This document shows, in pieces, positions 1 to 64,000 of a stretch of DNA of 64,000 nucleotides (the stretch's first letter is position 1; each line of letters starts with the position of its first letter). This DNA comes from Yuukianura sp. NJ FZ-2021. Taxonomy: Eukaryota. Under the pieces are notes generated by a model. That model did not search any database. It had not been told where the DNA came from and saw only the letters and a list, made by a program, of their open reading frames with translations. The stretch is from the NCBI GenBank assembly GCA_046563655.1, contig CM102285.1:12276001-12340000 (forward strand), given 5' to 3'. The position numbers and the translations under genes were made by a program.

Positions 1-136
1 GGTAAATGAGTGGCATTCATTGTTCATGGACTGAGAGTTGAATATGTCCAGAGTTCAATGGTAACGTCGACAAGGTTGTTATTTAGAAGGTTTCGGTTTG
101 AGGTCAAAGGTCACGATCACTTTGGAGCTACAGAAA

Positions 137-1131
137 ATGTTAAAGTTTGTAGCCGCTGGAATATTTTTGTGCCTTCTGGCTGCCATCATACAGGGTAAGA
201 ATTTTAGCTCATCGTTTCCACGGAGGGAGTTAGTTAACCTTACCATTATGCTAACTTGCTACTTGCCAACGCTACTTGCTACTTATTATTGCTAATACAT
301 CTTTGTTAATTAGTAATCATGAAGGCAAATTAATAGTTAAGTTAACGATTTTTGAGTAAAGATGAAACGTTAATACTTTTTTCAGGGACGGAGTCTCTCA
401 AGTGCTACAAGTGTCTTAGCTTGGACTGTCCCGAAGGTGGCTTCGGAGAAAAGAACGAAAGACTGTGCCAATCCGTCCGCAGCTTTATCATAACCTCGAT
501 TAACCAATTTTACGAAGTAGGAGTTGCCGGGTACATCGGAGTTTGTCCAGCAAGGGAAGAGACACTTCAATGGACTCTGTTGCAACAGAATCCAACTTCG
601 GAGTGCTCAGAAATCCGGGAAGGAGCGACATGTTCCTTAGGCAGACTTCAAATCCTGACTGGCGGAAGTACTGAGGAACCAGTCGTATCTCATGCAACTA
701 TTCTTGGATGCTTGAAACCAGCTCTTTTGTATCACATGAAGAAGGCAGCACCCAGTAGCAGTGCAATGGCGTGCAGCATTTACAGACAAAATAATACTGG
801 AGCAGCACAGGCCCATTTTGTCCATCACTTGATGCTGGAAAACTGTCCGAAAGCTACTGACTACTGCAATGTCAAGAACTTTTGTGTTCCTTTTGAAGAG
901 AGCGTAGTCAGAGTGTTTCATAGTCGGAAGGTGGATCATTCCTTTGAAAATGGACTGATCATTGGCATAATTGCGCTCATCGTGGTCCTTGTTCTGGTGG
1001 CTTATATTAGTGGAACTTGCGTGAATCCGCTAAGTCGCAGCTCAAATTACACTCCAGCGGTCATGGTCAGAACTGATGAAGAAAATAGTCCTGCAGTGGA
1101 ACTGGATGCCAAAACGAACGTCATTGATTAA
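137..1131 (+). CDS. Cys-rich Ly6/three-finger-like type I membrane protein (exons 137-194, 386-1131)
   Basis: Signal-peptide exon MLKFVAAGIFLCLLAAIIQ ends at gtaag and joins in phase 1 at ttcag to GTESLKCYKC. About 12 Cys including DYCN, then TM segment GLIIGIIALIVVLVLVAYI and a short tail. Confidence 0.7.
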
Positions 1132-1147
1132 CCAATTTAACTTAAGG

Positions 1148-1222
1148 AAATACTTGGATACTTGGTGAAATGTTAACCAAAATACTTGGATACTTGGTGA
1201 AATGTTAACCAAAATACTTGGA
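1148..1222. repeat. 32-bp tandem direct repeat (~2.3 copies) between convergent 3' ends
   Basis: aaatacttggatacttggtgaaatgttaacca occurs twice, followed by a partial copy. Confidence 0.85.
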
Positions 1223-1308
1223 TCCTAATTGCAGTCAGAGCAGCAGACTTTGTTACCAGATTTACATTAAGTTATTTAATAAAATTGGTTTAATTTTTGT
1301 AACTTTTG

Positions 1309-2682
1309 CTACCTCTCTTCTAAGAGGTCAAAGTTTTTCACTGTGAGGTCAATCCGTTTCACTTTGAATGTAGAAAGGTTAGAATGCTTAAAGTTCTTCC
1401 AGACGTGTGCTTGAATTTGATTCGCAGATAAGAAGGATACTTCCGGAACTCTGATGCCTTCTGTTGGTTGATCTTCCAGCTTGATTGAAACTGTTACAAC
1501 CCTGGAACGTCGCCGGTTCCAGTTGATTTCTTCTTCAATCCGGGTCACCAGCTCTTCACATAATCCTTCAAGGTCATCTTGGAGATCAGTGGCAGTCAAG
1601 GTAGATTCTTCTAAAATTGGAAAATATTCTACACTTTTGGCCATAATTTTTTGAAAATCTTACTTTTAGATCTAAAACTTACTTGGATACTGCTTGGCGA
1701 CATTGATGCTGCTGAAGTATGTCAACTGCGTCACTTTCGCGGAACAACATCCCTGACAAGTACTCAAAAACGCCAGTGCTTGGTCAGGCGAAACCGTTCC
1801 ATTTTCAACTGCGTCGATTGTGTCAACAGTAGCTGCTCCAAGGTCAGCCATCGTTTTGAACTGCTTGGACAAAATCTCTCCAGCTTTTCCACCCAATCCA
1901 GGAACAGAAGTCAACGGAATCTTGTCAGCAATATTCTGGAATCCTTCTTCGTTTGCCACAATCGTCAATCCCGCTGGTTTTCCAAATCCACAAGCCAGTT
2001 TTGCTACTAACTTGTTGTATCCGACGCCCACCGAAGCATGGACGCCAAGATCTTCCCGGATCTTGGTCAGCAGAGCAGACGCCATGACGGCTCCATGGAA
2101 TAATGCTTGCTCTTCTTTGGTCAAATCCTGAATTTGGTCAGCATAAAAAAATTCACCGGTGGATTTTGGCTGGAATGTTGTTTTTGGCCAGAGATGTTGA
2201 TACTTTGGCAGTTCTGGTCCCGTGACCTTTCGGTAAACTTCGTCCGTAAGGTCAACATAGAATTCGTCACAAGATGACATCTCTACTGGAGATGCTGGAA
2301 ACAGTTCTTGAATGGATTGGATTATCTGGTGTGTCAGAGCACGGCGTCCAGTGTAGTCGGGTTTCCCCGTCTTCAGAACCGGAAAACTCAAGAATCTGAT
2401 CGCTGGACATTTGACCATCGCTGATTCCACGGTGTCATTTCTGGAGATTCCAAATTTTTTAGCTGCTGAATTCAAAGATGTGATGCTAAACAAAAAAAAA
2501 TACTTCCAATTTTTAACAAACCGCTTAATCGCTGCAGAGTTCAAAAACGCAACTTACGTTCCCCAGCGATCTCCCACCATTCTTGGTTCATCTTCATCAT
2601 GCGGAATACCTGCCACTTTTTCGCAGATTTGCAAATCAAAACTGTCGACATCGATTAACAGAATGCAGTCGGTGGTCTGCAT
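1309..2682 (-). CDS. Divergent Y-family DNA polymerase, Pol eta-like catalytic core only (~415 aa; exons 2682-2558, 2485-1683, 1628-1309)
   Basis: Motifs ILLIDVDSF, KCP, GKPDYTGRR, SCDEFYVD, SVGVGYNKLVAKLACGFGKP and VPGLGGKAG match Y-family/Pol eta motifs. Both GT-AG introns keep the frame. The C-terminal exon resembles a little-finger domain. Confidence 0.85.
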
Positions 2683-4523
2683 TGTTTCTTCTCGTGTTTG
2701 TCAAAATTTGCAAAACTTTTGAATCCACGACTTAGTTTGAATGGTAAACTTTTGGCAGAATTTTTTCTGATGACCTTTACGTTATTATAGGGGAAAAAAA
2801 TTGCACAACTTTTTTGCACATGAGTTTATTGGCCTAAAGAATCCGGAACCCGGCTTACCGTTATGCTGTAAAACTCGCCGCAAACTTTTTGCCAAAAAAC
2901 GAAGGCCGTTGACGCTTCAACGGAAACTGAACAAGTGAAAGTGGGAGAACTCTTGGAATGGGAGAAATTCATGATTAATCGCTTACGTAATTCCGCATGG
3001 GTATGACGTAAAACGTTTTTAAACACGAAACTGAAACGTTTGCGAAAATTTATGATGCATCAAACATAACATTAACTTAAGCAGCCAAACCTGTGTTGTC
3101 TGAAGTGCTTTTCAAAGATCATTTAGATTTCTACTGGTAATCTCAAAGTGACCACTCTTCCGCCTCCCACTGCTTAAATGACTTAAAGATAATGACACTT
3201 TATTTTTGGTAATCAATTAACTTTCAGGATTTCATGTTAAATGTAATGTTGCTTTTAACGCAAGACTTGCTAAGTGAATTTACTTTACAAAAAAAAAACT
3301 GTAGGTGTCAAAAAATTGTCATTTTAATTAGAAAGCGAAAATGCAAATATGTTAAACTTTCACTTTTACGACAAAGACGTCTACGCATCATTAAAGACAT
3401 TTTGGTTTTTGACAACTTTTGACTTTGATATACACTTTTAACTTCGTATATACAATTAAACGACACAAGACAACGTTTTGGATTCAATTATGTAATTAAC
3501 GACCCTAAGCTTTAATTAACTTTGTAATTTGTAAATTTCACCTACTCTTGCACTGCTAGTAGCACAAGAATAATTTGTGTATGGTAAATCGTTTTAAAAT
3601 GTTAGTTGTAAGTAACGAGTAATGTGAAAACAATTTTGCACTGATTAATTGGAACTTGTTTTAAAAAGTGCTGCTCGTTTTTCAAAGTTTTGAAAAGAGT
3701 TGTGCCATTTATAAGTTATTTTCTTGCGCTAAATAAACTCAATCTATTGTTTCAGTTTTTTTTTATCAATTTTTGCTTTGAACAATTTTTTTTAAAATCA
3801 GTCCATATTCGCTGAAAGAAGACAAATGAAAAATGAAATTATTTATTTTTTATTAATTCATAATAAAAATTAATTCATTTTGAATAATTTACATTACACT
3901 TGTCGCAGAGATTCTAAAAACTGGCAATTAATTACAAAAAATAAGACAAATCCCACTATGAAACCTTGAACCTTAACCTACGCTTACATTTAAAAAGAAA
4001 ATTAAAATTAAAATTTCGTGTAGAATCTTTCTGGATAGATTTTGAAATTATACTTTTTAAATAATTTACAATTAAATTGTAACTTATTTAATTAAAAACT
4101 ATTATTTCAAGTCTACTTATTCCAACTTTCACTTTAAAAAAAAGTTGGAAAGGACAAAATTATGAACCTGAAAACACTTTTGTTGTGCACACAAGAAAGT
4201 AAACACGTTTTCTTGTAACACACGAAAAAAAAATGGTACGCAAACTAAGCATTGTAGTTTACTTTTTTTTTATACTTAAATCATTCTGATTTATATTTTG
4301 AAAACGAAGATGTTCCTGCCTACTTAATTGCTCCCTCTTCTGATTGTCATCTTCAATTACAAAGGACGCAAAAAATTTCAATTATTGTCGTGGTCATTAT
4401 ACCTGTTGAGGAAAATTTAGAAAGTAAAATTTTATGTGACAATTTCGCAAATTAGTGTAAAAATGATTATTACTTACCGTTTTGAATTGGAGTTTTTTTT
4501 AGTTCTTTTGTGGCTTTTGAGTT

Positions 4524-6036
4524 TTAGTAGGAATATGGATATGATCCGGGTACTTGGCCATGTCCCATTGGTGGATATGCGGCGACATAACCATGTCCGT
4601 ACCCTGCTGCTGGAGCGTAAGCGTACGCACCTTGTTTCGATGGGTGAACTATAAAAAAGTTACAAAATGGAAAATTGAAAATAGTTTTTCCAAATGGGAT
4701 TTCAAAATGTTGATTTTTGAAATTTTGAAAACGAACCTGTCATGAGATACTGCTGCTGCTGGTACATCGTATCATTTTCTTTGTAGAGACAACTGGCAGC
4801 AGTTGCAAATAATATGGCAGAAGTAAGGCTGAAGCCGACAGACAACCAGGCGATGTAAAACGACCAATCCAGAATCAGCGTCGAAGATTTTTTCAATTCC
4901 TGGAATTTTAACACATTTTGTAAAAATTTCTAACATTTTGTAAAAATTTCTTAAAAATGGTACTTACGGCTGCCCATCCCTTGAAGTACTCATCTCCAGT
5001 TAGCTTTTCCGTTTCGTAATACTCCACTCCATGCCACAATCCCATTCCTCCAGCGCTCATCAAACCTGAAACCAAAAGTTTGATCAAAATTTTGCAAAAT
5101 TCATTTTTCTAAATTCAGTTTTTGTTTTCAAAACTTACAGGCCACGAGCATGAGAATTGCCGTTGTGGTGATGTTTCCGCTAGATCGCTTCCAGCATCCG
5201 CTGACTCCGGTCCAGAACGAAATGAAGATGAACAGAAATGCGATGATGAAGAGAGCAATCATTCCGCGTGACATGTCTAAAAAATGTAAAATGTACAAAT
5301 TCAAAATTTTCTAGTTTGAGTCAGAGGTCAAGAGGTCAACTTACGGAGTTTGATGATTTCGTCGTTGCTGAACTCACTGACGGCGTCATTTTCGTCTGGA
5401 ATGAAATAGTCGATGTTCCTGCAGTAAGTTTCGACTGGTGACAAGTACAGAGGCACTTTGCTCGGTCGGTCATTCGGAAAACAAACTCGGAACAGCCCTT
5501 TGGTACGCGTAAAGTAAAGTTCCTTTGCATCAAGCTCTTGACCTACCGACGATGATGGATCCACCATAGACTAAATTTTCAAAAAATTAAAATTTCAACT
5601 ACATCCAGTATGTCTAATTTCAAAAATATCATTTTTCTAATAAATAAATAAAAATGTCTAAATTTTCATATCCGAAAAACTATTCCTTCTCCTTCTTCGA
5701 ACTGCTTAGAAAATTTTGTTTGACTTGGGTTTTTTGTTTTTATTTTCAAACGGCGTTGAACTCCATAACTTTTTGTCAAATTTTTCAATTTCTGTTCTCG
5801 AAAATCTTCTCAAAAATTTAGGCTTACATTAATTTAATGTTAAGTAATAGCAATTAATTGATTACTCTAATAGTAAACTACAATTTGCAACTAAGCCAAT
5901 GCTTACTTACCTTTAGCTTGTCTCTCTTAACGTCAATCCGTAGCCAGTTGTCAGTGGAGAAGGCAATTGCAAGGAGCGCCACTGCAAAAACGGCACATAT
6001 TGTGGCCAGAGACAGAGTCACTGCTGAACACGGCAT
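4524..6036 (-). CDS. Claudin/PMP22-superfamily tetraspan membrane protein (multi-exon)
   Basis: MPCSAVTLSLATICAVFAVALLAIAFSTDNW, GLFRVC claudin loop signature, further TM exons, WSFYIAW before TM4, and a Tyr/Pro/Gly-rich tail ending YPYSY*. Confidence 0.85.
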
Positions 6037-7924
6037 TTTGAAGTTCAAAATTTCAGAAAAACTAACTTTCCAAAAGAATTTCTAAAAATTTAAACTTCTA
6101 GCTCCACTAGCACTTTCTAAAAGTTCTAAAATCTAAGAGGAAGATGGTGATTGTTCAGGATGATGAGAGCCTCATTCCTCTTCCGTATTGTCCTTGGAGG
6201 TTAGAAATCTGTCTTAATGCCTTGGAGCTCTTGTAGTTTGACGGGATGAAATGACCTTTTTAAGAGGCAAGACAGATTCAATCCCCCTACACTGTACATG
6301 CACATACCGTAGTTACTCCATCTTAACTTCATAGGCATTTCTCAGCCGTAAGTTTCTTCCGCTACTTTCAGTGCAAAGTGCATTCCATTGGGAGATGAAG
6401 GGGGATCAACAATGGCCTAAGGAAAAAAATAACAATAGCAACCTGTTTCTGTAAGTGAATGGAGGAGGCTGTTCATAGCCCTTACCACCTCAAAACCTTA
6501 TTTCCAAAATTCCTTAAGAACCACTTAGGAAAAAGTTTTGTATGAATTTGTACAGAGAGAGTCAAGTAAGAGCGTCTTCACCGGAAGTGAAATGTCGTCG
6601 CGGGAAATTTAGTCATTCCTAAGCGATGAATTTTGAAACTACCCGAAATCACTTATACGTCCAACCGAACTAACTTAATCAGGATACTTTTTTTTGAAGA
6701 ATTAGCTAATTAGCTTGTCCTGATCTAAACCTCGAACAATTCAGGTTTCACCTACCGTGTCAGGATTGAAATTTTACACGATATTTGGCTGAGCTAAATT
6801 CTAAATTTGCAAAACCTCATATAAGACGTAATACCTACATACAGTACTAATGCGACCCATAAATAAAATTTTGAATTGATATCAGATCACAAAAAAAAAC
6901 ACCAAATTAGCAAAACCAAACAAAAAGTTTCAAAAATTGAACAATTCTATTCCATGATGGGAGCCAAATAGCTTTGTTACAATTTACCTCAACGGTTTTT
7001 GTAAAATAAAAATTAGTGAGCGTTTTTGAACATGTACTCTGTATGAAATACCTTGTTACTTCCTTAACTGAAGAAGATGCACGGGGATCTTCTTCTTTAA
7101 TGCCTAAGGTAGCATTGCATTCATCTTTAGAAGATTCAAATAGTCATATCCTGTCCCCGCATTTTGAATCAGGGTGACCAACATGGAGGCACCATCAACA
7201 GGCTACTCACGATTTCCTCCCTTACTTTGAAATCAATTAGGACACAGAATCTTCATCTTTGTTTCACAGATCAACGGGAAACAATCACCCTATCCTTATG
7301 CATCACCACCATACACTAACATTTACACACAAGAAGATTTTAACTTAACATTTCAGAAGCCTAACACTTTGCTTACCCGCAATGTCTTGCTCAAAGTGGA
7401 AGAATTGGAAATTGAAACGGCATTTTCAACTTAACTTTTCAGCCAACTCCTCCCGTTTCTTTCAAATGTTCTTTTCAACAATTAAGTTTAAACATAATGA
7501 TAGTTGTACAATTTTATGACATGCATGTGTCATTTGACTTGGCATTTCCTACACCAGTATGTCTTGATGCTTCACACGCACACCGGTTTCACACTAAAAA
7601 TCAAAATCAAAACCTGACGTGACAAATCAATTGACTCATAGCACTAAATTCCAAACTTAAGCTGTGGTTATGTTTGACCTTTCCAATTTTGCCAAGAAAA
7701 AATCACTTATGAGGAAAACCGCAAACATTTTAGACTTTGAGTACACAAGAATTTATGGCAGTTCCTGAATCCTGAAGCGTCGTAATAATTTCTAGAAGGT
7801 TTCTGAAATGAAAGTTTAGGGAACATAAATTTTTGCGAATTCATTCACTTTCAAACTAAAAGTTTAAACTTGAAGTTAGGTTAGTTAGTTAGTTAAGTTG
7901 ATTTTCAAGTTCAGATTCTTAGCA

Positions 7925-8836
7925 ATGAGCAAATTGCAGAAGATCTTTGTGTCTCTTGTTATATTAATTTTGGGAATTTTGAAAAGTAAGTTACACTTTT
8001 TGAAACTTTTCTGAAGACTTACCGTGTTCCGTGAACCGTTGCCTTCCTTTGTATACAATTTACGTAATTTGACAAGAAACTTCATTTTAGGCACAACGAG
8101 TCTCAATTGTTACAAATGCTACCGAGTTGAAGACTGTCCACTGAAAAATTGCTCTGCCTTTTACGGCCTACTTGACACGACCTACCGAGACCACTTTTTA
8201 CTCGAAAAAGACCAAACACTTCCTCTATGTCCACAAAATATCTCCGATGATTCGCTTTGGCGTAAACTGGAAGTGGATGGAACCTGTGGCCGCGGCAGTC
8301 TTTGGAATCAGCCATGCGCAGTATCTGATTTCCAAGTGTCCGGAGTATCCTTGAAAAAGAAGACGTTACATGGAGTGTTCCTTGGATGTCCAAGGGAGAC
8401 TCTCGTTGGATCATTACTTAAACCCGCCAGTGGTCCAATCAAAAGAAGTTACCGATGTGTCACTCGTAGAACGGAGACAATTGACTACGAAGATGGAATT
8501 GTAGATGGGCGACATAGGTTCGTCGACCTCCGGTTGGCCCTGACACTCTGCACGTCCAATTGCTCCTTGACCCCTTGGAAATGCAATATTTGCTTTGGAG
8601 ATGGGTGTATCTGGAGCAACAACACCTTGATTAGAAGACTTGATGATGACGTTGATACGGATCGGTTGATTAATTGGGCATTGTTGGCCTTAGCGGTAAT
8701 CGTTGTGCTGACATTTCTTCTAGCAACGTACTGTGGAATGGAAAAAATAGGACGATTGGATTTGATCATTTCAGAAGACGGAACTATCTATGCCTACCAG
8801 TCACTGATTACTGGAATGGAGTCAAAAGTTAACTAG
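7925..8836 (+). CDS. Second Cys-rich Ly6/three-finger-like type I membrane protein (exons 7925-7985, 8091-8836)
   Basis: Signal-peptide exon MSKLQKIFVSLVILILGILK with a phase-1 intron, then STTSLNCYKC, many Cys and TM WALLALAVIVVLTFLLATYC. Same architecture as 137-1131. Confidence 0.7.
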
Positions 8837-9686
8837 TGATCAGTTGTACCTTGTCAATTCACAATTACTATAAGAATTAATTAATTTCATTTAAATTGAG
8901 GTCAAAAGGTCAACTTCTTTGCTGTTGGAGTTTGGATGTGATAAGGGTGCAGTTTCAGCGTCTCTCATTTTGTACAAAGCGGGAACTTCATATTGTTTTT
9001 TTTTAACCACGTGGGAGAACACAATAAAAAGTAAACAAAAATCAGGTGATTGCAGGCAATCGTTTTGATTGTCAAACTTTATTGTTAATTTTAATGTTAA
9101 ATTTTGTTAACAGTTTGGGTCACGAACAAGAAGCAAGTGAAACTATAAGTTTATAAGTAATTGACCTTTGTCTATTATTAGCATAGTATCTTCATCTCTT
9201 CCAACAATCAATTGTCAAGAGATTTCGTTTCCTCGTGCTGCTGTTGGGTTGGGACACATGACACAAGTAAGCCGTACAGTTACACTTTTACACAACGATA
9301 TCCTACTCTCTTGATTTGATCCTGGAAATAGTTAAATACCATTTGCGCCTTGGTGGGAGTATGGAAATTTAACAGGCCATTTAAGTTACAACAGCTTTCA
9401 CAAGGTCATGATCTTTTTCTTTACTTACAGCATTGACACTTTTACGCAATTTTAATCTAATCTCTGTATGGTCCTCTCCGTCTCCACCTCTCCTACTGGT
9501 TGTCTCTTAAAGACTCTTGTCTCTGGAACTGGCAGTTCTTCTTACTCGAGATTTCAGCTGGTGAAGATAGGCTTCTTGCAGGATCACTCTAAATTTTAAC
9601 CGGTACTTTTCACTATTGTAATTACTACAACTAATAATTGATATTTTCAGGTTGTTAATTTAGAATTTGGTATTTCAGCTTTCAAA

Positions 9687-11687
9687 ATGTCCGTTCTGTC
9701 AAGTTTTCCTGGAGAATCGGAAGCGAAGTTGAAGTATCACAGTGAAGGAACCTACCGGTCACCGCTGAGTACACGATATGCCTCTGATGAAATGCTGTAC
9801 AACTGGAGTGATCTCAAGAAGTTCTCAACTTGGAGAAAACTCTGGGTGATTTTGGCTAAAAATGAAATGGTAAGACACCGTTGTGATTTATATTTTATAA
9901 GTGAATCGGTCATGGATTTTGTCTGAATTTGAATTTAAAAAATGTTTCAGGTCCTAGGTCAAGACATTCGACAATCTCAAATCGATGAAATGTCAGCCAA
10001 TATTTACAACATTGATTTCAAAATGGCTGCCGAAGAGGAACGCAAAGTCCGCCATGATGTGATGGCTCATGTTCATACTTTTGGACACTGCTGTCCATCT
10101 GCAGCGCCAATCATTCATCTTGGAGCGACGAGTTGTTTTGTCGCTGACAATACGGTATGAATTGCGAATTATTTTTTCATCTTTGTTGAAAACCGCACAG
10201 GCATTTCAAATTTCCATATTCTCAGGATCTGATTGTTATTCGTGATGGACTTCAAATCTTGTTGCCAAAATTGGCTAGATGCATTGACCGTCTGTCAAAG
10301 TTCGCCAAGGAGAATAAAGATTTGCCAGTTCTGGGATTCACTCATTTGCAGTAAGAATATTTTCGAGAGATGAAGAAAATTCCCAAACATTTAACCCCGA
10401 ATTCACTTTTAGGCCAGCACAACTAACAACTCTCGGAAAGCGTGCAACACTTTGGGTCCAGGATTTGCTTTTCGATGAACGAAACATCTCCAGAGCAATC
10501 ACTGATTTACGCTTCCGTGGTGTAAAGGGAACCACGGGTACTCAAGCCAGTTTCCTTCAACTTTTCAACAATGACCACGAGAAGGTCAAAGCCTTGGATA
10601 AGATGGTGACAAAAGATTCTGGATTTGAGAAAACTTACGGCGTCACTGGTCAAACCTACAGCCGTCGTGTTGATGTTGACATTCTTAACGCTGTTGCTGG
10701 ATTGGGTGCCAGTACTCATAAGGTAGCTCAATAGTCAATACATATCTACACAAAATTAAATCGTAAATCATAAATTCTAATTTTTTACAGATCTGCACTG
10801 ATATCCGGCTTTTGGCCAACATGAAAGAACTTGAAGAACCGTTTGAGAAGTCACAGATTGGATCTTCTGCGATGGCCTACAAACGAAATCCCATGCGCAG
10901 TGAACGAGTAACTATTTTTTATTCTTCTTGATTTCATTTTCGAAATTCAAAGATTCAATGCTTACATTTCATTGTTTCATTGCTTAGGTTTGCTCTTTGG
11001 CTCGACACTTGACTACGCTTACCACAAATGCCTATGCAACTGCGTCAACTCAGTGGCTGGAACGTACATTGGACGACTCTGCCAATCGAAGAATAACCTT
11101 ATCCGAAGCCTTCCTCACTGCTGATGCTATTTTGCAAACCTTGCAAAACATCTTTGAAGGTCTTGTTCCATATCCGCAAATCATCAACAGGAGAATTGGA
11201 TACGAACTTCCGTTCATGGCTACTGAAAATATCATCATGGCTATGTGCAAGAAGGGCGGAGATCGACAGGTACTTAACACTCTAAAATAAGACTTCAGTT
11301 TCTTCTCAATTGCAAAGGATTAAAATTAAAATTCTGCTTTATTAGGAATGTCACGAAGAAATTCGCGTCTTGTCCCACCAAGCTGCTAAAGTTGTCAAGG
11401 AGGAAGGCAAGGACAACGACTTGGTTGAACGAATTCGTAATACTGAATACTTTAAACCAATTTGGAACGATTTGGCGACCTTGTTGGATCCCAAGAGCTT
11501 TATCGGCAGAGCTCCAGAACAAGTAAGATTTGGCTCAAAGTTGTATTTTAGTCTGACTTAATTTGGTTGTGTTAAACTAATGGTTGTCACAAAACATTAG
11601 GTAACGGAGTTCGTCAGTGAGGAAGTCGAACCTATCCTAGCCAAGTATAAGGATGTGCTTGACGGCAAAGTTGAGCTAAAGATTTAA
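9687..11687 (+). CDS. AdSL: Adenylosuccinate lyase (multi-exon)
   Basis: [65 protein letters not shown] and [14 protein letters not shown], with canonical introns. Confidence 0.97.
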
Positions 11688-12426
11688 TTTGCAATTGACA
11701 GTGATCAGACAATTTTAGCAATTCACAGTGATCAGCAGCAAGTAAAGCTAAAAGTATCAGCACAATTTTTAGTTTCGACGAAACGAGGGCGGATCTGGCA
11801 CTTATTGAAGTTGGTCCGGATAAAATCGTTTGATTTTTGGAATGGCGTAATGTTTACTGACGAGTTTATCATTCGTCGGCTTATAATTCATTTGCCGTCA
11901 TTCGTAGATTTTTTGTTTGCTTAGTAATTAGCAGATACGTTAAAACGTTACCAAATTCGAGTTAAATCGATCTGGCTGGCTGTCCAGATTCTGCTTCTAT
12001 AATTGTCTGTACCAATTTCGTTATGAAATTTCTCAGTTAGAAAAAATTATGGGGCGGCGTTTTTGAGCAGGTAGGAAGATCGAAGTGCAAAAACAAAACA
12101 AACACGAAAATCATGCTAAAAAAAGAGATAAAAGCAAGACATAAAAAGATGAATCGAATTTGAAGATGACACAAACGTTTTAAATACAAGTGACGAGACG
12201 AGGCTTGCTAGTAAGTTAGATCTAAACCGGTAAACGAAGACAACAAAAACGGTAGGTATGTAAACTCTTTATCCATCGCGTCAAATGTTAATTTTGAGAA
12301 CAAATTACGCGTATTGACATCACAGGTTAGTTAGTACCGTACAAAGCGAATGTCGCCTGACATTTGTACAATCTTTATTACAACAGTATAGGTTTTGATA
12401 AACGTATGTTCATGTTGCTTTTAAGA

Positions 12427-14114
12427 ATGGAACATCAATATGCGTATCAACGTGGAGTCAACGTTCCGATACCTACGCATATAAAGGTGGACGTGGACAA
12501 CGTCAACTCACCGGCACGACATCGAGTAGAAGGACTTTGTGGTACTAGGGAGACCGACGAGGTAAGCAAGCAGTCATTTCACCAACTTATTCCACCTCCT
12601 CCGGTCCAGTCAGCATTACATTTCTCAGTGGTGGCGCAAAGAGTGTCCCACCGAAACCGAAGTTCGTTTCATCCTTTTTCAGACATTCTATAATCTGTAC
12701 CTACTTTGTTTTTACCCTGAATTACATTATTGAAGCTGTTGGGCAAGGGTAACAGCACGAGCTGTACTAAACTGTGTTTATTTTCAGGGAACTGTCAACA
12801 TCCGGAGTCCGAACATCAAGGTTGAACCGCAAGGAAACGTAAACATATTTGAGAAGCAGCAACAACTAGCTGGAATCCACCACCATCTTCAAAAACTCAT
12901 GGATAGCAAGGTGATAAAGACACCGCTGGCGATTTTGAATGAATTTTGTACCAGTATCAACGGCCAATTCCATGAAGAAATAGTAAATGCTGGTTCACCG
13001 CATCAACCAAAGTACGAATGTATTCTTCAAGCTCGATTCTTGGATCAGCGATTTCAAGGTATGCTTAAAGTTTGTCACGATCAATAGAAGACTCCTGAAA
13101 TTACGATTTATTTTGCAGCGTCGGGCTTCTCAACGACCAAGAAGGATGCGAAACAGGCTGCCGCCAAAGCACTTCTAATGGAAGTGGGGTACTTGGAATC
13201 TAAGATGGCGTACACACCCACTCAAGCTAAAACACCAACAGTTGATCCTGCCTTGGGTTACGAGCCAGACGTAGAGGGCAATCCAGTAGGTGAGCTGAAT
13301 ACCTTGTGCACGAAACGTCGGGTTCCCCCTCCCATTTACGAGGTGAGTTTATCATTGTCTATTTGTCTATTGAATTAGTCGATTTTCTGATTTTACAAAT
13401 CAATTCTACACTTGTTGTAGGACTTACCGCAAGAAACGTATGGGCGTTTCAAAGTCAAATGTCAAGTTCAAGACGTTTCTGGTGAAGGTAGTGGACCAAA
13501 CAAGAAATACGCTAAACGACTGGCTGCTCACCAGGTGTTAGAAAAACTGCAAGAAATCTCAAGAAAAGCATACGAGATCAGAGCTTCGTATGAAGATGCC
13601 GCTCGGGAGGAAATCTGTAACAAGATGGCTAGCTTTTCAATTAATAATTCTGGAAGACCGGGAATGGACATGACGGACTCAACGGCTCCCAAGCCATTGA
13701 CCGAAATTATGAAATGGATTCATTTTCTCAAAGGAGAGAAAATTCAAAGACTTAAGGTAATTCAATACAAAAGTATTTTGGATCGTTTCAAAATGTTAAT
13801 TGACGCAGTCATTCTTCAGTTTGAAGTTATGGTTTTTTTTTTCATTCTAGGTTCTGACAATGCAAGAGTTGTATGAAAGTGATCAAACGTTAATTCTGTC
13901 CGAACTGGCATCTGAACAGAAATTGAAAATCCAGTACAACGACTTTCCGCCGCACTTGGACGATCCCAATTACAAGTCTGTGTTATCCTTGGGCATTGAT
14001 AAAACTCGGCACGTTTTTATGGGAAGCGGAAAGTCTGTGTCGGATGCCCGTAAGTCAGCTTCGCTCCAAACTTTGGAATTCATCAGATTGGTGACGAGAT
14101 GTAAAATATTTTGA
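12427..14114 (+). CDS. Loquacious/TRBP/PACT-family dsRNA-binding protein with three dsRBDs
   Basis: dsRBD1 KTPLAILNEFC...KKDAKQAAA, dsRBD2 GNPVGELNTLC...GSGPNKKYAKRLAA, and a C-terminal type-B dsRBD GSGKSVSDARKSASLQTLEFIR. The upstream exon 12427-12561 splices in frame to 12788. Confidence 0.8.
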
Positions 14115-14863
14115 TCTAAAACGCATTCAATTTTCCCTTTTCTAACGAAATTGACAGAGAAGTCTCAACTGATCCAATTTTCCTTTCCTACGATACTGCT
14201 TTCTTCTTACTTTATTAGCAATTAGCTGTAGATTCTTACTCAAAAGTTAACTATTGATGAACAGGATATGGCAAATGACAGGGTTTTTGGGTAATTTGTT
14301 AAATGACTTTGGTGTTGGTCTAAAACGTGAGAAATAACGTTAACGTTCGAGGGTAAAACGTAAATTAGTTTTTGTTTCGCTTGCGCTTTATTTTGTTTGA
14401 AAAGTGCAAATATTTGCAGCGAATTACCTAGAGCATATACGAGTCAAGTTATGTGTTTAACCAAATCCCAGTTTCTAATGTTTAGTCCAATACTGACGAT
14501 CTCTTCCTCAGTAGCCAGCAAAGTCAACAGCATCACACCGTAAATAAATTACTTGTGTGTCTTCTGTAGATATTCGGTGTTTACTTGTTACAAGTAGAAA
14601 ATTAGTTACATCAATAGTTAGCTCAATCAATTTACATCTTTTAGAAATTGTAGCTCCAGCGATATTTCTCTTATCTTACGACTGATTATCGCAGAACAAT
14701 TGACAGTTTGTCGATGTATAATTTATCGCACACAGATATTACTCCACTTTCGCAATTGTAATGGATCATGTAAGTAAACTGATTTACAATCATGCCTCAA
14801 TTTCAGTATTCAAATTCAGTAGTTTAGTTTCAATTTTTAGTTTTTCAACAAAAAAAAACTAAC

Positions 14864-16401
14864 ATGAAATTTGCTTTGCTTTTCTCCATTTTAGGATTTG
14901 TTGCTTGCACTAAACTGGATGGAGCAGCAGTTCCAAATGGTAAGGTGAATTCAGCATCGAAAATTTTAAGAATTGTGATAAAAATACCTTAAAAGCATTT
15001 GTTGTGTTTGTTTTTAGATCTTGGTAACGATTTGGCTGGATTGTTCGACGGCCCTCGTGTATTCCTGACCGTCAATGCAATAGCTTCAGTTGATCCCAAG
15101 ACTAAGCAGTTTTTAAATCGAATGCTGGAAATCAACTGGTACAACATTGAATTAACCGCTGGAAATTGGATTGGCGTTTTCACTGAAGATCCGAATGCAA
15201 ATCCCTCTGCGAAGCCAGTTTTAAGACTTACTCCTACAGAGGCACAAGGAAGTGTCAAGACGCGTCTTCGCTTTGATGTAATTGACTACCGCGTAACACC
15301 AATTCCAGAAGATGGTTGTATGGGATACTGGATAGCCTACTTCCCAACATCCAGTAGTCCAGTATTGACTTCTAGCTGTCTTCAAGTATTTCCAGATTGG
15401 ATGAAACAAATGGACGCAACTATCCATGGAAAAACGTTAGCCGAAATCATGATTCCTGGAACACACGATGCTGCTGCTTGGAAAACCTACGAAGGGACAA
15501 GTGACGATCTGAACATGGCCATAACGTATAGCCGAAAGTGAGTGACATTTTGTATAACTTTTTCAATTTTTGAGTTTTTATATCGTTTTGTTTTTGTTGT
15601 TTCTAGTCAAGAGGATTCAATTTACACTCAACTGATCCATGGCATAAGATACTTTGATCTCCGAATTGGCCATTATCCGGAGACGCCTGAGAAGTTTTGG
15701 ATCAACCATGGTGAATTTAAGATTCGTCCACTTCAACCTATCCTGGAGGATGTCAAGGAATTTGTCAGTGAACATCAGGAAGTCATCATACTGGACATTC
15801 ACAATCTTCCAGTTGGGTTCTCTGGTACACACGATCCAGCACATTTGGAACTTATTACATTCTTGAATGAACAAATCGGAGGGCATTTGTACATGAAGAG
15901 GTCTGGAGTCAATCCGAAAATGAGCAACTTCTGGAACTCTGGCAGAACAGTGTACTTAACATATCCCACCGAAATTCCAATTGCAGAAGACTTTGAGTTC
16001 CTTTGGCCTAACGTCTACCATGTAAGAATTTTGCATACAGATTTAGCAACATGGTTGACTGCTTCACTAAAATTGAATTTCATTGTTTTTAGAATTGGGC
16101 AAACACAAACAAAGTAGCGGAACTTCACACGTATTTTACAGAAACGTTACCGCAAATCAGTTGTAAAGGAAATCTGTTCTCCGTTATGGCTGAATTGACT
16201 CCAACTGTTGCTGATATCATTCTGCAACCAGAGCTTGGCCTTAGAGGATTTGCACAATTAGTGAATCTTCAGGTGACGGAATGGTTTCGCCAGGAAAGTT
16301 GGTATTCCAGTGCGAATATTGTGGCGACTGATTTCTACTTGGGGAATGACATTATTCAGATGGCCATTATTGTAAACAGGAACAGTGCAACTTGCTTCTA
16401 A
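14864..16401 (+). CDS. Secreted PI-PLC X domain-containing protein
   Basis: Signal peptide MKFALLFSILGFVAC. IMIPGTHDA, QLIHGIRYFDLRIG and FWINHG retain both catalytic His. Also EVIILDIH and ANIVATDFY. Confidence 0.9.
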
Positions 16402-16830
16402 ATATTAATTAAATAACGTTTTAGGGCATTCAGATGAAAAGATTTTAACTACCAAGTAAATTGATGATACTGGGTGCAAAAGTAAATCGTTTCTTTCCCT
16501 TCGTAGATTACCAACTTTCGTATTAATAACAGTGGGGCTCTATGAGCCGCGTTCGCGTATAATCATCCCGCGGGAAATCGAGTTTAAAATCTTACGCTTT
16601 TTTTTTTTACAATTTTTTTTTATAAATTCGCCTTTCATTTTATCTTTTTATCGTTTGCTTTCGTTCATCGATTTTATTACTCTGCAGTTTTGTTTTTAAC
16701 AATACTCAACAACGAACAACAGGAAGGACAAAACTCGTCATTAGTCAGTGGCTAAATTGATTCCCCCTGACCGGGAGAGGACTGGGAGAGTGTAAGAACA
16801 CGGAGGCTTTAAGGGTTTTCGAACCGAAGC

Positions 16831-17827
16831 ATGGCAGAATATTTGGCATCCATCTTCGGGACAGAGAAGGACAAGTAAGGAGTCATTTTGTGGTTCTTTG
16901 TTTCGTAGTAAGAACGAACAAATCGATCAGAAGAGACTGTTTTACTAACAAACGTGGTTTTTGTGTTTTGTAGGGTCAACTGTTCCTTCTATTTCAAAAT
17001 CGGGGCTTGCAGACATGGAGATCGCTGTTCTAGAATTCACAACAAGCCAACGTTCAGTCAAACCATAGTCTTGCAAAACTTGTACGTCAATCCACAAAAT
17101 TCGACGAAAACAGCTGACGGTAACACCACAATTTGTATATAGTTTGTTGATTTTGAAGTTATTCCGATTTGTGGCTTTGTTTTAAGATATATGTAATTTT
17201 GTATAGTTTTTCAAATGAATCACGTAAGCGATGAGGAAATGCAGGAGCATTATGACAACTTCTTTGAGGACGTTTTCGTGGAATGCGAGGATAAGGCAAG
17301 TGTTGCATAAACAAACAACGATATAAGGCCCGCAGGTTTAAGATGCCTAACTTTGTCCTTTCAGTATGGAGAGATCGAGGAAATGAACGTTTGCGATAAC
17401 CTTGGGGATCATCTTGTTGGAAACGTTTACATCAAGGTAATTCAATTTTCGCAACTAATGCTAATGTGATGTCTCTAATGCAAAAATATTTCAGTTTCGC
17501 CGAGAAGAAGATGCTGAGAAGGCTGTCAACGAGTTGAACAACCGCTGGTTTGGTGGTCGCCCGATTTATGCCGAGCTAAGCCCCGTCACTGACTTTCGTG
17601 AAGCGTGTTGCCGCCAGTACGAAGTTGGGGAGTGTACACGTTCCGGCTTTTGTAACTTCATGCACTTGAAGCCAATTTCTCGAGAGTTGCGACGGTACTT
17701 GTACAGTCGTAGACGTGGAATGGGTATCGGTGGGGGTCGAGGTAGCCAGACTCCATCTCCACCTCCACGTCGTCGTCGTTCCAGATCTCGTGACAAGAGA
17801 CGACGTTCCCGAGAACGTCGATACTAA
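16831..17827 (+). CDS. U2af38: U2 snRNP auxiliary factor small subunit (U2AF35/U2af38)
   Basis: [38 protein letters not shown] domain, second CCCH finger, and Gly/RS tail. Confidence 0.97.
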
Positions 17828-18580
17828 TTACGCAAACTCCGCAATGGAGTTGGGTTTCAAGGCTGGGTTTATTCTCTTTTATAGTTTTCCCTTTATAACT
17901 GCGGTACTGTTTTGGCTTTGAATCTTGTTGATTTGGTACACTCCAAATCATTTGCCATTAATGTTACAAGAAAGTTTAAAGGTTTTCCCATTTCTAACTT
18001 AATTATTAATTAGACATTCAAGTGTAATTAATTAAAACCAGCTTGACAGTTCTTTTTCAAACGAATACGATAAGGTTGTATTGTATTTGTATCCGTATCA
18101 TGATGAGAGTGGGAGTTTAGTGTCAAAGTTTCGTCACGCTCACGCCTGCGTGGGAATACAAAATCAGCTGATTGCACGGTGTCTGTCTAGATATGTCATC
18201 TCTTATTTTTGCTTTCTGTGACCTTGATGTCTGCTCCAGTCGTCCAGTCTCCAGCAGTTACTTATCATTTTAGAGGTATCCATTCGTATCTCCTACTCCT
18301 AACCTAACCTTTGGACATTGAACGATACTCTCATCCTTGTTTTTCTGTTGTTGCAGCTTTGGCATTGGATTTGTGACAAATTAATCACCGAGTAGCACGA
18401 GATCGCCGATTTCAAGTACGTTTGCAATTTTAACCACCAGAACAGGAGCAGGTTAACCTTTATAAGAGGATCTGGATTCTAAGCGGTACATATTTCAATT
18501 TCAGTTCGTGTTCCAGTAAAGAAGAGACTTCTTCAACTAGACAGGTACACTCGGAAAGAGAAAGAAGCTGCTGAATCATC

Positions 18581-20887
18581 ATGACTCGAGCATACGATAT
18601 GGTAGTATTTGGTGCAAGTGGTTTCACTGGCCAATTCGTGGTGGAAGAAATCGCAAAGCTTCTGAAGGATAAGAAAGTGGAGCCTTTTCGTTGGGCTGTG
18701 GCTGGACGATCGAAGTCTAAACTTCAGGACGTTTTGAAACAAACATCAGAAGTCACCGGTTTGTCCTATTGCATAGCAGCGCCTGCAATTGTTTGCTTTG
18801 TTGTACTTGTACTAATCTTGGTTTTGATTGCAGGATACAATGTGTACGACATTGATATTTTGGAGGTGGACATCACCGTTCCAGACACTATCCATGAAAT
18901 GGCAAAACAAACTACGGTTGTGGCGAATTGTGTTGGTCCGTATCGATTCTATGGTGAAACTGTAGTCAAAGCATGCATTGAAGAAGGAGCTCACCATATC
19001 GATGTTAGCGGTGAACCACAGTTTTTGGAACAGATGCAGCTTTTGTTCAACAAGAAGGCGGAGGAGAAAGGTAAGGCCACGCATCAGTAATATTTCCAGA
19101 TTTTAAATGCAATTAATTGCACATTCATACAATACTTAGTTAGCAGATTTGCTGTTAAATGAGCCAATTGAATTTCTTAGGTGTGTACGTGATTGGAGCT
19201 TGCGGCTTTGATTCTATTCCTACTGACATGGGAGTGTCGTATTTGAAGAAGAAGTTCGACGGTACTGAAATCAATTGAAAACTCGTCTACCATCAATTCC
19301 TAACTTAATTGAAAGTCGATTTATAACTACGCTTCTTTCGTTCAATGTACAGGGAAAATCAATTCGGTCGAAACCTATGTGTGTGTTGGGGACGCTGAAT
19401 CTCAAACCACGGTAGCCTATAATATGAAATCAAGAAACCATGCTTCTTTTTAATTCGCAAGTTGCAGAATCGCCCATTATAGCAGTCGTTATTCCTCAAC
19501 TTTTAGCCAATACTTTTATGTTATAGGCCGGCGGGGCTTCCATTCACTACGGAACTTGGCAGTCAGCCATCCATGGCGTAGCAGCGTCTAAGGAACTTGG
19601 ACCACTTCGTCGCCAACTTTATCCAGAAGTCGTGCCGAAACCGAAGTTCAAACTGGCTCACCGGTAAACATCTTTACAGCTCATAAATGTTCGAATGAAG
19701 TACGTTTCGGACTTTTAACTCAAACTTGAATGTAATTTTAGGCCAGTTATTCACTACAGCGATGTCGTGCAAGCATGGTGCTTGCCTTTTCTATTTGCTG
19801 ACAAATCAATTGTCACACGGACTGAGAGGCACTTCTACTATCAAACCAAGGAACGACCAATTCAAATCAACACTTACATCAAGATCGGAACCTTCATCAA
19901 TGCCTTGGTTCTGCTGATTGGCGGCATTATGTTTGCAGTGATAGCTCAGTTTAAAATTGGACGACAACTCTTAGAGAAGGTAAAGAAATATTTTCAAGGT
20001 TTGTATTAAACGATATGTGAAAATGTTTGATGAAATGATAAATTATTGTGTTTGGATATTTAGTACCCACGGTTTTTCTCAGCGGGAGCAGTGAGTCACG
20101 AAGGCCCTTCACGAGAACGAGCAAACAGTCCTTTCAGTGTCACAATCGTTGCAGAAGGCTGGAAAGAAAGATTGGCCGAACCAACTGACCAATACACTGA
20201 GAAGCCCAACAAGAAGATGACCTTGAAGGTATGACTTTGTTAACGTAATTTAAGACTACTACAGTCGAGTTTCCCTTTTATTCCATTTGCCAAATACAAA
20301 ACAAATTGCAATTGGACTACACTGGGGTTAGAAAATTACATGAGTCTGAAGTCAAATTGTCATTGGCAATTCCCCAATTTGCCATTTGGCGTTTCATTTT
20401 GCCAGTTCACCGCCAATGTACGGGTGCGAGTTTTGTACTTCTCAATTGTATTTTGTTTTGTATTTGGCAAATGGAATAAAAGGGAAACTCGACTGTATAT
20501 TCAATTGTTGAGCACATACAATGCCATTTTGATTTAGGTCAGTGGAATGAATCCTGGCTATGGTGCTACTTGTCTCGCGATGGTGCAGGCTGGACTCACA
20601 ATTATTCGCGAGAAACACCTCATGCCTCAAAAGTAATTTTGAATCTAAACTTTATTTTGAAGTTATTCAATTAAGTATTTATGTTTCAACTGCAACTGTA
20701 GCAATTACTTTACTCAAGCTAACCGTAACTACTACTAATTAACTGCCTTAATTAATACACCGTGCCACAATTAACAATTGTTGAATTTTTCAGGGGTGGA
20801 GTGTACACTACTGGAGTCGCCTTTGAAAACACGACAATCGTTGAACGACTACACAAAACCGGCCTTACTTTCACCATCCAAAAATAG
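18581..20887 (+). CDS. SCCPDH: Saccharopine dehydrogenase-like oxidoreductase (multi-exon)
   Basis: YDMVVFGASGFTG, WAVAGRS, NCVGPYRFYGE, DVSGEPQF, CGFDSIPTD, HYGTWQSA, NPGYGAT and GGVYTTG. Confidence 0.93.
20262..20495. mobile_element. Tc1/mariner/pogo-type MITE (234 bp) in an SCCPDH intron
   Basis: TIR of about 50 bp, cagtcgagtttcccttttattccatttgccaaatacaaaacaaa, with its reverse complement at the right end and TA on both sides. Confidence 0.9.
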
Positions 20888-21971
20888 TAGTATACAACAG
20901 GATCAATTACTAACATTGCCTTTACCATTCGTCCACTTATGTAAGACAAGATTAAAACTATGATGAAGATTTAAATGTAAACTACACAGTAAAATATGGC
21001 AATAAAATGGGTTTAAATTGTGTAATTTACGAATAATGTAAAATGTTATGTTGATGTAATATGTTAATGCAATAATAAAGTGTTGTTTCATGTGCATAAG
21101 AGAGAGACGGAGACGGAAAGCGGCGTCTTTTGCACTAAGCGCGCCAAGAATTCGAATTCTTTCAAATTCTGTTTTTCACATGGTGCGGTTGGAGTAACGT
21201 TTAACATACGTCGTTGTTTCAGTGTACTCACTGTGCTTAACAGTTGGTTTGGTCTTTGGTGGCATAATGGCTGCATTATGCGGCTACTTATGTTGCCACC
21301 TTAAGTTCAGTTGTAGGGTTAGACCGGCTACAAATGTTGCCACCGAGGTGCAGCCGTCTGTTGTAGCCACTGCAGCTATACTATAAGGCTACAATGAAGC
21401 TCGTCACACCTTACTTTAACCAATGGTGCCGTTGCCGAAGTGCATCTTCTTTCCTTCGGATTAGTGTTAAATTTCTTGCGTTAAATTTAATGTCGTTCGT
21501 GGTTAGTTAATTCCACCAATACCAATTAACGTCGCCTGAATATTCGTCTTGGAATACACTCTGAGCCGTGGTGTGGTAAGTGGATTGTCACTGGTTGTAA
21601 GTATGTAGCAATACAATAAGGGTTTTTTTTTGTTCAGGAAATCAAATAACATTAGTTAGTTTTAGTTAACTGTGTTTGCAAACTTACTGCAAAAGAGACA
21701 GCGAATCGATTCCGATTGTGAATATGTTGTATCTCCGTATCTCGCCAGTCATTGATCATTCGTTTCGTTTTCGTTCGTTGACGGTATACTGTTTTAGGTA
21801 TGCCAGATTTGAGTGAGTTTTTATCGACAGATGTGTGATGCGCGTACATTAATTCATTACTTTTTGTTTGATTTTAAGGGTTGACGATCGCGGACGTCAC
21901 ATCGACATCGCAAGCTCTTCGAGCATACACCGGGATACGAAGTGCAGCTAACCACGTTATAAACGGGATAT

Positions 21972-22451
21972 ATGCCGTTCCAGTTCCCATTTCGTCTTGG
22001 AAAAGTAGGAAAAGTCAACGCTGGTTGGTAAGTCTCCTTGTTTTTACTTATTTCAAACTATCGTAACAGGCAACCGGTGGCCCATAAACGTTTTTGAAAC
22101 GGTAGTGTTGAAGAGTGGCCACTACGTAACTTTCTATTTGTAGTAGTTGTAGTGCGTTCGTTCTGGTTTGCTTGGGTGGACTAGAATTTCTAAGAAATGC
22201 ATAATTTTTGTGCTCTGATCTGAATCTGACTCTTTGATTGTTGTTGTCACAGTTTGATCGTAGTCATCGTTGGTGTTAGCAGCTTTGTCCTCGCCAAAAA
22301 TCAAGTAATTAACCAGCGTTATGAGAACATGAAAAGCAGACAACGTATGCTTAATTCAAATACCGGTGATTACGACTACAGAGCCATCAGCAATAGAAAT
22401 TTTGGTCCAATTCCAGCCGAAAAAGAAGTCAAAGAAGGGCAAACGTTTTAG
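21972..22451 (+). CDS. Small single-TM protein, 84 aa (exons 21972-22027, 22253-22451), DUF4748-like
   Basis: gtaagt/cacag intron joins MPFQFPFRLGKVGKVNAGC to LIVVIVGVSSFVLAKNQVINQRYENMKSRQRM in frame. The family assignment is from remembered resemblance only. Confidence 0.65.
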
Positions 22452-22544
22452 TATCAGACAAGGCTGTTGTTACTGTCAAGTTTGAATTCTATTCCAACTA
22501 CAGTCGAATTGTTACATCGTATCTGAACAAAGGAAAGGGACAAG

Positions 22545-22808
22545 ATGGCTTCCAACACAGATATGGAGAAGTTGAAGTTGGTACAGGAGCTGGAAGTGGA
22601 AATGATGAGTGACATGTACAATCGTCTGATGACTGTTTGTCATGAGAAGTGTATCACACCGAAGTACCACGAGGGAGACATTACCAAAGGTGAAGGCGTT
22701 TGTTTAGATCGTTGTGTAGCCAAGTTCCTCGAAATCCATGATCGTGTAGGTAAGAAACTAACTCAAATGACAGTACAAGATGAAGAGGTTATGAAGAAAT
22801 TGGTTTAA
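22545..22808 (+). CDS. Tim10: Mitochondrial import inner membrane translocase subunit Tim10 (intronless CDS)
   Basis: [14 protein letters not shown], twin CX3C (CHEKC, CLDRC) and [16 protein letters not shown]. Confidence 0.95.
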
Positions 22809-23079
22809 TTGTCTAGATTAATTTAATCGTTCAATCGTAGTAACATCAAATACTTTTGCACCATTCTTCAAAACTGTCTAAACCTTAAAAATAAATCTGA
22901 GAGTGCTTAGTAAGTGCTAGTTTTAGTGAAGAGAATCAGTGCTGTTTGGTTATTAAGTGTTACCCACGAGTTCATTTAATGCAACGGAACGATTTTTACC
23001 GAGAATTTTTTTTGGATTTAAAAAGGATGATTTCAATTGGTTCACTTAAGGATGAGGTGCTAACTGCGAAAAATAGTCG

Positions 23080-27000
<3,921 letters not shown>

Positions 27001-28789
27001 CTGACGAGTTTTTGCGAGTTATCGACGTAGATTATTAATTTAATTGTCGTTGTCTTCTCAGTCAGGTAGGTAAGTAATCCAAGAATTTGAAGATTCCTTG
27101 AAGCTTGTAACTTCGCAATGTTTGTCGACAGAAGACTCAGTGACGACTCTCCAGTATTCGTTTCCAAACTTCGCTGCTAAAAATTCTGGTTATCCTCATA
27201 TTAGGAAGATGAAAGTCCTAGGGTGATAGACGTGTTTAGTATTCGGTGGAGAAGGAGATGCGGGGTCGCTATCTTATTGCTTTCGAACTTGATGACGACA
27301 GGAAGACATGCTCGGCTGATTAATAAGTAGCTAAACGTCGGATGCAAGTGAACGCTGCGATTAGTTGATAGAGATTGGTTCAGACGTCATGCAGTTGCAG
27401 GGTTATTTCAATCCAATCTGTGAGAATGACAAAAATAGCCACAATTAGAATCAGAAACCACAAAAATATTTAAATACATAGTGTAGAATTTCAATAAATG
27501 AATTGAACCATCTGATGAAACGCAGAAATTAATTCAGTTTTTAACGTTACAACGTTATGCGTTAATTTTAAAACTAAAAATAAGAATAACCATGTGTCAA
27601 TTCCTCCTGTAATCCAGATTAATCACTACTTCACTTCGCCACACTAAAAGTAAAATTATCCGTAAGTGCTTAATTTAGTACACAGAATGGGAGTCCATTG
27701 CTAAATATTATCTAATCAAATCCCATTCCTTACCCTATGGTTAGTTCGTAGTTTTGTGTTCTTTTAGTAGTGACGAAGACAATTAACGTGAACTTTAGCA
27801 ATGTTTGAGTGTTATTGAATGGGGTCAAAGGACGAAACAGTGAAGATGTAGGGTAGGGATACGCAGAACGACCTCCACTGCTTATATCCCCTGCAAAGAA
27901 TCACACGAACAAATGATGCAGATTTTTATGTGCTTATCTGGGAACCTCTTCTTATGAAAGCCCACTGCACTACTACACTCATTCAGGCAGCCTCATTTTG
28001 TATGCGGCAACTCATTGACGTCATCTTTTGGTCAATAATCAACAAATCTTATCAACAATTAAAAGTAATTGTAACGGTATTTAGGAACATTGGAATTATA
28101 TGGACTACCTATACCTTCAAGGTTGAGATTTATTGTTTTCCGATCATTTATAAAATTTCAGGTCTCTTTACCCAACGACCTGGATTTGTTTCAGTGAAAT
28201 TGAGCGAGTGAACTCGTCCATCTTTCACCGTTACTTCTTGAAAGAATTTGTGGAATGTGCGGCAGGTTGAAACTTTGGAACAGCTGACGAGGAGATTGAT
28301 TTTTCTGTTGTTTTTTTCGTCCTCCAGGCCAAGGTATAAAAAGCGATAAAGTAATAATAACACAAAGTGATCGAATAATCGAAGTAACGGATCAATCAGG
28401 AATTAATTACTTTTTGTTTGGCAGAGCGGAGCTGCTGTTTGGTGAACGGACGACGGGACTTCGGAGCTGTCCTTGTGGATGCTGGTCTGGTGGTACGAGT
28501 GCGACGTGCGACGCATCTAAGCTAGCAGCTGACTTGTAGCAAGTGAGTCATTGATTTATTACTGTTGTTTCTGATAAGTCTGTTAAGTTTGACTTGGATT
28601 GAGTGAATATAAGTGACATAAGGACATAACTAATCAGCTGTTCCTGTTTTTCACGTTCCCTGTATGCTCTTTGTAGAAACTCTGTTCAGACGTACAGTAC
28701 CAATCCAGAGGGACGCAAATCGCAATTCACCTTGTCTCGTTTTAATTGCCAGTCACACAAGCTTTTAAGAAAAGAGATCAACGTTAGTA

Positions 28790-31700
28790 ATGGATGATCA
28801 TGTGGATGTAAGTGTTCTTGTTATTTCATTAAAATTACGCTAGTGGATTCTGAACAAAGAAATCAACTTTGCATTTTGTGGTTTAGGAATTTGGAGAAGA
28901 AGAACACTTTGAAGATTTCACAACAGCTTCGGACTGGGAAGTTTTCACTGCAAACTTGGAGCATATGGTGAATGAATGGCAGTCAAAACCTGTTGAACCG
29001 GAAAATGTGCAAAAGAATTGGACTACACTGCATAATAATATTGTGTATGGAGGTAAGAATGTTATGAATACGATGATATCTTACAAACAATTCGTAAAAA
29101 AGTAGAGCAAAACATAATTTGGAATTTTTTAAACTACTTTTTAGACAAGTCGTTTAAAGTTAGCTTCTACAACAGAGGATCTACCACTGGTGACACTGAC
29201 AACAATGTCTCCTTCTCTGTCGACTCCAGCAAATCGTCAAACGTTCGTCTGCCTCCTTACCTCGACTCTATTACAGACAATGTCAAGGAATTTCCGCTAC
29301 ATTATTCACCGCACATCGTTTCGGAGTTGTTTCACTTGACGGAGTTTGCTGTCATTTCTCCAGAAAAGAAGCCGATTCGAGATGAGTCAGAGCTGAAGCT
29401 GATTTTGAGTTCGGCATGTATTGCTCTGAATAATACAAACAGGTACTATGACACCAATTCAATTCTGACACGATAGAACAACGTTTTATGCCTTACTGAC
29501 AATCTTTTGAATTTCGTGTAGCAACTTCCCCATCATGGTGCAATATCATCAGAGGCCGCAAAATTTTTTTTGCGGGATAGCTGAATCCAATGGAACCAGA
29601 ACGTCCTTCCAGATGATACATCTCAGAAACTTTTCAAAGGAATACAACTATTTGTCTGGACTACTTGCCTTGTTCAACTCAAAAATTGGAATGAAGTTAC
29701 CCACACCCATTGGAATCACTGCCCACTTTTTCTACAATACCAAAGTGTGGCATCCTGATTACACGTTCGAAACGGATTTTGTGGATGCCATGGAATATAT
29801 CAAAGCTGCCAACAACAATTTGTCCACCGATGATACATCAAATGTCGCTTCACTTTCCTGGAAGGACTATCATGCTTTCACAACTTTTCTTCCGTTTGGA
29901 TGCTCAGATGACCCCTTCGCTGGCTTAAGTTTGGTCGTCGGATGGCCCTCGCTGACTGAAGATGCTGTTGTGGACACCAGTACCTATTCAGATCTGGATC
30001 CGAACCAAGCTCCAGAGTGGTACTTTGGGCTCCAACCGAATAATCAATTAGATTTCAGATTGACGGAGTTGCTCGAGGCAGTTTGGAATTTGCAGAAGGA
30101 TAACAAGCCAATTGAAGAAGTTCTGGGGAAGAAACTAGGAAAAAGTGAGGTTTATTTCTTTATTTTAATGAATTGTAAAATGAAAACGAGTTTTTAGCCA
30201 AAAATGTAATTTTGTGTTTACTGTATTCTTTTACAGACGACATGCAGTACACCTCCGCTTTGGATAAGATTGCTCTAGGAGTTTCACCGTTACCGGTCGT
30301 AAACCGTGTAATTACTAACGTCAACAAAGCTCAGAGGCAACTTTTGTTCTCTCCTCTTCTCTACGTCGATCTTCCTCCAGTAGAAAAAGAAGATATGGAT
30401 TCCATTCTCAACTACCTGTTTCCTGATGCTATTCCAAATTCAAAATATCCATATCCAGCTACTTTCGACAAATTACCGGAGTTTACCAGACCAGATTTGC
30501 AGGCGTTGGTGGTAAGAATCATTTTTACTTTATATAAAAATAGTTGCTCATGAGTTGGATGTTAAAATCTAAACTAATGTTATTTCAACATTGAACTTAG
30601 GATGGATTTCAAGGAGTCAAATCTGCTCCCATGGGAAGTTTAGTATGGAGACTGGCAATTGTACTTTCCAGTCATACTACTGCTGGTTACGGAAACGTAG
30701 CTCATATCTGGGCTGAACTTATTATGGAACTACGCTATCGCTGGGAGAACTCTATTCTGATCTCCGGGTGAGTCGAAATGAACTTTCTTTGATTCTGTTT
30801 CCTTTTACAGTAAGATTTTAAGACGCGAAGCATTTTTTAAACAATGGTTTAGAACAGCTTTAAAAAGGAAACGCGTAACAAAGAATTGCCTTTAGAGCTG
30901 TACCAAATCCCTTCTGGTTGCATTTTGAGCTACGTAAACATCCATGTCATGGTCTGTCCAGTTGTCCGGAGTGTCATAACCGCTTAAAGTATTTATAGAG
31001 TCGCAAGTACTAAAACGAGTTCCGTTTTCTGGTCGACGTTTTCGGTGACTGTCATCGGTATGCCTTGAACCACTTTTCGAACTTTTCGATTTCGGATTTC
31101 CAAGCGGCAGTTCTTGAAAAGCTTTTCCTCCCATGCTAGCTCGAAGTAAACGGCTTTGGTTATTGAGGTAACTGTTTACTACTGGAGCATGACTGTGACG
31201 ATGATTGTAACTTGTGTTGTGATGTGAATGATGTGAGCTCAAGTAGCTTCGACTACTGGACTCATGGACAGACCGTGGTTGACTGCCCGGTTGACCTTGG
31301 TGGTGATGATGTGAGTGTTGTCCCGGTAGAATTACTCTTGAAGGTACAGTTCCATGGCTTGATCCGTCCATCGTTGTGTTATAAACTCTTGCTCTGGGGA
31401 TACTTCGAGTAGAAATTCCAGACAATTGATCCCAATCACAATCTTTGGCCATTGAGCCTGCAGGGATAATTGGTAAGGGCCCTGGGCGGGGAGATGGAGT
31501 AGAAAATGACCCCTGCTGAATCTGTAAAAAAATTATTAACAATGACTCGGCAGGAAATACTTTCAAGTAGTTGTTTGCAATTTGCAAACCTTTGACATGA
31601 TGGGAGAATCTAGTCTGTTTTGTTTGGCTCTGCGTGTGATCACGATGAAGATGAAAACAGCGATTAGAATGGCCAAGAATATGGCGACGCTGGCTCCTAT

Positions 31701-34700
31701 TGTAACTTTCTCCATGTGATTCATAAGGGCGTGAGATGAACTGGGTTTCATTTCACGACATTGACTTCCCGGCGGAATCGCTGAAGGGCTGGTACTAATT
31801 TCGTTGTAGACGATTTCTTCGTAAGGCACGACACAAATCACAATGCATTCCTAAAAAAAATATGAGGGTACGATTTTTTGAGGTTTTGATGTATAAGTTG
31901 TAAAAGTTATAAATTATGAAAATTATATTCATCCTCTTTTATAATCCTAACGGGTCTGGAGCGAAGCCCCAGCAAGCATGCGCATTATGTTTGTAAAAAT
32001 TATAGAGATTCTAAATTCAGGAAATTATAAATTATAAATTATAAAAGTTGTAAATTATAAACTATGGTCATACGTACACTGAAGGGAATATTCTGTATCC
32101 TGTATTCTCTTTCGCTAGGTGCCAATGGCGGTCCATGTCGAAACGTATCTTCTCCAAACATTCTGTAGATGATTCGGAAGCCACCTTGTTTCGTACTTTC
32201 CCATTGTACAAGAATTGATTCTCCGAGTCTCTCTATGTCAGTGATTTCAATATCAGAAGATTCTGGAAAAGCTAAATCGTTTGATGGTGGAGGATGGACA
32301 TGGACATGCTTGTTGTGTTGCGTCGTTTCTGGAGTACTTGGCTGTGCAGTACTAGTTTTTACACGTTGAATAGACGTTTTGATTGCAGATACCGTTGTTG
32401 TCGTCGTGGTCGTAGGTGTCGGAGCAGGAGTCACCCGTACTTTTACAATACTTGCAGGCTTTGCCGAAGTTCCAAGTCGTGGTCCATGGCCGCTGATTAC
32501 AGGGATTCTGGAATCATCAAAATCTGCACCAGGTTTAAATTCATAAGTCGGTTTTTTGGTGGTAAGAACTGTAGATAAAGCGGGATTTGTGGCTTGCGTC
32601 GGCGTGCTTTGTAAAGATCTGCCGTTATGTGCGGATGAAATGATGGTACTTGTACTGCTTGTGGTGGAAATGACGGGTTTCGGAGCAGATTTGTTAACAT
32701 GTTGATTTGCGGTTGACGACGTGATTTGTGTGAAATTCTTTGTTGTGGTATTTTGATTCTGAGATTCTGACGGAATTAGTAGAAATTGTTTAACAAGTGG
32801 TCTAAATGTACTGGCTTTACTTTCTGCTTCTTCTGTCAAGTCTTGATAGAAAGGTGAATCGTCCATGTCTCCAATTCCAGCATTTTCGGCAGCATTTTGA
32901 GTAGATGGGGATGGTTTGTTGATTGCTTTTTGCAAAACGTCACGAATTGAGTCAACATCGTGCGAGACGTTGACGTTGATCGAATCAGTTCCAGTACTCC
33001 GATGTGAGTTGCCTAACGTTTCATTTTTACCGTTTTGTGTTTGAAGTTGAACTACTTTCGGTTGCTTCGATTCGGTTCTGGTTAGCGGTTTTGCGTCAAT
33101 CACTCTCGTAATCGTTGAAGTAACGGTAGACATTGAAGAAGTCATGTTCGGTTCGCAGTGGAAATCTGAAGCAGTTGATTTGCGAAAATTCAAAAAAAGA
33201 GTTAAGCTCTTAATATCTAATTTCTGTGGTTTCGAAATAATTTGGATTTACCTTCGTGTTTCAGTTCATAGAAGGTCAAACGTCGCAGTTCTGGCGGATT
33301 ACCGCAAAATTGTGGATTTCTTTCTCTGCTCGTAATTTGGAGGTCATACCACTGAACCCAGTCGGCAATCCACCGAATCCGACAGTCACAACTGAGAAAG
33401 CGACCGCCAAGACTTAATCCGCGCAACGTTTTGTTCAGATTTGCGAACGGTTCGACAGGAAGCGTAGGCAACGGATTTCCATCTAATGCGAGAAGTGTCA
33501 GCTTCGTCAGTCCCTCGAAAGCATTCTGCGGAAGTTCTGTTAGCAAATTGAAACCGAGATCCAGTACCTAGGAAGATGCTGAATTTTAGCACTGAAATCG
33601 CTTTTTACTGAGCATTAGAAGTTTAGAGCAACCTTAAGTTCGTGGAGATACTCGAGAGCATCGCGCGGAAACTGGGTCAGAAGATTGTTTAGAAGGCTGA
33701 GAGAGCTCAGGGTGCTGCTGATTTTTCTGAAAGCTGACGATGGTACGTTCTGTAACAAGTTTCTTTCGAGGTTCAGCGCTGAAAGGGAATGGACGTTTCG
33801 GAATGGACTTGGATCGAGTTCCCGAATTCGGTTTTGGGCCAAGTCCAGAAATCCGAGCAGCGATAGATTCCCAATGGCTTCGGGTACTTGAGTCAGCCGA
33901 GTTCCTTTGAAAAAATTCGGGATTTAATAGAAGCTGAAAAGAGTTTTTAGAGAAGTTACAAACATCTAATGCCCGTATACATAATGACGGTTCACCCGTA
34001 ACCTACGGATCAGGATTTGGTGAGACCGATCCGGGGGTCAGGATCACACTAATCCGTGAACGGTATACATAATATAATCTTGAGCGGTGGATTTGTAAAT
34101 CCGGTTCACCTGAACGTGATCATCGGATTACTCATTTTTACATTCCACATTTAAATACTTCAACAACAATGTATTATGTTGATTAAAAATGTGACAAGTT
34201 TAATGCTCCTTTTATTTTCAGGTGGCAAAGTTTTCAAACTTTCTATAACACAACACCATTTTTGTTGTGTTTTATTAAAGTAATTAACGAAATAGTTAAT
34301 GATTCAATTAATTTCTGAACAAAATAGGAAACTAATGGGACAAAATGCGGCCATGCTGTGCATATACTGCGCAAGCACTGCGCAAGTACTGCGCAAGCAC
34401 TGCGCAAGCACTGCGCACTGCGCAAGTACTGCGCAAGCACTAGGCACTGCGCACTGCGCAAGTACTGCGCAAGCACTGCGCACTGCGCAAGCACTGCGCA
34501 CTGCGCACTGCGCAAGCACTGCGCAAGCACTGCGCAAGCACTGCGCACTGCGCACTGCGCAAGTACTGCGCAAGCACTGCGCACTGCGCAATAACTGCGC
34601 ACTGCGCAAGCACTGCGCACTGCGCAAGCACTGCGCACTGCGCAAGCACTGCGCAAGTGCTGCGCAAGCACTGCGCACTGCGCAAGCACTGCGCACTGCG

Positions 34701-37700
34701 CAAGTACTGCGCACTGCGCACTGCGCAAGCACCGCGCACTGCGCAAGAAGTTGAAATTTATATAAAAACTTTAGTTCTATAAATTCTAAAAGTTTTTTCT
34801 GACATTTATAACGCAAACTCCTTAATAAAACTGAACGCTTAACTCGTGGGAAAAGAATATACTAAACAAAAATTAAAATAATTCCAGTTGAATCAAGTGG
34901 TGAACCTACCCCTATACCAGGGTCACGAATTTTGATCCCGATCATAGTGATCCGGTTTACTTTTTTGTATTATGTATACGAATATAACCCTGAGCGAGGG
35001 ATCAAACAAATTTTTGATCCGAGGTTTACGTGAGCGGGTCACCGATGACCTCGAGACTCATTATGTATAGGGATCAGGGTGATCGGTTCAACTTTTCATG
35101 ATCGGATCACCGTGATCCGGCATTATGTATACGAGCATAAGATTCTTGTTTTAGAAACCTTTGAGATTAAGATTTTTAAGTGAATTTTCAAGGCCCTTGA
35201 AAGCAGTAGGTTCCAGTTGGAGATTGTTGTCATTTAGCTTGAGAGTGGTAAGTTTTGTAAGTGTTTGAAAAGAGTTGTTGGGTACTTGAGTGATCCTATT
35301 GTGACTGAGGTCTAAGAGGCTTAAATTGACAAGATTAGCTAATGGCCTCTTAGGAACTTCCTTCAGTTGATTTGTAGTGAGACTTAAGTGCTTCAATGTA
35401 GATTCTTGTCCTTTGAAGGCTTCGTCATGAAGAGACTTAATTCCACACCCAGACATTTGTAAACTTGTCTAAAAAATGAAAAATAGAAGCTCAAGAGAAA
35501 AATCGGGTAAAAATTGAAAACCGTGAAAACGAATTTCGACTTTGATGTAATTTGAAAGTGATTCATTGCATAACTCGTAAAGGTGCAACCAGTTGCAAAA
35601 TCTATGCTAAAGTGGACAGACCACCTTCATTACTTTCACTCTCTGAATGGAAATTTAATTGGATTCAGGAGCAGGTTTTAAATTGCTTCGAGGTACAAGA
35701 ACGATTTTAAATTTGAGTCATGAAAAATGAGAGGGGATTTTTGAAAAATGAAAATTTTGGTTTGAGTTTAAAGGAAATTGAATCTGTTATGGTCATTTTA
35801 TTCGGTTTTTTAGGGTGATAGAGGTCAAAAACCTCCAGGAACAGTAGGGATTTGATTGGCAGTTCAATTTAACATGGATTTTTGACAATGCCCGGGGCCA
35901 AATGAGGGTCAAGTCGACGGGGTTTCTGTTTATAGCCAATTTGTTAAGGTTGATGTGTTCCGGGTTTCAAAAAAAAATCTAGTTTTCAGACAGGAGATGG
36001 AAGAAGAAAATTGAAATTTGGCCATACGATTTTGACATCTTTGAATATGGAAGGAGGGACTTGTCCATTTGAATCCGTGACACGACTTGAATTCAGATAG
36101 AGCAGTTCAAGATTTTCTACTTTCCCACGGTGACTGAGTAGCGAAACTAATTGAGATGCTTCGATATCGTGACATTGGATGCTGAGGAGACCACTGGGTC
36201 CTGGAGACTTGGCACATTGACAACGGGATTTAAGGGCGGAGGGAACGCGGATGTCTTTGGTCCAGGGACACTGATACTGATGCTGCGTAGAGTCTTGAGA
36301 AGTACTGCTTATGACTATCCCTTGAACGGAAATTAGAATGAAAAGTGTGGAGAATGGTGGTGACAAGCAGGTTTGTCTCCATTTTCGTTTGTAATAAGGA
36401 AGACAGTTGGACTGTGACGCTGAGGAAGTCTTCATCCTCTTATTGTTGATTGGATTCGGTGTTAGTTCATACAGGAAATGGCCAAATCGTAAAAATCCTG
36501 TAACAATTACAATAACAAAGAGGTTAGTTGGAAAATTGCAGAAAAAAAAATCAGGCTAGTCATGGATTTTTGTTGTAAGGTGGAAAATTTTAGTGAGATT
36601 TTTGGTTCTTGGATGAAAATTGTTTTAAGGATTTGCTGATTTCCCTATTTAAAATTTAAATTACTCTTCTGGTTTTTTGGTCGAAATTTCAATTTCCAAC
36701 TTTTTTGGTTAGGATGATGAGGAAGATGATGTTTTAAAATACTTTTGGTTGTTTGTTTTATTCTCTTTTTGCAGTATTTGGTTGAGTGAGTTCATTGAAT
36801 TGACAAGCAGATGTCGAAGTCTAATTTGGATGTTGATGATGATGGTGGCTGGCAGTGGGAGAAATTAAGGAGTACATAAAAACGAAGTGATTTTTTCTCT
36901 TATGCTGTCGCAGTACTTTTATGCTTTTGATGTCCAAGTATTTGTCTGGTACTTTATTTTCGAAACTGATGGTTTTAATCGAAATACGTTCCGCCCATAC
37001 GAGCTGAGGAGAAAGTTCGCAGAATGACTCGATTTTTTGCTTGTCGGAAGATGCCTAAACCATGTTTTAAAAATATACAACACGGAAATTAGCATGTTGA
37101 AACTAAGATTTGATTTTTTGCCATTTCAAATTTTTGGGGATCAAACTTAGCTATATTTCATGCAAAAGTCAGATAGCATAGCCTCCAGTAGCATTTATCA
37201 AATGTGGAAACGGTAAAATTCAAAAATTTTCTTCTCTTTTTTTTTTTGCATCGTTCAAACAATTCCATTTAATTTGCATCTCAGATGGAAATTAAATTGA
37301 ATTGTTTGAGCATTGTCAATATAATTATGCTTGGATGACTTACGGTAGTGACACGATTTTTTCTGTTGCTTTGTTGTTTACTAACTAAGAGACAAAAGAA
37401 ATGTAAAGAACAATGGAAAGTGTCAAATCTTGTGGAAGATAATTCATTCCCAATGTCTTGAGAATTAGTACTAGCTTCTTTTTGAATTGAAGCCAAAAAG
37501 AATTGAATTGAACCTTCTAAATCATCTCCGTCTGCTCACCATGTGTCATCTTCGTCAGGGAAAAGTAAGGAATGGTTGATCACAATTTAATTCAATGAAT
37601 GTAATTTGTCTGCCATGTCATTCGTCACAAAATGCTTTCTCTTTTTGAATTTAAAGGATATCAATTCTAATGCTAAATTGTAAGTGTAACATATGCCAAA

Positions 37701-40700
37701 TTGTAGGAAAGAGATGAGGCAAATGATGGATTGATGACATGAACAATTACGCACAAAAACGGAGTTTTAGCTATTGAAATTTTGGACTTTCATTTTCCAA
37801 GTTCTTTTGTTCGGTTTCTTCAGGAAGTGAATTTACTGCATTTCTCTGTACTTTGAGATCTTTTTTTGAATATTATTGACATGTACTGAATTGAATTTGC
37901 CTAATTTAGAAGCAATTTTGACCTCCAAAGACCAAAATTGAATTGGATTATTGTTTGGTTGTCTTTATAATCAATCAGTAGACTACGTTAGATTAATCGA
38001 TTTTTAAGTTAACAATGAACTTAACTTTTAATTTCATTTTTTGCTGAAAACTTTTATTGTCTTCTCTTGTTAAACTTTTAAAAGTTAAATAGTTTCCTGA
38101 GCACGCATTTCCTTTAATTGCCAATCAGTAACAACAACGTTAACTTAAAGTGGTTTTTGCACTGACCTCGCTCTGGCCCACGATATTTAGTTACGATTTC
38201 GATGATTTGTTGTGATAGAAAAAGGAGCATGCTGGCCTAACTAACGTAATGTCAGATTTGGTGTACCTTCTACAAACGATTTAAGAAAAACAAAGTGTGT
38301 AAGGCAGTACATTGTTATTATTGCCAGTATTGTATCGAAATTGGCGTGACGCACGGTAGCCTGAGTACACTTTGTTTGACTTTCTTGAAATGGAATTTTT
38401 TGCGAAGTTTTTATCCTCGCTAAATTAGTGTTTTGCAACAACTGTAAGCTTTTTGACTAAATAACGCTGTTACGTAACTCTATTTACCTACTAACAAACC
38501 CTACCAAAAGTCCTAAGTCATGAACTGTAACAGTAAACCACTTCTGCATTGAGCTAGATTGAGTCCGAAACGCAATTTAAAATCTCAATGTCATTTGGTT
38601 TTGCTTCTGTAGGTAGGAATGTTCCTTAAAATGACGAATTAGTGCATGCTCGTGTCACTTGAAGATCATTTAACACCTTGACTTGCACTTTGACAATGCT
38701 GTGCAATACTTTAGACTTGGAGTGAGGAAACATAAAGTAATTAGTTGCAAGATTTTTAATCTTGACGCAAGGATCGTGATCTTAAGAAGGTGCTACCTGA
38801 TTACTGTCATTTTAAATCAGGCAATATGCAGGATGTTAACCTTGCCAAAAGCATGATCTTTGATTAATTCTTGAATGAATAGGGCATGAGTGAGTGATTG
38901 TGATCAATTATCACCTGTATTAACCCTAATGATATGGAATGTTGAGCATTTAAGAGATTGGAACAAGTTGCAATTTGCAATTTCCAACTTGCACAGTGTG
39001 ATTGTTTTTTAAAGGATTTCCTAATAGCTCAGACTTGTAATAAATCTTGAGTGACCTCCTAGGGCAAGTCAATTCAATCGAACTAATTAAAAAAGTTGGA
39101 GTTAAGAAATGAAATTTACTACTATGCAAAAACTAACTTGTCCAAGTCTAATTTCGCAAGAGGGACGATCTTAACACTTTATTGTTAAGAGTAACTAATG
39201 AGTAATTTAGAATTTTATGGTTATGCTGAAATTACATTGGGTTTGAATTGCTTCTTTGGTACTTAAAACGTTTTAGGAAGTGATTTCATGATCATGACTT
39301 TTGAATTTGGTAGGTTTTAATCAGGCAGAACTAACTAACTATGTTTTGTTGGATTTTTGGTGTAGGGAGAAAGTTTAAAAGCTAAGGAAATATGTAATGT
39401 GTGCAACAGTTACAGTTTTTTGTTCCTTTTTTGCTTTAATAATATCACTGGTTACATATCGACTTCGACACGCCAAATGACTTTAAACACACACGGAAGT
39501 AGTGTGATTATTAAGTCCGAGCGCGTTTTAGAAAGATTGCGTCTGATTTTTACACATATAAAGTAGAGCTGTTGAGAAAAGTGCAGGAAGGAAGCTTATA
39601 AAACGTTCAGAAGCAGAACTTTAACAAACTTTCTTGACGCTTTTTTGACATATTGATTATTGTTTTTACACTTTTTGAGTTGAATTGGATGAAAATTTGA
39701 TTGATGTGTGATTTAAGTTTTTTAGCAAGGGGATTTGTTGTGTTGATTAGGGAAATGTCGTAGGGATTTTTTTGAACAAGCTGAGGATAAAATGAAAAAT
39801 GGTTTAAAAAAACTGTGAGTCTTGAGGCTTTTTTTTGTAATAAAATGGTTGTAAAAATTTGAAAGTTGGATTTTTATAACGGCATGCCAGTGAGTCTTGT
39901 TATGTTAAGCGTAGTTTAAAATATGTCTCATCACTTGGGTTGAAATCTGGGTAGAAAAAGAAAATGACAGGATTTAGGGTAGGAAGCGGACCGGAAATTG
40001 TGGAGCAAATTTTAATCCGCCTCATCACCACTTCAGTTTTGTTCTTTTTGTACCCAAATTATCACTTTGTCTCACGCTAAAACAAAAGTTGCCTGAAAAG
40101 CTGAAATTTCTTGAAATTTTTTGAAGAATTAGGTTAAAAAAATTTTTTAAGTTACTGGGAATACGTGGATAAAATTTTACTGCGTTGGGTTTGAATTCCA
40201 AGCTTGCGGAAGTTATGTGAATAATGCACTGAAGCTCGAAGATCGAGTTTCATTTTGAGATCAAAAACTTTCGTTTTGGTTTTGTTTACACTTTTTTGGT
40301 CGAAATTTCGCAATGAATTTTGGCTTTGAACTTTTAATTTTGTTTTAATTTGATATGTTGGGTGAATGACTCCGGTGTGATTTCCGTTTTTAGTTTGTGT
40401 GACCTCTAATGCTTGTAACAGGACACTTTAGGAGATGTAATCTGACATTTTTCATAGTTTTTTTTTCTAATTGATACTTTGTAACGCTGTTTAATCCGTT
40501 TACCTTGGAATTTGACGCTTCAGAAGTTGAATGTCCTGTTAGTATGGTGTTGAATGTTGAAGAGTTTCCGGTTCAGAAGTTATGTTCAAGGTGAAGTAAT
40601 CGGTTTAACAACGAAAACGCGAGAACAAATTTTTATGGGTCTTAATGCTGGATTTTCTAACACTTTTAGGTTTCACGTGAGAATCCGTTGGAATCACTTC

Positions 40701-43700
40701 CGCTTTTGTCTTGAGTCGAAACTATTATTCTACCTACATCTTTCCCATTTTTAGTCACTCAACCGAAATACATTTTGGGCACTACTGGATGAGTACTAAA
40801 ATGTTTAAATTCGATTTGATGTGCACTGCTGAACATGATTTCTTCTTGGGCGTGCACAAAACTTATGTTTTGCTGTAGATTTTGTTGGTGAAGTGTCAAA
40901 GATGAAACTGTTTTAACATGATTGTACCAGAAAGTAAGTTCTGGTCAGTTTTTTGAGAATTCGGGAGACTTATTAAGGTTCTTCTACACTAGTCAGAGAC
41001 GAGGAGACCACTGATTTTAAATTCAAACTTCTTTTTGGAATGTATCTCATTGTTGGGTCAGATCTGTTGTGTGTTAGGAGTCAGGGAAGGAAAAAGTGAT
41101 GTAGAGGGAGTGCTTGGATTTTTATTGTTGAATCTCTTCTCACAGTGATCTGGTAGTTGGATGCATGAACAATTTTTTCTTAGTTTTTTATCCCCGAATT
41201 CTTGTGACTAGGGTTCCTTAAAATAGGAAAAGGTGGAAGCAAGAATGACACAGATTTCGAGAAAATACTGTTTTTTAAAATATTAAAAGTAAAAACAAAA
41301 GTTATTTTAAGTTTTGTTTTGCAATGTTAATTTAACATGTACAAGTGGAAATTGTGCCAGAAGTGCTGTTATTTACAACTGAAACTGAAGTTTTCCTGTA
41401 GACGTGAAAATTTGGAAAACTTTGTCTGGCGTGTATGTTGTGCAATTTGATTATTATGAATAGCTTGTAATTTGTTCTTGCTCATTTTGTTATTCAAATT
41501 TTGAAAACTTTCAAATTGCAATTTGAACAATTACTTTGGAAATTACTAAAAGTGCTTATTAAAGTGGGTGGGACAACACTTTGTAACGTTTATACGCAGA
41601 TTTTTGTTCTCACGTTTTAATTACTCTCACTTGTTTCTCCGTTTTTACCATTATACGCTTTTCCCGTCTTAATTACTAAACGATGTAACTAGGAAGTTAA
41701 ACTTTTGAAAAAAAATTACCGTCTACACTAAAATGTCACTCAAACTTCAAAAAATTTTAGTGCTGCTTAGTATAACTTTTTAAAGCTGCAAGGTACAAAA
41801 GCACCTCAAGATGACAATTGACGGTGAAATCTGGCTATTTAGAATCTCTTACAATTAAGGCAGCTGTGGGAAGAAAGTTGACAATTTGACAAAAAGCGTA
41901 GTGGAACTTAATTACATGAGGGGTAATGGAGCTTCATTTGATTTGAGACGTGGTATGAAAGTTATGGCAAGATTCTGTACTAAGTTTATTTTGTGTGGAT
42001 TGATGTGCAGTGAGATCGTGCTATAAAAAAGTTGCGTAAAAAGCATTTAATGACAGGATTTTTTGGTCACTTTTGTGGATTATTACATAAATTGCAAGAG
42101 ACAAGCGAGTCATGTTTGTGTATATGTGAAATTTTGATTGAAATTTTGCAATACTAATTCTTAATGGTGGTGATAGGTGAGCATCAACTTTTAACATTTT
42201 ACATTTTAATGATAGACTGGTTCTTCACTTGATTGCACTTGTACAGTAGTGCATTGAATTCTTGAAGATTCATCAATTCAGTTGCTTAATACGAGCGTAA
42301 CTATAAATTCTTGATTCTTAAAATATCACTTTTACTTTTTATGATCTTTAGGCAGGTGATGGGACAATTGTGAATTAGAAGACGAACTTTTTAAGATCTC
42401 TGAGTCCATCAAAGGTTCATTTATTTCACATGTTTAATGGACAGGATTTGTGTGAAGAAGAGGTTGTCGAATAGTAATAAAAGTAAATGTAAGATTGATT
42501 GGTGTTATGAAATGGGAATTGGTTGATTACATTAGTTTTGAACCATAATGAAGAATAAGAACTTTCCTTCTCTGTCTATATATGATGTCCATAGTTGGCT
42601 TTTTAGACTGTCTTTTGATAAATTGTTATTCACACTTCACGCCTAGGTCACGAACTTGAGGCCTTTTTAAGTGTAAGAAAGTGTTGTGGGGCGCAGCAAA
42701 TTGATTGCTTTGTCTAAAGCGTTAGGGTTGGAAGAGTAAAAGCTGAAATGAGCAATTTTTAATAAATTTGATGTAACTGAGGCTTGGTGTTGGAATGATT
42801 GATCCATTTCTGTATGCCCGATCATGCAGGGAAGAGATTGTAATTAATGAATACAAAGGAGGTTGTTAGAATTGCCCTTCGCTTTCTCTTTCTCTCTATT
42901 TTGGTGGTTTAGAAGTTGTTACTACATGTGCCTACAATCTTGATGATACGGAAACGACTTTAGCTTGAAGTCAGGGAGCCTCCACAAAGGAATTGCTAAA
43001 GGTAATCTGGCGGTCTTGAAGGCATTTTGAAATGTTGATGGTTCTGGTGTCATGAGAAGCGGTGGAAAATTTAGACCAACGATTCCACGATTCTTTTTAT
43101 CATTTGGTCGGTCTTTTTTTATTTTTTAATAAGAGTGAGCTCTTGGAGCGTTGAATGAAACAAGTATGGGAGGAATGAGGAATTGGGGATTTCGTTGTAT
43201 TTTATTCGGTGGCAACTGAAGAATGAAGAGAAAGTAGGCAAAAATTTGGCTCGAAGGAAAACGAGGTATGAATATTTGTTTGGAGGCGGAATTAAAACTT
43301 TTGTTTGTAGAAAATCATTTCGCAATTTTATTAGTGTGAATTGGAGGGGATTTGGATTTGCACAATGAAATTGGAGCAAGGACCGAAGGTATGTGTCGGT
43401 TCTCGTCACCCGTAGTTAAATTTCGATTGTCGTAATGGACAAACTATTTAAGAGATTTAGTTGTTTTGATGTTAGAAAATATTTTGATTGCTAAGAGTAG
43501 CTAGGATCAACATTTGAGAGTTTTCAAAATACTTGAAAACTTTTGACTTTTTTATTTGTTCTGCGAGCAATTTAGGTTGCGTAACTTGAATTGGATGCAC
43601 TTTGCTTTTATGATCGTTTAGTTCTCAATTGCAGAATCTAATTTTCAAGTTTTTGAACTATTACGATTGCAAACTCTCGAACATGGTTTAGTTTTTATTT

Positions 43701-46401
43701 AAAAGAATTTTTGTGGAAAATCAATAATTTTTTGATGAATTTTATAAAAACTGAGGAATAACATATACGCCGCTTCGAAAAAAATATTTCCCACTTGCGC
43801 TTCTGAAGTTGTGGAAATCACGTAATAAAACAATTAATTTTAATACGGCGTCGAATTTGTAGCAATGTAGTAATTTCTTTTTCACTTTGCATTTTGAATT
43901 TCGGTTTTCTGGAATACAAACGACGCTTCGAATTTAACGTTGCAGAATTGTGACAGATGGATTTTTGTCTTGAAAACGGAAATGGGATCTTTAGGTTATA
44001 AGTTAAGAAACATTTCAAAATGCATAATTTCAGGCGTTAATTTTTTCGTATTTTGATCTCTACAGACTGGAAGGTGGAGCCCCGAATTCAGCTACGTGTC
44101 TTTTAAATCAAAAATTACAAATGCTCAATTGCTGTATCGAGAAGAAACTACTGCGAGAAAAGAAAGAAACGGAAGTAAATACTGCAGCTGCCGAAGAGGA
44201 CACTGGTGCAGGTAAGGAATCCAGCTTACTGGAAATATTTAAAGACAGTTGTTGCGGATTTTTGCAAGATTTGCTTTGATTTATTTGTGGAGTGAATCCC
44301 ATTAGGCAACTTTAACCCCCAGAGGCCGGACTTGTTTAGCCAAGATACTTGAATTGTTGAGCATCAAACAGAAATATGATGAATTAGATGCAGGAGAGTG
44401 GGTTTGCAATTGGCGAAAGTAATAAGCAACATGACATGTACTTGTGAATGATTGAGTTGCTCCATTTCCTTTCATTTGCTCAACCGTAAACCATTCTAAA
44501 TATTCTTATACACTTGTCATTCTGCTCTAAATCTGACAATTCCATTCACTGCATTCCAAAATCCACTTGTCAACCAATTGTGAAATCAATCGTGTGATGA
44601 TTGTAAAGACGAGTCCTAAAAATCATAAATCGCATCACGTATGTACCAAGTACTTGTGATCTTTACCTTCACTTTAAAAAAAAGTGGGTGATATGACATC
44701 CGATAGGAATGTTGCGGTCCGCAGACTTTCGTTTTCACAAAATAATTTTTTTTTATGTTTTATGATAAAGTTTTATGCCATGTAAAGTTTTTATTTTGTC
44801 TAGCATAGGATTTAAGTTGGGCCAGAAATACAAAATAATTAATCGGAATTTTCTCCTTGCATTTTTAGAAAGCGACGAAGACGAATTTTTTGATTGCGAA
44901 GATGACTTACCCGCTCCAGAAGACATTGTAGGACGCCTTCATAAGCCAACCGGAAGGTTATCCAAATGTGGACGACTAAGATTGCTGAAATCTGGCGAAC
45001 CATTATACGTACCTGTCACACAGGTAAAGTAATTAGTAATTCATTGTTTGCAACTTTGACGTGGAGAAATGGCGTTGATTGGTTCCGATTTATCTGATCT
45101 TTTCTTTTCTGAACTTGCCTAACATCATTTTGCGTTTCATTATTACACAATTTGTAATGATGTTTCTTTTTTTATGCGTAGGATCCTGCTCCACTGACAG
45201 AAGATGGCTTTGAGGAGCAGACGAAAATGCTTGTCGAATTGGGCGATGATGATGAAGGAACTGAGCAAAGGGCCAAGCTCATGAGTGCTTCACTTGCTTC
45301 TGATATGCAATCATTTAAGGTTGGTTAGCATTAAATTGCACTGATGAATAAAAAGTGACGAACATTTGTCTTGTTTTTCCTAGGCCGCGAATCCAGGGTG
45401 TTGCTTGGAAGACTTTGTTCGATGGTATTCTCCTCGAGACTGGATTGAGCATGATGCTACGGATGATTTTGGAAATAAAACTGGAGAATTAAGCGTCAGA
45501 ATGAAGATGCCCGGAAATCTGTGGCTGGAGGTGTGGGCGTCCACGGCTGCTGTTTCTGCTAGAAGACAAAAACGGCTATTTGATGACACACAGGAAGCGG
45601 AAAAAGTAAATGAGTTTTCTCTGTTGATTATCCACTTTATTGTTAACACTTAAACACTTGAATTAAATTCTTGATTCCTAATTCGTGATTGCTTGAATCC
45701 AACAGATCCTGTCTTGGCTCAGAAGCCGAACGCTGCGTGATATTTCACAACTGATCTTCCCCTGTCTAGCCCATGCTGCTACCTTGAAATTTTTTGATGA
45801 AGCGGATGCATTAAACGTGAACTGCAGCGTTCCAGCAACCATAGTCCAGCATTTGACACAGTTGACGAAAAATTTGGGTCAAGATGTCCTAAACGCCATG
45901 TTTGGTCAATCTAGTGCCTCAGATAGTGGAATTGAGAACTGCGGATACACTGCAAATGGTACTAGCGCTTACAAGTTCGGCCTCTTGTCTTCCCTTGCAA
46001 AAATTGAGAGAGAGATTTGCCAGCTTCGCTCATTCCAGCAAAAATTTCCGGAAATTGATTTAAGTACGCTGTTGGAAGAGGAGAAGAAGGAAAGTACTAC
46101 TGGATGCCCGCCTTATCTGATACCGAAATACATCAAAGTCGAAGCTGGACACGAATCTGATGTTGGGAAAAGAATCTGCGACATTTTTCAAAAAGAAATC
46201 CTAGTTCATGACCAGTCGGAGTCTGTCAACGACTTTAAATTCGGAGATCCGTTGAAGAAAGTGTTTGTGCTGAGATATGTACCAACGAAGTCCTCCGGCG
46301 GAAGTCCGGAAGTTGCTCTTCCGCAGCGTATGAGCTGTTGCATAAAGAAGAACGAATTCAAAGTGGCTGGAACATTTTCAACTCAAACAGGCCTAGGATA
46401 A
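28790..46401 (+). CDS. Rab3GAP1: Rab3 GTPase-activating protein catalytic subunit (multi-exon; 13.3-kb intron 30768-44065)
   Basis: FEDFTTASDWE, YSDLDP, ELRYRWE, CLLNQKLQMLNCCIE, GEPLYVPVTQ, SDMQSFKAANPGCCLEDFVRWYSPRDW, ARRQKRLFDDT and PQRM. Confidence 0.93.
30892..36435 (-). CDS. LRR - LRRCT - Ser/Thr-rich - FN3 - TM cell-surface protein (hattifattener-like), nested antisense in the Rab3GAP1 intron
   Basis: Multiple LxxLxLxxN repeats, CDCRIRW LRRCT, Thr/Pro-rich stalk, FN3-like VQWE...FRIIYRMFG...CVV, TM IGASVAIFLAILIAVFIFIVI and cytoplasmic tail ending DLVQL. Confidence 0.88.
33970..35137. mobile_element. PIF/Harbinger-like non-autonomous element (1168 bp) with internal satellite
   Basis: TIR TGCcCGTATACATAATGaCGGtTCAC versus TGCtCGTATACATAATGcCGGaTCAC (reverse complement of right end). 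TAA at 33967-69 and 35138-40. Subterminal tatacataat copies. Confidence 0.82.
34366..34747. repeat. TGCGCA-core minisatellite (mixed 7- and 11-bp units, ACTGCGC / ACTGCGCAAGC)
   Basis: Visible tandem array that produces low-complexity ORFs in several frames. Confidence 0.95.
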
Positions 46402-46818
46402 TGTTATTCTACTAGGAAATATATATTTTCGCACGCTGTAAGCCATATTTAATTGCATATTTGCACTGCCTCTAGTAAGGATTTGGTGTGCTCGACCTGA
46501 TTGTGAATGTGATATAAAATTTCCGCTATTTTAAGGATAGTTACATCAACTTTCGGATCGCCAATTACTAATTATCACAATAAATTATTCAAAAAACTAA
46601 CTTAATTTGTCTTAAAACCGAAATAAAAAATGCTACGGCCAATTCAATCCAGTCCTTACCACTGATTTGCACGTGCAAATAAATACTTCTTCAAAGATCT
46701 CTTGCTTCGTTCAATTTAAATTGAATTTTAAAAACCAAGATTAACTGCAGCATTAAGCCTAAAAAACCGGTTTTTTAACGCCTTTTAATAATTAATTAAG
46801 GAATTAACTCAATCCGTT

Positions 46819-48590
46819 AATTGAGCGAGTTTAGGAAATAATTTGGCAAAAGAGATGCAAGAAATAAAGTGCGAATTTTTGGAGCATTTGATTCCCATAA
46901 GACAAGGAGGGACGCCGCTGGTTGTGTGGAAAAGTTGACAGGAGATTACAAAGCACGAGAAGGCTCCTCTCCCTCCTTTGTCTACGAGAGAAGTGAGTGC
47001 GGGAAAATAAAAAAAAGTTGAGGTGGGCAGGGTAGCCTTTCTGGGCCGTATGATCCCCTTGCAGCTCGTGTCGCTTTTAAAACTGACTCCTCATCTTCCC
47101 CATGTTAAATCTCTCTCAGAAAATTTCGAAAAATCAAAGACTTTAAAAATTCATATCTCGCGAACGGAAAGCGATAAAAAGCTAATCTCTTCGCGAGTCA
47201 GCTTTAAAAAATGTAAAGAATAGTTTAAAATTTTAAAAATTAAAAAAAAAAATTCGAAAAAATTTTTTCAGAAATTCGCCGGAAACTTATTGTTCGCTTT
47301 TAAACTCTTTTAAAACTTAAAAAATACCTACTGTACGTTGTTCTGAATTCAGCAGTGAAGAGATCTCGCAAATAATACATTCCGTTTCCGAGATATGAAT
47401 TTTGAAACTTTTTGATTTTTGAAATGTTTTGTATGGAAATAAGTTTGAATGGACGAAAAAGTTGAGGGATTAGCCCATTCAAAAGTCATCACTTTCCGAC
47501 TCAACTTTTTCACTCTCCTACAAACACACTCATTTTTTGGCAGTTTTTCACTTCAAAAAATTTCCACTTTGCAGCGATTTCTGTGGCTCCAGCGCTAGGA
47601 TCTAGTCATCCGACATCGTCCTAAACAATTTGATGCCAAAATTTTAAAAAATAAAAAACAGGAAGTACAGAAAAAAAGCACACCATCAAAATTTTGACAG
47701 CTTGAGGGTGCTTTTTAGAATTTTTTAAAAATTCTACACATTTTTCTGAATTCAGGCGTGTAGAGTACAATTCTCTATGTCTTTCCGTTCAAAAGTTATG
47801 ATTTTTTAAAGTTTTTTGAATTTTGAAATTAAGTTTGAATGGAGGAAAAGTTGAGGGATTAGCCCATTCAAAAGTCATCACTTTTCGATTCAACTTTTTC
47901 ATCCCCCTCCAAACACTCATTTTTAGCAGTTTTTCACTTCGAAAAATTTCCACTTTGCAGCGATTTCTGTGGCTCCAGCGCTAGGATCTAGTCATACGAC
48001 ATGGTCCTAAACAATTTGATGTCAAAATTTTAAAAAATAAAAAACAAGAAGTACAGAAAAAAAGCACACCATCAAAATTTTGACAGCTTGAGGGTGCTTT
48101 TTAGAATTTTTTAAAAATTCTACACATTTTTCTGAATTCAGGCGTGTAGAGTAAAATTCTCTATCTCTTTCCGTTCAAAAGTTATGAATTTTTAAAGTTT
48201 TGGAAATTTAAATTTTCGGGGGAGAGATTTTGTATTGGTTTGTGAAGGAAGCTGCTGGGAAACCATCCGAGCTGACAGGAGATTATGCGACCCAGAAAGG
48301 TTCCTCGCCCTCCCTCTACTTTTTCCCGCAACTCAAACTCCCATACAAAAAGCAATACAGGAGGAACTTTCCTATCTGCCTCTCTGCTCCGTACAATCTC
48401 CGATCTCAATTTCTGCTTTCTCGAACATCTCTCTTGCAAAACTCTCTTTTCAAAGGGAGAGGAGTCTTCTCGTGCTTTAGAATATCCTGTCAGTTCTTCG
48501 CTTGTCTTATGGGAATCAAGTGGGCTCCAAAAATTCGCAATTTATTCCTTGCATCTTTCCCTTAATATTTACTTCCTAAATTCGCAAATT
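46819..48590. mobile_element. Foldback-like element with long imperfect inverted repeats and an internal ~388-bp tandem duplication
   Basis: tgcgaatttttggagc..ttgattcccataagacaag (~46870-46905) is the inverse of cttgtcttatgggaatcaa..gctccaaaaattcgca (~48501-48539). Inverted similarity extends in patches over about 350-400 bp. Direct copies at ~47437-47814 and ~47827-48200. Confidence 0.8.
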
Positions 48591-50029
48591 GCGGCCCGTG
48601 AGAGGTGCAGCGAGCACTTCGTTTCAACACAAAGTAAATCAAATCGTTAACTACTTGTTTCCTCACTTACAAATTCAAATTTCAAATGAAAACCACTTTA
48701 AGAAAAATGGCTGATCAGTGTTCGGAAGCTGACGAGAGCTCTAATTATTATTCTAAATTCTTTGTTATCAATAATAAATCAAGTAAAATACACAATCAAT
48801 TTATTTCGAAATTTATTTATTAAACGTTTCTTAATTCACTTCAACAATTTCCTCCACGTCAAATTGAGTGAACAATTTCAATTTTGAAGTTCAAAATGCG
48901 AACTTTCAACACAGATTCAAGAGTTTGATGAACTTGCGATTTCCACCCCCTAGCAAATTGGTCTAAAAATTGAGGGCAAAGAAAAACGCTTTTACCTTAA
49001 ATAAATTATCAAAACAAAGTATCGTTCGGACTAGGTTGAATAGCAAGATTTAAATTATGAGTTTATCAATCAACATGTACAGCCCAGTTGATTTTTAAGC
49101 TTACATTCAATTTCGTGGTTCTTTAAAATAATTGACAATTAAGGCCACACCATACCTCACAGATTTGTTTTTTTCCTAACGAACAAATGGGCTTGTCCAC
49201 GTTTTGTTAATTTAGTATTCTTGGTAAGTATCTTGAGAGGTTTTAGCACCGACAAGGAAGGCACGCGAGCAGGGTTTTAAATTCCCTAAAATTTGAAGCT
49301 TTAGAGTTCAAAGATTTTAAAGTAATTTCTGAAGTCTATGTCTAAAAGGAAGCTAATTAGTTTAAGCGTAAACACGAAACAGTAATGTCGATTTTTAGGC
49401 AATCCAAAAGAGAATTACAATAATTTTGAAAATGGTTGAAAAAGAATTACGGTTTGTCGTTGTTTGAGAACAATTTTAACCCTAGCCCTTCACGATGTAA
49501 TAAGTAAAGGTACTTTATGACATTTTGATAATCTAACTGACTAGTATAATTGGATTTGAGTGAAAAGCAAACCCATCAATTGTTTGCTTAAACAATGTTA
49601 ATTTTGCTTAAAAAGAATTTTTAACCGCCTAAGTTCTGAGAGTGGTGACTTTCACTTTCCCTGAGAATTTCAAAGGAAAAGTCATCACAATTCACAACAT
49701 TCCATTATCGCGCATCCAGCAGAGAGCACTAAGATTCTAAAGTCAACAAGAACAAGCAGCGCAGCTACGAATTAATAATTTTTCAATTTCTCCAGAGGGA
49801 ATGATTCGACTGAAAAGTAATGCAAATCTCCATTGAGTAAATTCCTTGTTGCTTCTGGTTAGTAAATTCAAGGGATCCCCTTCTAAACTTGTCTTGAGGC
49901 TGAGAGCGACGAGACAGTTGAAGGAGTGTTTTTGACTTGTGTTGAAGATTTGTCCCGTTTGTGCAGGAGAAAGAAGGTTGAACAAGGCATTATTGTGAAA
50001 GTGAGGAGAGTCAAAGTGTCCTGGAGGTG

Positions 50030-53000
50030 CTACGTCAGTAGCTGCAGGAATATAATGGCCAATGACAAGTTGACAAGGAGCACCAGCACCATCAGCTTCT
50101 GACGTGAGAACCAATTCTGGAAAAGTCATTCAACAAAAGTCAGGGAATTTGTGTCAAAATTATCATATTAATTGGAACTCCCTTCTCAGGGAATTCTTTA
50201 CGCTTAAAATAAGAGTGTCACAGCTTACTTTGAAATTAGGATTGAGCAAATACAGGAGCGGATTAGCTCGCTTTCTCTCGGCTTCATCCTGAAGGCGATG
50301 TAATTCCTGGCGACGAGCAGATCCTAACGCTGAAATTTCTTCACGGGACATTCCTGGTGTCGCTTGCGGGAGAGAAGCAACGTCTGGAAGGCTCTTTTTC
50401 CGTTTCAAAGGAACTCCACCCATAGGACCCATCTGCAAACCAAAAATAAATGTTTATAAATTAGAATTCTGTGTAAAATATTGTTTCAATTTAATTTTTG
50501 ACATAACTCCCATAAATTGTTTTATTCTCAACTCTGTTTTCATAATCTGATCAGCATCAAAGTCAAAAACGGCGTTCAACCTTAACTCGAAGCATTCTGC
50601 CCAATCTTACTGTATTTGGAAGCGCTGTCTATAGAAATCAAATTACTCGACACGACAGGCTGAAAATTACGGAGGCATCTTAAACGACCAGTGAAATAAA
50701 AGACCTCCCATTCCACTTTCTATTTTTATTCAGTTGAGTCAGATTTGTTTTAAAAAGTGGGATTCCTGTTCTTCTAAAGTTTCTTTTCCCTAAATCCTCA
50801 TTCTTTGTATTCAAGAAAAGACAATGATACAGAAGTGGGCGACACTTTGGAATGGAATTCTGATCCCTGCGACCCAATTTTTTCCTTTCTCTTGAGTCTC
50901 TCAAGACAAATCTCATGTTCAATTCTCCATTCTTCTTCCCCTTCGTTAACTCCTTCTTTTTGCAAAGACAAAAGCTTGAAGATGTCTCGTCATTCCGAAA
51001 CTTCTATTACCCTAGCTCCTTGTTGGCATAATTTATTTAGTGGGATCCTCTAGCACACCAACCAACAACACTACGACTCCACTTGTGTATTTACTCTTAG
51101 GGATTTTGCCAGGGAATTTCGTGGTGAAAAGAACGGAGGAGAGCGTCCTAATGGCTCCCAGCACCAGCACTTGCCTCAGCAGGAACTCCCGAAAAAACTT
51201 CAAGGGAGAAAACTTTTCTTTTTTTGGCCACTTGCCCCAAGGTTCAGGCCTCACACATGAGGGGAGAAAATCGTCTTTTGGGAACCTTCTCAACACTTAT
51301 TTAGGAAACGTACTAGAAAATAGGCCTTCCACCATCAGCACAAAACTACTGCTCTTCCTCAGGGTGACTTTCTTTTAGTTTGGCCCAACATAAACTGACT
51401 AACAACGAAAAACTTGGGAAGATCCTTAAAGAAACAAGATGTTCATGATCCAATGCAACTCATTTTGCTAATTTGGCTGTCCAAACACCCATTCACAAAC
51501 CTTCTTTCATCTCTAAAGCCTTCTCAAGAGGCTTTTTCTTCTGTAAATCAAACTCAAAGAACCTGGACTGACTTTTCTTAGCTCGTGTTACCCGGATTAC
51601 GGCTTCCCCCTCTCTTAACCCATTCATTAGCCTCCGGATTCGTTTCAATTCCTTCATCTTCCGAAAAAAAATTTACTCGTGTTAGATAATCATAGAGATC
51701 GTGCCAGGCAAAAAAGCCTTTTGTCAAAACATCCGCCTTCTAATGATGCTATTAGTGGCCTTCCATTCAAGTTCCAATTCTCTTTGGTGCTAACAAACAT
51801 GACATAATTTTCTTCCTGTTTTCTTTTTTTGGAGTAAAGAATTCAGAAAGATGTTATCCAAGACGTTAAGTATTGGATAAGATACTGGAATGATCTAATG
51901 GGTTCCGTGATATTGTTGTTGAATCCCTATTTCTAAAAGACTTGCGACATTCTATAGCCACGAAACCCAGCAAAACGAACAAAAAATCGTCTCGTTAAAA
52001 CTAATAATCTATTGATCGCCAAGCTCTTTAAGTGTAAGTTACGTAAGACGGTTTCAAGTTTGAGACCACTTTTAAAAACCTCGGTAGAATTACTCAGAAG
52101 TTCCTGAACTTCTTCGGTTTAGAAAATTACTAACCCAATCTTCATAAATGATGAAAGTTTTCAAGATTATAAATCCTGGAGGAACCTTAACATCAAAAAT
52201 TTATGTCCTCTTAAGCTAATAAATTATGAAACGTGGAAATCAAGACTTACTTTGGAAGGTGGTGAAGGAATTAAGGGTGAGGGAGCATTTGGATCTCCAC
52301 ATTTGAGAAAAAGTGATTCAGTTCGTTTCGGAGTATACAGCGAAGGATGAATTTCTTGACCAAGGCCACGTTGTCTGATAATCACTTCGTCAATGACTCC
52401 GCTCCCATGATTGCTACTGGTGTCAGAAAATTTCCCAACACCGTCCATTCCCATGTTACGAGACGGCGTCTCAGCTCTTCTAGGAACATTTCCGTCCATC
52501 CCTGCCATCATGTCCAAGTTGATATTGCTTGATCTGATGGGATTTTGTGAAGTGGCTGGACTAAGGGGCGGTGGCTCAGCATACGGCGTCCTCTGTCGCG
52601 ATTGTGCCCGACTATGAAGGCCAACTTCTGGTGTCTGAGCTCTCGTCACTGATCGCTGCCGAGAGTATCGATCTCTAGAACTGTCTCGGTCTCTGCTCGG
52701 TGGCCTCTTGTAGTGATCAAAGTGGTCACTCATGGCTTGCTGATAATTGTAGGACGATGGGTTTGGATTGTTAGGCCGCTGCATTTGGGAACTTCGTCTC
52801 ACGGTATCTCGTCCTCGTTCTCGTAAAATACTGCTTGGATGATCATAGCCTCCACCACTGGTCTCCGCATTTCCAGCGTACGTAAAATGTTGGGAATGTG
52901 ATGCTGGAACAGATTGATTATAGTTCATCATGGGAGGGTTTCTTCCAGGCACTTGATTTCCCATTGAGTCTCTCATTCTACTTCCGCCACCTTGGTTCAT

Positions 53001-56000
53001 AACATTGTTTCCCATGAGTCCTTTTTGACCTCCGTGGAGGTCAGTCAAATTCTGATGTGAAAGGCGCGTTTGGTTGTGCATTCCTGCTTGCTGTGAAATG
53101 TCATTGGGTCGATTACTGTAGTGATGTTGTTGGTCGTGTTGAAATGAGACAGCGTCTACTCTACTGCTACTACTATGATGGCCACCGTCGAGTCGATCCG
53201 GAATCGATGTATTAAATGACGAGGAGGGATTATTGTGCGTTTGACTATTGTGTTGTTGGTACGAAGTCGAAGGGTCACCACCGCCACCATAGCTGTGTTC
53301 CACTGACATTTCCCTGTCTCTGCTCCTGCGTGAACTTGAAGGGGGCCCTTCATCTCTCAATTTTGACGGTCCAATTTTACTCCTGAGATCTGGTACTTGA
53401 TGCTGTTGGGACGGATATGAGGGTGGTGGTGGCTGCTGCTGTTGACGTTGTTGGGCTTTCACGACTTCCGTTCCTGTCAAGTTAGACTTTTAATTACTTT
53501 TATTCATCTTCCAAATAACTCAATCAAAATGCTTTTACTCAGGGATTAAGTGAAAGTTCACATGAGAGAGAGAGGCAGAGATTAAAGAAAAAGTAGCACC
53601 AGCCGTCATCCATGGTACCATGGACAGCGTGCCGAAAGCGCTTCAATCTCCACTAAAAAAAATCTCTCTTCCCTTGTGTTAAACAAAAATTTAACATCAA
53701 CAAGAGAACGAACCTGGCTGATGAAAATCTGGAGCAAACTGTTTGGCTATCACTCTTGCAATTTCAGAGTCTTCTCTAGCATGTGAAGCTGCAATGTCAG
53801 CTTGTTCGGCCTTTCCTCTCGCTGTTGATGTTCTAGAATTTGGAAAGAAGAAAAAAGAGAAAGTTAAAGACTATCAAAAGTGTGAAGATAAAAAACGAAA
53901 AAAAAAACCTAAATCTTTCATAAAACCCGTTCCAGGCGAATCTCCTTTTCCAGCTTTCACTGACTCTGATTATCTCACCTGGAAATGGCAATATCCGCCT
54001 TCTGGAGCGCAATTTTGGAGGCACGCTGAGCCGCATTGACGGCCGCATCAATCCTCTCACGAAACTTTGCCGATCTCATCAGAAACAAATGTTTCTTCTT
54101 TTGAGACGTGATGAGGACATTGTTCTTATACTTTCCCTCTTCTGTCGTACCGTCCTTGAGCGTCGTAACTCCGTAGCCATACTTCTTGTTATTATACCAT
54201 TCACCTTCATACTTGAGTCCATCCGTTCGTTCGCTGATTCCAAAGCCGCTTCTCTTGTCATTTTTCCATTCACCCATATATGTCTCCGTGACGTTTGTGT
54301 CCATATGCTCATCCTATTCTCGGGAAAGAAATCAAACCAAAAAAACAGACGGAGAACAATCAGCGTCAAACATTAAAAAACCTGAACTTCCAGCCCACAA
54401 AACCTTATCGAAAAATTTCAACTCAGCTGCCAGAAACCTCGGAAGCAAAAGAAACCTCGTCTTCCTATTATAAAGAAGCTCTCGAGGCAGGGCAGAAGAG
54501 AATTTCTAAAGGTTTCCTTTCCCCTTCACCGAATTTTATATTGACGGGTTTAGAAATATAAAAAATAGCTTCACTGTTAGCTTCATTTCCAGTGCTAACA
54601 GTGTGGCTGTATAACACTTTATTCCTCAATAAAACTGCTCCTACCGCTGAATAGGAATGACCCTAAGAGGCAGGAAGTTAAAAACGGTTTTATATTTACG
54701 TTCAGTCCGGTCCTTCCAGCCTCTCCAAAGAGTAGCGCTGGCTGAAAAGAGAGGATTTACATGAGCTGTTACTTTGATGGCGCCAGTAAAGAACTTAATG
54801 CAATAAAATTATTTGCCGTCTTTAGCTTCTCTCGAATAAATGAATCCTAAAGCGATGAAAGTCGGCGGACAAGCCGGAGAAAGCGAAGCCGCTTTCTCCG
54901 CCCTAAGCCCATCTCCTTTTCTGCTTCTCGTTAACGTTACCAACGGAATCTTTCCTTATAAACGTCAATGTTGTGAAAAACGTAGATTCGTTTCCTTCCT
55001 TACAAAGTCGCAAATGTTGAGTCTTAAAAAACCACCCACTTCAACTGAAGACGCTGAATTTCAAAATTTCGTCGAAAAGTGCAGCGCTTTTCGGAACATT
55101 CCAAATTCCACTACATTTTTCGCAATTACTTTGACATCACAATCCGCAGCGCCACACTTTTTGAAACTTTCTTCCCCAGCAATAGCTCAAAAACTTAACA
55201 ATTCAACAGCGTGGCTTGCCCAAATTATTTGCCTGTCAAGTTCACCACAATTTCATCTTTTCCAAATTTGGACAAATTACCTCAACAACAAAGGATGCGT
55301 TGGAGTCCGTATGGTGAGAACCGGACGTGACACCAGACTGTGCCGATTCATTACTCATCCAGGAAGAGGAACTGACGGTGGACCGAATGCTCGTATTTGT
55401 CGTTGTGCCCTTCTTATCCAAATCTCCCGTACTCCGCTGTTTCCGAAGTTTCAATCCCTGGAGTAAACAAAAACAGAAAAAGAAACCTGATTTGATTCAC
55501 TAGGATTTTCCTTTTCTATAAATTATTTAAGGACGCTCGACATTCAGAGGGGAATAGGAGGGGAGATGTGTCTTGAATTTCAAAACCAAAACTCAGGAGA
55601 CTTGGTTTTCAAGATCAGATTTTCTCAACGATTTAAAGGAATCAAAATCGTCCCGTCCTTTTCTGCAGCTTTGAAGCTTTGCTACAGTTTTGTGGCCATT
55701 TACCCACAAAACACAGTCCAAATTTTCAAAAATTGGAAGCAAATCCTTCCAAATCCCAAATATTGGCTGCAAAATTCAAGTTTCCCAAAAATCTAAACTT
55801 TAAATATTTCAATTCGGCCATCACTGGCGTCAAAGTTCAGCAATTTCCGGGTTTATAAAAATTCTTTTCCCCAAAAAGACAAAAAAAATTCCTTTTTGTC
55901 CCTCTCTTTTTTCTCACAGTTTTACAATATTTAGATTTTAAACAAAATTGAACTTTTTTCAACAGTTTTCTTTAGTAGTACCCAATAGAACAAGCAAAGG

Positions 56001-59000
56001 GCTTAATTATAGCAAACAAATATTGTTCCAAAACTTGTCTTGGCACAGTGTTCAAACAGAAAAGCCCTACAATAACTTACTACACTTGAGTCACAAAACT
56101 TCATTTTCATTTCAAAGTTCTGTAGCAGCCCCAGCAGCTTCTTTCATCATAATAACAACAAATGCAAACTTCCTGTTACCAAACATCCTTGTTCTGCCGC
56201 TGAAGAGTAACGTTTTCTAAAGAACAAGAACAACTAACTTGAAAATTGAAAACCAGGGGTGGCTCAATAATGCCCTTTAGCTTCTCTCTTGTAAAGCAAT
56301 TTCACCTTAACATTTACCCTGTTCCTCCAGAAAATAACTTTCACCGTTGATAGGAAACGTTAATTAATCATTAATCACCAACAAGCTACTGCTTTCTTCT
56401 TCATCTTGACTACAATTACTTCACTACCGTCAGCTCCTGATGAAAGTTACATGAGATGCTCATTGCTTTTTTCGAAAAGCTTCTTTTTTTTCAAAAATTC
56501 ATTTCTGTACTGGCTTTCTCCGTTACTACTCTGACATAAATATGTTCTAGGGAGTAAATTTTTGCTTTTTACGTGAGAGAAATGGATCGGAATTAGAGTT
56601 CCGGTTCCGCCATAGATCACTACCATTTTCCTTTTCATAGCTTTAGTATATTTTTCTTTTGGCAAAGTGCCAATTCCCAATCCAATGTCTTATATTCTAC
56701 GTTTTCCTTGGGAGGGCTTAGTAGCTCTCTTTCCTTTTAGCATTGGCTGAAGGACGGAGAGCTTTTAGGAAGAATGAAAAGCCATATAGAACTGAATCTC
56801 CAATGACAATAAATGTTGAAATGTCTTTCAACGGATAGAAATCTCTCAGCCTCCAGAATTATATTGGAAAATCGAGTACAAATATCTTCTCGAGCTCCAG
56901 TTTCTAGCAAGAACGCGACAAAGACTGTTTTCACTTTTCCAATTTTGTATGAAAACCTTTCACTTTTCATAACCTCAACAAAAGCTTAATAAAAAACTGA
57001 AAAGGTGAGAGCACCTCAGGGTGCCGGAGCTACCAACAGAGCCACCGACATGTAAAATTCAATTGACTTTCATCGAAATAACAAAGGGACCCCACTGTGT
57101 TCTTCAGCTTTTTTCCACTTTACAGTAGTACATGCGAAATCTCAGCATAAAATGTTGTGGTTTTCCAGTTATTGACTGATTGAAAAGTTTAAACTGATTT
57201 AAGGACCACCGCGGGGTACTTCAACACACAACAAAAACTTTTTACCTTAACAAGAAAGAAAAATCAAAAAGCTTTCATGGATTTTCCATTTTTCACTTTC
57301 CAAAAACATTCCAGAAAAAGAGAAAGTTACCTTCAAAATTGATTCCTTGATGTTTGTAGATTTTTCAGCCAAGGAGCGTCTTCTTCCTGGAGGATCATCA
57401 CTTCTCGCTTTAAGTACAAAACCACCTCGAACATCATCCATTCGGCGGTCCCTTCATCATTAATAAGAAATGTAAAGAAAAGAAACAAGTTTGCATTATA
57501 AATGATCCTCAAACATGCAACATTTTCTTCTGCAAACTCAAGATAGCAACAATACAGCAGCAGCAAGGCTAACAGACTTTCACCATTAGTCAAAATCTGC
57601 TTCTGCCAGTCAGGTTTCTGACTCATTTCAAACTTATTTCCATTTTCCCAGGAAAAGTAAAGAAAAATGCAGTAAGAGAAGACTGCAGTTTGAGGGAAGT
57701 AGTAGTCTGGTCATTCATAACTACGTTTTCAGCTATCATGCCAGACTCTCTCAAGCCAAATTCAGTATTTTTTACCTTTCAGATGTGGGTTCTGCGGCTG
57801 AATCGCTTTTGAGCGATGCCATGGATCCTGTTGGTGCTTTGGGACGGAAATGTGATGCCATGCCAAAAGGGGCACTGGTTCGTACGCCATACCCATGCCT
57901 CAGTCCACGAAGCCATTGCCCTTGGTACGTCCCTGTATATTTCAGACACAAAAAAATACAAAATTGAATGAATCGCGTCTGGTTTTCAAAAATTTATACT
58001 TTCTCTCTCCCACTTCTAAAAATTCATTCACACTTTTCCATTAAAAGTTCATTCATCCCCGCCGAGAATCTCTTGATTCCGTTTCAGCTCCACGGCTCCT
58101 CTTGTCCTCACGATCTAAAATTGTACTCTAAAAACTATACTGTTCGAAGCACACTGTTTGCTAAAATCTGCAGAAGATGATGACAGAGACAGAGAGATAG
58201 AACTTGGAATCACGGAAACAAAGCGCATAGCGTATCTCAACATTTAATTTCTGCTGTAACTTTATGTATCAAAAATACCTCCCACTGATCCCAAACTTTT
58301 CGAAATCCTTCAACTTCCAGCTCACAGCGTTACAAAACTTTCCAAAAACAACTTAAGCCTTCAGTATATCCCAAATCTAGTGTTTAAGCTCTTCTAAATC
58401 AAAGTGGGGAGGAGATTGGGCAAAGTTTGCCTTAGAAGAACCCACGTAATAAATGAATTTAGAGCTTCTTAGAAAAGAACTGAACGAGACAGAATGAAAA
58501 GAAAAAAGAGAAAGTCAGGAGAAAGGATTTGGAATGATTCAAAATGAAATTGAAACTCCAACGAGAGCCATACTTTAAAAAAAAGGTGGCTTCCAGAAGA
58601 AAGTATAAGAAAGTGAGTGGTCGAAGATGATCACTTAGAAAATCCAATAGTCCTCTTGTTTCAGCACACGCCACAAAAATCTCTAAGATCTTCTCTTGAT
58701 CCACTTTAGATCACCGAGCAACTCCTTTCCCAAGGCACAAATCCACGAACAATCTTGTGGAATTGAAGAAATCAAGCTAACATTAAGGAGAAATGGGATA
58801 TTTGGAATTCTTCTAGTAACCACCACTTGAGAAACCCAACTTTTACTTTCACCAGAACAACTGGAAATGCTGGCAATGTCTATAATAGCACTTCAACATT
58901 TAATTAACCCGATTTTTTTTTTCAACCTAATTCAAGCAATTATTTTCTTTCACCAATTTCAAGAATTTCGAATAACTTTCAATTAACTTTCTTTGTTAAT

Positions 59001-62000
59001 TTAATTCCAACTTAGGTTAGTATTTGAATGAAGCGGTAGAATAACCTAATCTAGCTGAACATAACATACCCTAGCTCATTTCGAAAAAAAAATCAACCTT
59101 TCAATTTTTGTTGCAATCACTTCATTAATTAAAAACCAGCGAAACTTACTTTTTGAAAACTGAAACCTGAAAGTATTTTTCTTTTGTTCAATAAATTATG
59201 AGCTCCAAACTTTTTTAAATACTTTCGGAACTTTTTCCCCCTCATTTTTCCTTCCCTCGTTCTTTTTTTTTAAATGAGTAACCTAGTACAGTAAATTCTC
59301 TAAATAAGGGACAGGAGCTCCTCCTCTTTCTCACTTTCACTCGAAGTCGCGGTACCGTAAAGTTTTAATTTTGGAGGGAACGTATGTTTCAGTTTATCGG
59401 CTTATTTTTTACGATTGTTTTTTTTTTTTTGGTTAATTTTTTTTGGTGCGAAACAAAAGTAATTAGATAGGTAATATATGTAAAATATAAAATATACAAA
59501 CTGCGCAACAGCGCACAAACTGCGCAACAGCGCACAAGCTGCGCAACAGCGCACAAACTGCGCAACAGCGCACAAGCTGCGCAACATCGCACAAACTGCG
59601 CAACTGCGCACAAGCTGCGCAACAGCGCACAAGCTGCGCAACTGCGCACAAGCTGCGCAACTGCGCACAAGCTGCGCAACAGCGCACAAGCTGCGCAACA
59701 GCGCACAAACTGCGCAACAGCGCACAAACTGCGCAACAGCGCACAAACTGCGCAACAGCGCACAAACTGCGCAACAGCGCACAAACTGCGCAACTGCGCA
59801 TAAACTGACCGTTTACCAGAAATCTTACGGTACTGGGGGAGGCGCCTACTACCAATCCTCCAATAGTGATTTTTTCCCTTATTTAGAGAATCCACTGTAG
59901 TACTACATTTTCGCTAAGAAAATGAAAAAAAAAATTCGTCTTTTGAATATTTGATCTTTGATTTACTCCAAGTCTCAAGTGTCGCAAAAGCACTAACACT
60001 AACTTCAAAGTTTTCACTTCTGCTTCGTCAAATCACTAAAAAATGTACCACCAAACAAAGTAGAAATTTTACGTCCCAAAATCTTATAAAAAATGAAAAC
60101 CCTTATAAATTGCTGTCCTCCTCAGTTTCAAAGGAACTTTCTCTTTTCCTCTCTGCGTCTCTCCTGAAACTCCATGAATATTTCTTCAGAACCTCGCGGT
60201 AGTTATGTCGCAAGTAAAGATTAAATGTGGTGACTTTTGCTACACCTTTCTCTGATGAAAGCCCGTGAAACTGCCTCCCACTCCATGTTTCTCCTTAATT
60301 TTAATAAATAAAATCCCACGCGGGTATAACAATAATCCAGAACTCTTGTTTTTGCTCTCTTCCTAAGGAAAAGTCAGACTTTCTCCCCTTGGCAAGACGA
60401 AGATTCGCTAGAAAAGACAAAGCGGAAATTGTCTCAACTTTCTCTTTTCAAAAGAAATCCAAAAGTCTCCATATCCCCCACCAAAAGTTTTCTTTTTCCT
60501 CTGTTCCTTACACAAAATCTGTCCGAATCCAACAAAAAAGAAACCTCTTAAGAATCACATAAGAATGAAAAGAAGAAAGCGTTTCCTCTCTCTCCCCTTA
60601 ACTTTCTCCGTTCCTGCCAAGTTAGTCAAGCATGAGTTATGGTGGGACAGTCTGTCCTCCTCCCCTTCTATCCTACGAATCTTCCATCTTTCCTACCCTC
60701 TCCGGCCTTTTGATTTGGAACAAACTCTGTTCTAACAATTTCTAACAAACACTTTCTCCACGCACTTTCACAATTCTCGCCCTCTTCAACCAACCCATGA
60801 ACTCCCGGGAACTTCCAAATTGACTCCGTAGTTCAAAAAATCCAGAACAAACATCACAAATGCAAAACCAAAAACCTTCAATTCGAATTTCGAACGCCAG
60901 AACACGAAATGTACGCAGTGATTTGAATATTTAAAGGGAAAAATGTTAGAAGAGGGAGAAAATTTGAGAAAAGCCTAAGTGCAGCAAAACTTCGTGCCCA
61001 AAGTTCTAGAAAACTAGAGAACTTTGAGTACTCTAACCGGATTTGAAAGTTTGAAATCAGACATCCATCCTGGGGATCCAAACTGCAACCAAATTTAATC
61101 TCGTCCATTAATTTCAATTCCAGGACTTTTGAATATCTTAGTTTTCCCTTTGGGAAAGTTTTTTCTGCCAAAAAAAAGTTTTGACTCTAGGGATTGGAGA
61201 GAAGTCGGGATTTCAAAGAAAAACAAGCGAGTGACCTCAATTGACGTTGACAGGGAATTGGAATTGGTTGGTCCGGAGGAGACAAGAAATCAGAAGACAC
61301 ACAGGGTCATGGACTATGTTAAAACTTTTGGTTAAGTCAAAAAATCTGTCCATCCCATTTAACTTGTTTAGAACAAATATCCCCTTGGATTACATAAGTT
61401 CCAATTGCCAAAAAACTTTTGGTTTCTAAACTCTGATTTGTCGCAAGATCCCACAACTTTCTCTCTTTTTTCAGTCCACGAGTTCCTTGTTTGCGAAACA
61501 AAATAAATCAAAAAAATTCCTACACTTCCGTCGCAAAACGACAAATTCCTAACTTTAAGGAAGAACAAACTAAATTTTTGCTATCTTGATTACAAATACT
61601 TCGTTAAATTGAGATTAACTAGATTGATTCTTGGCTATTAAGGAGAAGGAGCAAGGTCTCTACTCTTTATCAATGTTAGCCGCTGCTGCTGCTACTCTTG
61701 GCTTTCTTCCAGAATTCCGCCGTTAGTTTTAGCATTAGATCCATTGAGTCTTGTACTTGTGCCTCTCACGAAAAACAGTCAAGTCTACCTACACAGTTTG
61801 ATCCTTCCTTTCCAAAATCTCATTCCATTCCATTAATTCCAATCCATACTAACATTTCTGCACAAGGAGAAGTGGAATTCCTTTCTTCAGGAAGTCCTGA
61901 ATTCCAAATTCAAGTAAAAAAAATCTCCCTACTCTAACTTTCTTTCACCTTCGGGATTGGATTCGCCGGAGAAAGTTGATTTAGAAGACACTTTGCAATC

Positions 62001-63672
62001 TCTTTGCAAAATAAACAGCCGAATTCAACAAACACATCGCCACTTTCACTCTCACGCCTCTCGAAATTCGAAAGTTGATGGTTCTAAGGAAATTATTTTT
62101 AGGATTTCTCATTTAAGCTGTAAGAGATTTCTCCGAAATTTACGATCCCGCAAGTTCCAGCCTCTTGAAATCCTAGTTGATGCCTCAGCCTAGCTAAGTT
62201 CAGACCCCGCCAATTCCAGTCTCCGTTTCCATTTGAATGCCGTTAAGTAATGGGTGATACCACGCTAAAAACCTTTAGTCAATTTCCTCTCAGGATTCGT
62301 AGATTTAGGGAGAGAAACGTAGACCTAACAGGAACACGGGGAGAAAGGCGTGTCAAGCCAAAAAGGCTATGACTTTAAGTTGGTTCTAGTGGAGCGAACA
62401 GTGTTCTGGCTCGTTGAATTGCCGCCTGCTAAGGTGATGATAAATGCGAATCCGCCTCAACTCATTTTCGGATAGCACGAAAAATCATGAAATGACGCAA
62501 ACGCATTACCTTAAGTGCAACTTTTAAAAGAAAGTAGCAAGTATAATGCTACTCACTTTCTCCCGTTACTATTCTAAAAGAAACGTAATCAGAAATTGTG
62601 TTCATGAAATTCCCTTAAGCTGTACAGTGCCCTGGCCCTATTACCTTCTAAAGCTTATCTAACTCAGACTGTCATGTTGCGGTTTTACACCGAAAGCCAC
62701 TAAAACACTGCCCAAAACGCAAACAAAAATTATCAACAAAAATTACGTCCACAAAATTTCCCTAAACAAACAACAACAAAACATCCGACACAAAATTGCA
62801 CAAAATCAGTCAACAACTAAACAGAATTTCACAGTTTTGCATCAACGTCACTTCATTTAAACTCCGAATTCCGTTATATGACACAGATTTTCGAAGCAGT
62901 TATCAATTCACGAAAACTTTGAGAAAATTGACTTAATTTTCCCCTAAACTTTTTCTATGTGTTTTTCTTTTTTTGCTCAAAAACTTGTCAAATTCTGATG
63001 CCAATTTGTGTCTTTGAAATGCTTGTAAAAATGTGTTGATGAAATTTACGCAGACCTTTTTGTTTTAGTTAGCGAACTCTGGTGACGAAAACTTGCCATC
63101 TACACTCCCTCAAAATGTTCAATTACATTGTATCATGCTGTGAAACACTTAAAGAACCTTAGCTTGTTAACTTTCCTGCACAAAATGATAGAACAACTTA
63201 TGGGAATTGCAAACTTTTTACACTTACAAAGAATATAGGCTGCCTATTTTCCTTCCCTACTGCGAAAGAATCGACACAACTAATCCTGCTTTCTCCATTC
63301 CTTCAACTTTCAATTTCAATTGAAGTGACTACGTGATCCTCAACTAAGCCACCACGTTACCCCATATCCCCCTTCATTTGGAACCAACTCCAACATTCAC
63401 TTATACTCCCCAGCATCCAGCAGTACATACGACAATTTTTAGCGGATCAATGACTTTACCTCCATCAGCGTAAGCCTCTGATCCGTAACCATCTTGAAGT
63501 CCGTTGGCCCACGTTCCTTCGTACTTAGCAGCGGACGCCGTCGCCTGGCGTACTCCATATCGTCCCTTGAATCCCTGAGTCCACTCTCCACGATATGTCC
63601 ACCGTCCCCGATACTCCATTCCAAGTCCATGCCGCTTTCCATTTTGCCATTGACCCTCGAACGTGCTTCCAC
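50030..63672 (-). CDS. jp: Junctophilin (partial; 5' exon(s) beyond the window end)
   Basis: MORN repeats ([42 protein letters not shown]), helical [16 protein letters not shown], low-complexity region, KRKKSLPD and C-terminal TM exon 50116-50030 [28 protein letters not shown]. Confidence 0.93.
59289..59897. mobile_element. Tc1/mariner/pogo-type MITE (609 bp) in a junctophilin intron with internal satellite
   Basis: 23-bp TIR CAGTaaATTCTCTAAATAAGGGA versus CAGTggATTCTCTAAATAAGGGA, with TA on both sides. Confidence 0.85.
59496..59807. repeat. 19-bp minisatellite CTGCGCAAC(A/T)GCGCACAA(A/G), about 16 copies
   Basis: Visible tandem array. Confidence 0.95.
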
Positions 63673-64000
63673 TAGAAAAAAGAAAACACAAAATCCAGAG
63701 TCAAAATACTGCCAGTATTCTAGGAACTTAGCAAGTAACAGCAGATATGGAGGTTAACCGATTCCTAGGGAGCAATTCTACAATAGTTTTTTTGAAGTCC
63801 TTCTGCTTTTAAGCCATATTTATAATAATATTCTCCCCAGTCAGCCTAAACCTGAGGAAATACTTGCCCTTTTAAGTTAAAATTTCAATTTCCGAATTCC
63901 ATCCACGTCAAACCAACACACCGAGGCAATATAAAGTTCATTTCAATATGAATACTCCCTCAAAAAGAGTTATGTGTACCGTGCTATATAAAAGATCTTC

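What the first reader, a model, noticed from the sequence alone, without database searches (positions are those of the whole stretch)
2558..2682. Pol eta-like polymerase with Asp at the steric-gate position
Seen: exon 1, absent from the ORF track, encodes MQTTDCILLIDVDSFDLQ. Known: Y-family motif I is D-x-D-x-F-[FY], and the last aromatic residue (Pol eta F18, Pol iota Y39, Dpo4 Y12) excludes ribonucleotides. Mycobacterial DinB2 naturally lacks it and incorporates rNTPs. Here that position is Asp, while the metal-binding Asp and the SCDE motif are intact. Inference: this may be an animal Y-family paralog with altered sugar selectivity (rNTP incorporation or priming) or some other changed chemistry.
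Basis: partly seen in the sequence, partly recalled or inferred. Interest (0 to 1): 0.75.

Follow-up and report, generated by a model that had tools for sequence, protein, structure and literature searches.

The report
Pol-eta-like polymerase with acidic gate
An intact three-exon animal gene encodes a stripped-down relative of the damage-bypass enzyme DNA polymerase eta in which the aromatic residue that normally keeps RNA building blocks out is an acidic one, a change shared by a small group of relatives known mostly from springtails.

Summary
On the minus strand, exon 1 (2682..2558) starts at the first ATG after an in-frame stop and has a GTAAGT donor. It joins in frame to two further exons, giving a 409-aa Y-family polymerase. 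The motif-I anchors align without gaps to Pol eta, and Asp16 (GAT, 2637..2635) falls on the steric-gate column. The catalytic Asp11, Asp115 and Glu116 are present.

The Asp is not an error. The protein belongs to a strongly supported, fast-evolving clade nested inside animal Pol eta. Named members are two paralogues in Orchesella, one gene in Folsomia and a degenerate one in a mite. All 7 other clade representatives with an N-terminus and an intact catalytic Asp-Glu pair carry Glu at the gate. In contrast, 110 of 110 other Pol eta-type sequences and 105 of 105 Pol IV-type sequences carry Phe or Tyr.

The clade consists of the catalytic core only, with no UBZ or PIP tail. Its pocket is remodelled in other ways too.

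What the carboxylate does is untested. Precedents point both ways: Glu acts as a gate in A-family polymerases, while Asp reads the 2'-OH in the viral RdRp DX4D motif. Expression could not be checked. This is a new variant of a known kind.

The parts
2558..2682 (-). Exon 1 (125 nt; codons 1-41 plus 2 nt). It encodes motif I, LLIDVDSFDLQ.
   Evidence: The ATG follows an in-frame stop and the donor is GTAAGT. tblastn with P0017, P0001, P0046 and P0011 starts here.
2635..2637 (-). GAT codon for Asp16, at the steric-gate position (human Pol eta F18).
   Evidence: Sequence, column table, HMMER alignment of the homologue to human Pol eta.
2650..2652 (-). GAT codon for Asp11, the motif-I metal-binding Asp (human D13).
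   Evidence: This column is D in 109 of 109 Pol eta-type rows.
2486..2557 (-). Intron 1, 72 nt, GTAAGT...TTTAG.
   Evidence: It contains an in-frame TAA at its 5' end.
1683..2485 (-). Exon 2 (803 nt): the rest of the fingers, plus palm and thumb. It includes SSCDEFYVDLT and NKLVAKLACGFGKP.
   Evidence: Pfam IMS PF00817 at 66.3 bits against a cut-off of 23.2. Human Pol eta is the best PDB match at 4.8e-16.
2263..2268 (-). Codons GAC GAA for the catalytic Asp115-Glu116.
   Evidence: These are invariant in 14 of 14 clade rows.
1611..1682 (-). Intron 2, 72 nt, GTAAGT...TTTAG.
1309..1610 (-). Exon 3 (little finger / PAD) ending in TAG at 1311-1309.
   Evidence: Pfam IMS_C at 20.0 bits against a cut-off of 20.7. 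The blastp alignment to P0001 runs to window residue 404 of 409.

Best explanation
The locus is an intact gene for a stand-alone Pol eta-type catalytic core of 409 aa (fingers, palm, thumb, little finger) with no UBZ, PIP or Rev1-binding tail. It belongs to a divergent, previously undescribed Pol eta-derived clade found in springtails and other unnamed, probably soil, animals. In this clade the aromatic steric gate has been replaced by a conserved carboxylate: Glu in the relatives, Asp here.

The protein most likely is still a metal-dependent nucleotidyl transferase. The three catalytic carboxylates, the triphosphate-binding Lys/Arg positions and the NK-AKLA-KP motif are all kept.

The nucleotide pocket is rebuilt, however:
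- gate Phe/Tyr becomes Asp
- the Pol eta Y52 equivalent becomes Ser
- the Q38 equivalent becomes Asp
- Ala after the catalytic Asp-Glu becomes Phe
- the polar-filter position is Ser instead of Ala

I infer that discrimination against ribonucleotides is weakened or changed relative to Pol eta. Asp is too short to stack under the sugar as Phe does, and removing the gate side chain in human Pol eta (F18A) raises relative rNTP use about 100- to 1000-fold. Without the tail, the enzyme would not be recruited through ubiquitinated PCNA as Pol eta is.

Shown: the gene structure, clade membership, the conserved acidic gate, and retained constraint on the active site. Inferred: catalytic activity, the direction of the sugar-selectivity change, and the cellular role.
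For: Gene model:
- Three exons with canonical splice sites, reading open for 409 codons.
- Homology covers window residues 3-404.

Family:
- Pfam IMS on exon 2.
- PDB sequence search gives Pol eta at 4.8e-16, against Pol iota at 4.7e-9 and Dpo4-type at 7e-7.
- The AlphaFold model of homologue P0001 has pLDDT 94.3 and pTM 0.91. All 50 listed Foldseek hits are human Pol eta catalytic core, with TM 0.78-0.81 over about 445 columns.

Clade:
- The window plus 18 relatives form one branch with SH-aLRT 100 in a 64-row tree.
- The branch has SH-aLRT 99 with 14 clade rows in a 46-row tree. P0017, P0010, P0159, P0006 and P0103 were left out and a different Pol eta sample was used.
- FastTree on 128 rows recovers the same clade.

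Gate residue:
- Of 153 proteins in hand, 118 have an N-terminal motif I. The gate letters are Y 98, F 12, E 7 and A 1 (one regex match, P0153, was spurious).
- All 7 Glu and the 1 Ala are clade members.
- 105 of 116 Pol IV-type proteins matched the motif, with F 68 and Y 37.

Constraint:
- Per-column entropy in the clade tracks that of Pol eta (Spearman 0.66, 271 columns).
- Mean clade entropy is 0.83 in the 32 near-invariant Pol eta columns, against 2.04 elsewhere.
- D115, E116, D120, S193, G195, K204, K211 and P212 are each 14 of 14.

Literature (passages read):
- F18 is the Pol eta gate. F18A raises the rNTP/dNTP efficiency ratio from 0.0004-0.003 to 0.3-0.7 (PMC13716900; PMC2817480).
- A natural gate-less Y-family enzyme, MsDpo4 with Leu14, incorporates rNTPs (PMC6846668).
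Against: - There is no biochemical evidence and no expression evidence for this organism.
- Residues invariant in the 109 Pol eta-type rows are lost here: the Q38 equivalent is Asp and the Y52 equivalent is Ser. Their roles in template and triphosphate contacts are recalled, not tested.
- The branch is very long (2-3 changes per column).
- Its nearest relative, P0017, has Asn at the first catalytic Asp. The mite member P0010 has Gly for the catalytic Glu and Ala at the gate. Catalysis is therefore dispensable in at least some members.
- In A-family DNA polymerases a Glu or Gln at the same spacing is itself the steric gate (PMC7862312, PMC6846668), so a carboxylate does not imply rNTP use.
- The polar-filter position, which tightens sugar selection in Pol IV (PMC6846668), is Ser here. 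That argues for retained selection rather than relaxed selection.
- Only 8 clade rows with an intact Asp-Glu pair (the window included) have an N-terminus.
Confidence: 0.42

Rival explanations
1. It is an active, ordinary dNTP-specific bypass polymerase. The carboxylate serves as the steric gate, as Glu/Gln does in A-family DNA polymerases, helped by the restored Ser polar filter and the new Phe after the catalytic Asp-Glu. Only recruitment differs from Pol eta, because there is no tail.
For: - In A-family enzymes a Glu/Gln lies beneath the sugar and excludes the 2'-OH (passages read in PMC7862312, and PMC6846668).
- Ser occupies the position equivalent to Pol IV Thr43 (together).
- Ala to Phe at position 117 is found in 11 of 14 clade rows, against Ala in 106 of 109 Pol eta-type rows. 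This could refill the space left by the lost aromatic.
- The catalytic residues are kept.
Against: - The window has Asp, one methylene shorter than the Glu of the A-family and of its own relatives.
- The Y-family pocket is open, and in human Pol eta loss of the aromatic alone opens it to rNTPs.
- I had no coordinates with which to test whether Phe117 reaches the sugar.
Confidence: 0.24
2. It is a catalytically dead or decaying duplicate: a fast-evolving Pol eta copy kept, if at all, for a non-catalytic role such as DNA or lesion binding, or as a decoy. The acidic gate would then be a by-product of relaxed constraint.
For: - End branches are very long.
- The Pol eta-invariant Q38 and Y52 equivalents are lost.
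- P0017 has Asn at the metal-binding Asp and P0010 has Gly for the catalytic Glu.
- All regulatory motifs are lost: 0 of 13 clade rows have a UBZ-like motif, against 70 of 92 long Pol eta rows.
- No expression evidence could be obtained.
Against: - The reading frame is open across three exons with canonical splice sites.
- The window protein itself keeps all three catalytic carboxylates, K51, R57, K204 and K211.
- The acidic gate is kept in all 8 clade rows that have an N-terminus and an intact Asp-Glu pair, even though mean column identity is only 29%. That is selection, not drift.
- Column-wise constraint mirrors that of Pol eta (rho 0.66).
Confidence: 0.28
3. It is an artefact: the Asp codon is an assembly or sequencing error, or exon 1 is wrongly called, and the real protein has an aromatic gate.
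For: There is no read-level or RNA evidence for this locus.
Against: - Seven homologues from independent sources have Glu at the same column.
- No other exon with a motif I exists in the window.
- The splice junction aligns without an indel.
- The same protein carries the other clade-specific substitutions: Ser14, Cys114, Phe117, Leu215 and Pro237.
Confidence: 0.03

Closest known systems
DNA polymerase eta (POLH / Rad30A), catalytic core
   Same: It is the best sequence and fold match and the tree places the clade inside animal Pol eta. It has the same four-domain core, and motif I D-x-D-x-F, motif S-x-D-E, NK-AKLA-KP and the R61 equivalent are all kept.
   Different: - Gate Phe/Tyr is replaced by Asp.
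- The Q38 equivalent is Asp and the Y52 equivalent is Ser.
- Ala117 is replaced by Phe, and the I/V114 equivalent by Cys.
- There is no UBZ, PIP or Rev1-binding tail: 409 aa against a median of 708 aa.
- Identity is only about 27-29%.
Short 'DNA polymerase eta' proteins of springtails (Orchesella cincta ODM91094.1 and P0001; O. dallaii CAL8100778.1 and P0002; Folsomia candida XP_035715905.1)
   Same: They belong to the same clade and have the same core-only architecture. They share the acidic gate, Phe after the catalytic Asp-Glu, a hydrophobic residue in place of the Gln of K-Q-T, and Pro in place of Arg before L-G-G-K.
   Different: They carry Glu rather than Asp at the gate. Identity to the window protein is only 24-32%. 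The window groups with an unnamed metagenome protein (P0017), not with the named springtail branches, and the window's organism is not identified.
Mycobacterium smegmatis MsDpo4
   Same: It is a natural Y-family polymerase without an aromatic gate. It has Leu14 and incorporates rNTPs (PMC6846668, passages read).
   Different: It is a bacterial DinB-branch enzyme with an aliphatic rather than acidic replacement. It also lacks the polar filter (Cys47), whereas the window protein has Ser at that position.
A-family DNA polymerases (Glu/Gln gate) and viral RdRp motif A (D-X4-D)
   Same: A carboxylate lies five residues after the catalytic Asp of the first palm motif. The window has D11-x4-D16 and its relatives have D-x4-E.
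   Different: These are different polymerase families, so this is an analogy only. In A-family enzymes the Glu excludes rNTPs (PMC7862312). In RdRps the second Asp hydrogen-bonds the 2'-OH and selects rNTPs, while reverse transcriptases have Phe/Tyr there (PMC4634563). The two precedents make opposite predictions.

Membership tests
Y-family DNA polymerase | IMS (impB/mucB/samB) catalytic domain above Pfam's gathering score | tested here: met
   Exon 2 translation scores 66.3 bits against a cut-off of 23.2, E 3.7e-18.
Y-family DNA polymerase | Three catalytic carboxylates (motif I Asp; motif III Asp-Glu) | tested here: met
   D11, D115 and E116 align to columns that are invariant in 109 Pol eta-type rows.
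Y-family DNA polymerase | Little-finger / PAD domain (IMS_C) | tested here: inconclusive
   Exon 3 scores 20.0 bits against a cut-off of 20.7. The domain is clear in homologue P0001 (27.5 bits) and its model matches the full Pol eta core. The window protein aligns to P0001 through residue 404.
Y-family DNA polymerase | Aromatic steric gate (Phe/Tyr) directly after the motif-I Phe | tested here: not met
   The window has Asp16. Outside the clade, 110 of 110 Pol eta-type and 105 of 105 Pol IV-type sequences with a recognisable motif have F or Y.
Pol eta subfamily (POLH / Rad30A) | Closer to Pol eta than to Pol iota, kappa or Rev1 by sequence, fold and tree | tested here: met
   sequence; fold of homologue P0001; trees. 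The long-branch caveat was flagged by the tree tool.
Pol eta subfamily (POLH / Rad30A) | Invariant Gln38 and Tyr52 equivalents (human numbering) | tested here: not met
   These columns are Q in 109 of 109 and Y in 109 of 109 Pol eta-type rows. The window has Asp38 and Ser48. The Arg61 equivalent (R57) is kept.
Pol eta subfamily (POLH / Rad30A) | C-terminal regulatory region (UBZ zinc finger, PIP box, Rev1-interacting FF) | tested here: not met
   The protein ends at the little finger. A UBZ-like motif is present in 0 of 13 clade rows, against 70 of 92 Pol eta rows of 560 aa or more (regex scan).
Acidic-gate short Pol eta-like clade (unnamed; defined here) | Asp or Glu at the gate | tested here: met
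   The window has Asp16. Seven other clade rows carry Glu.
Acidic-gate short Pol eta-like clade (unnamed; defined here) | Phe after the catalytic Asp-Glu, and a hydrophobic residue replacing the Gln of K-Q-T | tested here: met
   The window has Phe117 and Leu215. Phe117 is found in 11 of 14 clade rows.
Acidic-gate short Pol eta-like clade (unnamed; defined here) | Core-only length and monophyly with the named members | tested here: met
   The window protein is 409 aa. Clade support is SH-aLRT 100 and 99.
Ribonucleotide-incorporating polymerase (functional class) | Measured rNTP incorporation | not testable with these tools
   This needs primer-extension assays. The sequence precedents conflict.

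The most novel reading that the evidence does not exclude
The clade is a natural ribonucleotide-using branch of the Y-family. An aromatic-to-carboxylate switch at the gate created a D-x4-D/E motif convergent with RdRp motif A. That would turn a Pol eta core into a stand-alone enzyme that prefers or freely uses rNTPs, for example to lay RNA patches or extend RNA primers at damaged or dNTP-starved DNA in soil micro-arthropods.
Probability: 0.2. Interest if true: 0.85.

Novelty: new variant of a known kind. Interest (0 to 1): 0.62.

Why it matters
The aromatic steric gate is treated as close to universal in Y-family polymerases. The only natural exception I found in the papers I read is a mycobacterial enzyme with Leu. 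Here a whole animal clade has kept a carboxylate at that position across very deep divergence, together with co-ordinated changes elsewhere in the nucleotide pocket and loss of the PCNA/ubiquitin-targeting tail.

This provides a ready-made natural experiment on how sugar selection is encoded in the Y-family active site. The question is whether a carboxylate acts as a gate, as in A-family polymerases, or as a 2'-OH reader, as in RdRps. A simple primer-extension assay on a 409-aa protein would answer it.

It also flags that proteins annotated as 'DNA polymerase eta' in springtail genomes are not ordinary Pol eta.

Tried and rejected
- RNA evidence: the look-up of sequencing runs for window 1250-2760 listed no RNA holder.
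- Source genome: none is held. The questions of paralogue versus orthologue, and of further copies, could not be addressed.
- Exon 1 alone (41 aa) against PDB sequences gave no hit at E up to 10. The gate alignment therefore rests on the multiple alignment and on the homologue's HMMER alignment.
- The word-indexed search with the exon 2 translation found only 4 proteins.
- The same tool with the clade profile was swamped by bacterial Pol IV and added no clade member.
- The metagenome scan returned only the contig of P0017 (L001). That contig is a 1401-nt record with an intron-less full ORF and a 110-nt leader. It may be transcript-derived, but I cannot tell.
- No closer orthologue was found, so dN/dS could not be computed. 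The window and L001 are too divergent, at 33% amino-acid identity.
- Organism identification: a neighbouring SCCPDH-like exon gave at best 57% identity to an unnamed protein, 41% to a centipede protein, and about 47-50% to fish and molluscs. Rfam and tRNA scans of the window found nothing. The organism remains unidentified.
- Viral or mobile origin: 25 related loci were found in IMG/VR, and I examined 7 of them. Four match the motif regex with Tyr or Phe at the gate. Two more (L004, L016) show an aromatic by eye. One (L013) lacks the N-terminus. None is acidic. I rejected this origin.
- Literature: searches for polymerase eta together with springtail names listed 15 of 863 papers, none of them containing 'polymerase eta'. 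A search for Y-family, polymerase eta, duplication, arthropod and paralog found nothing relevant. The two springtail genome papers do not mention DNA polymerases. The review PMC6261451 is not held.
- I did not fold the window's own spliced protein, because it is not a contiguous translation of the window. I folded homologue P0001 instead.
- The model tool returns no coordinates, so I could not test whether Phe117 fills the gate space.
Full report
**What is in the sequence**

The feature lies on the minus strand. Reading the reverse complement, an ATG at 2682-2680 follows an in-frame stop. The stop-to-stop ORF 2554..2700 is only 48 aa, which explains its absence from an ORF list.

Exon 1 runs 2682..2558 and ends AC|GTAAGT. 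The donor itself supplies an in-frame TAA, so the intron must be removed to make a full-length protein. A 72-nt intron ends TTTAG|C at 2486|2485. Exon 2 (2485..1683) ends A|GTAAGT. A second 72-nt intron ends TTTAG|A at 1611|1610. Exon 3 (1610..1309) ends in TAG.

Joined by coordinates in a script, the three exons give 1230 nt and a 409-aa product beginning MQTTDCILLIDVDSFDLQ and containing SSCDEFYVDLT. Asp16 is GAT at 2637-2635.

**Family**

- The exon 2 translation matches Pfam IMS (PF00817) at 66.3 bits against a cut-off of 23.2. Exon 3 is borderline for IMS_C, at 20.0 bits against 20.7.
- Against PDB sequences, exon 2 hits human Pol eta at 4.8e-16, Pol iota at 4.7e-9 and Dpo4-type enzymes at about 7e-7.
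- tblastn with clade and Pol eta proteins finds only this locus in the 64-kb window. There is therefore no alternative first exon with an aromatic gate.

**Is the gate alignment right?**

I aligned the window protein with 18 relatives and 109 Pol eta-type sequences in MAFFT. Window D11, D13, F15 and Q18 fall on columns where all 109 rows agree, and D16 falls on the gate column. Part of that agreement is built in. The 109 rows were chosen with a regex that required an aromatic gate, and it also fixed D13 and F15.

Of the 153 proteins in hand, 119 matched a motif-I pattern with a free gate letter. One match (P0153) was spurious, because it lies after the S-x-D-E motif of an N-terminally truncated protein. 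The remaining 118 have Y 98, F 12, E 7 and A 1.

HMMER independently aligns homologue P0001 to human Pol eta so that its Glu lies on the second Phe of the motif. That residue is F18, the gate named in PMC2817480 and PMC13716900 (passages read).

Among 116 mostly bacterial Pol IV-type proteins, 105 matched the motif, with F 68 and Y 37. The 11 that did not match are truncated or variant, and those that are visible still show an aromatic.

Three N-terminally incomplete clade rows (P0007, P0008, P0051) put K, M and F in the gate column. They lack both motif-I Asp residues there, so I treated those letters as non-homologous leader residues and dropped them.

**A conserved clade, not an error**

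A profile search of 1.84 billion representatives returned 7976 Y-family hits, of which only the best 150 are visible. The top hits form a group of short proteins of about 390-500 aa. The seven Glu-gate representatives are:

- P0001 and P0002 (Orchesella cincta and O. dallaii)
- P0058 and P0082 (a second paralogue in the same two species)
- P0102 (Folsomia candida, annotated 'DNA polymerase eta', with several isoforms and a neighbouring copy on the same contig)
- P0012 (unnamed)
- P0017 (unnamed)

The mite Oppia nitens protein P0010 (919 aa) has Ala at the gate and Gly for the catalytic Glu. The N-terminally truncated fragments P0005-P0009, P0038/P0159, P0051, P0103, P0141 and P0147 belong to the same group.

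Trees:

- With IQ-TREE (LG+C20 PMSF, quick search) the window plus 18 relatives form one branch with SH-aLRT 100. It is nested in animal Pol eta, and the window is sister to P0017 at 95. The tool flagged that pairing as two long branches meeting.
- I rebuilt the tree without P0017, P0010, P0159, P0006 and P0103 and with a different Pol eta sample. The window stayed inside the clade at SH-aLRT 99 (14 clade rows among 46).
- FastTree on 128 rows agrees.
- The best blastp partner is P0017, at 32% identity over 364 aa and E 3.5e-47.

The window protein also carries the clade's other derived states:

- Ser14, where Pol eta has Cys in 108 of 109 rows
- a polar residue before the catalytic Asp-Glu (Cys114, where Pol eta has Ile or Val)
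- Phe117, where Pol eta has Ala in 106 of 109 rows
- Leu215, where Pol eta has Gln in 107 of 109 rows
- Pro237, where Pol eta has Arg or Lys

An assembly error at one codon cannot explain this pattern.

**Architecture**

Clade proteins stop at the little finger. A UBZ-like C-x2-C...H...H motif is present in 0 of 13 clade rows, against 70 of 92 Pol eta rows of 560 aa or more. The median Pol eta length in the set is 708 aa.

I modelled P0001 with AlphaFold using a 100-row alignment. The result has pLDDT 94.3 and pTM 0.91. All 50 listed Foldseek hits are human Pol eta catalytic-core structures, with query-normalised TM 0.78-0.81 over about 445 columns. The family is therefore a bare Pol eta core.

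I folded P0001 rather than the window protein because the spliced product is not a contiguous translation of the window.

**Is it under constraint?**

No close orthologue or coding DNA was available, so dN/dS could not be computed. As a substitute I compared per-column entropy between 14 non-redundant clade rows and 109 Pol eta rows over 271 well-filled columns.

- Spearman rho is 0.66.
- In the 32 columns that are nearly invariant in Pol eta, mean clade entropy is 0.83, against 2.04 elsewhere.
- D115, E116, D120, S193, G195, K204, K211, P212, G244 and G287 are each 14 of 14.

The N-terminal columns could not be included because fewer than 10 clade rows have them.

The acidic gate is kept in 8 of the 9 clade rows that have an N-terminus. 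The exception is the mite protein P0010, which has Ala there and has lost its catalytic Glu. Mean column identity across the clade is only 29%. This pattern argues for purifying selection on a polymerase-like active site and on the carboxylate itself.

There is evidence the other way:

- P0017 has Asn for the first metal-binding Asp, and P0010 has lost the catalytic Glu.
- The Pol eta-invariant Q38 and Y52 equivalents vary in the clade and are Asp and Ser in the window.
- The branches are very long.

**Mechanism**

What is shown is a Pol eta-type core that keeps its catalytic triad, the Arg55 equivalent (as Lys51), the Arg61 equivalent (Arg57) and the two Lys residues of the NK-AKLA-KP motif. 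At the gate it has a carboxylate. The functional roles assigned to these human residues are recalled from the Pol eta literature and were not tested here.

The papers I read (passages only) support the following:

- The Y-family gate is Phe or Tyr, and its backbone contacts the 3'-OH (PMC7862312).
- F18A in human Pol eta raises the rNTP/dNTP efficiency ratio from 0.0004-0.003 to 0.3-0.7, while lowering dNTP efficiency (PMC13716900, Table 1 as quoted).
- MsDpo4, with Leu14, naturally incorporates rNTPs.
- A Ser/Thr 'polar filter' (Pol IV Thr43) adds to sugar selection (PMC6846668).
- A-family enzymes use Glu/Gln beneath the sugar as the gate (PMC7862312, PMC6846668).
- In plus-strand RNA virus RdRps, motif A is D-X4-D and its second Asp hydrogen-bonds the 2'-OH. 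Reverse transcriptases have a bulky aromatic gate there (PMC4634563).

The window's D11-x4-D16 has exactly that spacing. The precedents therefore allow either outcome.

My best reading is that the protein is an active polymerase with weakened or altered sugar discrimination. Asp is short, and losing the aromatic alone opens Pol eta to rNTPs. I put this at about 0.4. The alternatives are a still dNTP-specific enzyme at about 0.24, a non-catalytic or decaying copy at about 0.28, and an artefact at about 0.03.

By my alignment, the polar-filter position is Ser here and Ala in Pol eta (108 of 109 rows). This pulls toward retained selectivity, and I count it as evidence against my own reading.

**What could not be done**

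- No RNA run was listed for the locus.
- The source genome is not held.
- The organism is unidentified.
- Names could be looked up for only 30 of the 150 representatives. The canonical Pol eta rows among those came from insects, mites, rotifers, molluscs and an annelid. No canonical springtail Pol eta was seen among them, which does not show that none exists.
- The supplements of the springtail genome papers were not examined. Their main texts do not mention DNA polymerases.
- I found no paper describing this clade.

**Verdict**

The functional interpretation is plausible but unproven. This is a new variant of a known kind (Pol eta), of moderate to high interest because it can be tested directly.

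Noticed in passing
L001 1-1401 (protein P0017): The window protein's nearest relative has Asn in place of the first metal-binding Asp of motif I, while keeping Glu at the gate and the Asp-Glu pair. The contig is an intron-less full ORF (111-1388) with a 110-nt leader. It may be transcript-derived.
   Followed up: partly
P0010 (Oppia nitens XP_054159717.1, 919 aa): This mite member of the clade has Ala at the gate and Gly for the catalytic Glu. It also has a long C-terminal extension. It is probably a non-catalytic derivative.
   Followed up: no
window 346-1131 (+) and 8015-8836 (+): Two single long ORFs encode Cys-rich proteins with a C-terminal hydrophobic segment. They are distant paralogues of each other (22% identity, E 9e-7) and have no significant Pfam match. 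The first lies convergent with the polymerase gene and ends about 180 nt from its stop codon.
   Followed up: partly
window 34366-34738 and 59496-59807: Two minisatellite arrays with related GC-rich units: periods 11 and 18 at the first site, and period 19 with 16 copies at 95% matches at the second. Both create long spurious ORFs on both strands.
   Followed up: no
window 47436-48201: A 386-bp unit is present as two tandem copies at 94% identity.
   Followed up: no
window 36001-44000: This is a low-GC stretch (0.34-0.35) with a sustained strong positive GC skew of 0.17-0.28. It is unexplained.
   Followed up: no
window 13421-13876, 15542-16117, 18575-19090, 45697-46401 (all +): Neighbouring exons encode a dsRNA-binding motif, a PI-PLC X-domain-like segment, a saccharopine-dehydrogenase-like (SCCPDH) N-terminus and a Rab3GAP catalytic-subunit C-terminus. 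This is an ordinary animal gene context. The best SCCPDH match is only 57% identical and unnamed.
   Followed up: partly
Folsomia candida proteins P0102, P0154-P0158: Several annotated isoforms and two slightly different copies lie on one 2-Mb contig. An apparently hydrophobic insert sits in the palm region of the gene models. This may be a mis-annotated intron.
   Followed up: no
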